From Syntrophaceae bacterium (GTDB lineage Bacteria; Desulfobacterota; Syntrophia; Syntrophales; UBA5619): DNA of 64,000 nt. The DNA is taken from the NCBI GenBank assembly GCA_003141195.1, contig PLLC01000106.1:2745-66744 (forward strand). Reading direction: 5' to 3'. Positions within the stretch are counted from its first letter, which is position 1, and each line of letters opens with the position of its first letter. Shown piece after piece: positions 1 to 64,000 of this stretch. Position numbers and translations under genes: made by a program. The notes under the pieces were generated by a model that saw only the letters and a program-made list of their open reading frames with translations, ran no database searches and was not told where the DNA came from.

Positions 1-258
1 CGGGGAGCCGAGGAGGATGCCGTCCGCCGCGCGCATCTTGTCGATGCAGTCGTTCACGATATCGCCGGTCACCGCGCAGTGGCCGTCGGCCTTCTCGAAA
101 CACTTGTAGCAGGCCCGACAGCCGGGAACGTCCTTCCCCGCAAGCGTGACGAGTTCCGTCTCGATGCCTTCTTTCCTGAGCTCATCCAGAACCACGTTCA
201 ACAGGATGGCCGTGTTCCCCTTTGCGCGGGCACTGCCGTTGAATGCGACGACTTTCAT
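1..258 (-). CDS. Flavodoxin-like / NADPH-dependent FMN reductase family protein (iron-sulfur flavoprotein-like); N-terminal part only, gene runs off the window
   Basis: Absent from the ORF track because it is truncated by the window edge. Reverse translation from ATG at 258: MKVVAFNGSARKGNTAILLNVVLDELRKEGIETELVTLAGKDVPGCRACYKCFEK...ADGILLGSP. AGGAGG at 265-270 (reverse strand), 6 nt before the ATG. Confidence 0.75.
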   Translation of the reverse strand, partial: MKVVAFNGSARAKGNTAILLNVVLDELRKEGIETELVTLAGKDVPGCRACYKCFEKADGHCAVTGDIVNDCIDKMRAADGILLGSP

Positions 259-288
259 GATCTGCCTCCTTGACACTCGTTCGTTGGC

Positions 289-313
289 GGGGACAGATTT
301 CAAATCTGTCCCC
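289..313. repeat. 25-nt perfect palindromic element GGGGACAGATTTCAAATCTGTCCCC (copy 1)
   Basis: Read directly. 12-bp arms around a single central base. Intergenic, between two minus-strand genes. Confidence 0.9.
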
Positions 314-501
314 ATTCTGCCCGTTCCATAAATGAATCTGGTACGCCGGAGGTTGTGAGAATAATGAAAATCTCTCCCTCTGTCAAGGTGGATGCGCTCG
401 AAAAAAAACGACTGCCGCTGTCACTCCTGCGCAAGCGGGAGCAAACAAGTTTTCCGGTTCATCCGGTTGATGCCGGACACGGAGGATTCCGGGGAAATGT
501 C

Positions 502-1563
502 TTACCGCCTGAAACCCCGCCTCAAAAGCGGCGGCATTACCAGCAGAATGCTGAACAGCCTGAAAAGCTGATAGGACAGAACGAAGGTTACATCGGCGCC
601 AAGCGCCAGGGCGACGATGCCCATCTCGGCCAGTCCCCCGGCCGCCGTGCCCAGAAAGGCGCTGAGCAGATTGGCGGGGGTGACGATCGTAAGACCGAAT
701 GCGACCAGATAGGTGAAGGCCACCAGCAGGACCGCGCCGCCGACGGCGTAGGGCAGCACCTTGCCGAGGCGCCTCAGGCTCTCCAGCGTGATGACGATCC
801 CCATGTAGATCCCGAAGAAGAGCTGCGCCGTGCGGATCAGGGGGCCGGGCGCCGGCGGGGCCGGACAGCCGGCGAGGACGGCGGCCGTCGTGGCGAAGAT
901 GGGGCCCAGCAGAAAGGGGATCGGCAGCTTCAGCAGGTAAGCCAGCCAGGCCCCCAGGGGCGCGGCCAGGATGGCCGGCAGAACGGCGAGGTTCCAGGGG
1001 ACCGCCGTTCCGGATAGCGGGAGCACCCCGCTGTGCGGGTGGGTCATCCCGTGGATGGCGGCGAAAGGGACGATGAAGACCACTGCCAAGACCCGGGTCA
1101 TCTGCATGAGGGTGACGACGGTCACATCCGCATCCCTGACCTCCTCGCTCAGGATGATCATCTGAGCCAGGCCGCCGGGCATGCTGCCCAGGACACCGCT
1201 CGCCAGGCTGATCCCCGTCCGCCTATGGGTGATGTAACCCGTCCCCAGACAGAACAGGACCGTTAGCAGCGTCGCCGCGGCCATCCCCGGCAGGTTGGCC
1301 AGGATCTGTTGGGTGGTCTCAAAGCTGACGGTCCTGCCCATCGAATAGCCGATGACGATCAGGCCGGCGTTCCGGAAGCGGACCGGCCAGCGGGCCCGCT
1401 GGCCGCTGAAGGCGTTGTAGAGCAGGGTGACCGTCAGCGGTCCGAGCATCCAGGGCAGGGGGATGCGCAGGAAATCAAAGAGTAGCCCCCCGGGGATTGC
1501 GACCAGGCCAGTGGTGAGAATCGGCCATGTTTTTAAGGGCGTTTCCTTCAAGATCGATCTCAT
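502..1563 (-). CDS. AbrB-duplication family membrane protein (COG3180-type; sometimes annotated putative ammonia monooxygenase)
   Basis: ORF 502..1653, trimmed to the ATG at 1563 (MRSILKETPLKTWPILTTGLVAIPGGLLFDFLRIPLPWMLGPL...). Polytopic hydrophobic protein with an internal duplication (GSMPGGLAQM / GTAAGGLAEM). Confidence 0.8.
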   Translation of the reverse strand: MRSILKETPLKTWPILTTGLVAIPGGLLFDFLRIPLPWMLGPLTVTLLYNAFSGQRARWPVRFRNAGLIVIGYSMGRTVSFETTQQILANLPGMAAATLLTVLFCLGTGYITHRRTGISLASGVLGSMPGGLAQMIILSEEVRDADVTVVTLMQMTRVLAVVFIVPFAAIHGMTHPHSGVLPLSGTAVPWNLAVLPAILAAPLGAWLAYLLKLPIPFLLGPIFATTAAVLAGCPAPPAPGPLIRTAQLFFGIYMGIVITLESLRRLGKVLPYAVGGAVLLVAFTYLVAFGLTIVTPANLLSAFLGTAAGGLAEMGIVALALGADVTFVLSYQLFRLFSILLVMPPLLRRGFRR

Positions 1564-1751
1564 TTCGTTTCCGTTCGGTTCCGTGTCGGATCTCATAGGT
1601 CCGCGGACGCCCGGCTGCATGCCGGGGGATCCACGAGCCACATGGTGCTCCATACACCATCTGCCTTCCCTGATGCGAGTAAAATCGCCCCGGCGCCGGT
1701 CGGAAAGTCGGACCTAAACTCCTCACCCACTCGCCCAACAGCGGGTAAAAA

Positions 1752-1784
1752 GGGGACAGATTTATTTTCTTGGATCTGCCCCCC
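1752..1784. repeat. Imperfect variant of the GGGGACAGAT...ATCTG(T)CCCC palindromic element (copy 2, enlarged loop)
   Basis: GGGGACAGATttattttcttggATCTGCCCC: same arms with one bulge and a 13-nt loop. Sits in a divergent intergenic region. Confidence 0.5.
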
Positions 1785-2087
1785 TTTTTATGTTGTCCCC
1801 TCGCTATTTTCAATTTTCCTTCTTCAGGATGTCATACGTTCCGATCCGGCGAAAGAGCACTCGTCCCGCCTCAATAGGAAATGATTGACGGGCAGCTTCG
1901 TCATAATTATGATATGTAAGTCCTAAAGGAATCGCCAAAGTGACCATCTGCGGCGACTGAATAAACGGATACCTGCTTGACATATTGTGGCACCATCGGC
2001 AAAACAGGCTGCAAAAGGAGAAAACAAACATCAACCTGTCGCGGCGGAAGAAGCCGGTCTACTCGACTTAAAAGACTGGAAGAACAC

Positions 2088-3206
2088 ATGACCAAACTAC
2101 CAGATTGGATCGAGAATCTCTTTAACCAGGCGGATATCCGCATCAACGGCAACCGCCCCTGGGATCTGCAATGCCACGATGAAGCCGCCTATGAGCACAT
2201 CGCCGGCGATGTTTCGTTAGGACTTGGAGAATCCTACATGGACGGCTTGTGGGACTGCGAGGCCCTGGACCAGTTCTTCGACCGGGTGCTTTCCGCCCAT
2301 CACGACAGGAAGGTCCGCCCCAGCCCCGCTATACTCGTCGGTGTGGCCAAGGCGAGGCTTCTCAACCGGCAGAGCAAGCAACGCTCGCTCGAGGTTGCCA
2401 AGGTCCACTACGACATCGGCAATGCATTCTACGAAGCCATGCTCGATCCCTACATGCAATACACGTGCGCTTACTGGAACGGGGCCGCCAAGGACCTTGC
2501 CTCCGCCCAGGAAGCCAAGCTCGACCTTATCTGCCGGAAACTGGCCCTCGCACCCGGCGAAAAGATCCTGGAGCTCGGATGCGGGTGGGGTGGTTTCGCG
2601 CGCTATGCGGCGGAACATTATGGCGTACAGGTGATTGCATACAACATTTCCATCGCGCAGGTCGAATGGGCCCGTGCCAAGTGCAAAGGCCTCCCCGTGG
2701 AATTCCGCCTCCAGGACTACCGGGAAGCCACGGGCACCTTCGACAAGGTAGCCGCGATTGGCCTGTGCGAGCATGTAGGCTACAAGAACTACCGGAGTTT
2801 CATCGAACTCGCCCACCGCCGCCTCAGGCCGGGGGGGATTTTCCTTCTGCATACCATCGGTAGAAACCGTTCCGTCCATCACCTGGATGCCTGGATGGAC
2901 CGCTACATATTCCCGGGCGGCATGCTTCCCTCGGCCGCACAGCTTGGTCAAGCCATGGATGACCTCTTTGTCCTGGAAGACTGGCACAGCTTCGGCACCG
3001 ACTATGACCGCACCCTGATGGCCTGGCATGCAAATTTCGAGAAATCGTGGCCACGCTTCTCCGCGGAATACGGCGAACGATTCTACCGCATGTGGCGGTA
3101 TTACCTCCTCTCGTGTGCGGGCGCCTTTCGCAGCCGGCAAATCCAGCTCTGGCAATTGGTGCTCTCGAAGGATGGAATCCGCGGCGGATGGAAAGGCGTC
3201 CGCTGA
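2088..3206 (+). CDS. cfa: Cyclopropane-fatty-acyl-phospholipid synthase family SAM-dependent methyltransferase
   Basis: ORF 1977..3206, trimmed to the ATG at 2088 (MTKLPDWIENLF...). Family motifs VAKVHYDIGNAFYEAMLDPYMQYTCAYW, SAM site ILELGCGWGG, GLCEHVGYKNY, YIFPGGMLPS, RMWRYYLLSCAGAFR. Confidence 0.9.
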   Translation: MTKLPDWIENLFNQADIRINGNRPWDLQCHDEAAYEHIAGDVSLGLGESYMDGLWDCEALDQFFDRVLSAHHDRKVRPSPAILVGVAKARLLNRQSKQRSLEVAKVHYDIGNAFYEAMLDPYMQYTCAYWNGAAKDLASAQEAKLDLICRKLALAPGEKILELGCGWGGFARYAAEHYGVQVIAYNISIAQVEWARAKCKGLPVEFRLQDYREATGTFDKVAAIGLCEHVGYKNYRSFIELAHRRLRPGGIFLLHTIGRNRSVHHLDAWMDRYIFPGGMLPSAAQLGQAMDDLFVLEDWHSFGTDYDRTLMAWHANFEKSWPRFSAEYGERFYRMWRYYLLSCAGAFRSRQIQLWQLVLSKDGIRGGWKGVR

Positions 3207-4600
3207 TGGACCGGAATCGCTCGGACCTCTTCGATAGCTGGGAATCCTATCGCAAGACCTGCCGGGAACTATCCCACGCCATGGCAAGCCGGACAGGCGC
3301 TCAGGTCCGCCTGGCGAAGAAAACCTCGAACCTGTTCCGTACGCGCAGGGAAGCCGCAGCCAAAAATCTCGACGTCCGACGCCTCCACAGGGTCATCGAA
3401 ATCGATCCGGAAAGCAGGATCGCCGAGGTGGAAGGGATGACCACCTTCGAGGACTTCGCCGACGCGACTCTCCTGAAAGGCCTGCGTCCACCCGTGGTTC
3501 CGGAGCTGAAGACCATCACCGTCGGTGGTGCGGTCTCCGGGCTTGGCATCGAAGCGTCATCGTTCCGGCATGGGCTCGCGCACGAGATGGTCGAAGAGAT
3601 GGATATACTCTGCGGCGATGGAACCATCCGCATCTGCCGTCCCGACAACGAGAACGCAGACCTCTTCCATGCCATCCCGAATTCCTACGGATCCCTCGGC
3701 TACATCCTTCGCCTGCGCGTGAAGCTCCTGCCTGCAAGTCCGTTTGTAAAGCTCACCCACCAGCGCTTCTTCGATCGCATATCATTCCTGTCTGCAATTG
3801 AAGCAGCCTGCGCACAGAGCCCTCATACACCGGACTTCGTCGAGGGGGTCGCCTTCACACCCGACGACTTTGTGCTCACCATGGCACGACTCAGCCATGA
3901 ACGTGGCCCGGTCAACGATTATAAAGGCCTGCAGATCTACTACCAATCCCTGCGGCATCGTACGGAGGATCTCCTGACCATGAGGGATTTCTTCTGGCGG
4001 TGGGATCCGGACTGGTTCTGGTGTTCCCGGAGTTTTGGCATGCAGAATCCCCTGCTGCGCCGTCTGCTTGGACACTGGATGCTGCGTTCCAGCTCCTACT
4101 GGAAGATCCAATCCCTGTACCGGAAATGGAAGGTTGCGGAACGAGGATATGCAATCCGTAAAGCCCTGCATTTGCCCATCGAACTGTTCGAACCGGTGAT
4201 CCAGGATGTCGAGATCCCCATTGAGAAGTCTCTGGAATTCCTCGAGTTCTATTTTCGCGAGATTGACATCCGGCCTTGCTGGATCTGCCCGATGCGCCCC
4301 CTTGAGGCAGCCAGGAACTGGACGCTCTACGCCATGGAACCAGGGGCACTCTACCTGAACTTCGGGTTCTGGGGAAGTGTCCGAACCTCTTCAGACAAGG
4401 CCGACGGACATTTCAACCGCCGCATAGAACGTATCGTGCAGGAGCTCGGTGGCCGCAAGTCGCTCTATTCGACCTCCTTTTTCCCCGAAGACGAATTCTG
4501 GCGCATATACAACGGTGATGCCTACCATAAGCTCAAGTTGAAATTCGATCCACAGGGCGCCTTCCGCAACCTGTATCAGAAGACGGTTCTTGGGCATTGA
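3206..4600 (+). CDS. FAD-binding (PCMH/FAD_binding_4-type, DWF1/DHCR24-like) oxidoreductase
   Basis: ORF 3047..4600. The ATG at 3206 overlaps the cfa stop (TGATG, 3204-3208); an alternative ATG lies at 3188. Motifs: RVIEIDPESRIAEVEGMTTFEDFADATL, TITVGGAVSGLGIEASSFRHGL, ADLFHAIPNSYGSLGYILRLRVKL. Confidence 0.85.
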   Translation: MDRNRSDLFDSWESYRKTCRELSHAMASRTGAQVRLAKKTSNLFRTRREAAAKNLDVRRLHRVIEIDPESRIAEVEGMTTFEDFADATLLKGLRPPVVPELKTITVGGAVSGLGIEASSFRHGLAHEMVEEMDILCGDGTIRICRPDNENADLFHAIPNSYGSLGYILRLRVKLLPASPFVKLTHQRFFDRISFLSAIEAACAQSPHTPDFVEGVAFTPDDFVLTMARLSHERGPVNDYKGLQIYYQSLRHRTEDLLTMRDFFWRWDPDWFWCSRSFGMQNPLLRRLLGHWMLRSSSYWKIQSLYRKWKVAERGYAIRKALHLPIELFEPVIQDVEIPIEKSLEFLEFYFREIDIRPCWICPMRPLEAARNWTLYAMEPGALYLNFGFWGSVRTSSDKADGHFNRRIERIVQELGGRKSLYSTSFFPEDEFWRIYNGDAYHKLKLKFDPQGAFRNLYQKTVLGH

Positions 4601-4624
4601 CAGGCTGCGAACGGACGAAGCTGA

Positions 4625-4925
4625 CACCGGTGGTGGTTCTCCTTTCTTCCAGGGAAGACCGGGATCGAATTGAAAGCACAGGCGGCTATCCAATCCGGTA
4701 TTGCCGCGGCAAAAAACATCTTCCGACAAATCGATGGAAAACCGCTGCAGCCCTTTCGTTATCTTGATCGGAGATCGATGATCGCCATTGGCCGCAATGC
4801 CGCAGGGGCGGCCATCGGTTGAATTCAGGGACCTTTCCACGAGGTTTCTCTGGCCTCTCTCCGGGATAAAGTCGTCTGCTCGACCGAGACGCGGCTGCTG
4901 AAGCGCGGGGCTGCGCAAGTTTCGT
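4625..4925 (+). pseudogene. Remnant of the C-terminus of a type II NADH dehydrogenase (NDH-2 / pyridine nucleotide-disulfide oxidoreductase)
   Basis: One frame reads ...LPGKTGIELKAQAAIQSGIAAAKNIFRQIDGKPLQPFRYLDRRSMIAIGRNAAGAAIG*. This matches the conserved NDH-2 tail (AQvAiQqG...GkPl.PFrY.d.GsmatIGr.aAv). The next frame continues EFRDLSTRFLWPL (compare lrfsGflAWl). No N-terminal ~350 aa; stop and frameshift present. Confidence 0.55.
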
Positions 4926-4956
4926 GATTACCGATTTCGGTATGATATTGCCTGCC

Positions 4957-7900
4957 TCAATGGTTTTTTAAGCAGTTGTAATTGGTCGCCATCATATATT
5001 GATGGAAGCGATCTGCTCTGAGAAGAAAGGTTTCTAGCTTGGCGTTGATCAGCTGCGGGAAAGGTGAACCGTCGCTCTCTATGGCTAAAAACGGCAAATC
5101 GTCAATGTCGGTCAGAACTTCCTGCAGCTTTTGGTTTGTTGGATCGGTCGCCAGTTTCTTTCCTGCCGTCATAATTTCACCGAGAATGGCCTCCGAAATG
5201 CGATTCGGCATACAACCGAATGGCCCGATGGCGATGACCCCGCAGGAGTGAGTGACGACCTCTGAGAGGGCGCCGCCTACCGTGAGGATGGCCTCGCCGG
5301 GAAGGGCGAGCGAAATATACGGACTGGCATTTTTGATGATGCCGGCGATATCAAGCGCTTCGGCATGAACAAGCCCGGACTTGGAGAGTATCGACTTTAT
5401 CCGTTTCTCGTAATGTCTCTGGAAGAGATTTCGGATCTTGAGCTTGAATTTCTGAGCAATCGTCAAATGATCCAGATTGAACCCCCGATCCGTAAGGTAA
5501 TGGCAATAGTAAACCCACTCGGACACTGGTGCACAGACGGTGGCAAATCCTTTCTCGGCGAGGTATTCCGTCAGATACTGGCGGGAGAGGGCATCTCGGC
5601 GAACAAATATTTCACCGGTCAGCGTGATCACGGCCACACTGTGCACTGAACGCTTCAGCGGTATGGCGCTCAGGCGGTCGGCGCACTCGGACAGCTGTGC
5701 TGTCAGAATATCAAAGTTTCCCTTCTCCAGGGCCAGAAGAATCTTCCGCCATTCATCAGAGTAGATGGCCCCGGCGGCAATGGGATCGACGCTGTTTGCA
5801 AGAAGCATCGAACGGATGTCCTCCATGACATCGGAAACAACCACCGCCCACCAGGCATGACGTTCGAAATGCTTGTCCATGCCCGAATAGGAATTATCCG
5901 AGGACAGCGAAAGCAGCGCCACATCAGGTATTCCCAGTCTCCGGATCAAGTCCTCCATGTAAACTGCGTACTGGCCGAAGCGGCAGGGACCGGCGCCGGT
6001 CGGCATGAAGTAAACCAGAATCTCGCCCTTACGTCTGCCGTTGTTGATGTAGCTCAACAGGGTTCCGGTGGTCAGGATCAACGGCAAGCATTCCTTGCAG
6101 GAGGTGTTTGCCCGACCGAGCTTGAGGATGGCTTTGTCGTTTTCTCGCAGAGCCCTGGCATTACACCCGCACCCCCTTAAAGTCGCGGCAAACGCCTCTG
6201 TTCCGAACTTTCCCATCGAAGGGATGAGTATTTCCACCCGCGGGTCGGTCAGGGCCAATGTCTTTCCCGACGACGTGACGACTCTGGTCGAGCCGTTTTC
6301 GAGAATCACCCGGGCGGGGTTGAACGTGCGCTGTCGCGGTGAGATCAGCCGCCTTGCCATCAGTTGACGGTAGCTCCGGACGATATCAAGAAAAGCCTCC
6401 ACCCTGGTCTCGATGCCGGCATCGGCGGTGTGGCTGTCAAGCTCCAAGGTAAGGGAGGGCTTACGTCCCATGATATCGCGAAAGTAGCTGATGATAAAAG
6501 AATCCGGTCCGCAGGAAAAATTGGTGATATAGGCGCCAAAGAGCTGAGGGTGCTTTTCCACAAAACATGCAGCCTTAAGTATAAGATCTCCCATGCCCCA
6601 GTACATGTGTCTTTTTGAGCGCTCCTGTTCCAGATCGAGGAAATCGATGGGAATCACGGGAATTCCCCGGGTGGCGAATTTGTGAGGGATGCCCATGTGA
6701 GCTTCCCCGGTAAATCCGTTGTACGGTCGTGCGAAGATGACAACCCCAAATTTATCCGGATCCGATTCGAGCTCAGAGAGCATTCGCCTGCCTGTTTCTT
6801 TCATATTTAAGAAACAGTCTCGCTGCTTCTGCAGGGCAACGGCGAAGGCCTCTCGCGCCGCCCGGCGGCCGACTCCCATATGGCGCGCTGTTCCTATTAA
6901 AGGTTCTTCAGCGCTCTCAATCCCGCCGGATAAGTCTAAGAGCGGCGTTAAGAGTCGGGCGCCTCCTCCGATGAGTTGACCGAGTTTTCCGCTAAAGGCG
7001 GTCTGAAGGTAGAAAGTCTCCCCCTGCACCAGGGGGCATACCTGGGACTGGGAACTGCTGCCTTCATTCTGGCCTGGGATGGCTTTGAAGTGGGGCAGAA
7101 ACAGAAAATCCGGGGGATTTTCACTCTCAAGGAGCGAACAGATGAACCCGTGAGCCAGTTCTACCGGGTAACAGAAAGGCGCGCCGCACTGATCAATGCC
7201 TTCCTGACTGGGGTGATCGGGCAGAACGACGTCAAAACCCAGTTCGTTGAAAAAATTGGAGTATAGCGGATAATAGGTGTTGACGAGAAAGCTGCGGTTG
7301 AGCCCCACCCGGCCTTTATAGGATCGAACTTTCTCCTTATCCGGCGGTGCGCCATATGTTTGAAAGATAAGCTTCTGGCGGATCCGCACCAGATCGAGTC
7401 TCTCCGTGTCGTAGTGCACGTTCCGGCGGATGTTGTAATAGCGATTGCAGGCGCCTCCGAACGGGTATTTTTGTCCCTCCACCTGGATGACGGCGATCGG
7501 GCACCGCCGATCGCACTTTTCCTTCCCGCCCCGGCAGGTGAATGTCTTTCCGTAAGCGACCTCCCGTCGGGCAAGGGTTTCGAGATCGAAGGGCTTCGCC
7601 GCCATGAGACCCTCTTCAATCCGTTTCTGGACTTCCAGGGCGACGCCGAACGCGCCCATCAACCCGGGTTCCGGCGGGACGATGATCGGTTTGCCGATCA
7701 ACGCCCCCATCGCCAGCGGTACCGCGCTGTTATAGCATACTCCGCCTTGCATGAAGATTTTTTCCCCGACCGGCCGGTTGCCTTTGACGCGGTTGGAGTA
7801 GTTCATGCAGATCGAGTATACCAGTCCGGAAGCGATGTCCTCGCGGGCCACCCCTTCGTGGATCGCGTTCTTGATATCCGAGCCGATAAAAGCAGCGCAC

Positions 7901-9336
7901 TGGTCGTTGAAGTTGGGCGGACGCTTCCCTCGGAAGGCCGTCTCAGCAATATCATCCATTTTCAACCCCAACGTCTCGTGGGCCGATTCTTCCAGGAATG
8001 AGCCGGTGCCCGCCGAACACGCTTCGTTCATGGCGTAGTCGGAGGGGACAGAATTGATGATATAGGTGTATTTGGCGTCCTGGCCGCCGATTTCAAAAAT
8101 GGTGTCCACCTGGGGATCAAAATAGACGGCGGCCGTGGCGTGGGCAACGATCTCGTTGATGACCCCTTCCGTGAGGGCGTGCAGCCCCGCAATCTGCCTG
8201 CCCGAGCCGCAGACGCCCAAGCCTTCGATGCGGATCGCTTGCGGATCGACCTTCTGCCGGACCTGCTCGAAAAGCGAGCGATAGCATTGGCGGGAGGCGC
8301 CCACCGGATCTCCGTTAGTGCGCAAATATACGGAAACCAAAAGGGCATGGTCCGATCGGCGCACGAGCACGGCTTTTGTGGTGGTGGAGCCGACATCGAG
8401 ACCCAGAACGCAGGCATCCCCAGGCCGGATGGTATCCCGTTCCATCGTTTTGAACTCAACCTGGCCGGCGAAATCAGTCAGTGGCGGCAGGCTGTCGAAG
8501 GAGGTTGCTCTCGTGACAAAGAGCTCGGCAAACCCTGGAAAACGAGCGGTTTCATGGGACAGACCCCATAGGGCAGCCCCCAGGGCTTCCAGATAGGATG
8601 CCGTCTCCGGCACGACCAGGCCGGGGATCTCCTGGCGGAGGTATTCGATCATCATGCGGTTCTGGGCCGCACCGCCGATGATCATGATGTTGCGCCGCTC
8701 CACCTTTTTCAACAGCTCCAGGATCTTGTCGGCCATCATTTTACACAGGCCGGCGGTCACCTGCGGCTTGGGAATACCCTTGTTGGTGGCATGGGTGCAG
8801 TCCGACTTGCAAAACACCGAGCAGCGGCCCGACACGTGATATGGTGTCTCCACTCCCGCCCATTGCGCAGCCTCCTCCAAGCTCACATTCATGCGGCGCA
8901 ACTGCTGCAAAAAAAACTCGCCGGTCCCGGAGGCGCACTTGTTGCCGGTGACCACGTTTGTGATGCGTCCCGACCGATTCAGCACATACACCATGAAAGT
9001 TTCGCCGCCGGCTGATACGATGGCTGGGCAGTCGATATCGGGTGGCTTAACGAAGGCGTAGGCACACTCCACCGCCTCCGGTTCCGGGATGGACGTTAAA
9101 TTGACGAACCGTCGGAACTTGCGGCCGGTGGCGGTAATCCGATCGAAGAACTGTATATCCACGCCTTTGAGAGCCTGAACCAGGCAGCGTTTGGGATCGC
9201 CCTCATGAGCCTGAAGGGAATGGGCGCTAATGTGTGGTGAAAGCACCCGATTGTCTTCCAGTTCCTGCTCCACTTGAACGAGAGAAATAGTCGATGCCCC
9301 TAAGCACAGACCAAGCGACTTCAGTTTGACGGCCAT
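4957..9336 (-). CDS. Acyl-CoA dehydratase activase-related fusion protein (two BadF/BadG/BcrA/BcrD-type ATPase modules plus a DUF2229/HgdB-like C-terminal region)
   Basis: ORF 4957..9345 (GTG); first ATG at 9336. Module 1: LGLCLGASTISLV...GNKCASGTGEFF...GRCSVFCKSD. Module 2: LGLDVGSTTTKAVLV...EIGGQDAKY...NEACSAGTGSFLEE...NDQCAAFIGSD. Then a Cys-rich linker (TCRGGKEKCDRRCPI...GGACNRYYN) and a long dehydratase-subunit-like tail. Confidence 0.85.
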   Translation of the reverse strand: MAVKLKSLGLCLGASTISLVQVEQELEDNRVLSPHISAHSLQAHEGDPKRCLVQALKGVDIQFFDRITATGRKFRRFVNLTSIPEPEAVECAYAFVKPPDIDCPAIVSAGGETFMVYVLNRSGRITNVVTGNKCASGTGEFFLQQLRRMNVSLEEAAQWAGVETPYHVSGRCSVFCKSDCTHATNKGIPKPQVTAGLCKMMADKILELLKKVERRNIMIIGGAAQNRMMIEYLRQEIPGLVVPETASYLEALGAALWGLSHETARFPGFAELFVTRATSFDSLPPLTDFAGQVEFKTMERDTIRPGDACVLGLDVGSTTTKAVLVRRSDHALLVSVYLRTNGDPVGASRQCYRSLFEQVRQKVDPQAIRIEGLGVCGSGRQIAGLHALTEGVINEIVAHATAAVYFDPQVDTIFEIGGQDAKYTYIINSVPSDYAMNEACSAGTGSFLEESAHETLGLKMDDIAETAFRGKRPPNFNDQCAAFIGSDIKNAIHEGVAREDIASGLVYSICMNYSNRVKGNRPVGEKIFMQGGVCYNSAVPLAMGALIGKPIIVPPEPGLMGAFGVALEVQKRIEEGLMAAKPFDLETLARREVAYGKTFTCRGGKEKCDRRCPIAVIQVEGQKYPFGGACNRYYNIRRNVHYDTERLDLVRIRQKLIFQTYGAPPDKEKVRSYKGRVGLNRSFLVNTYYPLYSNFFNELGFDVVLPDHPSQEGIDQCGAPFCYPVELAHGFICSLLESENPPDFLFLPHFKAIPGQNEGSSSQSQVCPLVQGETFYLQTAFSGKLGQLIGGGARLLTPLLDLSGGIESAEEPLIGTARHMGVGRRAAREAFAVALQKQRDCFLNMKETGRRMLSELESDPDKFGVVIFARPYNGFTGEAHMGIPHKFATRGIPVIPIDFLDLEQERSKRHMYWGMGDLILKAACFVEKHPQLFGAYITNFSCGPDSFIISYFRDIMGRKPSLTLELDSHTADAGIETRVEAFLDIVRSYRQLMARRLISPRQRTFNPARVILENGSTRVVTSSGKTLALTDPRVEILIPSMGKFGTEAFAATLRGCGCNARALRENDKAILKLGRANTSCKECLPLILTTGTLLSYINNGRRKGEILVYFMPTGAGPCRFGQYAVYMEDLIRRLGIPDVALLSLSSDNSYSGMDKHFERHAWWAVVVSDVMEDIRSMLLANSVDPIAAGAIYSDEWRKILLALEKGNFDILTAQLSECADRLSAIPLKRSVHSVAVITLTGEIFVRRDALSRQYLTEYLAEKGFATVCAPVSEWVYYCHYLTDRGFNLDHLTIAQKFKLKIRNLFQRHYEKRIKSILSKSGLVHAEALDIAGIIKNASPYISLALPGEAILTVGGALSEVVTHSCGVIAIGPFGCMPNRISEAILGEIMTAGKKLATDPTNQKLQEVLTDIDDLPFLAIESDGSPFPQLINAKLETFLLRADRFHQYMMATNYNCLKNH

Positions 9337-9665
9337 GGATAACACCTTTTGCCAGAGCGGGCACTTAAAAAACTGTCTTAGATAAATTCTATCAGAAATT
9401 TGTTCCTTACGGGAAGTTTTATTGTCTCGGCAACTAATGAGATTTTTGGTTGGTAATCGTTACACGCAGGCGAGATCAAGGGCGTAAACCCTCTTCCCGA
9501 ATTCGTTAATTGACAGATTGTGATAAGTATTGCTAAAAGAGCGCATGATTACAACCTGAAAGTGATGCTGCTTGCTATCGGGCTTTGATCTCATCCTTTT
9601 TCACGAAGTACGCATCAACCGGATGAACCAGTTTTTTGAACCACCCGAAGAAAGGAGACCGGAAC

Positions 9666-10538
9666 ATGATTATTGATTGCCATTATCACCTGGAGGAGAG
9701 GCTTCTCAGCCGGGAGGAGCTCCTGCAACGGATGGACGAAGCCGGTGTAGAGAAGGCGGCGCTCATGGGAGCGATGGTGGACCCTTTCCCGGAACCGGCC
9801 CGTCCGCTGATCGGACTTCTCCAGATCCTCATCACCCACCGGTCGCTTCGCGCCATTGGGCGGCTGATGATCGACAGTTTCACGAAGGAGGGCGACGTTA
9901 AACTCCCGCTCGGTGTTTTCCGGATCGAACCCGATCCCGACAACGATGCCGTCTTCGTAGCCGTACGGGGCTGCCCGCAGCGATTTGCCGGCTGGGTTTT
10001 CGTCAACCCCCGCGGGCGGCGCGACCCTGTCCGGGAAATGGAGCGGTGGCAAAACGAACCCGGTTTCGTGGGGGCGAAGGCCCATCCCTTCTGGCACCGG
10101 TATCCGCCGGAGGAGCTCGCACCCGTCGCCCGTCTCCTCTCCTCCCTCGGCAAGCCGCTCCTGATCCATGCCGGGTTTGGTTCCCACGGCGATTATGAGG
10201 CCCTTCTGCGGCAGGTCCCCGACCTCACGCTGATCCTCGCCCATGGCGCCTTTCCGCTGTTTTCCGACGCATGGCCGGCAATCCGCGAGCGGAAGAATAT
10301 CTTCGTGGACCTCTCCCAGTCGACCTACCTCGGTGACAGGACGACCCGGGAGGCGGTTGCCTTCCTCGGCCCGGAACGCTGCCTTTTCGGCACGGACGGC
10401 CCCTTCGGTTTCCCGGCCGCCGACGGCAAGTTCGATTACGGCTTCCTCAAGCGGCGGATCGAGCGTCTCTTCCCGGATCCGGGCATGCGGCGGCGGCTAC
10501 TGGGCGAAAATTTCGCCGACCTCTCCGGAATCGGCTGA
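9666..10538 (+). CDS. Amidohydrolase-2 family metal-dependent hydrolase (TIM barrel)
   Basis: ORF 9636..10538 (TTG), trimmed to the ATG at 9666 with GAAAGGAG upstream. MIIDCHYHLEE..., GFVGAKAHPFWH, PLLIHAGFG, LILAHGAFP, CLFGTDGPFG metal-ligand pattern. Confidence 0.8.
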   Translation: MIIDCHYHLEERLLSREELLQRMDEAGVEKAALMGAMVDPFPEPARPLIGLLQILITHRSLRAIGRLMIDSFTKEGDVKLPLGVFRIEPDPDNDAVFVAVRGCPQRFAGWVFVNPRGRRDPVREMERWQNEPGFVGAKAHPFWHRYPPEELAPVARLLSSLGKPLLIHAGFGSHGDYEALLRQVPDLTLILAHGAFPLFSDAWPAIRERKNIFVDLSQSTYLGDRTTREAVAFLGPERCLFGTDGPFGFPAADGKFDYGFLKRRIERLFPDPGMRRRLLGENFADLSGIG

Positions 10539-10570
10539 GGCCGCCGGTTACGTCCGCGGGGATTTTCGTT

Positions 10571-11233
10571 TCATCCGGTGCAGTCAGCGGAAATGAGGGT
10601 AGCGGGATCGAAGGCGAAGGCCGCAAATCGGCCGTCGTGGCTGAGGCTGACCTCTGCGGCGAGCAGGTCTCCGCGGAAAAGGACGCGGGGAGCGCCGAGA
10701 CCGTCGGGGTTTTTGACGACGGACAGATCGCCAACAGGACAATCGAGACGGCGCGCGATCTCCCGGAGGAGCGCCCCCCGGACGAAGGCCGAGGGATTTA
10801 CGTCGCTCCCCGTCCCTTCTCGTAGCTCCACGTGCTGACAGATCCTCTCGATATCTTCCTCCGATCCCGCCGCCAGCGCATGAACCCAGTCTGCCGTTAG
10901 GGCGATCCGGAGCACCAGTTCTCCCCCGGGGGTGATCACTTTCCCTGCGAGACGGGCGGCTGTTCCCGCCGCATTCCCCGTATCCAGAACCACACGGTAT
11001 TGCCGGGGGATCGAACAGACCGCCGGATCAGCGCGGCTGACGGCCTTGTAGGCCGCCTCCTTCGCCGCCCAGAACGCCCAGAGGAGCCCGTCGGGTCGCG
11101 CCGCCCCGGCAATGATAGCCCGTTCCTCCGCGGTGAAGACGCGGCCGCAGAAGCGGCTGTCCCCGCTCTTGTCGAGGTTGCCGGGCGCCGCGAGATCGAC
11201 GACGTCGTTACCCACGGGAGGCAAAGCAGGCAT
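10571..11233 (-). CDS. 4'-phosphopantetheinyl transferase
   Basis: ORF 10571..11287, trimmed to the ATG at 11233 (GGAGG upstream). Motifs VGNDVVDL, FTAEERA, WAAKEAAYKA, SLSHDGRFAAFAF. Confidence 0.8.
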   Translation of the reverse strand: MPALPPVGNDVVDLAAPGNLDKSGDSRFCGRVFTAEERAIIAGAARPDGLLWAFWAAKEAAYKAVSRADPAVCSIPRQYRVVLDTGNAAGTAARLAGKVITPGGELVLRIALTADWVHALAAGSEEDIERICQHVELREGTGSDVNPSAFVRGALLREIARRLDCPVGDLSVVKNPDGLGAPRVLFRGDLLAAEVSLSHDGRFAAFAFDPATLISADCTG

Positions 11234-11948
11234 CCTCCAATGCAGCGAGCCGTTCCACGATCCGCCGCGCATATTCCCGCTGGACACGGAGTCCCCCGCC
11301 GTTCGCCCTTCCCGGATCGAAGACCTCCGCGGTTATCGTGAACCGTTCCCCGAACCGGGGCATCGTCCCGTAGGTCTCCTGCCCGTCGCCCCGGAGATAG
11401 ACGAGCATCACCCGGCAACGGTTGCATTTGTCGATGAAGCGGCCGACGCCGTAGGAGAAGTTCTCCCGGTTTACCCGCCCCGAATGCGACCTCCCCCCTT
11501 CCGAAAAAATCATCAGCCCCTGCCCCCAATCCAGAACCCGGCAGCACTTTTCGAGGAGCCGATGGAGCCCTTCGCGGCTTCCGCCCCGGTCGACTGGCAG
11601 GCACTTCAGCAAATAGCACAGGAGGGCGATGAAGGGGTTCTGCTGAAAATTCTTCCGTTCCGGCAGGTTCCAGGGAACCCGCCGGAAATGGAGGATATGA
11701 TCCGCCAGGGAAGCCATCCCATAGCTGATCACGAACGAATCGATCAGGGTCAAGTGGTTCGGGCAGACAAGCCAAGGCCCCTCGTGCTCCCGGTACATGC
11801 GCTTGACTTCGTTCCGGATCCGCTTCAGGTCGCGGATGCGATAGCCCATCAGGCGGACGAAGAGGAAGCAGAGCGGTGCCGTCGCGAGGACGGCGATTCG
11901 CCCCAGAACGTACTGCAACCCGAGAAGAAAACGCTCCCGCTTTTCCAT
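11208..11948 (-). CDS. PlsC/LPLAT-family acyltransferase (1-acyl-sn-glycerol-3-phosphate acyltransferase-like)
   Basis: ORF 11208..12056, trimmed to the ATG at 11948 (MEKRERFLLG...). HX4D motif CPNHLTLIDS, then LMIFSEGGRSHSG. N-terminal hydrophobic segment. 26-nt overlap with the PPTase start. Confidence 0.8.
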   Translation of the reverse strand: MEKRERFLLGLQYVLGRIAVLATAPLCFLFVRLMGYRIRDLKRIRNEVKRMYREHEGPWLVCPNHLTLIDSFVISYGMASLADHILHFRRVPWNLPERKNFQQNPFIALLCYLLKCLPVDRGGSREGLHRLLEKCCRVLDWGQGLMIFSEGGRSHSGRVNRENFSYGVGRFIDKCNRCRVMLVYLRGDGQETYGTMPRFGERFTITAEVFDPGRANGGGLRVQREYARRIVERLAALEDACFASRG

Positions 11949-11956
11949 GACCGGCT

Positions 11957-12205
11957 TTACGCCGCCTTCTGCTGGATCAGAAGTACCGCGTCCCCGATCG
12001 TCGCGATCCGATCGGCCTCGTCGTCGTCGATCATGGTCCCGAACACGTCCTCGCACTTGATGATGATGTCCACGAGCCTCGCCGAATTGACCCGCAGGTC
12101 CTTGAGGATGTGGGTTTTGGGCGTCGCCTTCTCCAGAAGGGCCGAATCCTTCACGTACCCCCGCAGGATGTCGATGATCTTCTTCGTAATCTGTTCTTCA
12201 CTCAT
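11957..12205 (-). CDS. Acyl carrier protein (dedicated, divergent)
   Basis: 82 aa. Phosphopantetheine-attachment region KDLRVNSARLVDIIIKCEDVFG (Ser in the helix-2 DSL-equivalent position). Acidic small protein between the KS and the acyltransferase. Confidence 0.8.
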   Translation of the reverse strand: MSEEQITKKIIDILRGYVKDSALLEKATPKTHILKDLRVNSARLVDIIIKCEDVFGTMIDDDEADRIATIGDAVLLIQQKAA

Positions 12206-12245
12206 GATCTTTCCTCTCTCTTTCTGTTTGTTGAAAAAGTCCCAT

Positions 12246-13523
12246 TCATGGTTCCCATTTTCTGAAAATAAGACAGCTGTTCACATCGCCGAAGCCGAAG
12301 CCGGCCTTGGCCACGACCTTGAGATCCGGACAGGCTACGGCGGAATGAGGGATCCTCCGTTCGTAGGGGGCGATCTCCGGATGGAGATCCCCGCAGTTCA
12401 GCGACGGATGTACAAATCCGTCCCGGAGCTGCAGGACGACGGCCACGCATTCGATTGCGCCGGCCGCCCCCAGGCAGTGTCCGATCATCGACTTGGTCGA
12501 GTTGATCCAGGGAAAATCTTCCGGACCCCGCTCCAGGGCGGCCGACCAGTTCTTCACCTCTATCGGATCGGCGTAGGTTGCCGTCAGGTGGCCGTTGATG
12601 GCGTCGATCTCGCGAGGCGAAATCCCCGCGTCGGCCACGGCCCCGCGGATGCACCGCTTCACCCCCTCCGGGTTCGGCGCGGTGATGGTGCCCCCCATCC
12701 GGTGGCCGCCGCAGTTCACCATCCCGCCCAGCACCTCGGCGTAGATCCGCGCTCCCCGCGACCGGACCGATCCCAATTCCTCCAGGAGAAGGAACGCCCC
12801 GCCCGCACCGGGGACAAAACCGGCGGCGGTCGCGCTCATCGGCCGGGAGGCCTCTTCCGGCCGGTCGTTGAACTTCCGGCAGATCACTCGCATCGCATCA
12901 AAACCGGCCCAGATGTAAGGCGAGGCCCCCTCCGAGCCGCCCGCCAGCATCCGGGTGGCCAGTCCGAGCCGGATGCGCGCCACCGCTTCAATGACTGCCT
13001 CGTTTCCGGTGCTGCACGCCGAGGAATTCGAAGTCACCTGGTTTCCCAGGGCCAGCAGTCCCGCGACCCGCGCGCTCGTCCCGCTGTTCATCACCTGCTC
13101 GACGATCCTGCTCCCCATACGCCGGACCTTCCCTTCGTTCACCATCGGAACCACTGTCCGGGCGATCGTGTCCATCCCGCCGATCCCTGAGCCGGCGATT
13201 ACCCCGGTCTCCCAATCCACGCGGTCGTCTTCGGCCTCGGGGACGGCGAAACCCGCATCGGTCCAGGCATCCACGGCCGCCACGGAGGCATAGCCGATGT
13301 TGTCGTTGAGCGACAGGAGCTTCTCATGATCGAAATAGCGCTGCCGTATCGCATCGAATCCCTCCGGAACGCCCCCGACCTGGCAGCCGAAGTTCAACGC
13401 CGCCAATTCCGGAATATGACGGATACCCGAACGCCCTTCCCGCAGGGCCTGTGCGAATACATCCAGTCCGTGGCCGTTCGGTGCGACCACCCCCATCCCC
13501 GTAACGACGACCCTGCGTTTCAT
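12246..13523 (-). CDS. Beta-ketoacyl-ACP synthase (FabF/KAS II-like)
   Basis: 425 aa. VVVTGMGVVAPNG, active-site Cys SSACSTGNEA, His motifs NGHLTATYADP and TKSMIGHCLGAAGAIE. Confidence 0.9.
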   Translation of the reverse strand: MKRRVVVTGMGVVAPNGHGLDVFAQALREGRSGIRHIPELAALNFGCQVGGVPEGFDAIRQRYFDHEKLLSLNDNIGYASVAAVDAWTDAGFAVPEAEDDRVDWETGVIAGSGIGGMDTIARTVVPMVNEGKVRRMGSRIVEQVMNSGTSARVAGLLALGNQVTSNSSACSTGNEAVIEAVARIRLGLATRMLAGGSEGASPYIWAGFDAMRVICRKFNDRPEEASRPMSATAAGFVPGAGGAFLLLEELGSVRSRGARIYAEVLGGMVNCGGHRMGGTITAPNPEGVKRCIRGAVADAGISPREIDAINGHLTATYADPIEVKNWSAALERGPEDFPWINSTKSMIGHCLGAAGAIECVAVVLQLRDGFVHPSLNCGDLHPEIAPYERRIPHSAVACPDLKVVAKAGFGFGDVNSCLIFRKWEP

Positions 13524-14062
13524 AATCTTGTCTCCTCTTTGACCCGCCCCGCGAGGATCGGCGCGGGACCCCGTTCCTTCTGTTCCATAAACTTTTCCAA
13601 CGGGACCCCTTTCCCCGCAAGGATGCCGGAACAGACCTCCTCGCCGTCCGGCCGCGTCATGATGCAGTTGACCTTGAGCTGATTTCCGCGGAAATAAACC
13701 TTCCGTCCCGTAACCCGGACGAACTCGCCGGGGCAGACCACGCCGCTGAACTCCACCTTTTCCATGAGCGTAAACAACGTGACGGGATCCTCGATCTTCT
13801 TCTCCCCCTCCCTTCGGAGCAGGTTCAGGTAGAGGCCGAAGGCCACGACGCCCGTCTGGGCCATCGTCTCGATCAGAATGACCCCCGGCGTGATGGGAAG
13901 GCCCGGAAAATGGCCCGGGTAGAAATATTCATCGCTGCGGAAGCGGTAGACGCCGACGACGTGTTCCTCGTCCAGTTCCAGGATCTCCTCGATGAACCGG
14001 AAAGGGTGCCGCTGGGGTACCATCTCCAGAATCCGCCCCCGCAGGATGCGATCAGCCTCCAT
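13520..14062 (-). CDS. FabZ-like 3-hydroxyacyl-ACP dehydratase (hotdog fold)
   Basis: ORF 13520..14074. I prefer the ATG at 14062 (GGAGG 5 nt upstream). PQRHPFRFIEEI...YFYPGHFPGLPITPGVILIETMAQ. The stop overlaps the KS start (ATGA). Confidence 0.85.
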   Translation of the reverse strand: MEADRILRGRILEMVPQRHPFRFIEEILELDEEHVVGVYRFRSDEYFYPGHFPGLPITPGVILIETMAQTGVVAFGLYLNLLRREGEKKIEDPVTLFTLMEKVEFSGVVCPGEFVRVTGRKVYFRGNQLKVNCIMTRPDGEEVCSGILAGKGVPLEKFMEQKERGPAPILAGRVKEETRL

Positions 14063-14780
14063 ACAGTCCTCCATTCACATGAATCACCGTTCCGGTAATG
14101 TACGAGCCCGCCGTGGCCAGAAAACCGACCATCTGCGCAACCTCCTCGGGCCGCCCCATCCGGCCGAGGGGAATCCGGTCGAGGATGCCCGCCCGGACCC
14201 CTTCGGGCAGGCGGGAGGTCATCTCCGTTGCGATGAACCCGGGGGCGACCGAATTGACCAGGATGTTCCGACCCCGGAGCTCGGCAGCCAGCGATTTCGT
14301 CAGCGCGTCCATCGCTGCCTTTTCCATTGCGTAGGGAATCTGGCCGGCGTTCCCCGTATGGCCGACGACGCTCGAAATGTTGATGATCCGGCCGCTATCC
14401 GCGCGGAGCATGTATTGCCTGAGGACGCGCTTCGTCAGGTACCAGGTGCCCCGCAGCAGGGTGCGCTGCATGTCGAACTGTTCGATCCGCATCCGCTGCA
14501 TGTCGGCGTCGATTGCGACCCCGGCGTTGTTCACGAGGACGTCGAGGCGATCCGTCTGCGCCTTCAGCCGTTCCATCAAGGCATCCACCTGATCGATTGT
14601 GGCCAGGTCCGCCGGAAGGAGGAATCCGTCGCCGATCTCCGCAAGCAGGGAAACCGCGGCCGCCGCGCTCGTCCGGTAGTGGATCCCTACGCGAAAACCC
14701 TTCGCCGCCAGCTCCCGCACGCAGGCCGCCCCGATCCCCGTTGCGCCTCCCGTCACCAAAGCCACCTTCTTTTCACTCAT
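14052..14780 (-). CDS. 3-oxoacyl-ACP reductase (FabG-like SDR)
   Basis: ORF 14052..15404, trimmed to the ATG at 14780 (MSEKKVALVTGGATGIGAA...). NNAG, catalytic S...YxxxK (ISSVVGHTGNAGQIPYAMEKAA), PGFIATEM. Confidence 0.9.
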   Translation of the reverse strand: MSEKKVALVTGGATGIGAACVRELAAKGFRVGIHYRTSAAAAVSLLAEIGDGFLLPADLATIDQVDALMERLKAQTDRLDVLVNNAGVAIDADMQRMRIEQFDMQRTLLRGTWYLTKRVLRQYMLRADSGRIINISSVVGHTGNAGQIPYAMEKAAMDALTKSLAAELRGRNILVNSVAPGFIATEMTSRLPEGVRAGILDRIPLGRMGRPEEVAQMVGFLATAGSYITGTVIHVNGGLYGG

Positions 14781-14806
14781 TGAGCAACTCCCTTTTGCTC
14801 TCTCCC

Positions 14807-14831
14807 GGGGACAGATTTCAAATCTGTCCCC
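14807..14831. repeat. 25-nt palindromic element GGGGACAGATTTCAAATCTGTCCCC (copy 3), intra-operonic
   Basis: Identical to copy 1. Lies in the 53-nt gap between the FabA-like stop (14834) and the FabG-like start (14780). Confidence 0.9.
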
Positions 14832-14833
14832 CA

Positions 14834-15427
14834 CTATTTTCGATCCATCCGACCGCCGACGGCGTTCGCCGACCGACGGGGGTAGTCCGGATAGGCGATT
14901 CCCTGAAAGACGCCCGTCCGCGCCCCATGGATCTCGGCGATCTCCCCGCCGTCGACGGAGACCCGCCCCTCGCCGACGACGAGGCTCGCTCCCGATTCCT
15001 TGAGATGGGTAAAGCGCCGCACCTTGATCTCGTAGCGCACGAGCCGGTTGAAGGGCCGGATCTGGCCGCTGAAGACCACCTCGCTGCAACCGAGCGCCCG
15101 GCCGGAACCGAGCGCCCCCCGCCAGACGCAAAAGAAACCGAGAAGCTGCCAGATGGCGTCCACGCAGAGGCAGCCGGGCTGGACCGGATCGCCGGGCATG
15201 TGGCACTGGAAGTACCAGGCATCGAGGCGAATATCCTGCTCGGCCGTGATCCTCCCCTGACGGCCATCCCTCCGGATTTCGAGGATCCGGTCCGCCATCA
15301 AAAAAGGCGGCGCCGGCAAGCGGGCCACAAAGCCTCCCGGGGGGTCTTCCACCAGGGTCCCGTAGGCAAATGCGATGAGCTCCTCCTGTCCGAAATGGGA
15401 ACACTCCTGAAACTCTTCGTAGGTCAT
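14834..15427 (-). CDS. FabA-type 3-hydroxyacyl-ACP dehydratase (possible dehydratase/isomerase)
   Basis: ORF 14834..16141, trimmed to the ATG at 15427 (MTYEEFQE...). FabA signature LPAPPFLMADRI...DAWYFQCHMPGDPVQPGCLCVDAIWQLLGF...GRALG..EVVFSGQIRP. Confidence 0.85.
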   Translation of the reverse strand: MTYEEFQECSHFGQEELIAFAYGTLVEDPPGGFVARLPAPPFLMADRILEIRRDGRQGRITAEQDIRLDAWYFQCHMPGDPVQPGCLCVDAIWQLLGFFCVWRGALGSGRALGCSEVVFSGQIRPFNRLVRYEIKVRRFTHLKESGASLVVGEGRVSVDGGEIAEIHGARTGVFQGIAYPDYPRRSANAVGGRMDRK

Positions 15428-16434
15428 GACGCCCTCCGATTTTCTTCGACGGCGAGAAGCAGATGAACCCACGTCAGGCCGGCGCCTACGAGGCAAATGG
15501 CCACGCGGTCGCCGGGAGACAGCTCTTCCCAGTGCCGACTCAGAACCGCGGGCGCTCCGGCGCAGCCCGTATTCCCTAATTCGTCCACGTTGTACCAGTG
15601 CTGCTCCTCCGGGATCGCCGCCCGTTCGCAGACGGTCCTGAGGGCCATCAGGTTCGCCTGGTGGCCGATGAAACGGAACCGCTCGCCATTGCCATTGCCG
15701 TTGCCCGGAACGGACATGAGGCAACGGACGGACTCCGTCATCCGGCGGATGGCGAACCCCTGGACGGCATGGCCGTCCTGACGGAAATGGCCCATCGGGG
15801 GAATATTCACCTTCTCCCAGGCCGAGGCGTTCGTCCCGCAACGGGATACCACAAAGGCCGCCCGCGCCTTCACCGAGGCCGAAACGATGGCGGCGGCGCT
15901 CCCGTCGCCGAACAGAACGGCTGTGGAGCGGTCGCTGAAGTCGATAGCGCGGGTGATATTCTCCGGCTGGACGATGAGTACGTATGGGGGAAGTCGGTCC
16001 GCCGCCATCCGGCTGAGCAGATCGATCTGCATCCCGAAGCTCGTGCAGGCCGAATTCACGTCGAGACAGGGGGCGTCGATCCCCAGTTCCGCCGCCACCG
16101 TGGCCGCCTCCGCCGGCGTCGAGCAGGAGGGGGCGCAGCAACCCGAGATGACAAGGCCGATGTCGTCAGGTCTGAGGCCCGCCCGGTCGAGGGCCATCCG
16201 CGCCGCGGCCGCAGCGGTCTCGGCGTTCCGGTAGAGGCTCGCCTCATGGGCCGCACGCGGATCGTGGTTCTTCGTCCGGCGGATATAATCCAGGGAGAGG
16301 ACCGTCCGTCGCTCGCGGATCCCCACGCGTTCGAGGATCCAGGCCTCGTCGGTCCCGATCCCGAGCTCCTCCAGAAACCGGTTTGTGATGACGTTCTCCG
16401 GATGAAAATGGCCGATGCCGTGCAGGTAGAGCAT
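15424..16434 (-). CDS. 3-oxoacyl-ACP synthase III (FabH-like initiating KS)
   Basis: ORF 15424..16710, trimmed to the ATG at 16434 (MLYLHGIGHFHPEN...). Cys-His-Asn triad contexts DVNSACTSFG, FIGHQANLMAL, ELGNTGCAGAP. ATGA overlaps at both ends. Confidence 0.85.
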   Translation of the reverse strand: MLYLHGIGHFHPENVITNRFLEELGIGTDEAWILERVGIRERRTVLSLDYIRRTKNHDPRAAHEASLYRNAETAAAAARMALDRAGLRPDDIGLVISGCCAPSCSTPAEAATVAAELGIDAPCLDVNSACTSFGMQIDLLSRMAADRLPPYVLIVQPENITRAIDFSDRSTAVLFGDGSAAAIVSASVKARAAFVVSRCGTNASAWEKVNIPPMGHFRQDGHAVQGFAIRRMTESVRCLMSVPGNGNGNGERFRFIGHQANLMALRTVCERAAIPEEQHWYNVDELGNTGCAGAPAVLSRHWEELSPGDRVAICLVGAGLTWVHLLLAVEENRRAS

Positions 16435-17633
16435 CAGACCAACTCCCGGCCGATGATCATGTTCTGGACCTCGCGGACCCCTTCGTAGATGTCGATAATC
16501 TGGGCGTCCCGGATGAGCTTCGAGATCTCGTATTCCGAGATGAAGCCGTATCCGCCGTGGAGGTGCAACCCCTCCGTCGCGCAGAAGACGGCCGCCTCTG
16601 CGGCCAGATTCTTGGCGAGCGAGGCGTAAACGCCCCGATCGGGCGCCCCCTTCTGGACCAGGAAGGCCGCCTTCATCAGGGCCATCTCCGCCAGTTCGAC
16701 CCGTTTCCACATGGCAACCAAGGTCTCCCGCGCGACGGGCATGTCGCAGATCCGCTGGCCGAACTGGCGGCGCTCCCGCGTGTAGGCCAGGGTGAGGTCC
16801 AGTGCGCGCCGGGCGAGACCGACGCCGATCGCGGCCACCATGGGACGCGCGTAGTCGAGGACGTCGGTGAGGTACTGGAAGCCGAGCCGCCGGTCGCCGA
16901 TGATCTGATCGTTGCTGATCTCAACGTCCTCGAAGGTGACGGTCGCCGTATTGGAGAGGCGCTGTCCCAACTTGTCCTCCGGCTTTCCCGTCACGATCCG
17001 CCCCCCGCATGGAAGCGGGATCTCCCGGCAGGCCTGGGAGCCGGCCTCCGCCGTATCCGGTTCCACGGCCAGCGCGGGGACGACGACGCAGGCGATGAAG
17101 GGCGAAGAGGGTTTGCCGACCTTGCAAAAGACGGTAAACTGTGAGGCAAACGAGGCGTTCGTGATGAAGCATTTCGCTCCGTTGAGCAGGTATTTCCCGT
17201 CCTTTCCTTTCCGAATGGCGGTCATCATGGCGGAGTTGTCTGAACCCGCCCCCGGTTCCGTAAGGCAGAAAGAGGCCAGGAGCGGCCGCTCCACGAAGGG
17301 AACTAAGAAGGACTGTTGCTGCGCCTCCGTACCGTGCATGGCGATCACGGCATTGGCCAGATCATTGCACATGGCCGACGTGGCAATGCCGCTGTCCCCG
17401 TACGAAAGCTCCCGAATGATCAGGGCCGTCGAGATAAGGTCGAGGCTGTAACCCTTGACGGTCTCCGGGATGGAGAGGTTCAGGATGCCGAGGTCCCAGG
17501 CCTTCCGGATGATGTCAAAGGGGAAGGCGTGGCCCTTCTCCAGGGTCATGACACGGGGTGTGATCTCCCGGCCGACGAAACGGCGGACGGTTTCCAGGTA
17601 TTGTTTCTGCTCTTCGCTCAGATTGAAATCCAT
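16434..17633 (-). CDS. Acyl-CoA (or acyl-ACP) dehydrogenase family flavoprotein
   Basis: ORF 16434..18293, trimmed to the ATG at 17633 (MDFNLSEEQKQYLETVRRF...). CLTEPGAGSD, FITNA, RRQFGQ, IYEGVREVQ (catalytic Glu context). Carries an insertion ~VVPALAVEPDTAEAGSQACREIPLPCGG. Confidence 0.85.
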   Translation of the reverse strand: MDFNLSEEQKQYLETVRRFVGREITPRVMTLEKGHAFPFDIIRKAWDLGILNLSIPETVKGYSLDLISTALIIRELSYGDSGIATSAMCNDLANAVIAMHGTEAQQQSFLVPFVERPLLASFCLTEPGAGSDNSAMMTAIRKGKDGKYLLNGAKCFITNASFASQFTVFCKVGKPSSPFIACVVVPALAVEPDTAEAGSQACREIPLPCGGRIVTGKPEDKLGQRLSNTATVTFEDVEISNDQIIGDRRLGFQYLTDVLDYARPMVAAIGVGLARRALDLTLAYTRERRQFGQRICDMPVARETLVAMWKRVELAEMALMKAAFLVQKGAPDRGVYASLAKNLAAEAAVFCATEGLHLHGGYGFISEYEISKLIRDAQIIDIYEGVREVQNMIIGRELV

Positions 17634-17726
17634 GAGAAAACGCCTCGCTCCATTGCCTTTTTCTGTCCCCCGCGCGGGCCGCGGACGTAACAATCCGGTG
17701 CCGCACCGGCCGGTTGCACGGTAATG

Positions 17727-17742
17727 AGCATCAACCGTGCCA
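17727..17742 (-). promoter_or_regulatory. Sigma-54 (-24/-12) promoter candidate for the ACAD/FAS-like operon
   Basis: The reverse strand reads TGGCACGGTTGATGCT. The GG and GC doublets are separated by 10 nt as in TGGCAC-N5-TTGC. It lies 94 nt upstream of the ACAD ATG (17633). An inverted repeat TGCGTAAC-N22-GTTACGCA at 17854-17891 sits about 110-150 bp further upstream. Confidence 0.6.
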
Positions 17743-17943
17743 CAACATTGGATGGGACCGTAGATACCCCAAAAGCACAACCGGGACGGACCGTTGGCGT
17801 TGAACGACGCCGCTTTCGGGAGGGGCTTCCGCCCCGTAGATACGGCCTCCGGGTGCGTAACAACCGGTCGGAGTGCGAAGCCCGTTACGCAGCGCCGCTC
17901 ACCCTTCTTGACTTCCCGACGGGGATTACGGTATGCGTTCCCT

Positions 17944-19437
17944 ATGGAAATTTTCATGCTGACGGCGGTGGGCATCACGGTGTCCGTCGCCCTGATGATC
18001 AATAAGAAGCGGGAGCCACTGCACCTCTCCTTCGCCGCCCTCTGCCTGGCCATCGCCTTCCACAAGGGGGGCGTCTTCTTCAACCCGTTCTTCCATTCCG
18101 GCGCCTGGCTTCTCGTCGAAGGTCTGGGGCTCCTTGCCATCCCCCCCCTCACGATCAAGTTCAGCCGGGACTTCTGTGAGGAGCAGACCCTGCTCCGGAA
18201 GCGGGACGTCCGCAACACGCTCCTGTTCAGCACCGGGTTCGCCGCGGTCCTCTTCACCCCCGTCGCGGGCTGGAAGTACCTGGGGACGTTCATGTACCTC
18301 TACGCGGACGCGGTTTTGCTCCTGTGCTATCTCTCCCTGATTGCCTATGCAAAAAAGAAAGCGGCGGGCGCGGAAAAGAAGCGCATCGTCTACCTCATCA
18401 TCGCCTGCACCGCGGCCATCGCCACCTACAGCATCCCGCCCCTGTTCAACCTGGTCGTCGCCGGCATGCTCTATTTCATCCTGATCATGATCACCCACCC
18501 CCATCTGACGGAGCTCCACGACATCATGACCCGTGCCTTGGTGATCCTGGTCGTCACCCTCTTCACGACCATCGTCTTCTACCTCGTCATCGGCTTCTTC
18601 GGAAAGGGGCCCGCGCCGCCGTTCACGCTCGTCTTCATGGTCTCCTTCCTCATCGTCATCGCCATCGGACCGTTCCAGGTTATCCTGAAACGGCTGCTCA
18701 CGACAATTTACCCCGAGATCAAGGACGTCTTCACCTCGCCCTATGACCTGGACGAGAAGTTGGAGAGGGAAAAGGCGCTCCTTCTGGAGAAGATGGCCCC
18801 CGTCCTCGCCCACGAGATCCGGAACCCCCTCGGTTCGATCAAGGGGGCCGCCCAGGTCCTCCGTTCGGAGGTGGAGGGAGAGGAGCAGCGGAAACTTCTC
18901 GACGTGATCACCGAGGAGGTGAACCGCCTGAACCGGGTTGTCTCGCAGTTTCTCGATTACGCCCGGCCCTACGCGCCGGAGCTCCGCCCGCGACCGATCA
19001 ACGCGGTCATCGAAAAGGCCATGGCCCTCATCGAGGCGGACAGAATTTCGGCCCGTATCCATATCCAGTTGGAGCTCCATCCTCATCTGCCGCCGGTCCC
19101 CATGGATCAGGAACAGATTCACCAGGTGATTCTGAACATCGCCCTCAACGCGATCGAGGCGATGCCGGAGGGCGGCATGCTGACCATCCGGACGTCGCGG
19201 ATCGAAAGCGACGCCGGCGACGCGGTGGGCATTTCCATCCGGGATACGGGTCTGGGAATTCGCCGCGAGGCGCTCAAACAGATCTTCACCCCCTTCTTCA
19301 CGACCAAGGAGCGGGGGGTCGGGCTGGGGCTGGCCGTCTGCCAGCGGATCATCCGGAACCACGGCGGGCGGATCCGGGTGAAGTCGATCCCCGGCCAGGG
19401 GACGATCTTCTACATCCGCCTCGAAACGGTGCGGTAG
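17944..19437 (+). CDS. Sensor histidine kinase with polytopic membrane N-terminal domain
   Basis: ORF 17794..19437, trimmed to the ATG at 17944 (MEIFMLTAVGITVSVAL...). About 7 hydrophobic segments with no large periplasmic loop. H-box LAHEIRNPLGSIKG; ATPase boxes NIALNAIEAM, IRDTGLGI, GVGLGLAVC. Confidence 0.85.
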   Translation: MEIFMLTAVGITVSVALMINKKREPLHLSFAALCLAIAFHKGGVFFNPFFHSGAWLLVEGLGLLAIPPLTIKFSRDFCEEQTLLRKRDVRNTLLFSTGFAAVLFTPVAGWKYLGTFMYLYADAVLLLCYLSLIAYAKKKAAGAEKKRIVYLIIACTAAIATYSIPPLFNLVVAGMLYFILIMITHPHLTELHDIMTRALVILVVTLFTTIVFYLVIGFFGKGPAPPFTLVFMVSFLIVIAIGPFQVILKRLLTTIYPEIKDVFTSPYDLDEKLEREKALLLEKMAPVLAHEIRNPLGSIKGAAQVLRSEVEGEEQRKLLDVITEEVNRLNRVVSQFLDYARPYAPELRPRPINAVIEKAMALIEADRISARIHIQLELHPHLPPVPMDQEQIHQVILNIALNAIEAMPEGGMLTIRTSRIESDAGDAVGISIRDTGLGIRREALKQIFTPFFTTKERGVGLGLAVCQRIIRNHGGRIRVKSIPGQGTIFYIRLETVR

Positions 19438-19481
19438 GAAGACGGAATTTGACGCTCTCGTAAAAAGTCGCAAAAAACATT

Positions 19482-19506
19482 GGGGACAGATTTGAAATCT
19501 GTCCCC
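19482..19506. repeat. 25-nt palindromic element GGGGACAGATTTGAAATCTGTCCCC (copy 4; central base G instead of C)
   Basis: Lies between the HK stop (19437) and the RR start. Followed by a partial extra half-copy, aaatctgttagagctgtccc (19507-19526). Confidence 0.9.
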
Positions 19507-19558
19507 AAATCTGTTAGAGCTGTCCCATCGACTTAAGATATACGAGGGATAGCAGAGA

Positions 19559-20986
19559 ATGGAAATCGCGCGGGAACGAAAGAAAAAGAACGGCACCGGC
19601 ATGAAGGCGGCGAAGATCCTCGTTGTGGACGACGAGCTGAATATGCGATTGGTCCTCAAAGCCATGCTGAAAAAGGAGGGTTATGAGGTGGTCACGGCCG
19701 CGGACGGCCTGGAGGCCCTGAAGATCCTCCGGGAGGAGAAGATCGCCGCCGTCGCCACGGACCTCAAGATGCCGGGGCTCGACGGCATGGGTCTCCTCGA
19801 CCGGATCATGCAGGACGATCCCTCCCTGCCCGTCATCATTCTCACCGCCCATGGCACCGTGGCAAACGCCGTAGACGCCCTGAAGAAGGGGGCCTTCGAT
19901 TACCTCACCAAACCCTTCGAACAGGATGAACTCAAGACGGTCATCCTGAAGGCGGTCAAGACCCGGCAACTCGGCGACCGCGACCTCTCGGCGGCGGCTG
20001 GCGATGCCGATCCCGACCGAATCGTCGGGGAGAGCTGCCGCATGGCCGAGATTCATGAGATCGTCCGGAAGGTCTCCCCCGCGATGACTACCGTACTCAT
20101 CACAGGGGAGACGGGGACGGGCAAGGAGCTGATCGCCCGCGCCATCCACCGGCACAGCGCCCGGAAAGAACAGCCCTTCATCAAGATCAACTGCGCCGCC
20201 ATTGCGGAGAACCTCGTGGAAAGCGAGCTCTTCGGATACGAAAAGGGGGCTTTCACCGGCGCCGTTGCCGCGAAACCGGGGAAGTTCGAGCTGGCCCACC
20301 GGGGAACCCTCTTCCTGGACGAGGTCGGGGAGATCCCGCGGGACATGCAGGCGAAGCTCCTCCAGGCAATCCAGGACCAGAGCTTCGAACGCGTCGGCGG
20401 CCTGAAGACGATCTCGGTGGATGTGCGTCTGATCGCCGCCACGAACCGAAATCTCGTGCAGGAGGTTCGGGAGGGAAAATTCCGTGAGGACTTCTTCTAC
20501 CGCCTGAACGTCTTCCCCATACAGGTCCCGGCGCTCCGGGAGCGGCCCGAGGACATTCTTCCCCTGGCGGACCATTTTCTCACGAAGTTCAACCGGAAGC
20601 TGGGCAGGCAGGTCAATGGTCTCGATCCGGAGGTCCGGGACTGCCTCCTCGCCTACCCTTGGCCGGGGAACATCCGGGAGCTGGAACACCTCATCGAACG
20701 GATGGTTCTGATGGCGGAGGAACCCCTCCTTACGATGGCGCTCGTCCCACCGGAGGTCGCGCAGGCCGCGCGGGAACCCCGCCCGGCAACGTCAGCTCTT
20801 GCGGAAACGTCCGGACGCGACGCGCTGAGAAGCCACATGGAGGAGATGGAAAAACAGATTATCGCCCGCTGCATCGAGGAGTGCGACGGCAACGTCACAC
20901 GAGCGGCCGAGCGGCTGGGGCTGAGCAGGAAGGGCCTCCAGCTCAAGATGATCAAGCACCGACTCCGGAAGCGGGAAGAGGGATAA
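19559..20986 (+). CDS. Sigma-54-dependent response regulator (NtrC family bEBP)
   Basis: Receiver domain (ILVVDDE...TDLKMPGLDG...LTKPF). AAA+ domain with Walker A GETGTGKE and the sigma-54 contact loop GAFTGA (YEKGAFTGAV). C-terminal HTH (NVTRAAERLGLSRKGLQLKM). Alternative start at ATG 19601 (MKAAKILVVDD). Confidence 0.9.
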   Translation: MEIARERKKKNGTGMKAAKILVVDDELNMRLVLKAMLKKEGYEVVTAADGLEALKILREEKIAAVATDLKMPGLDGMGLLDRIMQDDPSLPVIILTAHGTVANAVDALKKGAFDYLTKPFEQDELKTVILKAVKTRQLGDRDLSAAAGDADPDRIVGESCRMAEIHEIVRKVSPAMTTVLITGETGTGKELIARAIHRHSARKEQPFIKINCAAIAENLVESELFGYEKGAFTGAVAAKPGKFELAHRGTLFLDEVGEIPRDMQAKLLQAIQDQSFERVGGLKTISVDVRLIAATNRNLVQEVREGKFREDFFYRLNVFPIQVPALRERPEDILPLADHFLTKFNRKLGRQVNGLDPEVRDCLLAYPWPGNIRELEHLIERMVLMAEEPLLTMALVPPEVAQAAREPRPATSALAETSGRDALRSHMEEMEKQIIARCIEECDGNVTRAAERLGLSRKGLQLKMIKHRLRKREEG

Positions 20987-21266
20987 CATCCTTCCCGGGT
21001 TCGAGAGACGAATACCGTGATGCGGAGGGAGATCCCGGCATTCATCGGCAACCCTCCCTCCCATTGTTAAGAAGAAGGTACGGGCCAGAATGCGCAATGT
21101 AAATTCAAATCGAAAAAATGAAAATGGATCATTTACTTTCCAATATCAACATATTACATGGTGCTTATCTAACTTTAACCGGACAGCCGTGATTGTCAAC
21201 AATAAATTATGACCGTGTAAATCCCCCCGTTTGCTATTTGGACAGGAATGCTGTAAAGATACCCCC

Positions 21267-22682
21267 ATGAAGACGACGCCGGCCGAATATGCGGGAATTT
21301 ACCAGGGGATGGCGCTGATCGCCGATCCCATATACCGGTACGCCTCCTTCACCGTCCCCGCGGGGAACGGCGGCGAAAAAACCGAGAAGGACCTGATCGA
21401 CTCTCCCTGGGTGCAACGTCTCCGGCGGATTTACCAACTCCAGAGCGCCCGCTGGGTTTATCCGGCGGCCGAGCATACACGGTTTCAGCATTCCCTGGGA
21501 ACGATGCACATGGCGGGCGAGTTCGGCCGCCATCTCTACCCGTCCCTGAAGGAGGTCTGTCCGGACGCCCCCTCCCCGAACTGCGTGGAGGAGCTCCTCC
21601 GGGTGGCCGGTCTCCTCCATGACGTGGGTCACGGCCCCTACGGTCACTTCTTCGACGACCATTTTCTCGACGGCTACGGCATCACCCACGAAGACCTCGG
21701 CCGCCTGATCATCTGCCGGAAACTGGGCAGGGTGATCTCCCGGATCCGGCGGAGCCCGTCGGGACCCTTTGCCGAAGGCGAGACGCTGGATCCCGCTCAA
21801 GTGGCCTTCCTGATCCGGATGCCGGAGGAACGAGACGACGGCGCGCCCCGGTGGCTTCAACTGCTCCGCCAGCTCTTCTCGGGCACCTACACCGTCGATA
21901 ATCTGGACTACGTCCAGCGCGACGCCTTCATGACGGGGTTTTCTCTCGATATCGTGGACATCGTCCGGCTTCGCTTCTACACCTTCTTTACAAAGGAAGG
22001 CCTCACGCTTCACCAGGCGGGCGTCTCGGCGCTCAGCCGCTTTTTGAACGCGAGATTGAACCTCTATTCCAACGTTTATTTCCACCGGACGACGCGGGCG
22101 CTCGACCTCCACCTCCAGGAGATCTTCCGGGATACGATGGACATGATCCTGCCCTTGAATCCCGCCGAAGACCTGGATACGTACCTGGATTGCGACGAGT
22201 GGCAGCTCTTCTCGGAGGTCCGGTCGTGGCTGGACAGCGAAGATCCGCAGCGGCAGATGCTTGCGCGGGAGTGGGAAAAACTCCACCGCCGGGAGGTCAA
22301 GTGGAAGATGTCCTTCGCGGCGGAGCTCTCCATCGACCAGCTCCAGAAGGGGACCCGTTTTTCCGGCGCCGGGGATTACGAGGCCCGGATCCGCTCCTTT
22401 CTTCCCGGGGCGCTGAAGAACAAGGTCTTCCGCGTCGATCTGGCGACGCAGGACCCGCGACCGATCAACCCGATGGCGGAGACGGAAAAACGGGTGAACA
22501 TCTTCGACCCCGCGACGGGGACGACCTCCCCCGAGCCCCTCCGGGAGATCTACCGCTTCATCCCGGCCCGGGTTGTCCATCTCCGGGTCTTTTCCCTGAA
22601 CCACGACCACGACGACCTCCTCGCCCGCGCGGCGGAGCGCACCCTCGGCGCCGTGGACGGGGCTTCCCGAACCAACATTTGA
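21267..22682 (+). CDS. HD-domain phosphohydrolase (SAMHD1/dNTP triphosphohydrolase-like, COG1078 type)
   Basis: ORF 21231..22682, trimmed to the ATG at 21267. WVQRLRRIYQLQSARWVYPAAEHTRFQHSLGTMHMA...LLHDVGHGPYGHFFD...YTVDNLDYVQRDAFMTG. Confidence 0.8.
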   Translation: MKTTPAEYAGIYQGMALIADPIYRYASFTVPAGNGGEKTEKDLIDSPWVQRLRRIYQLQSARWVYPAAEHTRFQHSLGTMHMAGEFGRHLYPSLKEVCPDAPSPNCVEELLRVAGLLHDVGHGPYGHFFDDHFLDGYGITHEDLGRLIICRKLGRVISRIRRSPSGPFAEGETLDPAQVAFLIRMPEERDDGAPRWLQLLRQLFSGTYTVDNLDYVQRDAFMTGFSLDIVDIVRLRFYTFFTKEGLTLHQAGVSALSRFLNARLNLYSNVYFHRTTRALDLHLQEIFRDTMDMILPLNPAEDLDTYLDCDEWQLFSEVRSWLDSEDPQRQMLAREWEKLHRREVKWKMSFAAELSIDQLQKGTRFSGAGDYEARIRSFLPGALKNKVFRVDLATQDPRPINPMAETEKRVNIFDPATGTTSPEPLREIYRFIPARVVHLRVFSLNHDHDDLLARAAERTLGAVDGASRTNI

Positions 22683-22690
22683 ACCTGAAT

Positions 22691-24760
22691 ATGGCGACCG
22701 ATCCGGAAACCACCGACATCACGCTTTTCGTCCGGACCTCCGGCGAGGAGGCCGTCCGCTGGAACCGCCGGAGGATCGTCGAGGCCCTGATCCGCGAGAC
22801 GGGGATCGAAGAAGAGACCGCCGAGGCGATCAGCCGGGAGGTGGAAAAACAGATCGTCTCCTCCGGGATCAGCCTCCTCACGACGGCGCTCATCCGGGAA
22901 CTCGTGGATGCAAAGCTGATTGAGAGGGGGTTGGAACAGGCGCGTCGGCTCCACGCCCGCCTCGGTTTCCCCCTCTACGACGTCCGGCAGCTTATCTTCC
23001 ACCAGAACAAGGAAAACGCGAACGTTCCCCACGCCCCCGAGGGGACGAGCCTGGCCCTCGTCGAGGGGATCAAGCGGGAATATGCCCTCCACGACGTCTT
23101 CTCTCGGGAGATCGGAGACGCCCATGTCTCCGGCGATCTTCACCTCCACGGTCTGGGCTACATCGACCGGCCCTACAGCGCCTTCCAGTCGCTCGAGTAT
23201 CTCAAACGGTTCGGCCTGAAGCTCCCCCATTCCGTGACGGTTGCCGGGCCGGCGCGTCATGCGGAGGTCCTCCTTGCCCACATGGTCCGTTTCGGGGCCT
23301 CGCTCCAGGGACATTTCGCCGGCGTGATCGGCTGGGATTCGGTTAACCTCTCCTTCGCTCCCTATCTGACGGGGATGGGGGAGCGGGAGGTCGAGCAGTT
23401 CGCCCAGATGCTGATCTATGAATTTTCCCAGCTCACCTCCGCCCGCGGGGGGCAGGCGATCTTCACCGACATCCATCTTTCCTGGGAGGTCCCCCCTTCT
23501 CTGGCCGAGCTGCCCGTGGTCGGTCCCGGCGGAAGGCCCATCGGCCGGACCTTCCGGGAGTACGGGGAGGAAGCCCGGCGTTTTGCCCGGGCGCTCATGG
23601 CGGTTTACCGTCAGGGAGACGCCACCGAAAAGCCGTTCATCTTTCCGCGGCCGATTCTCCACATCACGAACGAATTCTTCCACACCCCCGGCAACGGGGA
23701 GTTTCTGGAGGAGGTCTGCGGCGTCGCCGCAGCGAAGGGGAATCCCTGCATCGTTCTGGATCGGGAGCAGGGCGCCCGCATCGCCTCCTGCGGCTGCATG
23801 GACCCGGAGGGTGAAGCGACGGGAGGAGGCGAGCCCTGGGAAAGGAGATGCGCGTCGATTCAGAACGTCACCCTCAACCTTCCCCGCCTCGGATACCGGG
23901 CTTGGGAAAGCGACGACGGCAAACTTTTTTCTCTGCTCGACGAGATGATGGGGCTCGCGGCCCAGGCCCACATCCAGAAACGCGGCTTCATCGAAAAACT
24001 GTTCTCCCTGGGCGACGCCGGACCGCTCGCCATGCTGGCGATGCAAAACGACGGGTCGCCCTATCTCGGGATGACGGAAGCGACGTATCTCATCGGGGTG
24101 ACGGGGCTCAACGAACTCGTCCAGATCCGCAAGGGACGGCAGCTTCACGAGTCGGAAGAGGCCCTGGCTTGGGGCCTTTCGGTCATCGGCCATATCCGGA
24201 AGGAGGCCGAAAGGCTCGGCGGTGTCCACGGGATGAAATTGATCCTGGAACAGACCCCCGCAGAGACGACCGCCTACCGTTTTGCCCGTCTCGACCTGAA
24301 GCAGTTCTCCCCGCTGCCGGGCCGTTACGTCCGGGGCGATCTTGCCAAGGGGGAGATCTACTACACCAATTCATCCCATCTGCACCCGGCGGCGCCGGTC
24401 GATCCGCTGACGCGGATCCGGATGGAGGGACGCTTCCACCCCTTCTTCCGGGGGGGAGCCGTAACCCACATCGAGCTGGGGGCCGCCGAGCCCCCGGCGG
24501 GCGTCCTGGCCGCCCTGGTCGTCCGGGCATTTCGCGAGACCCAGAGCAACCAGATCGTCTTTTCCCCCGAGTTCACCTCCTGCGCCGGCTGCGGCGCCAC
24601 CCTGCGGGGACTCTTGGAGAAATGCAGCCATTGCGGTTCCGCCGAGGTGGACGGCCTCGCCCGGATCACCCAGTATATGAGCTGGGTCTCCGGCTGGAAC
24701 CGGGGGAAGCGCGCCGAGCTCCGCGACCGTAACCGCAACAAGGACGCCTTTACCGTCTAA
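22691..24760 (+). CDS. Anaerobic ribonucleoside-triphosphate reductase (class III, NrdD) homolog lacking the glycyl-radical glycine
   Basis: ORF 22190..24760, trimmed to the ATG at 22691 (8 nt after the HD gene stop). N-terminal ATP-cone-like segment (RWNRRRIVEALIRETGI...). VTLNLPRLGY. C-terminal Zn ribbon CAGCG...CSHCGS. Tail ARITQYMSWVSGWNRGKRAELRDR, where canonical proteins have R-I/V-x-G-Y; the Gln codon CAG is at 24671-24673. Confidence 0.8.
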   Translation: MATDPETTDITLFVRTSGEEAVRWNRRRIVEALIRETGIEEETAEAISREVEKQIVSSGISLLTTALIRELVDAKLIERGLEQARRLHARLGFPLYDVRQLIFHQNKENANVPHAPEGTSLALVEGIKREYALHDVFSREIGDAHVSGDLHLHGLGYIDRPYSAFQSLEYLKRFGLKLPHSVTVAGPARHAEVLLAHMVRFGASLQGHFAGVIGWDSVNLSFAPYLTGMGEREVEQFAQMLIYEFSQLTSARGGQAIFTDIHLSWEVPPSLAELPVVGPGGRPIGRTFREYGEEARRFARALMAVYRQGDATEKPFIFPRPILHITNEFFHTPGNGEFLEEVCGVAAAKGNPCIVLDREQGARIASCGCMDPEGEATGGGEPWERRCASIQNVTLNLPRLGYRAWESDDGKLFSLLDEMMGLAAQAHIQKRGFIEKLFSLGDAGPLAMLAMQNDGSPYLGMTEATYLIGVTGLNELVQIRKGRQLHESEEALAWGLSVIGHIRKEAERLGGVHGMKLILEQTPAETTAYRFARLDLKQFSPLPGRYVRGDLAKGEIYYTNSSHLHPAAPVDPLTRIRMEGRFHPFFRGGAVTHIELGAAEPPAGVLAALVVRAFRETQSNQIVFSPEFTSCAGCGATLRGLLEKCSHCGSAEVDGLARITQYMSWVSGWNRGKRAELRDRNRNKDAFTV

Positions 24761-24897
24761 TCCCTTCCTTGCATCCTTTTGCAGTTCCTGAGGGGGGAGT
24801 ATCTATTCTTGATTGAAGAGGGATTACATCAAGATCCGGCTGATCTCTCGCCTTCACCTACAAGTCCACGACAGACGGTATCGAATTGAGGTGAGGA

Positions 24898-26364
24898 TTA
24901 CCGCTTATAATCAAGTCCTTCGAGCTTAAAACCTTTTTCCCGAAATAATCTTAGACAGGCATCTGCTACAGCATCGTCGTAACAGATTCCTCTATTCTTC
25001 TCGATTTCATTCAGAGCTGCATCAATGCCCAGGCCGGGACGATAAGGTCGGTGGGAAGCCATGGCTTCCATCACGTCGGCAACAGCAAGAATTCGGGCCT
25101 CTATGAGAATTTCTTCCCCCTTCAGGTGTCTTGGATAGCCGGACCCATCCATCCGCTCATGGTGCTGATAGACTATCTCCGCCAGCGGCCAGGGCGATTC
25201 CACATCCTTCAGCATCTCGAATCCTTTTTGGGCGTGTTCTTTAATCAATGAAAACTCAAGTTCGGACAGTTTTGTCGGCTTGGACAATATCTCCGCGGGT
25301 ATCGATAATTTCCCAATGTCATGGATGGAACCGGCCATCCGGATGCCCTCGATCTTTTCCGGGGAAAGTCCAATCTCCGTGGCAATGGCACGGGCAAGAT
25401 CCGCGGACCGGATCTGGTGACCGGCGGTGTAAGGATCTCTCGTTTCCACCGCGGACACCATAACCTGAATGGTCGTGTTCACTGCTTTCCTGAGATTTTC
25501 GATGGTACGTAGAAGTTCCTTATCCACCCGCTTGCGCGCCGTGATGTCCTTGCCCTCAGCAAGAATGCCCGTCGCCTTTCCCTGCTCGTCCCTGATGAAC
25601 TGTAATGAGCAGTCAAGCCAGATGGTATGGCCGCCTTTACAGTAGAACTCCAGCTCCCTTGACAGGATGCCATCGGGTTCTGAATTGCGTCCTTCCTTCT
25701 CAAGACGCATTAATTTTCCAAGCCAGTTCACTGCTTTTCCAAGCGACTCAGGTGTCAACTGCCTGTCCAAGGGCAGCGCAGATATTTCGTCCACGCTGAA
25801 TCCCCTTGCTTTCATGGCTGACGGGCTTAACCAGGTAACGTTCAGGTCCAGATCCATCATCCACACAATGTCCGTCATGTGCTCCGCCAGCAGGCTATAC
25901 TGTGCCGCGCTCTCCCCCAGTGCTTCCTCCGCCCGCTTGCGCTCGGTGACATCGCGAACAATGCCCCGGAAACCGGTCGGTTGCCCAACGGAATCCCTCA
26001 TCAGTGCAACTGACGTTTCCACATACAGTTTGCTCCCGTCCTTCTCTATTTGTTCATAATCCACTTTTGATGAGATGCCAGTCCGATAGACCTCATTAAA
26101 ATCACGAAAAATCTTTTTGGCGTTTTCTTTGTCCGTATATAGGCGGTAGTTCATGCCCATCATTTCTTCTTTGCTATAGCCGAGGATTTTAGACATGGAA
26201 GAATTAAAGAAAGTATAATTACCGGCCAAATCCACTTCATAATAGCCTTCTTGGATGTTTTCAAGGATGGTCCAGCCGCTTTCCTCACTCTCCTTTAAAG
26301 CCTGCTCCACCTTTCTGCGCTCTGATTCCGATCGCGCCTGATTTGTCTTGGATTGATCTTTCAT
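24898..26364 (-). CDS. PAS-domain HD-GYP phosphodiesterase (c-di-GMP)
   Basis: ORF 24898..26406, trimmed to the ATG at 26364. PAS repeats, then HD-GYP: GHQIRSADLA...GSIHDIGKLSIP...HHERMDGSGYPRHL. Confidence 0.85.
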   Translation of the reverse strand: MKDQSKTNQARSESERRKVEQALKESEESGWTILENIQEGYYEVDLAGNYTFFNSSMSKILGYSKEEMMGMNYRLYTDKENAKKIFRDFNEVYRTGISSKVDYEQIEKDGSKLYVETSVALMRDSVGQPTGFRGIVRDVTERKRAEEALGESAAQYSLLAEHMTDIVWMMDLDLNVTWLSPSAMKARGFSVDEISALPLDRQLTPESLGKAVNWLGKLMRLEKEGRNSEPDGILSRELEFYCKGGHTIWLDCSLQFIRDEQGKATGILAEGKDITARKRVDKELLRTIENLRKAVNTTIQVMVSAVETRDPYTAGHQIRSADLARAIATEIGLSPEKIEGIRMAGSIHDIGKLSIPAEILSKPTKLSELEFSLIKEHAQKGFEMLKDVESPWPLAEIVYQHHERMDGSGYPRHLKGEEILIEARILAVADVMEAMASHRPYRPGLGIDAALNEIEKNRGICYDDAVADACLRLFREKGFKLEGLDYKR

Positions 26365-26390
26365 CGCGTTGTCCCCTTTGTGATGAGAGG

Positions 26391-28514
26391 TTACGACTCG
26401 GAACAAACCCTGTCTTTTCCGTTCTTCTTTCCCTGGTACATGAGTTGGTCAACCCGGTGAACGAAGGCCTTCATCTCTTCCTGCGGCTTGTACTGCGCAA
26501 TTCCGATGCTCACTGTCACCTGGACGTCTTGACCCGGCGCCGGGGAGAAAGTCTCCTTTTTGAATTCTGTCCGGATTCTTTCCGCTGTAACGGCGCCGTC
26601 CGCGCTTGTTGTCATGGGCAGGAGGATGGTGAATTCTTCGCCGCCATAACGATAAGCGAAATCCGTCTCGCGCAGGCATCTTTTGACCACCTGGCCGAGT
26701 CGCCATAAGACATGGTCTCCCTCGACATGACCGTAGGCGTCGTTGAATGCCTTGAAATTGTCGAGATCAAGAAGGAGGAGGGTTAAAGGCTGTTCATAGC
26801 GGTTCGACCGGTCTAATTCGATTTTAAGCTGAAAGTAAAAATGCCGGGAATTGTAGAGCTGCGTGAGGCCATCGATAATACTGAGTTCTCGGTATTTTTT
26901 TTCACTGTCCCTCAGCGCCTTCTCCACCTTCTTTCGATCGGTGATGTCGCGGACGACACAAATCAACCCCCCATTAGCCGTAGCCGTTAAGGATAGCTCC
27001 TGCGGAAACTTGCCCCCATTTTTTTTCGTACCTATGGTTTCGCCATACCAATCTCCTTTTCGACTAAATTCAGGCATGATTTCTTGCTCAAAGCGTTGAA
27101 GGACATCAGAATCATAGAGAATCCTCCATGACTTTCCAATAAGTTCTCCGGCATCCTCATAACCATAAAGCTTGGCATGCGCTTTGTTTAAGTAGACGTA
27201 TTCCCCTTCTTCATTGAGGAGGGCCATCCCATCGATCGCCGCCTCCATGGCATCGGTTTGTTGTCGGAGTTTTGCCTCCACCCGCTTGCGATCGGTGATG
27301 TCGCGGAAAATCCCAAAAACGTGAGTCTCGCCTCGGTATTTGACAGGCACACCGGTGGACTCAACATGCACCACCTGCGCATCCAGGGCCAAAAGTCGGT
27401 GTTCACGGGGAGGTGCAATCCAGTTTTCATCCAGGGTCTTTTTCACCCGTTCGGTTGATATGGCCAAGTCGTCGGGATGAACCAGGTCTAAGTATCGTTT
27501 TCCAATCAAATCTTCCGGATGATTCGCCCGAAAAAGTTTGAGCGCGGCCGGGTTCGCGTAGATGATAATCTCTTTGGAGCGGAGGAGAACGGCGTCGCTC
27601 GAGGCTTCAACGATTCTGCGGTATCTTTCTTCGCTGTCTTTCAGTTCTTTCTCAATCCGCTTGCGATCGGTGATGTCGCGGGACGCCGCCTGGAAACCGA
27701 CCACATGGCCATTTTCCACGATCAACTGCGTATTTTGCCCAAGCCAGACCTCATGGCCGTCTTTCGCAATAATGGGATATTCGGAATAGGTATTTTGAAT
27801 CCCCTTTACGAACTGACGGCCGAAGAACTTCATGGCTTCCTCACGCATATCCGGGCTGATCAATGTCGGATAATGTATCCCGATAGCCTCGTCTTCCCGG
27901 TATCCAGTAATCCGGAGCGCCACCGAATTTATGAAGGTGAAATGTCCTGTGCTGTCCGTCGTGAAGACGATATCACTCGCATTTTCCACCAAGACCCGAT
28001 ACCGCTCCTCACTCTCCCTCAGCGCCTTCTCCGCCTGCTTGCGCTCGGTAACATCGCGCACATTCATCACAAAACCGGCAACAACCGGATTATCCAGGAG
28101 ATTCTTTCCGAAACCCTCCAGAATGCGTTCGGTGCCATCTTTATGCCTGATACGGAAAGCGTCAGGAATGACGATTTCTTTTGTCAGCAACGCCCTGCCA
28201 AAATCCTCAACGGCTTTCGGCTTATCGTCCGATAGAATCAGATCCAAACTTCTCTTTCCGATCAACTCGTCCGGCTTGTAGCCGAGAAAACGTTCAACGG
28301 AGGGACTCGCATAGGCAATGGTTCCCAGCCCATCCAAGATAAAGATGATATCAGATGAGTTCTGGGTGATCGCATTGAAGTACTCCTCGCTCTTCCGTAG
28401 TGCTCCAGAGGCTCTCTTGCGCTCCGATTCCGACTGTTCAAGTTCCCGGATTCTCTGCTTTAAAAAAGATATCTCTTCGATCAATTCCGCATTTGTCTTG
28501 GCTTGGTCGTTCAT
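26391..28514 (-). CDS. Multi-PAS diguanylate cyclase (GGDEF)
   Basis: 707 aa. Four PAS/PAC-like repeats (recurring DITERK/DITDRKR boundaries), then GGDEF: DLDNFKAFNDAYGHVEGD...RYGGEEFTILL. Confidence 0.9.
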   Translation of the reverse strand: MNDQAKTNAELIEEISFLKQRIRELEQSESERKRASGALRKSEEYFNAITQNSSDIIFILDGLGTIAYASPSVERFLGYKPDELIGKRSLDLILSDDKPKAVEDFGRALLTKEIVIPDAFRIRHKDGTERILEGFGKNLLDNPVVAGFVMNVRDVTERKQAEKALRESEERYRVLVENASDIVFTTDSTGHFTFINSVALRITGYREDEAIGIHYPTLISPDMREEAMKFFGRQFVKGIQNTYSEYPIIAKDGHEVWLGQNTQLIVENGHVVGFQAASRDITDRKRIEKELKDSEERYRRIVEASSDAVLLRSKEIIIYANPAALKLFRANHPEDLIGKRYLDLVHPDDLAISTERVKKTLDENWIAPPREHRLLALDAQVVHVESTGVPVKYRGETHVFGIFRDITDRKRVEAKLRQQTDAMEAAIDGMALLNEEGEYVYLNKAHAKLYGYEDAGELIGKSWRILYDSDVLQRFEQEIMPEFSRKGDWYGETIGTKKNGGKFPQELSLTATANGGLICVVRDITDRKKVEKALRDSEKKYRELSIIDGLTQLYNSRHFYFQLKIELDRSNRYEQPLTLLLLDLDNFKAFNDAYGHVEGDHVLWRLGQVVKRCLRETDFAYRYGGEEFTILLPMTTSADGAVTAERIRTEFKKETFSPAPGQDVQVTVSIGIAQYKPQEEMKAFVHRVDQLMYQGKKNGKDRVCSES

Positions 28515-28724
28515 CCGGGCCCTCTGTTTTAATAAATGGTGCCGGTCGGGAAGAAATACGGTTGGTGTCTGTTACGAGACTTTTTAACTCCTTGCGCAGG
28601 CTACCGGATACCCATTGAGATGTCAAATGGATTGTAGCCCATAAGATACTGTTTACCGTCTGAAATCATCAATTTTTTATGGCTATGCCGGTTTGTGAGT
28701 TACAGGAAGAAGGCAAGCGCCGTC

Positions 28725-29009
28725 TCACTTGAACATGGATGCCAGCTTTGTCTTTGCGGGATCTCCGGCATCCTTTCCCTGATGGCCGGACGCGGTATCC
28801 CGAAAGATGAAATAATCGCAGAAATTGCCCCGTTCCTTTTCAACCGCCCTCTCGGCCTGAGGTTCCCTGCACTCATTGTAGGTCCCCGGCGCATGGAATG
28901 TGCAATTGAGACAGCAGCGCAGGTCGGATCCGCAGGAGGGGCAGACATCCTTCCTTCCCAACGGGGTCTTGATTTCCAGATCCTTCAGACATTTATGGCA
29001 TTTTTTCAT
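28725..29009 (-). CDS. Small Cys-rich zinc-ribbon protein (function unknown)
   Basis: ORF 28725..29063, trimmed to the ATG at 29009: MKKCHKCLKDLEIKTPLGRKDVCPSCGSDLRCCLNCTFHAPGTYNECREPQAE...NFCDYF. CxxC...CxxC...CxxC pattern and good GC3 bias. Confidence 0.65.
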   Translation of the reverse strand: MKKCHKCLKDLEIKTPLGRKDVCPSCGSDLRCCLNCTFHAPGTYNECREPQAERAVEKERGNFCDYFIFRDTASGHQGKDAGDPAKTKLASMFK

Positions 29010-29157
29010 CTTGCTTCCTGCCCATCGGGATGATGTAGACCGGCTGCTCGCTTTCGGGAACATTCAGCACCTTCCGCACATCTTCATCCCTGAATCCGCC
29101 CATGACCACGGCCCCGATTTTCCGGGAATGGGCCTGCAGAAGGATATTCTGTGGGGT
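28993..29157 (-). pseudogene. C-terminal remnant of a nitroreductase-family gene
   Basis: The reverse frame reads TPQNILLQAHSRKIGAVVMGGFRDEDVRKVLNVPESEQPVYIIPMGRKQDEKMP*, a typical nitroreductase C-terminus, bounded upstream by TAA. A possible decayed N-terminal piece (ATG at 29300, MQNPDQPAVDPAPHAARWVFV...) is in another frame. The middle of the gene is missing. Confidence 0.5.
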
Positions 29158-29338
29158 TTATTTTCAATCTGACATACAATTCAGGATCCGTCAATGAAGG
29201 ATGCCGGATCTGAATCACGGAGAATCCACAGATGTTTGACAAAAACCCAGCGGGCGGCATGCGGTGCGGGATCAACGGCAGGTTGATCCGGGTTTTGCAT
29301 GGACGCCAGGGGCGGGGAATTAAATCGTCCAGCCTCCC

Positions 29339-29367
29339 TTGACAGGGTCCGGGCCGATTCTTATATT
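29339..29367 (+). promoter_or_regulatory. Sigma-70-type promoter candidate for gmhA-grpE-dnaK
   Basis: TTGACA (29339-29344), 17 nt, TATATT (29362-29367). Located 46 nt upstream of the gmhA ATG. Confidence 0.6.
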
Positions 29368-29412
29368 AGGCGCGGTTTTGAGGGATACGTTAAAAATGTC
29401 AGGAAGAACGCG

Positions 29413-29997
29413 ATGGAAGATTACATCATCAAGATATTCCGGGAGTCGGGCCAGGTCAAGGAGGTTTTCGTCAACGAAAACCTCAACCGGATCGTGGCCG
29501 TGGTCGAGGCGGTTACGACGGCTCTGAAGGCGGGAAACAAGATTCTGCTCTTCGGAAACGGCGGGTCCGCGGCGGACGCCCAGCACCTTGCAGCGGAATT
29601 CGTGAACCGGTTCGTGATCGAGAGGCCGCCCCTTCCCGCCATTGCGCTGACGACGGATACGTCGATCATTACCAGCATCGGGAATGACTACGATTTCGCG
29701 GACATCTTCAGCAGGCAGATCCGGGCCATCGGCCAGAAGGGCGATATTGCCTGGGGAATGAGCACCAGCGGGACCTCCATGAACGTGGTCAAGGGTCTGG
29801 AGGCGGCCAAGAAGATCGGCATGGTCACGATCGGTCTGACCGGACGGGACGGCGGTGATGTTGCGAAGATCGCGGATCACGCCCTGAACGTCTCCTCGAC
29901 CAGCACCCCCCGCATCCAGGAGGTGCACATCACGGTGGGGCACGTGATCTGCGAGATGGTGGATTTCAAGCTCTTTCAGAGACCGGATATGAAATAG
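29413..29997 (+). CDS. gmhA: D-sedoheptulose-7-phosphate isomerase (SIS domain)
   Basis: ORF 29299..29997, trimmed to the ATG at 29413. ILLFGNGGSAADAQHLAAEFVNRF, ALTTDTSIITSIGNDYDF, GMSTSGTSMNV, IGLTGRDGG, QEVHITVGH. Confidence 0.85.
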   Translation: MEDYIIKIFRESGQVKEVFVNENLNRIVAVVEAVTTALKAGNKILLFGNGGSAADAQHLAAEFVNRFVIERPPLPAIALTTDTSIITSIGNDYDFADIFSRQIRAIGQKGDIAWGMSTSGTSMNVVKGLEAAKKIGMVTIGLTGRDGGDVAKIADHALNVSSTSTPRIQEVHITVGHVICEMVDFKLFQRPDMK

Positions 29998-30004
29998 GAG
30001 AGAC

Positions 30005-30640
30005 ATGGTCGCAAAGGTGAAAAAAGATACGGCAGAGGCCAGAGAAGGTCTTCCGAAAAAAACGGGGGAACCGCACGCGGCGGTTGGCGAGACTGTAGCG
30101 GAAGTTCCCGGTAAGACGGATAAGGCAGAAGATCTGATGGTGAAACTTCAGGACGCGGAGAACAAGGCCGCGGAAAATTACGACAAATACGTGCGCGCCG
30201 TTGCCGAACTCGAAAATTATCGGAAACGCGCCGTCCGGGAGAAGGCGGACGCGATTCAATACGGCAACGAGACCCTGCTGCGGGACATCCTGCCGCTGGT
30301 CGACGGCATGGACCGCGCCTTGGAACATGCCTGCAATTCGGAAGACTTCGAGGCCTTCAAAAAGGGGCTCAAGCTGCTTCAAGGGCAGCTCCTGGGTTGT
30401 CTGCAGAAACACGGTGTGGAGATGATCGATACGGCGGGGAAGGATTTCGATCCGCATGTACATGAGGCGATGATGCAGGTGGAGAGCGCCGAACATGAGG
30501 ATAGCCAGGTAGTCGGCGAGTTCGAGCGGGGGTATCTGCTCAACGGCAGGCTGCTCCGGCCGGCGAAGGTATCCGTCTGCAAACGTTCTTCGATGGGCGG
30601 TGATCCGGAAAATAATTGCGAAGAAGCTAAGAATCATTAA
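30005..30640 (+). CDS. grpE: Nucleotide exchange factor GrpE
   Basis: YVRAVAELENYRKRAVREK...LLRDILPLVDGMDRAL...FDPHVHEAMMQVES...VVGEFERGYLLNGRLLRPAKV. Confidence 0.95.
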   Translation: MVAKVKKDTAEAREGLPKKTGEPHAAVGETVAEVPGKTDKAEDLMVKLQDAENKAAENYDKYVRAVAELENYRKRAVREKADAIQYGNETLLRDILPLVDGMDRALEHACNSEDFEAFKKGLKLLQGQLLGCLQKHGVEMIDTAGKDFDPHVHEAMMQVESAEHEDSQVVGEFERGYLLNGRLLRPAKVSVCKRSSMGGDPENNCEEAKNH

Positions 30641-30658
30641 AGAGGAGGAATCGTTATC

Positions 30659-32596
30659 ATGGGAAAGATTATCGGAATCGATCTGGGAACAACCAACTCG
30701 TGCGTCGCGGTGATGGAAGGCGGGGACCCCGTCGTGATTGCGAACCAAGAGGGGAATCGGACGACCCCATCGATGGTGGCCTTTACGGAGAGCGGGGAGC
30801 GGCAGGTGGGGCAGGTCGCCAAGCGGCAGGCCGTCACCAACTCGGAGAACACCGTCTATGCGATCAAGCGGCTCATCGGGAGAAAATACAATTCGAAAGA
30901 GGTTCAGTACGACAAAACGGTCAGCCCGTTCAAGATCACCGAGGCCGGAAACGGAGACGCCCAGGTGACGATCCGGGGGCGGAACTACAGCCCGGCGGAG
31001 ATCTCCTCGATGATCCTGACGAAGATGAAGCAGACCGCGGATGATTACCTCGGGGAGAAAATCACCGATGCGGTCATCACGGTGCCCGCCTACTTTAACG
31101 ACTCCCAGCGGCAGGCGACGAAGGACGCCGGCAAGATCGCGGGGCTGAACGTCTTGCGGATCATCAACGAGCCGACGGCGGCGGCCCTGGCCTATGGCCT
31201 GGACAAGAAGAAGGACGAGAAGATCGCCGTCTTCGACCTGGGCGGCGGGACGTTTGACATCTCGATCCTCGAACTGGGCGACGGGGTTTTTGAAGTCAAG
31301 TCCACGAACGGCGACACCCACTTGGGCGGCGAGGATTACGACCAGCGGCTGATCGAGTACCTGGCCACCGAATTCAAGAAGGACCAGGGTATCGACATCC
31401 GGAAGGACAAGATGGCTTTGCAGCGAATCAAGGAGGCGGCGGAGAAGGCGAAGATGGAACTCTCCAGCTCGATGGAGACGGACGTCAACCTGCCCTTCAT
31501 CACGGCCGACGCCTCGGGTCCCAAACACATGAACATCAAGCTGACCCGGGCGAAGCTGGAGGCCCTCGTCGAGGACCTGATCGAAAAGATGGTGCCGCCC
31601 TGCCTGACGGCCCTCCAGGACGCGAAACTCAAGACAAGCGAAATCGACGAGGTAATCCTCGTCGGCGGGATGACCCGGATGCCCCGCGTCCAGCAGAAGG
31701 TGAAGGAGATCTTCGGGAAGGAGCCCAACAGAGGAGTCAACCCGGATGAGGTGGTCGCGGTCGGCGCGGCGATCCAGGGCGGAGTCCTGACCGGCGACGT
31801 GAAGGACGTCCTGCTCCTTGACGTGACGCCGCTTTCCCTCGGCATCGAGACGCTGGGCGGCGTCATGACGAGGCTGATCGAAAAGAACACGACGATTCCG
31901 ACCAAGAAGAGCCAGGTCTTTTCGACGGCGGCCGACAACCAGCCGGCGGTGAGCATCCATGTCCTCCAGGGGGAACGCTCTATGGCGGGCGACAACCGGA
32001 CGCTCGGGCGGTTCGAACTGGTGGGGATCCCCACGGCGCCGCGCGGCGTGCCGCAGATCGAGGTGACCTTCGACATCGACGCGAACGGCATCGTTCACGT
32101 CTCGGCGAAGGATTTGGGGACCGGGAAGGAGCAGAGCATCAAGATCACCGCTTCCAGCGGTCTTTCCGAAGAGGAGATCAGGAAGCTGGTGAAGGATGCC
32201 GACGCCCACGCCGAGGAAGACAAGAAGAAGAAGGAGCTCATCGAGGCGCGGAACCATGCGGACGCAATGGCCTACAGCGTGGAGAAGAACATCAAGGAGT
32301 TCGGGGACAAGATCGACGCCGCCGAGAAGGCGAAGATCGAAGAGGGCATCGCCAAGGTGAAGAAGGCGATCGAGGGCGACGACCTTGAGGCGATCAAGAC
32401 GGCTCAGGAGGAGCTGACCAACGCCTCCCACAAACTGGCGGAGGCGATGTACGCCAAGACCGCGCAGCAGCAGCCGGGTGCGGGCGCCGGTCCCCAACCG
32501 GGTGCGGAAGCCGGTCCGGGCGCAGGTGCGCAGGCGGGCGGCGGCAAGAAGGATGACGACGTGGTCGACGCCGATTTCGAGGATGTGAAGAAGTAA
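30659..32596 (+). CDS. dnaK: Molecular chaperone DnaK (Hsp70)
   Basis: [21 protein letters not shown]..., [26 protein letters not shown]. 645 aa, full length. Confidence 0.98.
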
Positions 32597-32617
32597 ATTT
32601 TGTTTGAGACCCAACGG

Positions 32618-32651
32618 CCCGGGCGTCCCTCGCGGATGCCCGGGTTTTTTT
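32618..32651 (+). terminator. Rho-independent terminator after dnaK
   Basis: CCCGGGC (32618-32624) pairs with GCCCGGG (32638-32644), followed by TTTTTTT (32645-32651). Lies 22 nt after the dnaK stop. Confidence 0.8.
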
Positions 32652-32753
32652 ATCGACGACGGGTTCCGTATGGTATAAGGGATCATGAAAAAAGGAAGAG
32701 ATTCCTCCCTCAGGGGAGGGTAAAGAGCAGGGGAACTGGAGTAGGCGATCGTG

Positions 32754-33356
32754 ATGAGCCTTTTGCACAGGGTGATGCGATGGATGGCGCCGGCGGCGGT
32801 TCTGCTGATCCTTCTGGTTCTTCCGCCAGCGGGGGACGCCGCGCAACCCGGAGGCAAGGCCGCGGTCACTTCACCGCAGGCGGTTGTGGAGGCGAAACTG
32901 CTCCTGGACCGGGATTACTTCACCGCCCTCCTGGACGGCGTCGATCGCGCCCGATCGGAGATCTTCCTTTCCGCCTACCTGTTCCGGACGATCGAGAATG
33001 CGAAGGGTTATCCCGAGGCGGTTCTGAAACGCCTTCTCGCGGCGGCGAAGCGGGGAGTTCGGGTTGATGTGGTCGTCGAACGGAATCAGGATGCAGACGA
33101 CCTCAACCGGAGCAATGCCGAGACGGCGGAGAGGCTGAAACAGGGTGGAATCCGAGTCTGCATGGACGCCCCGGACCGGGTGATGCACACGAAGCTCGTA
33201 GTGATCGACCGGCGGTACGTCCTGATCGGGAGCCACAACCTGACGCAGTCGGCCCTGAAGTACAACCACGAGGCCTCCGTCTGGATCGATTCGGCCCCAC
33301 TGGCCGAAGAGGCGCTGCTCTATATGAAGTCCCTCTGCCCCGGAGAGTGGAAGTGA
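32754..33356 (+). CDS. Secreted phospholipase D-like / Nuc-family HKD-domain protein
   Basis: Signal-like N-terminus (MRWMAPAAVLLILLVLPPAGDA). Single HKD motif HTKLVVIDRRYVLIGSHNLT. GTG at 32751 or ATG at 32754. Confidence 0.8.
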   Translation: MSLLHRVMRWMAPAAVLLILLVLPPAGDAAQPGGKAAVTSPQAVVEAKLLLDRDYFTALLDGVDRARSEIFLSAYLFRTIENAKGYPEAVLKRLLAAAKRGVRVDVVVERNQDADDLNRSNAETAERLKQGGIRVCMDAPDRVMHTKLVVIDRRYVLIGSHNLTQSALKYNHEASVWIDSAPLAEEALLYMKSLCPGEWK

Positions 33357-33483
33357 AAACAGTGACGCAGCGAAAATGATAGCAATTTTCCCTCCCCAAA
33401 CGGGAGTCAGGGGGGGTTATCTGCGGGATTGCTTATACACGTCTTGACGGTCAATGACGGCCGGATCATCGAGGTAAAATCGG

Positions 33484-34281
33484 ATGGCAAAACGTTTTCT
33501 TCTGACCAACGACGACGGAATCTATGCGCGGGGGCTTCTCGCCCTCTATCAGGAGCTCTCCCGGGACGCGGAGTGCCTCATCGTGGCGCCCGAGGTCGAA
33601 CAAAGCGCCGTCGGCCACGCGATCACGATCGCCCGGCCGCTGATGGTCCGGAAGGCCCGGAAGAATGGGTGTTTCCTCGGCTATGCCGTCCTCGGGACGC
33701 CGGCCGACTGCGTCAAGATCGGCCTTGGCGAGCTGGCGGGGGGGCCGGTCGATCTGGTCGTCTCCGGGATTAACCGCGGCGCCAACGTGGGGATCAACAT
33801 CCTCTATTCGGGGACCGTTTCCGCGGCGACGGAGGCGGCGATTCAGGGGGTGCCGTCGCTCGCGATTTCCCTGGATACTCACGAGGAGGCGGACTACACG
33901 ACGGCCGCCCGTTTTGCCCGGAAGATGGCCGCCTTTCTCCTGGAAAACCCCCTGCCGAACGTCGCGCTGAATGTGAACGTCCCGGCGGTCCCGGAAGAGG
34001 AGATCCGGGGCGTCGTGGTCGCGAAACAGGGGCGGGCGCGCCTGATGGAGAGCTTCGACAAGAGGGTCGATCCGCGCGACAACACCTATTACTGGCTGGC
34101 CGGCGAGACGGAGCTCCCCTCGCAGGAGCAGGACGATACGGACGCCAGCACCCTGAAGCGGGGGATGATCACCGTCACCCCGATCTATTACGACCTCACC
34201 CGCCATGACCTCTTGGACGGTCTGAGAACCCGCGTCAAGGAATACTTCCGACCGATTGTAAAAAAGCCATATTTTATATAG
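33484..34281 (+). CDS. surE: 5'/3'-nucleotidase SurE
   Basis: FLLTNDDGIYARGL...VVAPEVEQSAVGHAIT...VVSGINRGANVGINILYSGTVSAATEAA. Confidence 0.93.
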   Translation: MAKRFLLTNDDGIYARGLLALYQELSRDAECLIVAPEVEQSAVGHAITIARPLMVRKARKNGCFLGYAVLGTPADCVKIGLGELAGGPVDLVVSGINRGANVGINILYSGTVSAATEAAIQGVPSLAISLDTHEEADYTTAARFARKMAAFLLENPLPNVALNVNVPAVPEEEIRGVVVAKQGRARLMESFDKRVDPRDNTYYWLAGETELPSQEQDDTDASTLKRGMITVTPIYYDLTRHDLLDGLRTRVKEYFRPIVKKPYFI

Positions 34282-34287
34282 GATCCC

Positions 34288-34316
34288 TTGACAACCTCCC
34301 TTCCTGCCATTATATT
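34288..34316 (+). promoter_or_regulatory. Sigma-70-type promoter candidate for the ars operon, with CTGAT repeats just downstream
   Basis: TTGACA (34288-34293), 17 nt, TATATT (34311-34316). CTGAT at 34326-30 and 34335-39, and the inverted ATCAG at 34351-55, overlap the expected transcription start region. Confidence 0.6.
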
Positions 34317-34381
34317 CAGCATAATCTGATGTTGCTGATATATCAATATTATCAGAAATAAACAACGAATGGAGATTTTCA

Positions 34382-34666
34382 ATGGAGAAAGACAATTCAA
34401 AAGCGTCCTGCTGCGAGGGCGGGAGTGCCGGCATGAGCTGCTGCCGCGTCGAGGCGCTTCTCGGCGTCGACGAGCGGGGCCAGATGGTGCTTCCCAAGGA
34501 ATTGAGGGACAGGGCAAACATCAAGGCGGGCGACAAACTGGCGATTGTCAGTTGGGAAAAGGACGGGGAGATCTGCTGCCTTGCCCTGATCAAAGCCGAC
34601 AATCTCGCCGAGCGGGTGAGGGAGTTTCTCGGTCCGGTCATGCGAGAGGGTGGTTCGGGTTCATAG
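34382..34666 (+). CDS. AbrB/MazE/SpoVT-type DNA-binding protein with three vicinal Cys pairs
   Basis: 94 aa. SpoVT-AbrB core VDERGQMVLPKELRDRANIKAGDKLAIV. CC pairs at SCCEGG, SCCRVE, ICCLAL. GGAG 9 nt upstream of the ATG. Confidence 0.75.
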   Translation: MEKDNSKASCCEGGSAGMSCCRVEALLGVDERGQMVLPKELRDRANIKAGDKLAIVSWEKDGEICCLALIKADNLAERVREFLGPVMREGGSGS

Positions 34667-34744
34667 ACACAGAAACGAAGACGCCCCCGAGGAGTCACTG
34701 TGGGGGCGATTAACGAAGGCATCTGAAAAGGGAGGATTGAAACG

Positions 34745-35590
34745 ATGGAACAGGGAGAAATCAGGAAGGCCGTCCGGGACGGTTATGGACAGATCGCGAA
34801 GAATTCAGGAAGTTGTTGCCTTCCCGGGGCATCGTGCGACGGCGGTGTCAGTTCGGTGGAAAAAATCAGCCAGGGGATCGGTTACAGCCCGGAGGAGATG
34901 CAGGCCGTTCCGGAAGGGGCGAACCTCGGCCTGGGCTGCGGAAATCCGGTGGCGCTGGCGTCACTGAAAGAGGGGGAAACGGTGGTGGATCTGGGGTCCG
35001 GCGCCGGTTTCGATGCTTTCCTCGCCGCCCGGGCCGTGGGGAAAAGCGGGCGGGTGATCGGCGTGGATATGACGCCCGAGATGCTCGACAAGGCGCGGGG
35101 AAACGCCCGGAAGGGCGACTACGGAAACGTGGAATTCCGTCTGGGGGAAATCGAGAACCTCCCCGTCGCCAACCGGACTGCGGATATCATTATCTCGAAT
35201 TGCGTCATTAACCTCTCCCCCGACAAGGAGCGGGTCTTCAGGGAGGCGTTCCGGGTTCTCAAGCCTGGCGGCAGACTGATGGTCTCGGATATCGTTCTAT
35301 TGAACCGGCTGTCCAATGCGCTGAAAGAATCCATCGAGGCCTATGTCGGCTGCGTTGCCGGCGCTGTGATGAAAGAGGACTACCTTCAGGCGATCCGGGG
35401 GGCCGGTTTCGAGGAAGTGGGGATCATCGACGAAACAACCTTTCCCGTGAAGGAGCTTATCAGTCATCCCGCGGTACAGGAGCACTTCGGGCAGGTGGAT
35501 CAGATGGAGTCGCAGATCGAAGAAATCAGCTCCTCCATCGCCAGCATCAAGGTTTATGCCGTGAAGCCGGCGGCGAACAAAGGGCATTGA
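34745..35590 (+). CDS. arsM: Arsenite S-adenosylmethionine methyltransferase
   Basis: VRDGYGQIAK...SCC..., GLGCGNP, SAM site VVDLGSGAGFD, RVIGVDMTPEML, IISNCVINLSPDK, LKPGGRLMVSD, YVGCVAGA (conserved As-binding Cys positions). Confidence 0.9.
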   Translation: MEQGEIRKAVRDGYGQIAKNSGSCCLPGASCDGGVSSVEKISQGIGYSPEEMQAVPEGANLGLGCGNPVALASLKEGETVVDLGSGAGFDAFLAARAVGKSGRVIGVDMTPEMLDKARGNARKGDYGNVEFRLGEIENLPVANRTADIIISNCVINLSPDKERVFREAFRVLKPGGRLMVSDIVLLNRLSNALKESIEAYVGCVAGAVMKEDYLQAIRGAGFEEVGIIDETTFPVKELISHPAVQEHFGQVDQMESQIEEISSSIASIKVYAVKPAANKGH

Positions 35591-35709
35591 AAAATGCTCC
35601 TTATCTTTTTCTCCGCGCGTTCCCGCCGGGCGCCCCCGGATTTTACGTTACCCGGGCGGCTGTCCGGCGAGGACGAGACGGAAAACCTGACGTGAGGAGG
35701 TGTTTTATC

Positions 35710-35955
35710 ATGTCGAAAAAGATCATCATCTACGGGACAGATACCTGACCTTTCGCGAAACAGGCCAAGTCGGCCTATGGAGAGCGGGCGGTCTTTGTCA
35801 ATGTCGATGCGGACCCGGAGAAAAGGAAGGAGATGCTCGCCCTGACCGGGGGAAGGGAGCAGGTGCCCGTGATCGTGGACGGCGGGAAGGTCACGATCGG
35901 ATTCCTGGGAGAGGTCTCCCTGCGCGGCGCGGTTCCGCTGTTCGGCGGCACCTGA
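35710..35955 (+). CDS. Glutaredoxin-like (YruB/NrdH-like) protein with in-frame UGA at the redox-active position: candidate selenoprotein
   Basis: Not in the ORF track because an in-frame TGA splits it. ATG at 35710 (GGAGG at 35696-35700). Reads MSKKIIIYGTDT[TGA 35746-48]PFAKQAKSAYGERAVFVNVDADPEKRKEMLALTGGREQVPVIVDGGKVTIGFLGEV...*. The TGA sits where Grx-like proteins carry the first Cys of CPxC. Hairpin AGGCC-aaguc-GGCCU at 35762-35776. Confidence 0.6.
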
Positions 35956-36177
35956 CCGGTCTGAAGGCCTCCCGTGGGGAGGCCACGATTCACAAACTGA
36001 AAAATTGACGAGACGGCGAAACGATCCATCCCGATCCAACGCCCTCCAGCGCCGGAATGTGTGAAAGGAGGCTCGACCGATTTGGCCATTGGCGGGATAT
36101 TGCTAAAAACAGTTGCCCGGCAGCAAAATGAGTGAACAAACCAGGTTCGACAATACAATCCCAAGGAGGTCTGTATT

Positions 36178-36606
36178 ATGAAGATGGTTCCCAAGTTTAC
36201 CCTCGACGATGCCCGCGTCATGATGGACGCGGCGGAGGCAAAGGCGCGTGAGATCGGTGTTGACATGGATATCGCCATCACCGATGACGGCGGTTCCCTG
36301 CTGATGTTTCACCGCATGGACAACGCGCGCATCACCAGTATCGATATCGCGATCAGCAAGGCCTTTACGGCCGCCGCCGCACGCAAGTCCACGCGCGCGT
36401 ACGGGGAGACAAGCATGCCGGGCGGGCCCTCATACGGCATTCATGTCAGCAACCAGGGACGATTCATGATCGTCGCGGGCGGACTCCCCGTTTTCTACGA
36501 CGGTCATATCATCGGCGGCATCGGATGCAGCTCGGGCCATGCCGATCAGGATGAGGTGATCGCCCGGGCGGGGGTCGACGCCCTCATGGAGAGTCTGAAG
36601 AGGTGA
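36178..36606 (+). CDS. GlcG/HbpS-family heme-binding protein (DUF336)
   Basis: 142 aa. LDDARVMMDAAEAKAREIGVDMDIAITDDGGSLLMFHRMD...IAISKAFTAA...GGLPVFYDGHIIGGIGCSSG. Confidence 0.8.
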   Translation: MKMVPKFTLDDARVMMDAAEAKAREIGVDMDIAITDDGGSLLMFHRMDNARITSIDIAISKAFTAAAARKSTRAYGETSMPGGPSYGIHVSNQGRFMIVAGGLPVFYDGHIIGGIGCSSGHADQDEVIARAGVDALMESLKR

Positions 36607-36653
36607 GGCCGTTCTGACAGGATAGGGCATCCACAGGGAAAGGACAGCAGGGC

Positions 36654-37256
36654 ATGGCAAAGAGAAAATGCATCGAAAAACAATCCTGGAAGCCCGGGAA
36701 CGTTCTGTCTCCGGCGCCGCCGGTTTTGGTGAGTTGCGGCGGGACGCAGGGGTGGAAACCAAACCTGATCACCATTGCGTGGGCAGGAAACGTTTGCAGC
36801 GATCCCCCCATGCTGTCGATCTCCGTCCGTCCCGAGCGGTATTCCCATGAAATCATCCGGACCACGCGTGAATTTGTGGTGAATGTGCCCTCGTTCAGGC
36901 AGGCGAAGGCGGTGGACTGGTGCGGTGTGGTTTCCGGGCGGAGCGAGGACAAATTTGCCGGTGCGGGGCTGACGCCTGCCCCGGCCCTGAAAGTTTATCC
37001 GCCGATCGTTCTGGAGTGCCCGCTCAACATCGAATGTCGGGTGCAGCAATCGCTGGAACTGGGCTCGCATACGATGTTCGTGGCGGAGGTGGTCGCCGTG
37101 CAGGTCTCTGCGGACCTGGTAGACGGAAAGGGGCGGCTCCGCCTGGAAAAATGTGGCCTGCTGGCGTTCGCCCACGGGCAGTATTTCGTACTGGGGCGCT
37201 GCATCGGACGCTTTGGTTTCTCCGTCCGGAAGCGCAGCCGCGAGGTCCGTCGCTGA
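36654..37256 (+). CDS. Flavin reductase-like FMN-binding domain protein
   Basis: 200 aa. PAPPVLVSCGG...NLITIAWAGNVCSDPPMLSISVRPERYSHEIIRTTREFVVNV...MFVAEVVAVQV. Confidence 0.8.
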   Translation: MAKRKCIEKQSWKPGNVLSPAPPVLVSCGGTQGWKPNLITIAWAGNVCSDPPMLSISVRPERYSHEIIRTTREFVVNVPSFRQAKAVDWCGVVSGRSEDKFAGAGLTPAPALKVYPPIVLECPLNIECRVQQSLELGSHTMFVAEVVAVQVSADLVDGKGRLRLEKCGLLAFAHGQYFVLGRCIGRFGFSVRKRSREVRR

Positions 37257-37419
37257 GCGCGGTGCGACCCTTTCCAACGGAAGCCCACCCATGTGCTGAT
37301 CATTTCGCATAAGCGGGGATGCCGGCCCGGGATTCGCTTCCGAACCTGCCCTCTGTCTCAGGTGATTCAGAAGCGATGCGCGCGACACTCAAACCCTGAC
37401 TCATTCCGCGGTCAATCTT

Positions 37420-38648
37420 TCAGGCACTGTTCCCCCGCCGGTCGTACCTCCTGAACAGCAATGCGAAGAAGACAATCATGGCGATCGTGACCCAGCCGCA
37501 GAACTGCATGAGGAATGCGCCGCCCCATCGCTCGATCAGCACGCTTCCCAGAATACCCCCCAGGGCGGAGGCCAAAGACATCCGTGCCACATTCGTGATG
37601 CTCAGGTAGGTGGCGCGCATGGCCGGATGGGCCCGCCGGTCCACGAAGTCGATGATTCCGAGTTGAGAGAGCCCGAAGCCGGGTCCCTGCAGGAGCGCCG
37701 CGGCCCACTTCCAGACGAACGGCGTTTCCAGGGTGAAGAAAGAGAAAAGAAGCAGGCGGACACCGCTCAATAACAGTCCGGATACGATCAGCCACCGGTT
37801 TCCGAACCGGTCGATCAGTTCCCGGGAAAACATCATCACGGGGATTTCGAAGATCGTCCAGGTGCCCAGGATGAATCCGATTTCCAGCGGCGTCTTCAGG
37901 ACGTCGTCAAAGAAGTAGCCGGTATAGGTGAAAGAGGAGGTGGTCACCACCCCGTGGAGAAAAATGAAGAGGAGAAACCACCGGAAAAGGATGTCTTTTT
38001 TCAGGTGATTCCAGGGGATGATGATCGGGGCAGCCGCCGGCTTGGCCTCGATACCGGACCAGGAGGCAAATCCCAGAACGGCGAACGCCAGGGCGGCGCA
38101 ATAAAAGATCAGGGGGTCGTGACGGAAAAAGAAGAGCAAGACTCCCATCAGGATCGAGGAAACACTCCAGCCGTAGGTGCCCACAACCGGTAGGCGCCGT
38201 AGAACTCCCTCCGGGAGTGTCTGTTGAGAAACAGCAGGGTTTCCGCGTCGAGCATGGGCATGATCGGATAGAAGGAGCAGTTGAGAAAGAATAGCAGCGC
38301 GAATATATAGATGAATTTGCCGTTCGCCGTCCAGCCGTGCGCGAAATCCTCGCCGGCCAATCCGATCAGTGCCGTAAACAGGGCGACGCCGAAACAGAAA
38401 AGGGTGATCAGGTGCTTCCCCGAATGGAATTTGTCCGCCAGAATACCCGCGGGGAGGTTTGCGACAAGGCTGACCAGCGGCATCACGAAGAAGATGAGGC
38501 CGATCAGGCCGATGGCGGGGGTTCCGTCCGCACTGACAATGACGTGTTTGTAGAAGATGCCGAAATACGGCGAGCTGATCCCCAAGCCGACGAAGAATAG
38601 AAAGAAGAGCGTTTTCAGATAGACCGACTGTTTCCTGACGGGATCCAT
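37420..38648 (-). pseudogene. MFS transporter interrupted by a 1-nt frameshift in a G/C run (or sequencing error)
   Basis: The N-terminal 166 aa (ORF 38148..38648) end ...REFYGAYRLW. The C-terminal ~250 aa continue in another frame (tail of ORF 37420..39162) from GTYGWSVSSILMG.... The joined sequence YGAYRLWGTYGWSV is a coherent MFS motif. The shift maps to CCC at 38180-38182 (GGG on the coding strand). Confidence 0.75.
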
Positions 38649-38657
38649 AGGAGGTGC

Positions 38658-39500
38658 TCAGCGCGTCAGGAGGACCGGAATTGGGCTCTTTCGGATGACC
38701 GAGGAGGTCGTCGAGCCGACCATGAGTTCCCGGAAGCGGTTGTGTCCGTAAGCCCCCATGACGAGGAGCTCCACTGCCCCCTCTCGGATGAACTTGAGGA
38801 GTTCCTTGTCCTCCTTGCCCGGGAGGATGAGGGTGGCGCTGTCGATCTTGAGGGACGCCAGGAATTCCTCCGCCTTCTTCGAGGTCTTCTCCCCCAGGGA
38901 CGGATCGGTCGTGATGATGACGACGGACAGCGGCCAGGCGGCCCGCTCCGACAGTTCGGCGGCGAGCTTCAGGGCCTTGTGGGCCGGGGCGCTCCCGTCG
39001 TAGGCGACAGCCATGCTTTCGATCTCCCGGAAATGTTCCGGGGTAACGAGGACCGGTTTTCCGGAGCGCCGGACGACGGACTGGGCCGTGGAACCGAGGA
39101 TGGCGCCTCCGTTGATGTGGAAGTGTTCGCCCCGCTGGGCGAGGAGGATCCAGTCGCAGCACTTCCGCCCCTCCTCGATGATCGTCTCATCGATCACCCC
39201 CGTGACCTTCATCGTTTCGGGATGCACCCCCGCCGCTTCGCACATCCCGCGGAAATCCTGGAGGATCGCGTCGGCCTTGGCGTCGAGGCCGCTTTCAATG
39301 GCCGGAAGGAACTCCTGATACGGGGGGAGTCCGACGGAGCCGGAGATATCCGTGAAGACGGGACCCCGGATGAGGCGGATGTCCACGACGTGAAGCCCGG
39401 TCAGTTGCGCGTCCAATTTCCGGGCGATATAGATGCCGTAGGCGATGGCCGTTTTCCCGTAATCGGAGCCATCGGTGGGAATGAGGATGTTTTGAATCAT
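38658..39500 (-). CDS. Tandem universal stress protein (2 x UspA domains)
   Basis: 280 aa. ILIPTDGSDYGKTA...GGAILGSTAQSVVRRSGKPVLV, then a second domain VAYDGSAPAHKAL...LLVMGAYGHNRFRELMVGSTTSSVIRKSPIPVLL. Confidence 0.9.
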   Translation of the reverse strand: MIQNILIPTDGSDYGKTAIAYGIYIARKLDAQLTGLHVVDIRLIRGPVFTDISGSVGLPPYQEFLPAIESGLDAKADAILQDFRGMCEAAGVHPETMKVTGVIDETIIEEGRKCCDWILLAQRGEHFHINGGAILGSTAQSVVRRSGKPVLVTPEHFREIESMAVAYDGSAPAHKALKLAAELSERAAWPLSVVIITTDPSLGEKTSKKAEEFLASLKIDSATLILPGKEDKELLKFIREGAVELLVMGAYGHNRFRELMVGSTTSSVIRKSPIPVLLTR

Positions 39501-39599
39501 GATGTCTCCCTTCTGAAATACATGACTGCTTTTTTTCGGAAAGCTCTGTTTCGGCTTGCAAAAACCGTTGCACCGCCCGCCGTCGCATCGCCCGGAAGA

Positions 39600-40283
39600 T
39601 TACGGCTTGTTGAAATTCTGCAGATTCTTCAGCAGATCGTCCACCGCCTTCTCCCGGTCCTCCCGGTCGCCGTCCATGCCATCGGGCGACAGCGCATTCA
39701 CTCCGTTCATTTCCCCGGCGGTCGCGCCTTCCATCGCAAGGGTCATGAATTTTCCGACAAGCTTCCCGTTTCGATACAGGGCCTTTTCCCGAAGCCTTCC
39801 GTCCCGGTCATAGGCCTCGTATTCGCCGTCCCTCTGGTCGTTCCGGAAAGCGCCCCGCTCCCGGAGCCGGCCGTTTTTGTAGTAGGAGCGGTATTCGCCC
39901 TCGAACTTTCCCATCCGGAAATTCTCCTCGTCGCGGATCCGGCCATTCCGGAAGTAAAAGACGTAAGGACCATCGAGGAGGCCGTTCAGATAGGTTTCCC
40001 GCTCGTGGAGACCGCCGTTTTCGTACCAGGAGAGGCACTCCCCCGCTAACTTGTCGTTTATAAAAAGCCCTTTTTCCCGCATCTGCCCGTCGGGGTAGAA
40101 GGAAACCGCCTCACCCTCCTTCCGGCCGTTGCGGAAACTTATCCGGACCATCATCTGGCCGTTCCCGAAGAAAGAGGTGTACTCCCCCTCGATCTTTCCG
40201 CGGAGGGTGAATTTCCGCTCCCGGAGACGTCCCCGGTCGTCCCGGTTGACCTCTTCCCGGGGCTCGGCAGGCGGCTCGGCCAT
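39600..40283 (-). CDS. MORN-variant / YwqK-like repeat protein
   Basis: 227 aa. Repeated ~23-aa units of the form G(E/P)Y.(S/F)(Y/F)Y.NG....E..F.NG...G (for example GEYRSYYKNGRLRERGAFRNDQRDGEYEAYDRDGRL). Confidence 0.7.
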   Translation of the reverse strand: MAEPPAEPREEVNRDDRGRLRERKFTLRGKIEGEYTSFFGNGQMMVRISFRNGRKEGEAVSFYPDGQMREKGLFINDKLAGECLSWYENGGLHERETYLNGLLDGPYVFYFRNGRIRDEENFRMGKFEGEYRSYYKNGRLRERGAFRNDQRDGEYEAYDRDGRLREKALYRNGKLVGKFMTLAMEGATAGEMNGVNALSPDGMDGDREDREKAVDDLLKNLQNFNKP

Positions 40284-40298
40284 CGGTGAACCCTCCCT

Positions 40299-40634
40299 TT
40301 ATTCGACCCCGGTCGGGATCAGGCAGATGAAACGCAGCACGTTCGCGCCCTGGTTGATCAGGCAGTGGTTTTCCCCCCCGGGGATGAAGACGGTCGTTCC
40401 TTCGCCGATCGGGGTTTCTGTCCCGTCCTTATCCCGTACGACCCCCTTGCCGGCGAGAATGAAGATCTCGTGTTCCCAGAAGTGGGCGTGGTCGGGACTC
40501 GTATGACCGGGTTCAATCTCGAAGACGCGCATGATGAAGTTTTGCGCCCCGTCATCGGGGCCAATCAGCACCCTCTTTGTGACCCCGGGCAGCGGCGCCG
40601 TGGCCGGAACCTTGCGGTAATCAACTATTTTCAT
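40299..40634 (-). CDS. Cupin-2 domain protein
   Basis: 111 aa. FEIEPGHTSPDHAHFWEHEIFILAGKG...GTTVFIPGGENHCLINQG. Confidence 0.8.
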   Translation of the reverse strand: MKIVDYRKVPATAPLPGVTKRVLIGPDDGAQNFIMRVFEIEPGHTSPDHAHFWEHEIFILAGKGVVRDKDGTETPIGEGTTVFIPGGENHCLINQGANVLRFICLIPTGVE

Positions 40635-40852
40635 GAGAAATTTCCCCCTTTCAGCTTGTGTGGATCGGATAGCGATGCAATCTTGACAATGCAGATTTTA
40701 AATATTCCATCTTCATGGTGATTGCAATCAATTTCCGGCGGCCTCTTGTATTTCGGCTTGGCGAGGGATACGAGTGGTTTCTCTCGACTCCTGAACATTG
40801 TTGTCTTTCGGGATAGGAATGGGCGACCCGTGAGCCGCCGCTTCCTATCCCT

Positions 40853-42850
40853 TCAGTATGCCCAGTATGGACCGTTACCTAAGCTGGACGCCGAGCCCTC
40901 GTACCCGATAACGACATTTCGTCCGAAGAAGAAGGGAAGGCCCCAGTCGAAATTTCCCGGGAAAGCACCCCCGATTTCGGCAAACACCCTGATGAAGGAG
41001 TTCGTAGTGAGATCTACCAGATTGCCGATATGAAATGGAACCAAACCGCTCGGTGCGCCGGAGGCGCCGGTATTGGTGGCCGAAAGGCTTACGGTGGTTG
41101 CGGGGCAGTACCAGCCCGTATTGGGAGCGGCGCAGTTGGGAAGTTGGCTTGCAGAAGGTGGGGTGAAGAATAGCCCGCTTGAACCGCTGTCGATGAAACT
41201 GTTGTAGGTGCGGCCGCTGAATTGCGTCGTAAATTCACCCGTCGTTGCGCTGGCGGAATAGGCCGTCACCGAAGTAGGCACGTTGTTCGACTGGGTGTCG
41301 ATCCCGAATATGAGACTGCCGTTGACCGCGGATGTCCCGCCGAGGGGAACGCTCGGGAGCTGCACGATCACGCCGTTGTTGTCCCGGGGGAGGAGCGCCG
41401 CAGGGTTCTGGACTTGGCTGGAAAGGGGGACGGTTGTCCCGCTGCATCTCGCCCCGTTGCAGGCGTAATACTGCCCATTGTTCGCACTGCTGGCACAGGT
41501 CGTTCCGCAGTCGTCCGTGAAGAGACCCACCCCCAGGATGCCGTTGAATCCGGCGGCTGCCGGAGTTGGATCCGCAGTGGAGCATCCGGCGGAACGGGTG
41601 CCAAACGTGGAATCGACAACTTGTATCGAGACCTGAACCGCGGGCTCATTGGCCAGGATGATGCTTGCCGTCTGAACAGGGCCCCATATCGACGAGCCGT
41701 CTCCGAACTGGACGCACTCGGCAATCGATCCGGAAGCGCCGGCTACCTGCGAAAGCGATACGGCCAACGCCTGTTTAAAGATCCGCAGCCCGTAACTTCC
41801 CGTATCGAGCAGGATGTCGTTGATTGTTTGGCAGGTTGAGGTCCCGGGGGTGCAAAGGGTCACGCTGACGCAGGGTTTGTTGAAATAGGAGTCCGCCGAA
41901 CAGAGCGAGCCGTTGACGGTGATGGGGATGACATTATTCGCTGCACCGCTGGTCACCCTCAGGGTGGTTGACGCCGAGACGCCACCGACCGCCGCGGTGA
42001 TCGTCGTTGTGCCGTCGGCAACCGAGGTGGCGCGCCCGTTCGTACCGGCCGCATTGCTGATGGTGGCGACCGAGGTGACCGACGACGTCCAAGTCGCCGC
42101 TATCGTCAGGTCCTGCGTGCTGCTGTTTGAATAAGTACCAGTGGCGATAAACTGCTGGGTTGTTCCCAGAGCGATGGTCCGATTCGTCGGGCTGATGGCA
42201 AGGGAGAGGAGTGCCGGCGGGGTCACCGTCAGGGTGGTCAATCCCGAGACGCCTCCGACCGTCGCGGTGATCGTCGTTGTGCCGGTGGCTACCGAGGTGG
42301 CGAGCCCCCTGGAACCGGCTGCATTGCTGATGGTGGCTACCGCGGCAGCCGACGATGTCCAGTTCGCCGATGTCGTCAGGACCTGCGTGCTGCTGTCCGA
42401 ATAGGTGCCCGTGGTGGTAAACTGCAGGGTTGTCCCCAGAGCGATGCTCGGATTCGTCGGGCTAATTGCGAGGGACACGAGTGTCGCCGTAGTCACCGTC
42501 AGCGTGGTTGACGCCGAGACGCCACCGACCGCGGCGGTGATCGTCGTTATACCGGCGGCAACCGCCGTGGCGCTCCCGTTGGAGCCGGCCGCATTGCTGA
42601 TGGTGGCGACCGCGGTGTCTGATGAAGTCCAGGTCGCCGATGTCGTTACGTCCTGCGTACTGTTGTCCGAATACGTTCCCGTGGCGGTAAACTGCTGAAC
42701 GGCCCCTTTGGAAATGGAAGGATTGATCGGTGACAGAGCGAGTGAAACAAGCGTCTTAGTTGCTGGACTGCTGCCTCCGCCCTCCCCGCCGCCGCAACCG
42801 GTCATCAGTGCGAGGATCAGAGCACAAATTAGTATATTACTTGATTTCAT
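40853..42850 (-). CDS. Lipoprotein with three Big_2 (bacterial Ig-like) repeats and a C-terminal DUF3443-like domain carrying DTGS/DSGS motifs
   Basis: Lipobox ALMTGC. Three 88-aa repeats (LVSLAISPTNPSIALGTT.QF..TGTYSD.STQ..T..A.WTSS...VATISNAAG..G.AT.VA.GTTTITA.VGGVS..TTL.VT). C-terminal domain with ILLDTGSYGLRIF and NSFIDSGSSGLFF. Confidence 0.85.
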   Translation of the reverse strand: MKSSNILICALILALMTGCGGGEGGGSSPATKTLVSLALSPINPSISKGAVQQFTATGTYSDNSTQDVTTSATWTSSDTAVATISNAAGSNGSATAVAAGITTITAAVGGVSASTTLTVTTATLVSLAISPTNPSIALGTTLQFTTTGTYSDSSTQVLTTSANWTSSAAAVATISNAAGSRGLATSVATGTTTITATVGGVSGLTTLTVTPPALLSLAISPTNRTIALGTTQQFIATGTYSNSSTQDLTIAATWTSSVTSVATISNAAGTNGRATSVADGTTTITAAVGGVSASTTLRVTSGAANNVIPITVNGSLCSADSYFNKPCVSVTLCTPGTSTCQTINDILLDTGSYGLRIFKQALAVSLSQVAGASGSIAECVQFGDGSSIWGPVQTASIILANEPAVQVSIQVVDSTFGTRSAGCSTADPTPAAAGFNGILGVGLFTDDCGTTCASSANNGQYYACNGARCSGTTVPLSSQVQNPAALLPRDNNGVIVQLPSVPLGGTSAVNGSLIFGIDTQSNNVPTSVTAYSASATTGEFTTQFSGRTYNSFIDSGSSGLFFTPPSASQLPNCAAPNTGWYCPATTVSLSATNTGASGAPSGLVPFHIGNLVDLTTNSFIRVFAEIGGAFPGNFDWGLPFFFGRNVVIGYEGSASSLGNGPYWAY
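41968..42760 (-). repeat. Three tandem 264-bp coding repeats (Big_2 domains) inside the lipoprotein gene
   Basis: Protein repeats of 88 aa. The period also shows in antisense ORFs starting 42141 and 42405 (264 bp apart) with near-identical translations. Confidence 0.85.
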
Positions 42851-43307
42851 CGACGCTCACTCCGGAAGGGATTAAGGCAGGGACGTAGGCCCGGCCCTGC
42901 AGATTCCGCATGTGGCCCCATTTTTCTACGACGACCCGGTTCGTCTCCACTTGACGGTTCCTGCGGCCGGGTTCGCGCGAGGCATGCAGCATGGCTGTCT
43001 CGTATTCGTCGGCATACGTTCCCAACAGCGGCGTAAGATCGGGGTGGATCAGTCCGTTCCAGGCGATAGCGAATACAACACCGGTTGGAGCAATATACTC
43101 CCGCACGGTGACGGAATCGGACCGGAGCTCTTGGACGGTATAGCCGTTGCGGACTGTTTTGGAAACCCTCTTCGCCACGAGGGCCGTTTCATCCGAGAGG
43201 ACCGAATCTTCCACTTCTCCGAGCGTTGCCTCGACACGCCCGGCAGATGTAAGATAAGCCGCAGCGAGTCCGAGGCCGATGAGCAGGGCAGAGAGTCTTC
43301 TTTTCAT
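42837..43307 (-). CDS. Secreted DUF2844-like protein
   Basis: 156 aa. Signal peptide MKRRLSALLIGLGLAAAYL. GYTVQELRSDSVTVREYIAPTGVVFAIAWNG...VVVEKWGHMRNLQGRAYVPALIP. 14-nt overlap with the downstream lipoprotein gene. The family name is from memory and needs an HMM check. Confidence 0.65.
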   Translation of the reverse strand: MKRRLSALLIGLGLAAAYLTSAGRVEATLGEVEDSVLSDETALVAKRVSKTVRNGYTVQELRSDSVTVREYIAPTGVVFAIAWNGLIHPDLTPLLGTYADEYETAMLHASREPGRRNRQVETNRVVVEKWGHMRNLQGRAYVPALIPSGVSVDEIK

Positions 43308-43791
43308 GGTTGAGGAACCCTCCCACAGACATTGAGTACCGGTTACAGTACAATCGAAAAAAGCTTTTTGGAAAGTACCTGTTTACAGGAATATAGTAAA
43401 GGGGTCAGACTCCTTTTTGATAAGAATTTCCTTTTTCGGGTAGGGAGTATAGCAGAAGTGCCCTTGTATGTCATGATGAATTTGGCCACAAGATGTGGGG
43501 TGTGGCGCTGACGATCATGGAAGAGATGTGTAACACAGTGGCTGGCTGCTTGAAAAATCGGCACATTCTTAGACCGATTTATAAGGCAGGGAAGCCTTTT
43601 CGCCTGTATTTCAGACAGACCTCTCCGGCACGCCTCAATTCTCAAAGCGTTATGCCTGGATGTATTCATCCCAAAAGTATTAGGGGTCGCAATAAAGACG
43701 GCCACCATTGATTCCCGATTGAAATCATGCATATTTATCAAAATCCGTCAATGATTGAGTATAGGAAGAAAGAAATTTTCTTCTCGGATGT

Positions 43792-44160
43792 TCAAATCTG
43801 ATCAACGACGTTTCCCGTTTCGTGCATCTCGTTGCCTCCCATTGCCAGGACCTTCTGCTGGAAGGCGTCGGAGCCGATGATGTCGAGCAGGAGGAGGATC
43901 TTTTCATCTTCGAGATAGGCGCTTGGGATGACGAGATCGTAGCGTCGTGGGCGACGGGAACGAAGTCGAGCGAGAACGCCTGCGCGGCGGCGTGGATGCC
44001 GAGGCCGGCGTTCGCCGCGGCCAGGAGCGCGGGCTTTCCGGGCATGACGGTGATGCCGTGAACGGCAGTTTGCCGAGTTCCTTCATGAGGGCGGGGGTGA
44101 AGTCTTCCGAACTGGCGGATGAGCCAGCGATCGGCATGATAATGTTGGGCCGGAAGGTTC
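43792..44160 (-). pseudogene. Heavily decayed MoeA (molybdopterin molybdenum/tungsten transferase) - PBP-domain fusion gene remnant
   Basis: Three reverse frames carry consecutive fragments. The first two are NIIMPIAGSSASSEDFTPALMKELGKL | VHGITVMPGKPALLAA (MoeA domain III: GGtSvG..Df...l.elG...fhGvamkPGkP). The third is NAGLGIHAAAQAFSLDFVPVAH | RYDLVIPSAYLEDEKILLLLDIIGSDAFQQKVLAMGGNEMHETGNVV*. This last part parallels the C-terminus of the adjacent TunR-like protein (DAGIATAAVSSLLGLDFVPIT.ERFDMVL...). Confidence 0.6.
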
Positions 44161-44261
44161 GTATTGGTATGAATTGGTAATAATAAGTTTGCATATGTCA
44201 TTTTTGTGTTGAAATTCCCTTCTCCATCGTTTATGCTGCCGCCCGGTTGAAGGAGTGAATC

Positions 44262-45179
44262 ATGTCGGACGAGATGATGAACACCAAAGAGGTCGCTGGC
44301 TACCTGGGCATCCACGAAAAGCAGGTTTACGCCCTGATCAAGACGGGGCGCATGCCGGCGACGCGCGTCACGGGGAAGTGGATATTCCCGAAGAAGGTGA
44401 TCGACGGCTGGATCGAGTCGAACGCCAGATCAGGTCTCGAACAGGCCAGACAGAAGAGCGGACGGATCCCAGGCGCCCTGCTGGCCTCGGGCAGCAACGA
44501 TCCGGTTCTCGACATCCTCCAGACTTGCCTGCGGAAAGCCCATCCGGAGTTCTACATCTTCTCGGCCAATACGGGAAGCCGGGAGGGTCTGATCGCCCTG
44601 GAAAAGGGCTTTACCGACATTGCCTGGACCCACCTGCTCGATCCCGAAACGGGGGAGTACAACATCCCCTACCTGGACAGGCTGGTTCCGGGAGTCAAGG
44701 CCGTGGTCGTGAACCTTTTCTTCCGGGAACTTGGTTTTGTGATCGCCCGGGGAAATCCCCGGCGCATCCGGAAATTTGCGGATCTCGTCCGGAAGGGGGT
44801 CCGTTTCGTCAACCGCCAGACCGGTTCGGGGACGCGCCTGCTGCTGGATCACCATCTGGAGAAGGCCGGGATTCTCGCCGCCCGGATCGCCGGTTATGAC
44901 CGGGAGGTCTTCACCCATATCGAAATCGGCATCGCCGTCCTCTCCGGAGAGGCGGATGCGGGAATCGCCACGGCGGCGGTTTCGAGCCTGCTCGGCCTCG
45001 ATTTTGTTCCCATAACCAAAGAGCGGTTCGACATGGTCCTCGATCAGTCGGTCTTCTTTCAGAAAGGGGTCCAGGCCCTCATGGAAACGCTGGGCGGGGA
45101 AGAGTTCCGAAAAAGGGTCGGGAAGCTGGGGAGCTATGACTTCCGGAGTTCAGGAAAGATTCTCTATTCAAAGCCATAG
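44262..45179 (+). CDS. TunR-like regulator: excisionase/MerR-type HTH fused to a periplasmic-binding-protein-like (molybdate/tungstate) domain
   Basis: 305 aa. N-terminal HTH MNTKEVAGYLGIHEKQVYALIKTGRMPATRVTGKWIFPKKVIDGW, then a PBP-like domain (LLASGSNDPVLD...GFTDIAWTHL...VNRQTGSGTRLLLD). Directly upstream of tupA/B/C. Confidence 0.75.
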   Translation: MSDEMMNTKEVAGYLGIHEKQVYALIKTGRMPATRVTGKWIFPKKVIDGWIESNARSGLEQARQKSGRIPGALLASGSNDPVLDILQTCLRKAHPEFYIFSANTGSREGLIALEKGFTDIAWTHLLDPETGEYNIPYLDRLVPGVKAVVVNLFFRELGFVIARGNPRRIRKFADLVRKGVRFVNRQTGSGTRLLLDHHLEKAGILAARIAGYDREVFTHIEIGIAVLSGEADAGIATAAVSSLLGLDFVPITKERFDMVLDQSVFFQKGVQALMETLGGEEFRKRVGKLGSYDFRSSGKILYSKP

Positions 45180-45211
45180 ACAGTTTTGATGAATCGGAAA
45201 AGGAGTCGGAG

Positions 45212-46063
45212 ATGAAAAAATGGGTATTCGCGGTTTTGTTTGCCCTGGCGATCCTTCTTCCCTGCTCGGGGTACGCGCAGGACGGGAAGTTCGTTCTTCT
45301 GGCCAGCACGATCGGGCCGATCGACGCCGGCATTGTCGGGGCGCTGGAGAAGGGATTCGAACAAGAGACGGGAATCCGGGTGCGACACGTGGGCGCCGGG
45401 ACGGGCGCGGCCCTCAAGATGGCCGAGGGCGGGCAGTTCGACCTGGTCCTTGTCCATGCCAAGGCGCTGGAGGAGAAGTTCGTGCAGGGCGGTTTCGGGA
45501 CGCAGCGGGTGCCCCTGATGTACAATGACTTCGTCATCGTGGGGCCGGCGGCCGATCCGGCGGGGATCCGGGGGATGAAGACGGCGGCCGAGGCGCTCAA
45601 AACCATCGCCGCCAAAGGGGTGACCTTCATCACCCGCGGGGACCAATCGGGAACGCATGTCGCCGAGCTGGATCTCTGGGTGAAGTCGGGCGTCAAGCCC
45701 GCCGGTCCCTGGTATGTCACCTACGAGAAGGGATCGACCGGGAACGTTCCGACCCTCCTCTTTACGGATGAAAAGCAGGCCTACACGGTGATCGACCGGG
45801 CGACCCAACTTTCTGTCCGCAACAAGATCAAGCTCGCCATCCTCGTGGAGAACGAAGAGGCGATGCTGAATTTCATCTCGCTCATCCCCGTCAATCCGGC
45901 GAAGTTTCCCCGCGTCAACGCGGCGGCGGCGATGCAGTTCGTGGAGTGGATGACGGCCCCGGAGAAGGGGCAGGTGATCATCCGGGATTTCGGAAAGGAC
46001 CAATACGGTGCGCCGATGTTCTTCCCCAATTCCGACGCCTGGCGGAAAAAAATGGGGAAGTAA
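45212..46063 (+). CDS. TupA-like periplasmic oxyanion-binding protein, divergent paralog
   Basis: 283 aa, signal peptide. Overall collinear with the next gene (MYNDFVIVGPAADPAGI, TRGDQSGTHVAE, INPAKFPRVN). The N-terminal anion-binding motif reads LLASTIGPIDAGIV rather than LATTTSTQDSGLL. Confidence 0.8.
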   Translation: MKKWVFAVLFALAILLPCSGYAQDGKFVLLASTIGPIDAGIVGALEKGFEQETGIRVRHVGAGTGAALKMAEGGQFDLVLVHAKALEEKFVQGGFGTQRVPLMYNDFVIVGPAADPAGIRGMKTAAEALKTIAAKGVTFITRGDQSGTHVAELDLWVKSGVKPAGPWYVTYEKGSTGNVPTLLFTDEKQAYTVIDRATQLSVRNKIKLAILVENEEAMLNFISLIPVNPAKFPRVNAAAAMQFVEWMTAPEKGQVIIRDFGKDQYGAPMFFPNSDAWRKKMGK

Positions 46064-46089
46064 TGGTTTTTTAATAAAAGGAGAAGAAA

Positions 46090-46947
46090 ATGAAACGACA
46101 ATGGCAGAAGGTTTTGGGCGCGGCGCTCATCGCCGCGGCATTGATGATCGGCATGGCGCTGCCCGCCTCCGCGGCGGGGCCGGCACAGAAGAACCTGATC
46201 CTTGCGACGACGACCAGCACCCAGGATTCGGGGCTCTTGGACGTCCTGATCCCGGTGTTTGAAAAGAAGACCGGCTATTTCGTCAAAACGATCGCCGTAG
46301 GCTCCGGTCAGGCGATGGCGATGGGGCAGAAGGGCGAGGCGGACGTCCTGCTGGTCCATTCACCCGATGCGGAAAAGAAGTTCATGGCGGAGGGAAGCGG
46401 TGTGAACCGGCTGATCGTCATGCACAACGACTTCATCGTCGTCGGACCGCCCGCCGATCCGGCCGCGATCAATGGGGCCAAGAGCACGGTTGAGGCCTTC
46501 AAAAAGATCGCCGCAGCCGGTTCACTCTTCCTGTCGCGGGGGGATAACTCCGGGACCCACGCCAAGGAGCAGGGGATCTGGAAGGCGGCCGGGATCAACC
46601 CCGAGAGACAGAAGTGGTACCAGCAGACCGGCCTCGGGATGGGGCAGACCCTGAACGTTGCGGCCGAGAAGAAGGGTTACATCCTTGCCGACCGGGGGAC
46701 CTGGCTTTCCCTGCAGCAGAAGCTCGGCCTTCCCATCCTCAAGGAGGGGGATCCGATCCTGTTGAACGTCTATCACGTTATCCAAGTGAACCCGGCCAAG
46801 TGGCCGAAGGTGAATGCCGACGGCGCGAAGGTCTTCTCCGACTTCATGGTCTCCGCGGAAACCCAGGGGATCATCAAGACCTTCGGCGTGGAGAAGTACG
46901 GAGGGGCGCTCTTCTTCCCCGACGCGGGCAAGCCGGAGTACGACTAA
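46090..46947 (+). CDS. tupA: Tungstate ABC transporter substrate-binding protein
   Basis: 285 aa, signal peptide. Canonical motifs LATTTSTQDSGLLDVL, MHNDFIVVGPPADPA, SRGDNSGTHAKE. Confidence 0.85.
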   Translation: MKRQWQKVLGAALIAAALMIGMALPASAAGPAQKNLILATTTSTQDSGLLDVLIPVFEKKTGYFVKTIAVGSGQAMAMGQKGEADVLLVHSPDAEKKFMAEGSGVNRLIVMHNDFIVVGPPADPAAINGAKSTVEAFKKIAAAGSLFLSRGDNSGTHAKEQGIWKAAGINPERQKWYQQTGLGMGQTLNVAAEKKGYILADRGTWLSLQQKLGLPILKEGDPILLNVYHVIQVNPAKWPKVNADGAKVFSDFMVSAETQGIIKTFGVEKYGGALFFPDAGKPEYD

Positions 46948-47036
46948 TCATTGATGTAAGAAAGTGAAAACGGGCGTCGCGGGGCGGGATCTGCGCCCCG
47001 GCGACGCCCGCCGGAACACGGCAGGCGGTGTATTTG

Positions 47037-47735
47037 ATGGATTTGATTCTGGAAGGGATCCTGAAGGCCTTTTATCTCATCTTTACGCTGGACGCGGAGG
47101 TCCTAGGGATCACGCTCCTGTCCCTGAAGGTGTCGGGGACGGCGACGCTGATCAGCCTCTTCATCGGGATCTCCGCCGGGACGGCCGTGGCCCTCTCCCG
47201 GTTTCCGGGGAGGCAACTGGTCGTGAGCCTGATCAACACGGGGATGGGCCTCCCGCCGGTGGTCGTGGGCCTCTTCGTGACGATCTTCCTCTGGCGGAAC
47301 GGGCCGCTCGGTTTCCTGGAGATCCTTTACACCCCGACGGCTATCATCCTGGCTCAGGCCGTCATCGCCACCCCGATTGTCACGGGGATCACCCTGGCGT
47401 CCATCCAGCATCTACCGGCGAACCTCCGCCTCCAGATCCTCGCCCTGGGTGCGACGCGCGTCCAGATGGTCTGGCTCCTGGTCAAGGAAGCGCGCCTGCC
47501 TCTCCTGGCGGCCGTGATGGCCGGCTTCGGCGGAGTCATCTCGGAGGTCGGGGCCTCCATCATGGTCGGCGGCAACATCAAGGGCTACTCCCGGGTCCTG
47601 ACGACGGCGACCGTGATGGAGACGAGCCGGGGTAATTTCGATATTGCGATCGCCCTCGGAATCATTCTCCTGCTTCTCGCGTTTCTCGTCAACGCGATCC
47701 TCACGCAGATCCAGCAGCGGGAGAGGCCCCGATGA
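47037..47735 (+). CDS. tupB: Tungstate ABC transporter permease
   Basis: ORF 47028 (GTG) / 47037 (ATG)..47735. Five or six TM segments. BPD-transporter EAA-like region LQILALGATRVQMVWLLVKEARLPL. Confidence 0.85.
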   Translation: MDLILEGILKAFYLIFTLDAEVLGITLLSLKVSGTATLISLFIGISAGTAVALSRFPGRQLVVSLINTGMGLPPVVVGLFVTIFLWRNGPLGFLEILYTPTAIILAQAVIATPIVTGITLASIQHLPANLRLQILALGATRVQMVWLLVKEARLPLLAAVMAGFGGVISEVGASIMVGGNIKGYSRVLTTATVMETSRGNFDIAIALGIILLLLAFLVNAILTQIQQRERPR

Positions 47736-48847
47736 GCTCAAAAGACAATCCCGCGATTCTGCTGAAAGCCGAAGAGCTCCAGGTCCGCCGGGGCGGGGCG
47801 CTCGTCCTCGACATCCCGGCCCTGGACATTTTCCCGGGTCAGGTTCTTGCCCTGATCGGTCCGAACGGCGCAGGGAAATCGACCCTCCTGTTGACGCTCG
47901 CCTGCCTGCTGAAACCTTCACGGGGCCGCTTTTCCTTCAACGGGCGGGAGATCGACGCCGGACGCGGCGATGTCGATTACCGGCGGCGCGTCGCGATGGT
48001 CTTCCAGGAACCGCTTCTCTTCGACGCGACAGTCTTCGACAACGTGGCCGCCGGTCTCCGGATCCGCGGTGTGGGACGAGCGGAGATCGGGCGGGCCGTT
48101 CCCGGTTATCTGGAACTTTTCGGTATTGCTCCCCTGGCGATGCGTTCCGCCCGGAAGATCTCCGGAGGGGAGGCGCAGCGGACTAGCCTCGCCCGGGCCT
48201 TCGTGACGGAACCGGAGATCGTGTTCCTCGACGAGCCTTTTTCCTCGCTCGATCCGCCGACGCGTGAGGCCCTGCTTGGCGATCTCGAAAGGATCATACG
48301 CGAGACGCGCACGACGGCGGTGGCGTCGACCCATGACCAGACGGAGGCCCTCCGGCTGGCCGACCGGATGGCGGTGATGAATGAAGGGAAAATCGTCCAG
48401 ATCGGGCCGGTCGCCGAGGTGATCAACCGGCCGGCGGACGGTTTCGTTGCCTCCTTTGTGGGGGTGGAAACGGTCCTGCCGGGATGCGTCCTCCGGAGTT
48501 CCGACGGGGTATTCACGGCTGCTGTGGAAGGCGGCGAGATCCAGGCGGTCGGCCATCTCCGTCCTAGAGAAAGGGTTCTCTGCTGCATCCGGCCGGAGCA
48601 TGTGACCCTCTCCACGAACACCCCGTTTCCGGAGTCCAGTGCGCGGAACGTCTTTTCGGGAACGATCCGAAAGATCACGCCGCTCGGCCTCTTCCACCGG
48701 GTCCGCGTGGATTGCGGCTTCGACCTGGTCGTCTATGTGACCCGCCAGTCCATCGAAGAGCTTTCCCTGGAGGAGGGGAAAACCGTCATCGCCTCGTTCA
48801 AGGCGACGGCGGTCCATGTTATCCCCCGCGGGGCGCCGCCGAATTGA
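47732..48847 (+). CDS. tupC: Tungstate ABC transporter ATP-binding protein with C-terminal TOBE-like domain
   Basis: Walker A GPNGAGKST, signature ISGGEAQR, Walker B IVFLDEPFSSLD. ATGA overlap with tupB. C-terminal ~120 aa beta-rich TOBE-like tail. Confidence 0.9.
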   Translation: MSSKDNPAILLKAEELQVRRGGALVLDIPALDIFPGQVLALIGPNGAGKSTLLLTLACLLKPSRGRFSFNGREIDAGRGDVDYRRRVAMVFQEPLLFDATVFDNVAAGLRIRGVGRAEIGRAVPGYLELFGIAPLAMRSARKISGGEAQRTSLARAFVTEPEIVFLDEPFSSLDPPTREALLGDLERIIRETRTTAVASTHDQTEALRLADRMAVMNEGKIVQIGPVAEVINRPADGFVASFVGVETVLPGCVLRSSDGVFTAAVEGGEIQAVGHLRPRERVLCCIRPEHVTLSTNTPFPESSARNVFSGTIRKITPLGLFHRVRVDCGFDLVVYVTRQSIEELSLEEGKTVIASFKATAVHVIPRGAPPN

Positions 48848-49016
48848 AAGAGGTTTGCCTTTTCCGCGAAGAATCGCCGCCACTCCACGAGGCGACCGAT
48901 TACCCTTTTCCCAATCGTTCATGTTTTCCGCCCGTTCATCATCCTTGACAAAACGGACTGATAAAGTTTAGTGTTTAGGCAGATCGGTAATCATATTAAC
49001 AGCAAGGGGGTATGTG

Positions 49017-49160
49017 ATGGGCGGTTCAGAGGAGCTGCATCAGATCGGGCGTTTCGTTCTGATCAACCGCGAGGATATGGTCAAGGCGCTGGAGGAGCAC
49101 AAACTGAAGGTGGCGGGTCTCGTGGAGGAGGGGGATCGGCGGAGCTCGGTCAATGGCTGA
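49017..49160 (+). CDS. Small hypothetical ORF A (47 aa), or the 5' part of a frameshifted ~110-aa gene
   Basis: ATG at 49017 with AAGGGGG upstream: MGGSEELHQIGRFVLINREDMVKALEEHKLKVAGLVEEGDRRSSVNG*. Strong GC3 bias. The stop TGA overlaps the next ATG (TGATG at 49158-49162). Confidence 0.4.
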   Translation: MGGSEELHQIGRFVLINREDMVKALEEHKLKVAGLVEEGDRRSSVNG

Positions 49161-49348
49161 TGGCCGGGGAGATCGTCACCGGAAGGCTGGCCAGGCTTGG
49201 CGGCGCCAGCATTCTCCTGACGAAGCGGACGGATCTCCAGACGATGAGCACCCGCGCCGTTGGATCGCTGAAATGCTCCTCCGGGAAGGAAGAGGAACTG
49301 CTCGACGGGATGCCCGACCTGGCACGGCGCCTGGTCGAGGCCCGGTAA
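49160..49348 (+). CDS. Small hypothetical ORF B (62 aa), or the 3' part of a frameshifted gene
   Basis: MAGEIVTGRLARLGGASILLTKRTDLQTMSTRAVGSLKCSSGKEEELLDGMPDLARRLVEAR*. Strong GC3 bias. This frame is open upstream past a G5 run at 49130-49134. Confidence 0.4.
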   Translation: MAGEIVTGRLARLGGASILLTKRTDLQTMSTRAVGSLKCSSGKEEELLDGMPDLARRLVEAR

Positions 49349-49400
49349 AGAAAACGGACGCCCTCCTGGAGGCGGGCGAAGATCCGGGAAAGAACCTGAT

Positions 49401-50360
49401 ATGCGCATCGATGTAAGGAATGTGAAACTGCCCGCGGCGGGCATGGAAAGGAAGCCGGACAAGCCGGGACCGATCCGGCCGCAGGGAACCTCCTCGCGCC
49501 TGCCGTTCCTCCTGTTCGTTGCGCTCGTTGCGGCGCTTTTCATCGGTTACCGTTATGTCACGGATTCGGAGATGTACCGGACGGCCGAGACCTTCGTCCG
49601 CCAGAACGAGGAGATCCGGACCACATTCGGGGAGGTGCGCCACTGCCGTCTCTGGTTTCCCTTTAAGGTTGATTTTCCGGATGACGCCCCGCGGATTCAT
49701 CTGACCCTGCAAGTCGAAGGGGCGAAGGCCGACACGGTAGCCTACGTCACGCTGACGAGGGAGGGGACAAAATGGCGCGTCGTCGCCGCCTCCTATGAGG
49801 ACGGTCGGGGGCAGATCCGGCCTCTCCTGAAGGTGGAAAAGTCGCCCGCGGCGAAGGGAAAGGCGGGGCAAACGGCCGCACCGCAGACCAAACCGAAGGC
49901 AAAGAGTTCTCCCGAAGGTGAGGAACTGAAAAAAGGCCACAGAGCGTACAGGGAGAAAAACTTCGATCAGGCGATCGCCGCGTATGACCGGGCTATCCTG
50001 CTCGCCCCGGACAGTTTCGTCGCCTTCTACTGGCGCGGCCGGGCCTTTGCGGAGAAGGGACTCGACGATAAGGCGCTCGCTGACATGCAGAAAACCATTC
50101 AGCTCCGGCTGGACCACATCGGCGCTTGGCGGTGGCTCGGCTACCTCCAGGGGAAAAACAACCGCTTCGACGACTGCGTTGCCTCGCTCACAAAGGCGAT
50201 CGATCTCCAGGCAGACCACGCCTGGACCTACTATAACCGCGGCCGCTGCTACTTCAAAAAGGGCGACTCCGCAAAGGCCTTGGAGGATGCAAAGAAATCG
50301 TGCAGCCTCGGCTTGAAGGAAGGCTGTCGGATCGCCGAGCAGATCAAGGCGAGGAAGTAG
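49401..50360 (+). CDS. Membrane-anchored TPR repeat protein
   Basis: 319 aa. TM segment LPFLLFVALVAALFIGY, a small N-terminal domain, a Lys/Pro-rich linker, then TPR units (AYREKNFDQAIAAYDRAI..., WRGRAFAEKG..., YYNRGRCYFKKGDSAKALEDAKKSC). Alternative start at ATG 49443. Confidence 0.75.
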   Translation: MRIDVRNVKLPAAGMERKPDKPGPIRPQGTSSRLPFLLFVALVAALFIGYRYVTDSEMYRTAETFVRQNEEIRTTFGEVRHCRLWFPFKVDFPDDAPRIHLTLQVEGAKADTVAYVTLTREGTKWRVVAASYEDGRGQIRPLLKVEKSPAAKGKAGQTAAPQTKPKAKSSPEGEELKKGHRAYREKNFDQAIAAYDRAILLAPDSFVAFYWRGRAFAEKGLDDKALADMQKTIQLRLDHIGAWRWLGYLQGKNNRFDDCVASLTKAIDLQADHAWTYYNRGRCYFKKGDSAKALEDAKKSCSLGLKEGCRIAEQIKARK

Positions 50361-50361
50361 T

Positions 50362-52146
50362 CTATTTGTACATCCCGGCGATCACATCCTTGTACTTCTC
50401 GTTGATGACCTTTCGTTTGAGCTTCATGGTCGGTGTCATCTCGCCGTTCTCCTGGGTGAACGGGTGGGGGAGAAGATGGAATTTCTTGACCGTTTCGTAG
50501 CGGGCGAGTTCCTTCGTGTTCTCCCGGATCCGCTTCTCGTAGAACTGGACGATCTCGGGATTTTGAATCAGTTCCTCACGGGAGGGAAAGAGGATGTTGT
50601 GCTTCCGGGCGTACTCCTCCAGCGGGTCGAAGGCGGGAACGATAAGGGCCGTCACGTACTGTCGAAGGTCGCCGATGATCGAGACCTGATCCACGTAGTA
50701 GTCGTTTCCGATCAGGGTTTCGACGAGCTGCGGGGCGATGTATTTCCCGCCCGAGGTCTTCATCAGGTCCTTGATCCGGTCGGTGATCGAGAGAAAGCCG
50801 TCCTCGATGACGCCCACATCCCCCGTCCGGAACCAGCCGTCCGCGGTGAACGCCTCGGCCGTCGCCTCCGGCTTTTTGTAGTAGCCCTTCGTGACCGTTC
50901 CCCCTTTCACCTGGATTTCACCGGACTCGCCGATCCTGACCTCCACGCCCGGGATCGGTTTCCCGACGGTGCCGGGACGGGAATGGTACTTCTCATGGCA
51001 GGTCACGGTGGCGCAGGTCTCGGTGAGGCCGTAGCCGTAGGCGATGGTCACCCCGGCTGCGTGGAAGAACTCTTCGATCTTCTTCGAGAGGGGCGCCCCG
51101 GCGCAGGGGAAGAAGCGGATGCGGCCGCCGACGACTCCCCGGATCTTCTTCAACACCAGGGCCTCGGCGATCTTGTGCTTGATGTTCAGGATGGGTGGAA
51201 CCGGCAGTTGTTCCTTCCTCAGGAGGAAGACCTGCTCGCCCACCTTGATCGCCCACAGGAAGAGCTTCTTTTTCGCGGGCGGCGCACTTTCCAGCTTTTC
51301 GAAGACCGTCGCGTAGATCTTCTCGTAGAAGCGGGGGACGGCGCACATGATCGTCGGATGCTCGTGTTGCATGTATTCGACGATCTTCGCCGTGTCGTCG
51401 CAGCAGCTCACTAGCATCCCCTGGTTCAGGGCGAAGCGGGTCCACGCCAGCTCGAAGATGTGGGAGAGGGGGAGAAAGCACATCGAGACGTCGCGGTCGC
51501 TCACCTCCAGCCGCTTTTTGTGGGCGACGAAGCAGTGGTAGAAGGTGGAGTGGTGAAGCATGACCCCCTTGGGTTCCCCGGTCGTCCCCGAGGTATAGAT
51601 CAGGGTTGCCAGGTCGTCCATGGAAGCGCGCTGGAGTCTCTGGTCGATCCCGGCATCCCCGCCGGCCCTCCGGCCTTCTTTCAGAAAATCCTTGAAATAG
51701 ACGGCGTTTTCCGCACCGGCAAGGTTTACGCCCTCATTGAAGACAATGATCCTTTTGAGTTTGGGGGAGCCGCCGTGCATGGCGCGGATATGGTCGTACT
51801 GCTCCTGGGCGCCGGCAAAGACGACGCCGATTTCCGCTTCATCCACGATGTATTCGGCCTGCTTCGGCGTGTTGGTGGCATAGATCGGCACGGAAACGCC
51901 GCGGAGGCAGAGGATCGCGTAGTCGGCGACAATCCACTCCGGGCAGTTCTGGGAAAAGATGCTGACCATTTCGCCTTCTTTGACACCCATCGCCAGCAGC
52001 CCCTTGGCCGCCGCCCGGACCTGTTCACCGAGGCTGTTCCATGAGATTTCTCGCCAGACGCAGTTTTGACGGTACCGGATGGCGGTGCGGTCGCTGTATT
52101 TATCGATGCGTTCGAAGAGAGCGGTTGCCAGATGGAATTGGGTCAT
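50362..52146 (-). CDS. Long-chain fatty acid-CoA ligase (AMP-dependent synthetase)
   Basis: 594 aa. AMP-binding motif IYTSGTTGEPKGVMLHH, YGLTETC, GWFRTGDVG, SGGKYIAPQ. Confidence 0.9.
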   Translation of the reverse strand: MTQFHLATALFERIDKYSDRTAIRYRQNCVWREISWNSLGEQVRAAAKGLLAMGVKEGEMVSIFSQNCPEWIVADYAILCLRGVSVPIYATNTPKQAEYIVDEAEIGVVFAGAQEQYDHIRAMHGGSPKLKRIIVFNEGVNLAGAENAVYFKDFLKEGRRAGGDAGIDQRLQRASMDDLATLIYTSGTTGEPKGVMLHHSTFYHCFVAHKKRLEVSDRDVSMCFLPLSHIFELAWTRFALNQGMLVSCCDDTAKIVEYMQHEHPTIMCAVPRFYEKIYATVFEKLESAPPAKKKLFLWAIKVGEQVFLLRKEQLPVPPILNIKHKIAEALVLKKIRGVVGGRIRFFPCAGAPLSKKIEEFFHAAGVTIAYGYGLTETCATVTCHEKYHSRPGTVGKPIPGVEVRIGESGEIQVKGGTVTKGYYKKPEATAEAFTADGWFRTGDVGVIEDGFLSITDRIKDLMKTSGGKYIAPQLVETLIGNDYYVDQVSIIGDLRQYVTALIVPAFDPLEEYARKHNILFPSREELIQNPEIVQFYEKRIRENTKELARYETVKKFHLLPHPFTQENGEMTPTMKLKRKVINEKYKDVIAGMYK

Positions 52147-52442
52147 GGTCGTCTCCTGCTGGATGGGATGCCTGTCAAGGTTATGGGCCGGTGGAACGCC
52201 TTCCCGGGAGAAAGTAGCGGAAAGCGTCTGGCGGCCGCCTCAAGCGACTCCGCCCTGGGGCTTTACAAAAATATGTGGTTAGTATAGGTTGTCTCTCGTT
52301 CCATGTCAAAGGCCTTTTTACATGCAAAAGCGGAAACAGCCCGGGACGCGTTTTCGTGTTTCGGTCCGTTTCGGCGGCCGGTGCTATCGTCGGCGTCAGC
52401 TTGTGTTGGCAATCCGGCGAAGGAAATCTAAGGAGGCGTCAA

Positions 52443-52994
52443 ATGGCCAGAAAGAAAGTTGAGAAGATATCCCTCGGCCAGAGGATGAAGACCGGCCGGG
52501 AGAAGATGGGGATGAGCATCGAGGACCTCGCCCTGGAAACGGGGTACCTGCCGGAGATCCTTGCCGGGGTCGAAGAGAATCGGACCGTGCCTCCGGTGTC
52601 GCTCGTCCTTCAGCTCAGCCGCGTCCTGAAACTGAGCATGGACGAGTTGGAGACACAAGAGGAGGCGCAGGCGACGAAGAGGCGCACCAAAAGCCACAAA
52701 AAACGGGTCGATTCCTACGCCTACATTCCGCTCAGCAAGCCGGGACCAGACAAGCGCCTGCGGGGCTACCTGGTCACGATCGACGCCCTCACCGACCACA
52801 AGGGGGTGGAGTACCATCACGAGGGGGAGGAGTTCGTCTTCGTCCTCAAGGGGAGGATCACCATCCGGATCGGCGAGAACGTCACCCGGCTTGCCAGGGG
52901 GGAGAGCATCCATTTCAATTCCGCCCTCCATCACACGTTGAGCAACCCCGATACCGAGGCTGCCAAGCTGCTGGTCGTTGTCTACGTGCCCTGA
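52443..52994 (+). CDS. XRE-family HTH regulator with C-terminal cupin domain
   Basis: ORF 52275..52994, trimmed to the ATG at 52443 (AAGGAGG upstream). HTH LGQRMKTGREKMGMSIEDLALETGYLPEILAGVE. Cupin HHEGEEFVFVLKGRI...GESIHFNSALHHTL. Confidence 0.8.
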   Translation: MARKKVEKISLGQRMKTGREKMGMSIEDLALETGYLPEILAGVEENRTVPPVSLVLQLSRVLKLSMDELETQEEAQATKRRTKSHKKRVDSYAYIPLSKPGPDKRLRGYLVTIDALTDHKGVEYHHEGEEFVFVLKGRITIRIGENVTRLARGESIHFNSALHHTLSNPDTEAAKLLVVVYVP

Positions 52995-53005
52995 AGGAGG
53001 ATGCG

Positions 53006-54145
53006 ATGTCCTTTCAACTGACCACGGAACAGGAGATGATCCGGCTGATGGCCCGCGACTTCGCGAAGAAGGAGTTAGAGCCCTTCGCCGGAAAGTGGGA
53101 CCGGGAAGAGACCTTCCCGGAGAAGGCCGTCCAAAAGATGGGGGGGCTGGGGCTCATGGGGATGATGATCCCCGTCGAGTACGGCGGCGCGGGGGCGGGG
53201 GCGGTCAGCTATTCCCTTGCCCTCCAGGAGATCGCCTACGCCTGCGCCTCCACAGCGGTGACGATGTCGGTGACGAACCTCTCCTCCGATCCGATCCTCA
53301 AGTTCGGAAGCGAGGAGCAGAAAGAGCGTTACCTGATGCCGCTCGCCCGCGGGGAGATGCTCGGGGCCTTTGCCGTCACGGAGCCGGAGGCGGGTTCCGA
53401 CCCGGGGGGCATGACGACGCGCGCGGAGGACCGCGGCGACCACTACCGGGTCAACGGCTCGAAGATCTTCATCACCAACGGTTCTTACGCCGACGTGATC
53501 GTTCTGATCGTCCGGACGGGATCTGAAAAGTCGAACCGGGCGCTTTCCGCCTTTCTCCTCACGAAGGGGACTCCGGGGTTCCGGATCGGCCGGAGCGAGG
53601 ATAAGATGGGACTGCGCGCCTCCAATACCGTGGAACTCCTCTTTGACGACTGTCGGATACCGAAGGAGAACCTGCTGGGGAAGGAGGGGATCGGCTTCAA
53701 GATCGCGATGGTGGCCCTTGACAGCGGCCGGATCGGGATCGCCTCCCAGTCCCTCGGGATCGCCCGGGCCTGCCTCCACGAGGCCGTGGCGTACGCGAAG
53801 ACGCGCAAACAGTTCGGGAAGAACATCGGCTCCTTCCAGGCGATCCAGTGGATGATTGCCGACACCGCTGCGGAGATCGAGGCGGCCCACTGGCTCACCC
53901 TCTACGCCGCCGATAAGAAGGATCAGGGGCTCCCCTTCACCCGGGAGGCGTCGATGGCGAAGCTCTTCGCCTCCGAGATGGCGAACCGCGCCGCCTACCG
54001 TGCCGTCCAGATTCACGGCGGCTACGGCTACATGAAGGAGTTCAAGGTGGAGCGGCTCTACCGGGACGCGCGGGTCACCGCGATCTACGAGGGGACCTCC
54101 GAAGTCCAGCGGATCGTGATTGCCCGCGAGGTGATGGAAAGTTGA
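53006..54145 (+). CDS. Acyl-CoA dehydrogenase (short/medium-chain type)
   Basis: 379 aa. MSFQLTTEQEMI..., AVTEPEAGSDPG, KIFITNG, RKQFGKNIGSFQAIQ, IYEGTSEVQRIVIA. Confidence 0.92.
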   Translation: MSFQLTTEQEMIRLMARDFAKKELEPFAGKWDREETFPEKAVQKMGGLGLMGMMIPVEYGGAGAGAVSYSLALQEIAYACASTAVTMSVTNLSSDPILKFGSEEQKERYLMPLARGEMLGAFAVTEPEAGSDPGGMTTRAEDRGDHYRVNGSKIFITNGSYADVIVLIVRTGSEKSNRALSAFLLTKGTPGFRIGRSEDKMGLRASNTVELLFDDCRIPKENLLGKEGIGFKIAMVALDSGRIGIASQSLGIARACLHEAVAYAKTRKQFGKNIGSFQAIQWMIADTAAEIEAAHWLTLYAADKKDQGLPFTREASMAKLFASEMANRAAYRAVQIHGGYGYMKEFKVERLYRDARVTAIYEGTSEVQRIVIAREVMES

Positions 54146-54150
54146 ACTCC

Positions 54151-55362
54151 ATGTTGTGGAATCCATGGAATCCGTCTCTTGATCCGGGCAGAATCGCCAT
54201 CATCGGTCCGGGCCGTCTGGGAACCGCCTTTGCCTACCGGTTTGGCAGGGACAACAAGCGGGTGATCGTCTATTACCACGACATCGACGTCTGCAAGGCG
54301 ATCAACCGGGAGCACCTGAACCCCCGGCATCTGACGGAGGACCTCGCGCGGCGACTCGGCGGCATGGACAAGGTTCCGCGCCTCTCGCAAAAAGTATATG
54401 CAACGAACAACCTGGAGCAGGTCATCGAGGACAACGATTTTATCTTCCTCTCCGTCACGATGGATCGGCTTCCCGAGATTCTCAACCACACCCGGCCGAT
54501 CCTGGAGAGGAAGGGTACGAACACCTGTTTCATCTCGGCGATCAAAGGGCTCACCGCCGACGAGATCACCCGCCAGCTCATCACCCCTTCCCAGCTCATC
54601 CGCAACAATTACTTCCGGTTTAAGGATCGATTTGACGTGGTTTCCATCGGCGGGCCGTTCTTCGATACGGATATCGCGCTGGGGAATCCGGTCTGTCTGA
54701 CCGTCGCCGGGGCGAAGAGAATCTGCCGGATCGTCCGGAAGGAGTTCCTCGGCTCCAACCGGCGGGAGCTGACCTCCCTTTACAATTTCGACGCCGTCGG
54801 GGTTGAGGCCTGTGGCGCCCTGAAGAACATCGTGGCCAACGTCAAGGGGTTGGCGGACCGCCTGGACCTCGGCGATTCGATCCCGGGGACTCTTTTTTCG
54901 CGCGCCGGGGTGGAGGTCCGGTCGATCTCCCGGATCCTCGGCGGGAGCTTTCAGGCCTTCCAGAGCCAGGCCGGCGTGGGGGACATGTATGTCACCCTTT
55001 CCTCGGATGCGAGCAAGAACCACCGCTACGGCCGCTTCTTCTACGAACTCTTCACCGGGAATGCGCTGGAGACTCATCTCAAGGTCCTGCAGAAAATCGA
55101 TGGGAAGCCGGAGGGGCCCAACACGATCCTCAATGTCCACAAGTTCCTCGAGAAGCGGAACATGTACAGCCCGATCTTTCATTGCGCCTACAAGATCTTC
55201 AACGAGGAGCGGAGCCGGGAGGAGATCCGGGAGCAGATCCTCCAGGCGACGCAGTTCGACCGCCGGACGAAGGAGTACATCAGACCCGTTTCGAGGCTTC
55301 TCTACCGCCTGTTCCCGAACCTCTGGTACCGACGGCAACGCGGCCTCCTCGCCAATCCGTGA
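54151..55362 (+). CDS. NAD(P)H-dependent glycerol-3-phosphate dehydrogenase (GpsA)-like protein with C-terminal extension
   Basis: ORF 54142 (TTG, overlaps the ACAD stop) / ATG 54151. Rossmann IAIIGPGRLGTAF. GpsA-like ACGALKNIVA...GTLFSRAGVEVRSI. About 60-70 aa longer than a typical GpsA. Confidence 0.7.
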   Translation: MLWNPWNPSLDPGRIAIIGPGRLGTAFAYRFGRDNKRVIVYYHDIDVCKAINREHLNPRHLTEDLARRLGGMDKVPRLSQKVYATNNLEQVIEDNDFIFLSVTMDRLPEILNHTRPILERKGTNTCFISAIKGLTADEITRQLITPSQLIRNNYFRFKDRFDVVSIGGPFFDTDIALGNPVCLTVAGAKRICRIVRKEFLGSNRRELTSLYNFDAVGVEACGALKNIVANVKGLADRLDLGDSIPGTLFSRAGVEVRSISRILGGSFQAFQSQAGVGDMYVTLSSDASKNHRYGRFFYELFTGNALETHLKVLQKIDGKPEGPNTILNVHKFLEKRNMYSPIFHCAYKIFNEERSREEIREQILQATQFDRRTKEYIRPVSRLLYRLFPNLWYRRQRGLLANP

Positions 55363-55381
55363 ATAAATGCTGAATAAATGC

Positions 55382-55411
55382 TTGACATCCCTTTTTCCCT
55401 TGTGTTATGGA
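55382..55411 (+). promoter_or_regulatory. Sigma-70-type promoter candidate for the trpB2 leader
   Basis: TTGACA (55382-55387), 18 nt, TATGGA (55406-55411). Confidence 0.45.
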
Positions 55412-55438
55412 AACCGAAAAACAGGGAGTGTTGAAACC

Positions 55439-55507
55439 GTGAAGATGGATGTAAGAATCATTTCGTTGTTCTGGTGGTGGCAGACCTCAAAAGTCTGCCC
55501 GCTATAG
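55439..55507 (+). CDS. Trp-rich leader peptide (attenuation leader) upstream of trpB2
   Basis: GTG at 55439 (GGGAG at 55424-28) or ATG at 55445: (MK)MDVRIISLFWWWQTSKVCPL*. Three consecutive TGG codons at 55472-55480. Below the ORF-track length cutoff. Confidence 0.7.
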   Translation: MKMDVRIISLFWWWQTSKVCPL

Positions 55508-55570
55508 TTCTATGTAAATTGAGCCGTGGGCAGGGAGACCCCTTCCCATGTTTCGAAATGAAAGTGCATG

Positions 55571-55600
55571 AAGCCATGGGAAGTTCCCATGGCTTTTTTA
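55571..55600 (+). terminator. Attenuator terminator of the trpB2 leader
   Basis: AAGCCATGGGAA (55571-82) pairs with TTCCCATGGCTT (55585-96), followed by a T run to 55599. An upstream CTTCCCATG (55542-50) is complementary to the left arm CATGGGAAG (55575-83), giving an antiterminator option. Lies 32 nt before the trpB2 ATG. Confidence 0.75.
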
Positions 55601-55631
55601 GTTTTTGACTACATGAAAAAGGAGACGGATT

Positions 55632-56993
55632 ATGGAACAGACCAAGGTAGTTCTGACGGATCAGGAAATCCCGAAGCAATGGTACAACATCCAGGCGGAT
55701 TTGCCCAAACCCATGAGCCCCCCCCTCCATCCGGGGACGGGGAAACCGGTCGGGCCGGAAGACCTGGCGCCGATCTTCCCGATGAACCTCATCGAGCAGG
55801 AGGTGAGCCAGGAGCGGTGGATCGACATCCCCGGCGAGGTCCTCGAGAAATATCTGATTTGGAGGCCTTCTCCTCTCTGCCGGGCGGTGAATTTCGAGAA
55901 GCTCTTAGACGCCCCGGTGAAGATCTATTACAAGAACGAGGGAATGAGCCCCGCCGGTTCCCACAAACCGAACACCGCCATCGCGCAAGCCTACTACAAC
56001 AAAGCCTTCGGCGTGAAGCGGCTCTCCACGGAGACCGGCGCCGGCCAGTGGGGAAGCGCGCTGGCGATGGCCTGCAAGATGTTCGACCTGGAGTGCCGGG
56101 TTTTTATGGTCCGGGTGAGCTATGATCAGAAGCCTTATCGGCGGATGATGATGAACACCTGGGGCGCCGAGTGCATCGCGAGCCCCAGCGACCGGACCGA
56201 GGCGGGGCGGAAAGTCCTGGCGGAGCATCCCGATTCCCCGGGGAGCCTCGGGATGGCGATCAGCGAGGCGGTGGAGGATGCCGTATCCCGGGAGAATTCC
56301 CGTTATTCGCTGGGCAGCGTCCTGAACCACGTCCTGCTGCACCAGACGATCATCGGTCTGGAGGCGCAAAAGCAGCTTGAAAAGATCGGGGTCTATCCCG
56401 ACGTGGTGATTGGCTGCGCCGGCGGCGGGAGCAATTTTGCCGGCGTCGCGCTCCCGTTCGTCCGGGACAAGATCCACGGGAAGCAGATAAGGATCATCGG
56501 CGCCGAACCGACCTCCTGCCCGACGATGACAAGAGGGCCTTTCGCCTACGATTTCGGCGATCTGGCCAAGAAGACGCCGCTGTTGCCGATGTACACGCTC
56601 GGCCACGACTATGTGCCCGCGCCGATCCACGCCGGGGGGCTCCGCTACCACGGGATGGCGCCGATCGTAAGCCACCTCCTCCGGGAAGGGCTGATCGAGG
56701 CCAAGGCCTATGACCAGATCGAGACCTTCGAGGCGGGCGTGAAGTGGGCGCGGACCGAGGGCTTTATCCCCGCCCCGGAGACCAACCACGCCATCGCCGC
56801 GGTCATCGCAGAGGCGCGGCGAGCGAAGGAAGAGGGGAAGGAGAGGACGATCCTCTTCAACTGGAGCGGCCATGGGTTGGTCGATCTGGCGTCCTACGAC
56901 GCGTACCTCACCGGGAAACTCATCCCCTACGCACTTCCCGACGAGGAGATCCAGCGGGCGTTGAAGGCGATCGAAGGTTTCCCGAAGCCGTAA
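55632..56993 (+). CDS. trpB: TrpB2-type tryptophan synthase beta subunit-like PLP enzyme
   Basis: 453 aa (long TrpB2 form). [18 protein letters not shown] (PLP Lys), [35 protein letters not shown]. No trpA adjacent. Confidence 0.9.
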
Positions 56994-57063
56994 ACATTCC
57001 CCGGTTCCCATCGCCAAATTCCTCCGCTGGAGGCGAAAGGGACGCAGGGTATCCTCTCCGATA

Positions 57064-57101
57064 TTCTTTGGGACCGCCCCGGCCGGGGCGGTCCCAAAGA
57101 A
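57064..57101. terminator. 38-nt perfect GC-rich palindrome after trpB2 (terminator-like hairpin, no clear U tract)
   Basis: TTCTTTGGGACCGCCCCGG / CCGGGGCGGTCCCAAAGAA, read directly. Lies 71 nt after the trpB2 stop. Confidence 0.5.
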
Positions 57102-57303
57102 TTCCCCTTGCAACCACCCGTCCCATCCGATAGACTTTTCATGAAAGAGGGGGGGGGATAGCGCCCTGTTTCCCCGGGATGCTCGAATGCCGGGGAATCG
57201 CTTTTTGTCCACCTTGCCGGCGGGAAAACTCAGGCGTGAAATCGTTCTCTTCCGCTGTTCGGTACGTTGGTTGAAAACCCGCATGAAGGCGTCTGGTCAT
57301 GAA

Positions 57304-58233
57304 ATGAGAAAAGCCGTACCTGCGATCATCATCTTCCTGCTGTTCACTTTCATGGCAGGACCAACCCCCGCCGCCGGGGAGCTCCGGCTGGAGAATGGCC
57401 GCTTCGTCATCCGCTACGCCGCGGTGGATGAGCGGCTCGCAGCGGAACTGGCGCGCGAATCCCTCCGAATCCGGGAGAGGGTCATCGCCGACATCGGGGT
57501 GGATTTTCCGGAAAAGACGGAGGTCCGGATTTGTCCCAGCATCGAGGCGTTCCGGGAAGCGCAGCCGCAAGGAACGTGGATTCCCCTATGGGCGGTCGGT
57601 GTGGCCTATCCCGGGGAGAATCTGATTGTCCTTCGCGCGCCGCGGGCCGTCAAAGGAAGCCGGATCGATGTGCTCGACGTTTTTGCCCATGAGTTCAGTC
57701 ACATCTCCCTGGGTCGCGCCCTCGCGGGGGTGAGGGTTCCGGTCTGGCTCAACGAAGGGCTCGCAATCTACGAGGCTCGAGAGTGGACCTTTTCCCGGAT
57801 CTCCGTCCTGACGAGGGCCTCCCTCATGGACCGGCTGATCCCACTGCCCGTTCTCACCCTGTCGTTTCCGGCGGAGGAGGGACTGGCCGAACTGGCTTAT
57901 GCGGAGAGTTTCATGTTCGTCTCCTTCCTGATCAACAAGGTGGGTCGGGAGGCCTTCCATCGCCTGATCCGGGACTACACCCGTTATGGGGATCTGGAGG
58001 GGGCCCTCCGGCGGGGGACCGGGATGACTCTCGCCGACCTGGAGGAACGGTGGCTGGTCTATCTGAAGCTCCGCGTCTCCTGGATACCGATCATTACGAG
58101 CGTCTCGGCACTCTGGTTCATTGCGGCACTCATCTTCATTTACGGGTACATGCGGAAGAAACGACAGGCGGAACGGCGTCTGATAGAGATGGGGAAGGAG
58201 GAGGCATCCGAAGAGTGGCATCCAAACGACTGA
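57304..58233 (+). CDS. Peptidase MA-like zinc metallopeptidase with C-terminal TM anchor
   Basis: ORF 57187..58233, trimmed to the ATG at 57304 (alternative 57283). Signal/TM AVPAIIIFLLFTFMAG. HEXXH (FAHEFSHISL) plus downstream NEGLAIYEA. C-terminal TM ITSVSALWFIAALIFIYGY. Confidence 0.75.
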   Translation: MRKAVPAIIIFLLFTFMAGPTPAAGELRLENGRFVIRYAAVDERLAAELARESLRIRERVIADIGVDFPEKTEVRICPSIEAFREAQPQGTWIPLWAVGVAYPGENLIVLRAPRAVKGSRIDVLDVFAHEFSHISLGRALAGVRVPVWLNEGLAIYEAREWTFSRISVLTRASLMDRLIPLPVLTLSFPAEEGLAELAYAESFMFVSFLINKVGREAFHRLIRDYTRYGDLEGALRRGTGMTLADLEERWLVYLKLRVSWIPIITSVSALWFIAALIFIYGYMRKKRQAERRLIEMGKEEASEEWHPND

Positions 58234-58562
58234 TCATCACAGGTCTTGTCCTGATCTTTTTCGGAACGACTTTGCTTTCTTGAAGCGTGCCGCTCCCCGT
58301 GGCGTCCGGACCGGAATGGTCCACCCGGGAAGGGGAGATGCCTGCGCCGCAGGTGAAAAATGAATTCAAAAACGGCCTGATTTCCCTGAAGTTCGGGATG
58401 CCGAGATCGGGGAGGCCCTCGAGGCCGTCGCGGAAAAGACGGGGATCGGCCTCGCCAAAGCGATCTATGGCCTTCAGGTCCGCTCCGGTCTCCGCAAGTG
58501 AGGACTGCGCAATGGGAACGGATCAAGATAAGGATCGTGCGTGTCCGCCTGTTTCAAATGTG

Positions 58563-58588
58563 GTCAAAATCCTCTGTCAAAATCCTCT
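58563..58588 (+). repeat. Perfect tandem 13-bp direct repeat GTCAAAATCCTCT x2 abutting a promoter-like -35 box
   Basis: 58563-58575 and 58576-58588 are identical. The last T is the first base of TTGACA at 58588. Confidence 0.85.
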
Positions 58589-58616
58589 TGACACACAAAA
58601 CCCTTCTTCATATACT
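58588..58616 (+). promoter_or_regulatory. Promoter-like element P1 (TTGACA-N17-TATACT) in a convergent intergenic region
   Basis: TTGACA 58588-93, 17-nt spacer, TATACT 58611-16. Confidence 0.5.
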
Positions 58617-58646
58617 CTTATCGCGAAAAAGGAATTGCTTATAAAT

Positions 58647-58675
58647 TTGACACACAAGACTCCTTTCCGTATCCT
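58647..58675 (+). promoter_or_regulatory. Promoter-like element P2 (TTGACA-N17-TATCCT), a duplicate of P1 59 bp downstream
   Basis: TTGACACACAAG...TATCCT at 58647-75. It shares TTGACACACAA with P1. Downstream hairpin ACTTAC-gcaaaa-GTAAGT (58677-94) and a T7 run at 58768-74. Confidence 0.5.
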
Positions 58676-58777
58676 CAACTTACGCAAAAGTAAGTTCTCA
58701 TCAATTCAATAAATTCAATTCAATCAATCTGGGAACAAAGTATCCATCCGCTGGGTCTATGTTCGCCTTTTTTTCCG

Positions 58778-60151
58778 CTATCGTTTTTTGAACCTTGTGA
58801 AGCACAGGTCGTCCGACGGCACATACTGCTTGAACTCAGGGTATCGGACCAGATTCACTCCCAGGCGTGAGAGCCACCAAGCATTGATCATAGGCCATTC
58901 CTGGACGAAGGCGATGTTGTGCTGATCATCGGCACGTGCCAGGCGGATGTAGTGTGCTGCATGGTGAGAGGCAGGATCCATGAAAACGGTTCCCTCAGGC
59001 GCTTCTATGTGTAGCCCCGATTCGAGAGCCTGGATCACTTCGGCCTGCTGCGTGGTTCCGGCCAGCCGAACCGCATTGGCGTAGAGATGGATCGTAAAGT
59101 AAGTGTTCTGCGCCTCTTGGCCGATATAGGGATCCTCGGGAAAAAGATTGAACCAGCGTTTGACAAATGCCCGATTGCGTATCGTGGCGATTTCCATCAT
59201 GTAGTTGACGGCATTGTGCAGACCTGCCAGGGCCGGGGGCCTGAACTTGACATGTTCGTATCCCTGGGCCATATTCACGGTGGAGGCCATGGGAAAACGG
59301 AGACCCGCATCCGCCGCCTGGGTGTAATAGTTCTGCTGAGCGGCGCCGACCAGGAGCGTCATCACCCAATCCGGTCTGGCCTGTCGGATGCGATTGACCA
59401 CCTCGCCGAACGAGGAAACCCCCAGGGGGATGAACTCCTCGCCGATGATCTCCGCGCCTGCCAGAAGCGCGGTGGCCCGCGTCCAGGCCGCCGTCAGGCG
59501 TCCGAAATTGTAATCGGCCGCGATGATATAAATCCTTGAGCCGTAGGCCTTGACCATGTAATCGACCACCGGGATGACCTGCTGTTCGCATACGGCACCG
59601 GTGAAGAAGGCGTTCTTATCCGCGACGCCCCCTTCGTACTGGTTGGCATAGAAATAGAGCTGACGGTTCTCGTCCACGATGGGTCGGATGGCTTCTCGGG
59701 AAGCGCTGGTGAATCCTGCAACCAGAGCATCGACTTTTTCGCGGCAGATCAGGCGGTCGGCCATCTGTTTCCAGACCTCAATATCCGATCGACCATCCAA
59801 GGCGAACAGCTGGACATCTCTGCCGAGGATGCCCTTCTCCCCGGAACGGACGAGGATCTTGTCCCCCTCAGCGAAAAGTAGTTTGACATTGTTTTTTTCA
59901 CCCCCGCGATCCATAAAGAGGAGCTCTGCCCCTCTGGTTTTCAGCAGGGGAGGCCTCGAGGCATACTGTCCCAGTATCCCCAGTCCCGGAGAGCCCATGT
60001 GTCCGCCCGCCAGCTTGAATCCGGCGTTGATCTCTTTCACGGCAAGCTGGGCGGCGTGCCATTTGGATATCCCGTAGATGGACAGATCACCGGAGAGATC
60101 CTCGATAAAACCAATCTTGACAAGTCCTCTGTCAACCACCTTTTGATCCAT
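58778..60151 (-). CDS. Cytoplasmic AmiC-like / type-1 periplasmic-binding-fold ligand-binding protein (amide/urea/branched-chain amino acid binding family)
   Basis: ORF 58778..60226, trimmed to the ATG at 60151 (MDQKVVDRGLVKIGFIEDLSGDLSIYG...). No signal peptide. VDALVAGFTSASREA, YIIAADYNFGR. Contains a ~70-aa insertion (KLAGGHMGSPGLG...VQLFALDG). Confidence 0.7.
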   Translation of the reverse strand: MDQKVVDRGLVKIGFIEDLSGDLSIYGISKWHAAQLAVKEINAGFKLAGGHMGSPGLGILGQYASRPPLLKTRGAELLFMDRGGEKNNVKLLFAEGDKILVRSGEKGILGRDVQLFALDGRSDIEVWKQMADRLICREKVDALVAGFTSASREAIRPIVDENRQLYFYANQYEGGVADKNAFFTGAVCEQQVIPVVDYMVKAYGSRIYIIAADYNFGRLTAAWTRATALLAGAEIIGEEFIPLGVSSFGEVVNRIRQARPDWVMTLLVGAAQQNYYTQAADAGLRFPMASTVNMAQGYEHVKFRPPALAGLHNAVNYMMEIATIRNRAFVKRWFNLFPEDPYIGQEAQNTYFTIHLYANAVRLAGTTQQAEVIQALESGLHIEAPEGTVFMDPASHHAAHYIRLARADDQHNIAFVQEWPMINAWWLSRLGVNLVRYPEFKQYVPSDDLCFTRFKKR

Positions 60152-60248
60152 AACGAACCGTACCCCCAATGAAATTCGATCGTGCCTCTTGTCCGGCGGG
60201 AGGTCTGCCGTGCCCCGAACCGCCATCTGTGGAACACGCCAGGTCTCC

Positions 60249-62048
60249 CTATTTCAAGGAAAGAAGATGATCGCTCAGATTCTCCGCTTTGTGCCTTATC
60301 CCGATTTTCTTCCGGATGCTCAGTCGGTGAGAGTCGACGGTCCGTGGGGACAGATTCAGGATCTTTGCGATCTCCTTCGTGGATCGACCCTCCCTGAGCA
60401 GATTGGCCACCTGAATCTCCATCGACGACAAGCCGAGCGATGCCGAGGAGAGCTTCAGTGAAAAGGAAGAGAGGAGGTCCTTTGCGGAAGACTCCAGCAG
60501 ATCGAACAGTATCTCCTGCTGCCGGTTCATGCCGCTGAACTTCATCCTTTCCAGGAGCGGATCGAAACGGTGTCTGATATTGGCAAGTATCTTTTCTTCG
60601 ATCTGTGCCCGGTACTCATCCCTCTCCTTTAAAAGAACCTTCATGGCGATGCTCAGCTCGTCGAGTTTCCGGGATTTAAGCTTCAGATCATCTTCCCGCA
60701 TCCGGATGGTCTTCCATGCCTCCCGCAGTTCGGTGATATCCGTCAGGACGGTGCAGTAACCGCAGAAATGGGAGTCATCGTCAAAGATGACCCTCGGGGA
60801 GGCGATGGTCGGGATCTCCCGCCCGTTGCCGCCCGCCCAGGTGATTTCGTACGAGGTTGTTTCTCCGTTCTGAGCCCGCCGATGATGATCGAGAAGGATC
60901 TTCTTGTTGGGCTCATCCAAAAAAAAGCTCACGGGGAGACCGATGATTTCGTCCAGATGATAACCCCACATCTGGCAGAGCTTATGATTGGCATAGATGA
61001 GCGTCAATTCTTCATCAACGATCATGAATCCCTCGTTCATGGTCTCCAGCAGAAGTCGATACTTGCTTTCGCTTTCCCGTAAGGCGTCGACGGCCCGAAC
61101 CCGCGCGATGATGGAGGCCATCCTGCTGCCGATGGCCTCCACGGTGTTACGGACGCTGGCGATCAGAGTGGTTTGTTTCCGGGCGTAGAGGATCAGGGCG
61201 GCAATCACCTGCCCGTTGTAACTCATGGGGATGATGGCCTGACAGGACAAGACACCTTCCTGTCCGATGTCCACGGGTGGGCTGGCGATGTCGATCTTCG
61301 GATGGTTGGAATAGATCGGTTTGCCGATCATAACCAGCCGCGTCTGCTGCGAGGCGAAATCATGGAAATCCATGGACTCCGAGTAGGAAGACAGCAATCC
61401 CCGCGTCAGCCCGAGCTTCAGACCTCCGGTTAGCGGGTCGACAATATAGACGCAGCCCGCATGGATTCCCTCGATCTGGCAGACGAACTTCAGGGCTTGC
61501 CCCATGGCTTCTTTGAGATCCCTTGTCAGTCCAAGGGCAAAACCGAGGTTCTGGATGATGCCGATGAGCTCTTCGGCTGTTTTCATCCGGTAGATATTGC
61601 GAAACGTCCCGCGAAACCCGAAAGGGCGACCTTCCGAGGTTAGGGGTAAGACGTGCAAGAGAACAGGTAAAGGGTTTCCGGTGCTGGTTAACCCGGTCAA
61701 CTCGAGGTGCGGTGGCTGCGGCTGGATGTTCAGCAGGGATTGGAAGTATTTTTCGACCTTTTCTCGGTCATTGGGAACAAAGAGATCCGGAACACGAAGA
61801 CCCCTTTCCAAATCCTTATCCGAATAGCCGAAAAGATCAAGGCCCGCGGAATTGAAACGGACTAGACAACCGTCAAGATCACACTCAAAAAGGCCATCCG
61901 GAAAGAGTGCCGCGACATTCGCAAATCCTACATTGTTTCGCTTCAGAATCAGCTGCAACCGATTGGAGAGCGGTCGTGGATTGACTCTTCCAGGACACTT
62001 TCCCATAAGAAGAACTCCAAGCTGGAACAGACATTTGGGGTGGCCCAT
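60249..62048 (-). CDS. PAS-GAF-PAS sensor fused to a LuxR-type HTH transcriptional regulator
   Basis: 599 aa (alternative start ATG at 62006 with GGAG upstream). C-terminal HTH SSMEIQVANLLREGRSTKEIAKILNLSPRTVDSHRLSIRKKIG. PAS-like segments (FPDGLFECDLDG..., GFMIVDEELTLIYANHKLCQMWGY) flank a GAF-like core. Confidence 0.8.
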   Translation of the reverse strand: MGHPKCLFQLGVLLMGKCPGRVNPRPLSNRLQLILKRNNVGFANVAALFPDGLFECDLDGCLVRFNSAGLDLFGYSDKDLERGLRVPDLFVPNDREKVEKYFQSLLNIQPQPPHLELTGLTSTGNPLPVLLHVLPLTSEGRPFGFRGTFRNIYRMKTAEELIGIIQNLGFALGLTRDLKEAMGQALKFVCQIEGIHAGCVYIVDPLTGGLKLGLTRGLLSSYSESMDFHDFASQQTRLVMIGKPIYSNHPKIDIASPPVDIGQEGVLSCQAIIPMSYNGQVIAALILYARKQTTLIASVRNTVEAIGSRMASIIARVRAVDALRESESKYRLLLETMNEGFMIVDEELTLIYANHKLCQMWGYHLDEIIGLPVSFFLDEPNKKILLDHHRRAQNGETTSYEITWAGGNGREIPTIASPRVIFDDDSHFCGYCTVLTDITELREAWKTIRMREDDLKLKSRKLDELSIAMKVLLKERDEYRAQIEEKILANIRHRFDPLLERMKFSGMNRQQEILFDLLESSAKDLLSSFSLKLSSASLGLSSMEIQVANLLREGRSTKEIAKILNLSPRTVDSHRLSIRKKIGIRHKAENLSDHLLSLK

Positions 62049-62228
62049 TCATCAGGGCCACGCTTTCCTCTCCGGCGGGACTACCTATGTGAGCAGTTTA
62101 CATTAAAAGGTTTTTATGTCAATTGGGATCAGGAGATCCATGGACAACACTTCGCCGACAAGAGGGATGGATCGATTTTGGGCTGCCGCGCGAGTCCCGA
62201 CTGGTGGAACAGGCACGGCAGCCTTATG

Positions 62229-63440
62229 TTATTTAACCTCATATTTCGGCGTGATGAAGCTCAGGATGCACCCAAAAAGCGCTGCAATCCCGAGGACCGC
62301 AAATCCCATGGTCCAGCCTGCGGCCGTTGCCACCGCTGTGGCCAGAAAGGGGGCCAGCGTGCCTCCCACCGCCGCCCCGATCAGGATCATCATGCCAAAG
62401 AGCTTGTTGGCGATGATCGGGTCTTTCAGCATATCCGTCGGAAGCGCTCCGATGGAGGCGTTCGTCATGGGAACCCCTGCCCCTGCCAGGATCACGATGA
62501 ATAGCATGGCGCAATACCCGGCCGGTGCGACAGCCGGAACCAGAAAGGCGGTGATGGCCGCAAGCAGGAAGGCGAAACCCATGATATACGCCCGGACTTT
62601 CACTGCCGAACCACCCTTTCGGACGATCGTATCGCCGATAATTCCCGACAACGGGGTGGTGACCGCGCCGATGAGACCGCAGGCCATCAGCCCCATTCCG
62701 ACCTGTGTCGACTGATAGCCAAGATGGTACAGATAGGGGCCCAGAACCGTGTAGAGACCGATCAGGGAGACGAAGTTGAAAAACAGGGCGAAGGCCACCA
62801 GCCAGCCGGCTGCGTAACTGTAGGGACTAACGGTCGGTCTTGCCGTCGCGGCTGGTCCCTGTGCCGCCTGTTGGGGCGGATCCTTCACGACGACCAGCCA
62901 GATCGCCACAATCACAATGACGATGGCGCCGAAATAGATGAAACTCGTCTGCCAGCTGCCCACTTGCGCAAGCAACCAGCCTGCGATGATCCCACCCATA
63001 CCGACCCCAAAGGGGATGCTGCCGCCGATCACGCCGGCGGCGATCCCCCTCTTTTCAATGGGAAACCAGCCGGTCACCATGCAGACCGTAATGAACCAGA
63101 CGATCCCCCATCCCTGGATGAACCGCAGAAAAAGGATCAGTCCGTAAGAGGGGATATAGGGGATCAGAAACTGCGGGACGAGGAGCATCAGGGCCGCCAG
63201 AATCCCCGTCTTCTTGAGACCGATCCTGGCTGAGAGGATCGACTCAACGAGACTGCCTACGCCGTAACCAAGCATCAGCATCGATCCGCCCAACTGGATC
63301 ATCGTTGCGGAAAGATTGAAGGTCTTCTGGAGATTCGGGATGGCCACGCTCCAGGTGGAAAGACCTGCATAGGCAAAGGCAAGAAAAAGAAAATTCACCA
63401 CCAGCAACGCCGATAAATTCGGAGCTTTCGTTTCATTCAT
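62229..63440 (-). CDS. MFS transporter
   Basis: ORF 62229..63503, trimmed to the ATG at 63440 (MNETKAPNLSALLVVNFLFLAF...). About 12 TM segments with a central loop (KDPPQQAAQGPAATARP). Confidence 0.85.
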   Translation of the reverse strand: MNETKAPNLSALLVVNFLFLAFAYAGLSTWSVAIPNLQKTFNLSATMIQLGGSMLMLGYGVGSLVESILSARIGLKKTGILAALMLLVPQFLIPYIPSYGLILFLRFIQGWGIVWFITVCMVTGWFPIEKRGIAAGVIGGSIPFGVGMGGIIAGWLLAQVGSWQTSFIYFGAIVIVIVAIWLVVVKDPPQQAAQGPAATARPTVSPYSYAAGWLVAFALFFNFVSLIGLYTVLGPYLYHLGYQSTQVGMGLMACGLIGAVTTPLSGIIGDTIVRKGGSAVKVRAYIMGFAFLLAAITAFLVPAVAPAGYCAMLFIVILAGAGVPMTNASIGALPTDMLKDPIIANKLFGMMILIGAAVGGTLAPFLATAVATAAGWTMGFAVLGIAALFGCILSFITPKYEVK

Positions 63441-63532
63441 AGAGTCTTCTCCTTCTCGTCCTTCGTTTGGCGGCGCGGAGACACCACCAAACGAAGGTAT
63501 CAAAACGCCTCAGAGTATCCTGAAGCGCCCGT

Positions 63533-64000
63533 TTATGAGCGAGTAAGATACTTTTTTTCGATGCTCGCCACCAGCGAAAAAGTGGTGTCCACCATATTGC
63601 CCACGTACATGCCGCCGACCTGGGTGAGGAGTTCATAGGCCTCCCACCGGGTAAAACCGAACTCCTCCTCCATCCACAGACAAAGCTCCACATTGGCGAT
63701 CCGTGCGGCATCCTCCATCGGCCTGGCGCTTCCGATCGTCATGATCTTATTAGGCGCAAGGATTCGCGGCCAGGCAATCGATTTCTTCTTGATGACGTTG
63801 AAGACGAGGGTCACTTTGGCGGTGATTTCCAGGGCAACCCCGCAAACCTCGCCCTGTCCCTGATGACCATGGCAATCACCTGTGTAGAAGAGGGCGCCCG
63901 GGTTGAACACCGGCAGATGGATCGTATTGCCCGGCCGCACGTCGGGGACATCCTGATTACCGCCGAACGGTCCCGGTGAGAGTGAGGAAATGGCCTCCAG
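63533..64000 (-). CDS. Acetamidase/formamidase family amidase, C-terminal part (gene continues beyond the window end)
   Basis: The reverse frame is open to the window edge: ...GGNQDVPDVRPGNTIHLPVFNPGALFYTGDCHGHQGQGEVCGVALEITAKVTLVFNVIKK...MEDAARIANVELCLWMEEEFG. This is the FmdA/AmdA-family core. Confidence 0.8.
   Translation of the reverse strand: MEAISSLSPGPFGGNQDVPDVRPGNTIHLPVFNPGALFYTGDCHGHQGQGEVCGVALEITAKVTLVFNVIKKKSIAWPRILAPNKIMTIGSARPMEDAARIANVELCLWMEEEFGFTRWEAYELLTQVGGMYVGNMVDTTFSLVASIEKKYLTRS

Follow-up and report, generated by a model that had tools for sequence, protein, structure and literature searches.

A glutaredoxin-like gene with two in-frame UGA codons behind arsM in a Syntrophaceae bacterium: a probable double selenoprotein of UXX-star family 1

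The window analysed here is the whole 64-kb stretch of DNA from a Syntrophaceae bacterium, and we begin with an overall view of the locus. The gene order is grpE, dnaK, a PLD-like gene, surE, a MazE-like gene, arsM, the glutaredoxin-like gene under study (grx), an HbpS-like gene and a flavin reductase gene, with all features described below lying on the plus strand. The MazE-like gene (34382..34666) encodes a small DNA-binding protein of the MazE/AbrB/SpoVT type with 94 aa (PF04014 in the annotation of an identical contig). Upstream of it, a sigma-70-like promoter candidate, TTGACA-17-TATATT at 34288..34316, agrees with the consensus at 11 of 12 positions; this is a consensus match only, with 2 such motifs found against 1.0 expected in shuffles, and it is a possible start of the transcript of the cassette. 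The arsM gene (34745..35590, stop codon TGA) encodes an ArsM-type As(III) SAM methyltransferase of 281 aa in the Cys form, which scores 351.9 bits with NCBIfam NF008823 (cut-off 263), also matches Pfam Methyltransf_31, and shows the cysteines CC24-25, C31, C65, C153 and C203 in its translation. Downstream and co-directional with grx are the genes of an HbpS/GlcG-like protein of 142 aa (36178..36606, Pfam PF03928) and a flavin reductase-like protein of 200 aa (36654..37256, Pfam PF01613).

Behind arsM, gene callers find only a "hypothetical protein" of 40 aa (ORF 35833-35955). Direct translation gives a longer gene, whose full CDS opens at ATG 35710 and covers 35710..35964 (84 aa), with the product MSKKIIIYGTDT-U-PFA...PLFGGT-U-PV-stop. 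A hidden glutaredoxin-like gene split by the TGA at 35746-35748, with a strong Shine-Dalgarno sequence and a coding GC3 signal, had been proposed in a preliminary description of this DNA, and all of these points are borne out: positions 35710-35955 translate as MSKKIIIYGTDT*PFAKQAK...PLFGGT* with this TGA in frame, the protein with U replaced by C reaches 38.1 bits with Pfam Glutaredoxin PF00462 (cut-off 22.9), the sequence reads GAGGAGG at 35694..35700, 9 nt 5' of the ATG, and the G+C content by codon position is 0.60/0.45/0.79 in the plus frame. The end of the gene has to be revised, since the TGA at 35953-35955, previously read as the stop of an 81-codon gene, is probably a second Sec codon and the real stop is the TGA at 35962-35964; the gene would thus have two Sec codons. 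The product contains no cysteine at all and is laid out as U13-P-F-A ... G-G-T-U82-P-V-stop. A minus-strand gene over the locus was considered and rejected, the overlapping minus-strand ORFs being without the codon-position GC pattern. Sequencing error as the source of the TGA is excluded by the identity of four independent metagenome assemblies, which show zero differences over the 331-nt gene region and differ from the window elsewhere by 0-30 SNPs over 16-21 kb. The hidden gene exists, and its product is almost certainly a small selenoprotein of the glutaredoxin-like type.

To assess the fold of the product, an AF2 model was made for a Cys homologue with 77% identity, whose sequence is without the last three residues. 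In this model a beta-alpha-beta-alpha-beta-beta core is followed by a disordered segment (residues 67-81), and Foldseek gives glutaredoxins and NrdH as the best structural matches. As judged from the model, the window protein would have the fold of a truncated glutaredoxin. This bears directly on the reading that the 40-aa ORF is all that is expressed and makes a small protein of its own. It is annotated by every pipeline, and its sequence is on record on 36 contigs, with a 90%-identity cluster of 25 members. Against this, the ORF is only the C-terminal half of the glutaredoxin fold and is unable to fold by itself, codons 1-41 too are conserved and under purifying selection, and the strong ribosome-binding site precedes ATG 35710, not 35833. 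We regard this reading as improbable in the extreme.

The first Sec codon, U13 (35746..35748), occupies the first position of the motif equivalent to CxxC, as had been proposed, and the motif reads U-P-F-A, so that no resolving Cys is present. The comparative DNA set consists of about 90 loci of UXX-star family-1 genes. On the whole, codon 13 is TGA in 61 and TGY (Cys) in 24 unique sequences of the homologous locus; TGA is thus the majority state of the family and is spread over several phyla. Homologues with Cys aligned at the UGA, which the preliminary description had called for, are also found among called proteins, with Cys13 invariant in 38 aligned sequences, and those with up to 77% identity read C-P-F-C at the active site. 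It had also been considered that homologues might align downstream of the TGA only, as for a shorter ORF or a pseudogene; the alignment spans both sides. Counted over the family loci, in rows that are not dereplicated, the motif is UPYT in 24, UPFC in 22, CPFC in 14, UPFA in 7 and CPYT in 5. Six further U-P-F-A loci (L035-L040), 80-90% identical to the window, all keep TGA-13, Ala16, TGA-82 and the ending P-V-TGA. Among the seven U-P-F-A sequences, pN/pS is 0.31 on the 5' side of UGA-13 and 0.20 on the 3' side, and both values indicate purifying selection. A reassignment of UGA in the genetic code was rejected as an explanation for the read-through, because TGA is a normal stop in the window, where it ends 11 of 21 Pfam-supported genes and is the commonest stop.

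A hairpin AGGCC-AAGUC-GGCCU had been described as starting 14 nt after the UGA and as compatible with a bacterial SECIS. It is present at 35762..35776 (SECIS-1), inside the CDS at codons Q18-Y23, with a stem of 5 bp (AGGCC/GGCCU) and the loop AAGUC; it begins 13 nt, not 14, past UGA-13, and the apical loop begins 18 nt past it. The bSECIS criteria of PMC13188914 are a loop of 3-9 nt, an upper stem of 4-16 bp and a spacing of 16-37 nt, further a G within the first two loop positions and an MFE of at most -7.5 kcal/mol. By these criteria the spacing of 18 nt, the 5-bp stem and the 5-nt loop fit, while the energy and the loop G deviate: with a consensus energy of -6.8 kcal/mol the hairpin does not reach the required -7.5, and the loop in the window has its G at position 3 and none in the first two positions, the six closest relatives reading AGGUC. 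SECIS-1 taken alone is thus a weak mini-hairpin of 5 bp, and a perfect-stem version of the bSECIS rule is passed by 5% of the U13 sites, equal to background. Since the mini-hairpin is too weak for this rule, we relied on a comparison of U and C forms in fixed register and on RNAalifold. The 5-bp stem is intact in 51 of 61 U forms and in 8 of 24 C forms (Fisher p=1.4e-5; in this and the other comparative statistics kinship is ignored). At the pair formed by two wobble positions, the U forms have U-A in 33, C-G in 23, U-G in 4 and a mismatch in 1, with covariation between UA and CG, whereas only 11 of the 24 C forms are paired here. RNAalifold on the alignment returns exactly this helix and no other, with 100% of cells paired. 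The comparison argues that the hairpin is maintained specifically in TGA forms through compensatory change, so that the SECIS-like character proposed for it is supported by spacing and covariation and departs from the rule in the loop and in energy. An extended lower stem, seen in the window alone (z = -1.7), was dropped as the alignment shows no conservation of it.

Searches for the Sec machinery and for other sites gave little. Neither selA, selB, selD nor tRNA-Sec is found within the 64-kb window or the examined portions of its 86.6-kb source contig, where the search for sel genes covered about 30 window genes through Pfam together with the precomputed contig annotation. Rfam and tRNA scans of the whole window return no SECIS family and no tRNA-Sec. 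A window-wide search for other in-frame TGAs with coding-like GC3 flanks gives three matches only, all of which are consistent with ordinary stops. The cluster to which the DnaK protein belongs indicates the Syntrophales, a group rich in selenoproteins. The lack of Sec machinery in the window would suit the view that the gene is a pseudogene, that is, a Cys-type C-P-F-C gene with a nonsense mutation from TGC to TGA and no functional product. The change from TGY to TGA needs one base only, the closest called proteins carry Cys at codon 13, and the SECIS-1 loop in the window departs from the bSECIS rule. Such a decayed gene is hard to reconcile with a TGA that is shared by most of the family across phyla, with the start, frame, both TGAs and stop kept in all seven U-P-F-A sequences under a pN/pS of 0.2-0.3 on both sides, with a post-TGA hairpin that compensatory changes preserve in the TGA forms specifically, or with the identity of the locus in four assemblies. 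A pseudogene is hence considered very unlikely.

The second Sec codon, U82 (35953..35955), lies within a C-terminal motif of the form U-X-X-stop: after the TGA come CCG, GTC and then the true stop codon TGA at 35962..35964. The ending P-V-TGA stands 3' of the second TGA in 7/7 U-P-F-A sequences, and the stop itself is kept as TGA in all seven. Over the whole family, U-X-X-stop is present in 53 of 86 unique sites, where chance would give about 4%. Codon +2 after the second UGA is GTN (Val) in 76 of the 86 sites with all four third bases occurring, and a Val codon whose third base is free is a coding signature. In addition, one relative (L076) has Cys at the second Sec site. Part of the long-tail clade runs 4-16 codons past the second UGA rather than 2, so that the U-X-X-stop rule is loose there, and a few relatives such as L034 may simply terminate at the second UGA.

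Just 3' of the stop, a second hairpin (SECIS-2) is found at 35966..35984, with an 8-bp stem GGCCUCCC/GGGAGGCC and the loop GUG. It has an energy of -15.7 kcal/mol (z = -2.7), agrees with all four bSECIS criteria of PMC13188914, lacks a U tract and is absent from the called terminators; its loop begins 18 nt past the second UGA. Hairpins of this kind with a spacing of 16-21 nt pass at 56% of the family sites and at 5% of background TGAs, and the offset is shared family-wide while the stem sequences are unrelated between clades. These features have to be weighed against a gene with U13 as its single Sec, in which the TGA at 35953 stops an 81-aa protein and the stem at 35966-84 is a terminator or stabilises the mRNA. 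Gene callers and NCBI do end the 81-aa Cys-13 relatives at that TGA, and some long-tail relatives are without U-X-X-stop and have a weak hairpin (L034, -5.3 kcal/mol). A plain stop would leave unexplained the conserved P-V-TGA, the stop exactly three codons on in most of the family, the Val codon with its freely varying third base and the Cys of L076. Likewise, a terminator or stabilising stem would hardly lack a U tract and a terminator call, open its loop with GU, share the spacing of SECIS-1 and conform to the bSECIS rules, and the curated family NF041114 is itself defined by the second Sec. The single-Sec gene is therefore improbable, and we infer that Sec is inserted at each of the two UGAs.

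It is of interest to place the protein among known families. The best-scoring family is NF041114, "UXX-star selenoprotein family 1", with 82.3 bits when U is replaced by C (cut-off 72) and 73.2 bits when each Sec is entered as X; other families score lower or fall under their own cut-offs. Among the latter are those to which the preliminary description had likened the protein, YruB (TIGR02196, 30.4 bits vs 88.55) and NrdH (TIGR02194, 17.5 bits vs 85.75), and membership in them was rejected; the two resemble the window protein in small size, glutaredoxin-like fold and beta-alpha-beta-alpha-beta-beta topology, and differ in their CxxC dithiol and selenium-free active site, neither of which the window protein has. 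Membership in classical GRX_bact (TIGR02181) was rejected as well (33.0 bits vs 90; no C-x-x-C and no Cys). The NF041114 profile is covered at positions 1-66 of 70, with a 14-residue insertion ahead of the U-X-X tail. Classical members match 1-70 with 98-124 bits and the long-tail clade scores 82-85 bits; the incomplete match marks a long-tail subclade, whose relatives already carry the UXX-star family name in NCBI records. Judging from these matches, the window protein is best described as a new long-tailed, Cys-free member of UXX-star selenoprotein family 1. Several of the UXX-star families are said to have their likely primary description in a 2025 mSystems paper by Haft and Tolstoy. The family is counted as known on account of the NCBIfam models and the table of a 2026 review (PMC13188914), which lists NF041114 as a two-Sec family with the motif UxxT; for "distant Grx-like protein 1" the GOS paper is cited, whose accessible part has only a generic row "Grx-like UxxC".

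The window protein shares with UXX-star family 1 ("distant Grx-like protein 1") the truncated glutaredoxin fold, Sec at the first CxxC position, a non-Cys fourth motif residue, the ending G-G-T-U-x-V-stop, a hairpin after each UGA and arsenic-resistance genes as family neighbours. Unlike the classical members of about 70 aa, it has 84 aa, its 14-residue insertion (EVSLRGAVPLF...) extends the arm bearing the second Sec, and it has U-P-F-A with a U-P-V tail where they have U-P-Y-T with U-G-V. The Syntrophales-type sister forms (C/U-P-F-C ... GGT-U-x-x...) are 62-77% identical, with the same 69-codon spacing of the special codons, the long arm and, when they have U, the same position of SECIS-1. 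They differ in keeping Cys16 as a resolving residue (C-P-F-C or U-P-F-C) and in lying in arsR-arsP-trx-acr3 operons, not behind arsM, and their tails past the second UGA vary, with UPVK-stop or eight codons. The names given to the sister forms vary as well, being "glutaredoxin 3" at JGI, and "glutaredoxin", "glutaredoxin 3" or "UXX-star (seleno)protein family 1" at NCBI. The clostridial UxxC glutaredoxins (Clostridium oremlandii Grx1) share the fold and Sec at the nucleophilic position, and its Cys forms cGrx1 and cGrx2 (PDB 7c10/7c12, 4tr0) are among the best PDB matches in sequence and structure, with sequence E-values of only about 1e-3. However, the clostridial protein carries one Sec and a resolving Cys, has the full C-terminal helix and depends on glutathione, while the window protein has no Cys, misses the last helix and has gained a Sec-bearing tail.

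The arsenic setting suggested earlier stands in part. The gene lies directly 3' of arsM and the family has arsenic genes as neighbours, but the classical ars genes ArsR, Acr3, ArsB and ArsC are absent from the annotated +/-10 kb of grx, which here forms a cassette with the MazE-like gene and arsM and is not part of an ars operon of the classical kind. A tblastn survey of the neighbours across 91 family loci finds Acr3 in 33, ArsR in 23, Thioredoxin_3 in 21-22, ArsP in 13 and ArsM in 12, and such conserved neighbourhoods support a link between the family and arsenic. The trio of MazE-like, ArsM and grx genes recurs in Ala16 forms, and by tblastn the MazE-like gene is found beside arsM and grx in L035, L036, L088/89, L095/98 and L107; the MazE-like protein is a candidate regulator travelling with arsM. 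Replacement of Cys16 by Ala16 goes together with the shift from acr3/arsP operons to the arsM cassette. Further downstream, the HbpS-like gene is beside grx only in near-identical contigs and in L036, and its membership in the grx unit is uncertain; the flavin reductase is conserved downstream only in L036, and its product is a possible electron source whose membership in the unit is also uncertain.

Taken together, the reading that we consider likely is an 84-aa double-Sec gene in which both UGAs are recoded and a U13-U82 couple serves ArsM. SelB would recode both UGAs as Sec with the help of one hairpin each, whose loops lie 18 nt downstream. U13 would act from the nucleophilic position, and U82 would ride on a flexible, disordered C-terminal arm (...EVSLRGAVPLFGGT-U-P-V) that may swing it onto U13 to give a diselenide/diselenol couple, the only possible redox or metalloid-binding centre of the protein. 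An arm of this sort is known in mammalian thioredoxin reductase, where the tail -G-C-U-G carries Sec near the end of the protein and shuttles redox equivalents, and where the SECIS lies beyond the stop codon as Sec is only a few residues from the end. The likeness, seen in the disordered tail of the homologue model, is an analogy only; that enzyme is not related and uses a SECIS of the eukaryotic type, and its Sec forms a selenenylsulfide with the adjacent Cys, whereas the only possible partner of U82 is the other Sec. From the anatomy of the protein and its gene neighbourhood we infer the U13-U82 diselenide and the partnership with ArsM, for which the couple may work in two ways: it may re-reduce the disulfides formed in the catalytic cycle of the presumably co-transcribed ArsM, or it may bind As(III)/MAs(III) in a diselenolate chelate and pass it on. 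The first way would be in accordance with the need of ArsM for a thioredoxin-type reductant in its disulfide cascade (PMC6138428).

The diselenolate site might also not serve as a disulfide reductase at all, instead binding a soft metalloid such as As(III)/MAs(III) and acting as a chaperone or buffer that supplies ArsM or Acr3. The motif U-x-x-A has no Cys and no resolving residue, the commonest neighbours of the family are the efflux pump Acr3 and ArsR, not ArsM alone, and ArsM-like enzymes of NCBIfam NF047649 bear a C-terminal U-X-P-K-stop tail of their own, suggesting a Sec tail that works at an arsenic site. However, the glutaredoxin fold with U13 at the nucleophile position is typical of redox enzymes, many relatives retain a full motif of the dithiol type (U/C-P-F-C), and the reductant known to be required by ArsM is one of disulfides (PMC6138428). 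We take such a chaperone seriously as a possibility while holding it to be somewhat less than likely; chaperone and reductase roles are compatible with each other and not mutually exclusive. Returning to the double-Sec gene serving ArsM, a more specific proposal may be made tentatively, although it is rather doubtful, namely that the U-P-F-A proteins are Cys-free "diselenol" redoxins, with an intramolecular U13-U82 diselenide or As(III) chelate, which act as dedicated partners of ArsM in anaerobic Syntrophales. Intramolecular diselenides are very rare in biology.

The window gene does not overturn current knowledge, as the family, its two Sec residues and a probable role with metals or metalloids are already known from curated databases and PMC13188914. 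It gives a clean example of a double-Sec gene truncated by every pipeline, beside Cys-13 sister forms that are all called as ending at the second Sec codon, and fixing the annotation would give many Syntrophales-type MAGs one more selenoprotein. With Acr3, ArsR, ArsP and ArsM beside it, the family ties the use of selenium in anoxic sediments to the detoxification and methylation of arsenic, and the U-P-F-A variant, with two Sec and no Cys, offers a minimal system for asking if a diselenide/diselenolate can be the working centre of a protein. If the diselenol reading is true, the swap from Cys16 to Ala16 would mark a functional specialisation, with a low-potential Se-Se/2 SeH couple.

Translation of 35710-35955 on the plus strand gives MSKKIIIYGTDT, an internal stop, PFAKQAKSAYGERAVFVNVDADPEKRKEMLALTGGREQVPVIVDGGKVTIGFLGEVSLRGAVPLFGGT and a final stop, the internal stop being the TGA at 35746-48 (codon 13). 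The preliminary description saw here a hidden glutaredoxin-like gene split by this in-frame TGA, and we confirm it by the translation, by the ribosome-binding site GAGGAGG ending 9 nt 5' of the ATG at 35710, by a Pfam Glutaredoxin match of 38.1 bits (cut-off 22.9) when TGA-13 is read as Cys, and by a GC content per codon position of 0.60/0.45/0.79, the pattern of a genuine plus-strand gene, which the overlapping minus-strand ORFs lack. The gene end was then placed at 35955, and this has to be revised: the TGA at 35953-55 is followed in frame by CCG GTC TGA and is read here as a second Sec codon, which opens the U-X-X-stop tail defining the family. Because of the UXX-star family match, the CCG GTC TGA and a hairpin after TGA 35953-55, we read the gene as M...GTDT-U13-PFA...PLFGGT-U82-PV-stop with 84 residues and no cysteine, and this reading together with the family assignment is very probable. 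A reassigned genetic code is ruled out, since TGA is the ordinary stop in 11 of the 21 Pfam-supported genes of the window. No sel genes or tRNA-Sec were found in the 64 kb.

Four independent assemblies agree fully over the 331-nt gene region, with 0-30 SNPs relative to the window elsewhere. At this locus the mechanical ORF list and all public gene calls have only a 40-aa ORF (35833-35955), a 'hypothetical protein' present with exact sequence on 36 contigs and in a 90% cluster of 25 members, and every call of the 81-aa Cys-13 relatives stops short at the second Sec codon, so that mis-annotation is systematic in this subclade. Gene calls also differ for the MFS transporter region (37420-39162, minus strand), a single 580-aa ORF in the mechanical listing and two adjoining or overlapping genes (one of 254 or 242 aa, the other of 166 aa) in identical public contigs; a frameshift or a start-codon artefact could account for this, or the gene could be split. 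A Big_2/DUF3443 gene (40853-42850, minus strand) contains two 206-bp direct repeats (41952-42157 and 42492-42697) with 85% identity and a separation of 540 bp, presumably tandem Ig-like domain duplications.

The best NCBIfam match is NF041114, 'UXX-star selenoprotein family 1', named for Sec-X-X-stop at the C-terminus, with 80.5 bits for residues 1-81 and 82.3 bits with the tail, above the curated cut-off of 72. The protein search yields 223 relatives with identities up to 77%, nearly all called as 81 aa, with C-P-F-C at 13-16 and an end in ...FGGT, where the second TGA stands. DNA-level searches add 29 genome and 80 metagenome loci, which, translated with TGA shown as U, fall into three groups. 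The window architecture, T-U-P-F-A ... GG[T/A]-U-P-V-TGA, is reproduced exactly by six loci of 80-90% identity. A large group of Syntrophales type carries either U-P-F-C or C-P-F-C and keeps the 69-codon spacing of the window gene. The third group is the classical short family, with the pattern U-P-[Y/H]-T ... G-G-T-U-G-V-stop; it is represented in Acidobacteriota, NC10, Rokubacteria, Planctomycetota and delta-proteobacterial MAGs. Compared with this classical family, the C-terminal arm of the window subclade is 14 residues longer. To UXX-star family 1, already curated, the window copy adds a new member, long-armed and Cys-free (U-P-F-A). Codon 13 is TGA in 61 and TGY in 24 unique sequences, and pN/pS within the U-P-F-A clade amounts to 0.31 over codons 1-12 and 0.20 over codons 14-81; both flanks of UGA-13 thus experience selection at the protein level. 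The selenoprotein call made earlier thus holds, given the family match, the TGA/TGY pairs, this selection and the hairpins. In the classical family, the chromosome CP070698.1 ('bacterium isolate bin582', a 2.03-Mb MAG) carries two copies (L009 and L021), both ending in ...GKVTIGYGGT-U-G-V-stop, with TAA as stop in one and TGA in the other.

The hairpin AGGCC-AAGUC-GGCCU reported downstream of the first UGA is present at 35762-76 (+); this mini-hairpin, the candidate SECIS-1, is formed from codons Q18-Y23 with its loop 18 nt after UGA-13. For 31 unique U13 sequences, RNAalifold predicts this helix alone (155/155 cells paired), with a wobble-wobble pair that is U-A in some and C-G in others. The complete set of five pairs is preserved in 51/61 U forms vs 8/24 Cys forms (Fisher p=1.4e-5, no phylogeny correction), so the helix is maintained where it is needed. 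The published bSECIS criteria are a loop of 3-9 nt, a stem of 4-16 bp, G in the first two loop positions, a UGA-to-loop distance of 16-37 nt and an MFE <= -7.5 kcal/mol (PMC13188914). The first helix by itself is weaker than -7.5 kcal/mol, and the window loop AAGUC, differing from AGGUC in relatives by an Arg-to-Lys change (AGG to AAG), keeps GU and has its first G shifted to loop position 3. The hairpin after UGA-82 (candidate SECIS-2, 35966-84), one base past the stop TGA, is a perfect GC-rich one within all these limits, with 8 bp, loop GUG, 18 nt spacing and -15.7 kcal/mol, and no U tract is present there. Among unique family sites, 56% have such a hairpin at a spacing of 16-21 nt from the C-terminal UGA, vs 5% of background TGAs, with stem sequences unrelated between clades.

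In 53/86 sites the next stop lies exactly three codons past the second UGA. GTN occupies codon +2 in 76/86, each of the four third bases being used; the two codons after the UGA thus have the signature of coding sequence. In the U/C-P-F-C long-tail clade (L041-L086, e.g. L042, L046, L051 and L057) the tail is often different, either U-P-V-K-stop or an eight-codon UPVKxxPR-TGA whose end TGA lies inside the SECIS stem-loop. This means either an unconstrained tail length or, for some loci, a second UGA that acts as an ordinary stop. One locus (L076) keeps U13 and has Cys at the C-terminal position (GGT-C-SV...), and another (L085) has the tail U-G-L-S-C-stop; together they supply Sec/Cys pairs at the second site and at a possible additional residue of the tail. 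In the structure model of a called homologue (P0002, 77% identical to the window protein, 38 aligned relatives), the core beta1-alpha1-beta2-alpha2-beta3-beta4 has pLDDT 76-87 and the last glutaredoxin helix is missing; glutaredoxins, NrdH and Clostridium oremlandii cGrx proteins head its PDB matches. Over residues 67-81 the model is disordered, with pLDDT under 50, thus the second Sec is predicted at the tip of a flexible arm.

The host is Syntrophales-like, its DnaK falling in one 90% cluster with proteins of Syntrophales and Syntrophobacterales MAGs. The 'ars operon' setting once proposed goes too far, as the local order is not that of a classical ars operon: upstream come grpE-dnaK, a PLD-like gene and surE, followed by a strong promoter-like site (TTGACA-17-TATATT, 34288-34316), a MazE/AbrB/SpoVT-type ORF of 94 aa (34382-34666) directly upstream of arsM (34745-35590; NF008823, 351.9 bits), the selenoprotein gene, an HbpS-like gene and a flavin reductase. 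The MazE-like ORF accompanies arsM in several unrelated lineages among the family loci (59-98% identity), which suggests an AbrB-type arsM regulator replacing ArsR. The 119-nt spacer separating arsM from the selenoprotein gene holds two weak terminator-like hairpins within 35582-35639 (35582-99, and CCGGGCGCCCCCGG + AUUUU at 35626-39), which may attenuate read-through from arsM. Among 91 family loci surveyed by tblastn with neighbour proteins, many of them short contigs, we find Acr3 at 33, ArsR at 23, two Thioredoxin_3 proteins at 21-22, ArsP at 13 and ArsM at 12, and one Cys-13 relative lies within arsR-arsP-trx-trx-acr3-grx. Ala16 forms (UPFA, CPFA; L035-L037, L040, L088/L089) are located behind MazE-like and ArsM genes and Cys16 forms (UPFC/CPFC; L041-L074) in arsR/arsP/Thioredoxin_3/acr3 clusters; in this small sample, uncorrected for phylogeny, the fourth motif residue and the neighbourhood vary together. 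The window ArsM is a Cys form, with strong sub-threshold matches to three NCBIfam 'exception' models of ArsM-type multi-selenoproteins (ArsM/AhpD UU, MTase/UXPK-star and ArsM/DUF2284 UU); therefore selenium use around ArsM recurs in other lineages.

Because the window protein has neither a cysteine nor a resolving residue, U13 and U82 would be its sole possible redox or ligand centre, and the arm could bring U82 to U13 as a diselenide/diselenol couple. Since every methylation cycle involves oxidation of cysteine pairs by ArsM within its own chain, the enzyme requires a thioredoxin-type reductant (PMC6138428), for which a co-transcribed selenol redoxin would be a natural candidate. Alternatively, and compatibly with the reductase role, the protein may act as a diselenolate chaperone for As(III)/MAs(III): a metalloid chaperone-type role has been hinted at for UXX-star family 1 (PMC13188914), and in its favour are Acr3 as a frequent partner of the family and the ArsM-like enzymes of NF047649 with their own U-X-P-K-stop tail. 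We give slightly under an even chance to a partnership of the window protein with ArsM by way of a U13-U82 centre, and if so, it may serve as reductase or as chaperone with roughly equal odds.

Follow-up and report, generated by a model that had tools for sequence, protein, structure and literature searches.

In Yanofsky's model of attenuation at the enterobacterial trpL leader, a short open reading frame (ORF) with tandem UGG codons and an intrinsic terminator lie just 5′ of the Trp-pathway genes, and the position of the ribosome selects between the terminator and a thermodynamically weaker antiterminator. The mechanism has been summarized in two accounts (PMC10989985; PMC1183508). This gammaproteobacterial leader contains two Trp codons and four pairing segments, and its target is trpEDCBA. 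The enterobacterial hisL leader forms stem-loops AB, CD, and EF, the last being the terminator, or alternatively BC and DE when a ribosome covers the first segment (PMC10989985). Trp leaders have also been described from Actinobacteria (Corynebacterium, Streptomyces), in which multiply paired segments are conserved over large distances (PMC1262725), and ahead of trpE(G) in Sinorhizobium, for which the released attenuator RNA (rnTrpL) and the leader peptide (peTrpL) can have functions in trans (PMC6614838; PMC7298713). In C. diphtheriae, "trpB2A" (PMC1262725) designates one copy of a gene in an operon, and this gene is not evidently a member of the TrpB2 family. Proteins of the TrpB2_o class (COG1350/TIGR01415) are usually encoded outside the trp operon, alongside an operon-encoded TrpB1, and their function was called unidentified in the account that defines them in this way (PMC1854888). 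Among the roles proposed for TrpB2 are the scavenging of indole with high affinity and a synthesis of Trp that depends on O-phosphoserine (Hettwer and Sterner, 2002; Busch et al., 2014; both as cited in PMC11917138).

The leader described here precedes a single, stand-alone trpB2 in Thermodesulfobacteriota (Syntrophales and relatives). As in trpL, a short ORF contains tandem UGG codons, an intrinsic terminator stands shortly before a Trp-pathway gene, the position of the ribosome is predicted to select the antiterminator, and the terminator is calculated to be the stronger of the two structures; the leader differs in having three Trp codons and six segments arranged as three hairpins. Judged by its sequence, the element appears to work like trpL without being a homologue of it. 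As modeled, the relay of six segments is that of hisL, with BC and DE corresponding to helices 2:3 and 4:5, whereas the regulatory codons (seven His in hisL, three Trp here), the sequence, the target gene, and the lineage are unrelated. The first-pass annotation had called the element a classical Trp attenuator; the leader-peptide type is supported, but the switch is of the six-segment his-leader type, and not the four-segment type of E. coli trpL. Like the leaders of Actinobacteria and Sinorhizobium, this is most likely a lineage-specific, non-homologous Trp-codon attenuator found by comparative genomics, but those precede trpE-type or operon genes.

A search of the window (the whole 64-kb stretch of DNA analyzed here) against Rfam at the gathering score gave no match to the Trp_leader family (RF00513), and neither this family nor the T-box leader (RF00230) matched positions 55300–55700 at E ≤ 10; at that threshold, the only matches there were chance ones of families such as rli61 and MIR405 to the hairpin of the terminator. 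The literature searched yielded no account of a Trp leader ahead of trpB2, nor of one in Syntrophales or Deltaproteobacteria; the word tryptophan is absent from Rodionov (2004; PMC545781), and an earlier account in Lopatovskaya et al. (2010), which covers attenuation across bacteria, is possible. The mechanism is most likely classical, whereas the family of RNA, the lineage that carries it, and the gene that it targets are most likely uncatalogued.

Architecture of the trpB2 Leader

The features of the locus, all on the + strand, are as follows:

55382–55387, +: −35 box TTGACA of the putative leader promoter, read from the sequence and invariant in 13 of 13 close relatives aligned
55401–55411, +: TGTGTTATGGA, a candidate extended −10 element, with TG at 55403–04 and the weak hexamer TATGGA at 55406–11
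55424–55428, +: Shine-Dalgarno motif GGGAG of the leader ORF, 10 nt 5′ of the GTG at 55439
55439–55507, +: leader ORF of 22 codons, peptide VKMDVRIISLFWWWQTSKVCPL, with a GTG start, an alternative ATG at 55445, and a TAG stop at 55505–07
55472–55480, +: putative regulatory codons UGG UGG UGG (three Trp), read from the sequence
55474–55485, +: segment 1, 5′ arm of hairpin 1:2 in minimum free energy (MFE) folds, overlapping Trp codons 1–3 and a Gln codon
55493–55505, +: segment 2, predicted to pair with segment 1 (off state) or with segment 3 (stalled ribosome over segment 1)
55521–55535, +: segment 3, 5′ arm of hairpin 3:4 (the anti-antiterminator) or else partner of segment 2, from MFE folds and family pairing
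55540–55554, +: segment 4, 3′ arm of 3:4 or else 5′ arm of antiterminator 4:5 (CUUCCCAUG, 55542–50), from inverted repeats and family pairing
55570–55583, +: segment 5, 5′ arm of the terminator or else 3′ arm of the antiterminator (CAUGGGAAG, 55575–83), from the terminator scan and family pairing
55584–55599, +: segment 6, 3′ arm of the terminator and U run (55594–99), from the terminator scan
55620–55624, +: Shine-Dalgarno motif AGGAG of trpB2, 7 nt 5′ of the ATG and not part of any predicted helix of the leader
55632–56993, +: trpB2, encoding a TrpB-like PLP enzyme of 453 aa, the putative regulated gene, identified by profile matches

The trpB2 product scores above the cutoffs of NF009057 (750.4 bits; cutoff 366) and TIGR01415 (669.1 bits; cutoff 518.85) and fails the TrpB1 model TIGR00263 (149.7 bits; cutoff 392.45), which agrees with its initial naming as TrpB2. 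The gene 5′ of the leader in the window is gpsA-like, and no other trp gene was found among the scanned ORFs across the 64-kb window. With tblastn, other trp genes were found in only one of all 200 loci, the contig L114, where trpF-trpB1-trpA-tyrA lie immediately 5′ of the attenuator-trpB2 unit. The earlier description of trpB2 as an orphan is in keeping with the window, but not with the adjoining trp genes of L114, and holds for genomic position only. As in the TrpB2_o class, the gene encodes a full-length TrpB2 outside any trp operon, and L114 illustrates its coexistence with TrpB1; it differs in having a conserved cis-regulatory element, none being described for TrpB2_o in the searched literature.

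The promoter had been proposed as TTGACA-N18-TATGGA, and both hexamers, with the 18-nt spacer, are present at 55382–87 and 55406–11, but the −10 is weak, and only the −35 box and the motif TGTGTTA are conserved. Among the 13 aligned relatives, the intergenic sequence flanking TTGACA varies while the box itself is constant; TGTGTTA is kept, and the −10 hexamer differs (TAGGAA, TAGGGG, TACGGA). A consensus promoter scan did not list the −10-like element, and the −10 hexamer is poor. The leader ORF was likewise as annotated, with 20–22 codons running from either GTG 55439 or ATG 55445 to the TAG (the peptide can be written with either start as (V/M)KMDVRIISLFWWWQTSKVCPL) and with three Trp codons at 55472–80. 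The features of the leader go beyond chance expectation. A total of 0.37 copies of TGGTGGTGG would be expected per window and two are observed, the second being antisense inside a gene. The 196-nt leader region has a folding z-score of −4.9, and none of 200 shuffles folds as well. No TRAP-type (G/U)AG repeats were seen by eye in the leader.

Four inverted repeats link the segments: GGCAGAC/GTCTGCC (55479–85/55493–99), CTGCCC/GGGCAG (55495–500/55528–33), CTTCCCATG/CATGGGAAG (55542–50/55575–83; segments 4 and 5), and AAGCCATGGGAA/TTCCCATGGCTT (55571–82/55584–95; the terminator stem). The first two correspond to the previously noted pairings GCAGAC/GTCTGC and CTGCCC/GGGCAG, and the third identifies 55575–83 as the part of the terminator left arm to which 55542–50 had been called complementary. 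A terminator scan also recovered the perfect terminator reported earlier (12 pairs and a 3-nt loop at 55570–96, with a T run to 55599; ΔG = −19.4 kcal/mol), which ends 32 nt before the trpB2 ATG (55632). Every feature that had been listed was found in place or at most 2 nt away. The list of alternative pairings lacked one member, the 3:4 hairpin (55521–35/55540–54; ΔG = −18.2 kcal/mol), which is needed for the logic of the switch. With this hairpin, the architecture comprises six segments that pair as 1:2, 3:4, and 5:6 or as 2:3 and 4:5.

Conservation in Related Genomes and Metagenomes

A covariance model was built from 43 leaders and searched in 80 related genome loci and the window. It gave one strong + strand match per locus, always directly 5′ of trpB2, in 54 of the 80 genome loci, and no other strong + strand match elsewhere in the 64-kb window. 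The metagenome-assembled genomes (MAGs) that bear the element are labeled Syntrophales, Smithellaceae, Desulfobacterales, and Syntrophobacterales, and the element also occurs on 91 metagenome contigs. It is absent from 25 of the 79 related loci that have upstream sequence, and is therefore dispensable. A metagenome scan with a pattern of segments 4–6 only returned 120 matches, 88 of them followed by TrpB2, and each true element lies 5′ of trpB2 where the downstream gene is on the contig. The TrpB2 homologues sampled for leaders are all at least 80% identical among the matches listed (120).

The Trp-codon ORF anticipated by the first-pass annotation is conserved in these relatives: among 126 distinct copies, at least two consecutive UGG codons occur in 110 and at least three in 99 (runs of three in 92, four in seven, and two in 11). 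A start codon is present in the Trp frame in 122 of the 126, and most relatives have a Shine-Dalgarno-like motif ahead of it. Of the 110 copies with at least two consecutive UGG codons, 108 have the run within an ORF that possesses a start codon, and in 107 of those 108 a stop codon follows 1–15 codons past the run. The Trp run is conserved, while the N-terminal part of the peptide is not. In about 16 of the 126 copies, the Trp run is degenerate (WRW, WCW, or just one W) or there is no start codon; L040, L045, L059, and L066 keep the RNA with a decayed Trp run or without a start codon, and the contigs L086 and L104 keep segments 3–6 without a leader. Other W-rich leaders are seen at L064 and L067.

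The position of the Trp run relative to the RNA structure is also constrained. The CUGCC of segment 2 was located in 102 of the copies with a Trp run, and in 99 of these it begins 13–17 nt past the run (mode 14), a spacing that, judged from the sequences, fits a ribosome footprint. Most copies have the stop codon in one of two classes of position, either 4–10 nt before CUGCC or 7–10 nt after its start, such that a terminating ribosome would cover segment 2. In the subgroup with leaders ending in WWWQVL*, CUGCC lies 3′ of the stop codon and is still conserved, which indicates a constraint on the RNA and not on the peptide.

Pairing was measured on 99 sequences against a control in which the partners were slid, and both conformations proved to be conserved, as the annotation had anticipated. 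The off-state helices are paired in 91–92% of cells (36–55% when slid), with double-sided changes in 14 pairs, and RNAalifold independently predicts the same three off-state hairpins. Within this state, the GGCAGAC/GUCUGCC core of hairpin 1:2 (ΔG = −15.7 kcal/mol) is paired in 96–97% of cells, and the terminator helix in 97%, with A-U/G-C compensatory changes. The on-state helices are paired in 85–87% of cells (34–48% when slid); the figures over the 99 sequences are 87% for this state and 92% for the off state. Helix 2:3 (55495–502 with 55526–33) is 92% paired and includes a compensatory C-G to U-A pair, seen as C-G in 55 sequences and U-A in 27; the core of helix 4:5 is 82–100% paired across the family, and its near-invariance in sequence leaves little covariation. 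The five helices cover all strongly conserved columns, and no conserved unpaired pocket remains. The leader, terminator stem included, is unusually invariant for an attenuator across MAGs labeled as several orders, and we propose that this may reflect the participation of its segments in multiple pairings.

Ribosome-Masked Folding and Proposed Mechanism

Folding of the window leader with masked ribosome positions gave mutually exclusive structures that depend on where the ribosome stands, as the annotation had supposed: helices 2:3 and 4:5 with a stalled ribosome, and 3:4 with the terminator when the ribosome is at the stop codon or absent. The same analysis was extended to 89 relatives, with antiterminator and 3:4 counts taken from RNA ending at segment 5. 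Under the stalled-ribosome mask, the antiterminator forms in 71 of the 89; with the ribosome at the stop codon, 3:4 forms in 73 of the 89, and the full RNA forms the terminator in 86 of the 89. When the RNA is full length, the calculated stability of the terminator fold exceeds that of the antiterminator fold by about 6 kcal/mol, and even the stalled-ribosome mask leaves the terminator fold as the MFE structure, both for the window leader and for 79 of the 89 relatives. Antitermination would therefore depend on the segments folding in an assumed order during transcription, as it does in classical attenuators.

It is highly probable, in our view, that transcription of the monocistronic trpB2 is attenuated by a leader-peptide (ribosome-mediated) mechanism, with the element acting as a sensor of charged tRNA-Trp. 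The same ORF and hairpins recur ahead of this gene in more than 120 independent sequences. Within this model we infer promoter use, leader translation, ribosome stalling, a kinetic folding order, and Trp-dependent read-through. Transcription would most likely start about 20 nt 5′ of the leader ORF, from the conserved TTGACA promoter. When Trp is sufficient, the ribosome would reach the stop codon and cover segment 2, and when the leader is not translated, hairpin 1:2 would form; in either case, 3:4 and 5:6 would pair and RNA polymerase would terminate at the U run. When Trp-tRNA is scarce, the ribosome would stall on UGG UGG UGG and cover segment 1, leaving segment 2 (from about 14 nt downstream) free to capture segment 3 once this is transcribed. 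Segment 4 would thereby be free to pair with segment 5 before segment 6 is made, so that no terminator forms and trpB2 is transcribed.

Alternative Explanations

The invariance of the leader, including the terminator stem GCCAUGGG/CCCAUGGC, in MAGs labeled as several orders could also be accounted for by a switch that is independent of translation (a riboswitch or a protein-bound RNA), in which the UGGUGGUGG run is kept only for helix 1:2 and the ORF is incidental. The four copies that keep the RNA without an intact Trp run or start codon, and the two that keep only segments 3–6, point in the same direction. Such a switch nevertheless seems improbable, since 108 of 110 runs share their frame with a start codon and with a nearby stop in two footprint-compatible classes of position relative to segment 2, and it is not obvious why segment 2 should keep so narrow a distance from the Trp run if no ribosome were involved. 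Furthermore, each segment has two partners in a chain anchored on UGG, leaving no conserved unpaired pocket, and no Rfam riboswitch or T-box matched at E ≤ 10. A sensor resembling TnaC, in which a nascent Trp peptide arrests the ribosome on free tryptophan (or indole) and the gene is induced by Trp, is very improbable. Many leaders do end in ...VCP* or have Pro within 1–3 residues of the stop, and TrpB-type enzymes handle indole. However, arrest peptides of the TnaC type are defined by a conserved W...D...P-stop and by Rho-dependent termination downstream, as at tna, whereas termination here is intrinsic (a hairpin and U run) and the peptide has no conservation outside the Trp run. The resemblance to the C-terminal Pro of TnaC is only superficial: the Pro codon belongs to the RNA motif CUGCCC, and Pro is missing in the WWWQVL* and WWWQTR* subgroups, in which the motif is untranslated. 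Moreover, arrest of the ribosome at the stop codon would leave segment 2 covered and the terminator favored, turning the gene off and not on.

The possibility that the hairpin is simply the intrinsic (or bidirectional) terminator of the gpsA-like gene, with a trpB2 promoter downstream and a small ORF that arose by chance, draws on a promoter-like TTGACT-17-GATTAT at 55605–33, past the terminator, and on the perfectly palindromic terminator stem, which scores on the minus strand too. We regard this as the most remote of the explanations. The TTGACT match overlaps the Shine-Dalgarno motif and start codon of trpB2, and it has little weight, since the scan gave two sites of this kind where shuffles would give 0.7. 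The invariant TTGACA box is situated past the upstream gene and ahead of the leader, and the ORF with WWW and four further pairing segments are kept in more than 120 sequences; among them is L114, which has tyrA as its upstream gene. An extension of the attenuator reading, which we hold to be rather unlikely, is that the terminated leader RNA (∼170–180 nt) and/or the WWW peptide might also act in trans like rnTrpL and peTrpL, or that a second input (a protein or indole) might act on segments 3–4. This is suggested by the near-invariance of the sequence across MAGs labeled as several orders and by its persistence in copies with decayed Trp codons or leader ORF. Either way, under this extension syntrophic Thermodesulfobacteriota would possess a circuit dedicated to Trp starvation or to indole scavenging, with TrpB2 as its output and distinct from the canonical TrpB1/TrpA pathway.

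Implications for TrpB2

As a tRNA-Trp-reading attenuator, the element would add an uncatalogued RNA family, with a covariance model, to a phylum in which leader-peptide attenuation is undocumented in the literature found. It also suggests how the sequence of a whole leader, terminator included, can become frozen when its alternative pairings form a chain that is anchored on UGG codons. The physiological role of the widespread TrpB2 is still argued, and read-through of the ∼180-nt leader would give a simple handle on it. Conservation of such an attenuator before a stand-alone trpB2 would constitute evidence of an in vivo type that the enzyme is wanted specifically when Trp is short, and the arrangement on L114 suggests that trpB2 may be under Trp-shortage control even where TrpB1 and TrpA are encoded next door.

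The trpB2 Gene and Its Neighborhood

The gene downstream of the leader (55632..56993, +; 453 aa) is a bona fide TrpB2, bearing out the first-pass annotation: its product scores 750 bits against NF009057 (cutoff 366) and 669 bits against TIGR01415 (cutoff 519), and only 150 bits against the TrpB1 model (cutoff 392). It had also been called an orphan, which holds by position, because the scanned window ORFs include no other trp gene, but not for the relative L114, a metagenome contig in which trpB1 and trpA adjoin. Its upstream neighbors are a distant GpsA-like dehydrogenase, an acyl-CoA dehydrogenase, an HTH/cupin regulator and an acyl-CoA ligase; downstream are a Peptidase_MA_2 protein and a urea-type binding protein. 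The GpsA-like dehydrogenase (54142-55362, +; 406 aa, below all NCBIfam cutoffs, with a conserved C-terminal ...LFPNLWYRR... tail) precedes trpB2 in 67 fetched loci, attenuator present or absent; shared ancestry or a functional link may account for this synteny. At 57070-57095, 77 nt past the trpB2 stop and flanked by CTTT...AAAG, is a perfect GC-rich palindrome of 26 nt (GGGACCGCCCCGG/CCGGGGCGGTCCC). Neither strand has a T run after it, and it may represent a repeat element or a terminator lacking a U tract.

Leader Anatomy

Features of the trpB2 leader (window positions; segments 1-6 are the pairing arms of the leader RNA)
55382-87 (+), -35 box TTGACA, by direct reading
55406-11 (+), TATGGA (-10-like), 18-nt spacer from TTGACA, preceded by TG
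55424-28 (+), Shine-Dalgarno GGGAG, ahead of GTG 55439 and ATG 55445
GTG 55439 or ATG 55445 to TAG 55505-07 (+), leader ORF of 22 or 20 codons, (V/M)KMDVRIISLFWWWQTSKVCPL, by direct reading
55472-80 (+), UGG UGG UGG, inside the leader ORF
55474-85 / 55493-505, hairpin 1:2, spanning Trp codons to stop codon (MFE)
55479-85/55493-99 (+), inverted repeat GGCAGAC/GTCTGCC, exact
55495-500/55528-33 (+), inverted repeat CTGCCC/GGGCAG, exact
55495-502 / 55526-33, on-state helix 2:3
55521-35 / 55540-54, hairpin 3:4 (MFE)
55542-50/55575-83 (+), inverted repeat CTTCCCATG/CATGGGAAG, exact
55542-52 / 55573-83, on-state helix 4:5
55570-99 (+), terminator of 12-bp stem, 3-nt loop and T run, by terminator scan
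55571-82/55584-95 (+), palindromic terminator arms of 12 nt, exact

The promoter, leader ORF and three Trp codons of the first-pass annotation are present as described, all of its inverted repeats are exact, and the terminator scan recovered its terminator and T run 32 nt ahead of the trpB2 ATG at 55632. The leader (196 nt) folds with z = -4.9, and 0/200 shuffles were as good. For TGGTGGTGG, 0.37 occurrences are expected in the window; the sole other copy (8379, + strand) is antisense within a CoA-activase gene, and thus a chance occurrence. That gene (4957-9345, -) encodes a 1462-aa protein of the CoA-enzyme activase type, with two BcrAD_BadFG ATPase domains and DUF2229.

Promoter use is inferred from conservation in 13 close relatives, in which TTGACA is invariant amid variable sequence and TGTGTTA, which includes a TG-N motif, is conserved ∼14 nt downstream; the -10 hexamer of the proposed promoter is poor and variable.

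Conservation of the Leader ORF and of Two Folds

A genome scan with the TrpB2 protein yielded 80 loci (TrpB2 identity 78-92%), all from MAGs labeled Syntrophales, Syntrophaceae, Smithellaceae, Desulfobacterales, Syntrophobacterales or "Deltaproteobacteria." In ∼45/80, a small WW(W) ORF, usually ending ...WWWQ[TA]xxVCP*, lies ≤400 nt upstream of trpB2, and the terminator (GCCAUGGG-loop-CCCAUGGC-U6) is nearly identical among relatives. The covariance model R1, built from 43 aligned leaders (A1), gave a single strong + strand match per locus in 54/80 loci, always directly 5′ of trpB2; its only further matches in the window were the terminator palindrome on the opposite strand and one at E = 0.46. 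A metagenome scan with a pattern of segments 4-6 only, and therefore blind to the leader ORF, returned 120 matches, with TrpB2 following at 30-330 nt in 88; the rest are a few truncated contigs and ∼28 chance matches within unrelated coding sequence. R1 confirmed the element on 91 metagenome contigs, and wherever the contig includes the downstream gene, the true element precedes trpB2 and never another gene.

Across 126 distinct element sequences, at least two consecutive UGG codons occur in 110 (three in 92, four in 7, two in 11), so that the leader ORF and its Trp codons are conserved across relatives. An in-frame start codon is present in 108/110 of these copies, and a stop follows 1-15 codons past the Trp run in 107/108, a distance that peaks at 3-4 and again at 7-8 codons. 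The other 16/126 are mostly W-x-W (WRW, WCW, WLW; UGG to CGG/UGC/UUG), with a few degenerate. The W-R-W leaders (L005, L026, L029, L087, L128, L152), with Arg CGG in the middle, are a single-base step from UGG.

The peptide N-terminus varies freely in sequence and length, and the "Q..VCP" tail results from translating CAG...GUCUGCCC, i.e., segments 1 and 2. In an early-stop subgroup (WWWQVL*, WWWQTR*; e.g., L033, L051, L055, L011, L069), CUGCC of segment 2 lies past the stop and is equally conserved though untranslated, which argues that the constraint is on pairing and not on peptide. Of the 102 Trp-run copies in which CUGCC was locatable, 99 have it starting 13-17 nt past the last Trp codon, 64 of them at exactly 14 nt, and in most copies the stop codon is either 4-10 nt 5′ of CUGCC or 7-10 nt past its start. 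With this spacing, a ribosome stalled at the Trp codons would just expose segment 2 and one at the stop would bury it; we see no other reason for such spacing than a ribosome acting as sensor.

The window MFE consists of three hairpins, 1:2, 3:4 and the terminator 5:6 (the off state), and unguided RNAalifold on A1 recovered the same three. On A2, an alignment of 99 distinct sequences, 92.1% of off-state cells are paired, versus 40-55% with partners slid by 1-3 columns (91.2% on A1), with double-sided changes at 14 pairs and observed values reached by no shuffle. The on state (2:3 and 4:5), to which the alignment was not fitted, is paired in 86.6% of cells versus 34-46% when slid (85.4% on A1); the alternative stems are thus conserved as well. 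One on-state pair is clearly compensatory (C-G in 55 sequences, U-A in 27), and the scarcity of sequence changes in 4:5 leaves little covariation there. The near-invariance of the leader, terminator included, would follow from each segment complementing two partners in a chain anchored on unchangeable UGG codons, an argument made earlier for actinobacterial and proteobacterial attenuators (PMC1262725).

Ribosome Position and Mechanism

Helix energies (kcal/mol) are -15.7 for 1:2, -18.2 for 3:4 and -19.4 for 5:6, versus -13.9 for 2:3 (-17.4 with its inner hairpin) and -11.9 for 4:5 (-16.3 with its inner hairpin). In masked folding of the window, 3:4 and the terminator persist in the MFE when the ribosome is absent or its footprint is centered at the stop codon. 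Masking any one of the three UGG codons allows 2:3 to form; when the RNA ends at 55584, with segment 6 unmade, the MFE under that mask is 2:3 plus 4:5. When 89 family members were folded up to the last base of segment 5, a stall gave the antiterminator in 71 (with 2:3 too in 65) and a ribosome at the stop gave 3:4 without 4:5 in 73; with full RNA and a ribosome at the stop, the terminator formed in 86. The proposed mutually exclusive structures therefore switch with ribosome position in the window and in most of these relatives. On full-length RNA the terminator fold is ∼6 kcal/mol better than the antiterminator fold, so antitermination would have to be kinetic, as it is in classical attenuators.

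A classical leader-peptide attenuator, answering to Trp-tRNA through a six-segment relay, is the most likely identity of the element. Stalling on the Trp codons would leave segment 2 exposed, so that 2:3 and 4:5 form before segment 6 is made; a ribosome at the stop would cover segment 2, favoring 3:4 and the terminator. The earlier reading of Trp attenuation is supported computationally by the ORF statistics, the spacing and the conservation of both folds, and is refined here to six segments, in contrast to the four of E. coli trpL. The enterobacterial his leader has the same six-segment architecture (AB, CD, EF versus BC, DE; PMC10989985). The element has no Rfam counterpart.

Other explanations are disfavored. 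A translation-independent RNA switch would leave the leader ORF statistics and ribosome-fitting spacing unaccounted for, and no conserved unpaired nucleotides are left over for a binding site. A TnaC-like sensor of free Trp fits poorly with a nonconserved peptide and an intrinsic terminator, and arrest of the ribosome at the stop would favor termination. The notion that the hairpin merely terminates the upstream gene is at odds with the promoter box conserved in the interval separating that gene from the leader, and with the different upstream gene in L114.

Loss and Variants

Among 79 loci with upstream sequence, 25 have no element. Two close relatives, L006 (∼180-313) and L019 (∼3900-4000), have the leader deleted and retain only a decayed terminator remnant just past the TTGACA box (CATGGGA/TCCTGTG in L006; the 3′ half in L019), and in L002 and L004 trpB2 is directly 3′ of the upstream gene; the element is, to judge from these sequences, being lost in some lineages. 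L064 and L067 (∼3740-4000) carry a divergent leader, MAIIRWCENMNRRWRPRARGMPL*, with two separated Trp codons before trpB2, the shared TTGACA...TGTGTT promoter motif and a CCAUGGG...CCCGUGG-U8 terminator; though missed by R1, this leader probably belongs to the family as a distant relative. L086 (3017-3136) and L104 (830-949; minus strand) keep segments 3-6, terminator included, intact before a full-length trpB2, with unrelated A/C-rich sequence instead of the leader ORF and segment 2, and under the attenuator model should terminate constitutively. In four loci with no W leader (L034, L041, L057, L063), the stretch ∼150-250 nt upstream of trpB2 instead contains a long inverted repeat, imperfect and built of GAUGUG(A/G)GAU / AUC(C/U)CACAUC units, which could represent a repeat element or another kind of regulatory hairpin.

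In L114 (640-4636, minus strand), trpF, trpB1 (TIGR00263, 637 bits), trpA and tyrA are followed by a TTGACA box, a WWW leader (MYSVEFQNRIFWWWQIDIGLLT*), the attenuator and trpB2. At least in this contig, an attenuated TrpB2 with separate control coexists with canonical tryptophan synthase, encoded next to it; such coexistence is typical of the TrpB2_o class (PMC1854888).

Other Features of the Window

A 967-aa ORF (29966-32869, -) matches Pfam PF10712, "NAD-specific glutamate dehydrogenase," at 543 bits. It is antisense to dnaK (30659-32596, +; HSP70, 914 bits), and is not a real gene; PF10712 is known as a family assembled from translations antisense to Hsp70. A cluster at 44262-48847 (+) encodes an HTH_17-PBP_like regulator, two PBP_like_2 binding proteins, a permease and an ABC ATPase with a TOBE domain, and looks like a molybdate/tungstate-type uptake system.

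Significance

The mechanism is textbook; the RNA family, phylum and target are new, and all support is computational. In the literature searched, which did not include the survey of Lopatovskaya et al. (2010), we found no published description of a trpB2 attenuator. Proposed roles for TrpB2 include indole scavenging and an O-phosphoserine-dependent synthase (cited in PMC11917138); control by Trp-tRNA fits both and does not tell them apart. The attenuator does imply a demand for TrpB2 specifically under Trp-tRNA shortage.
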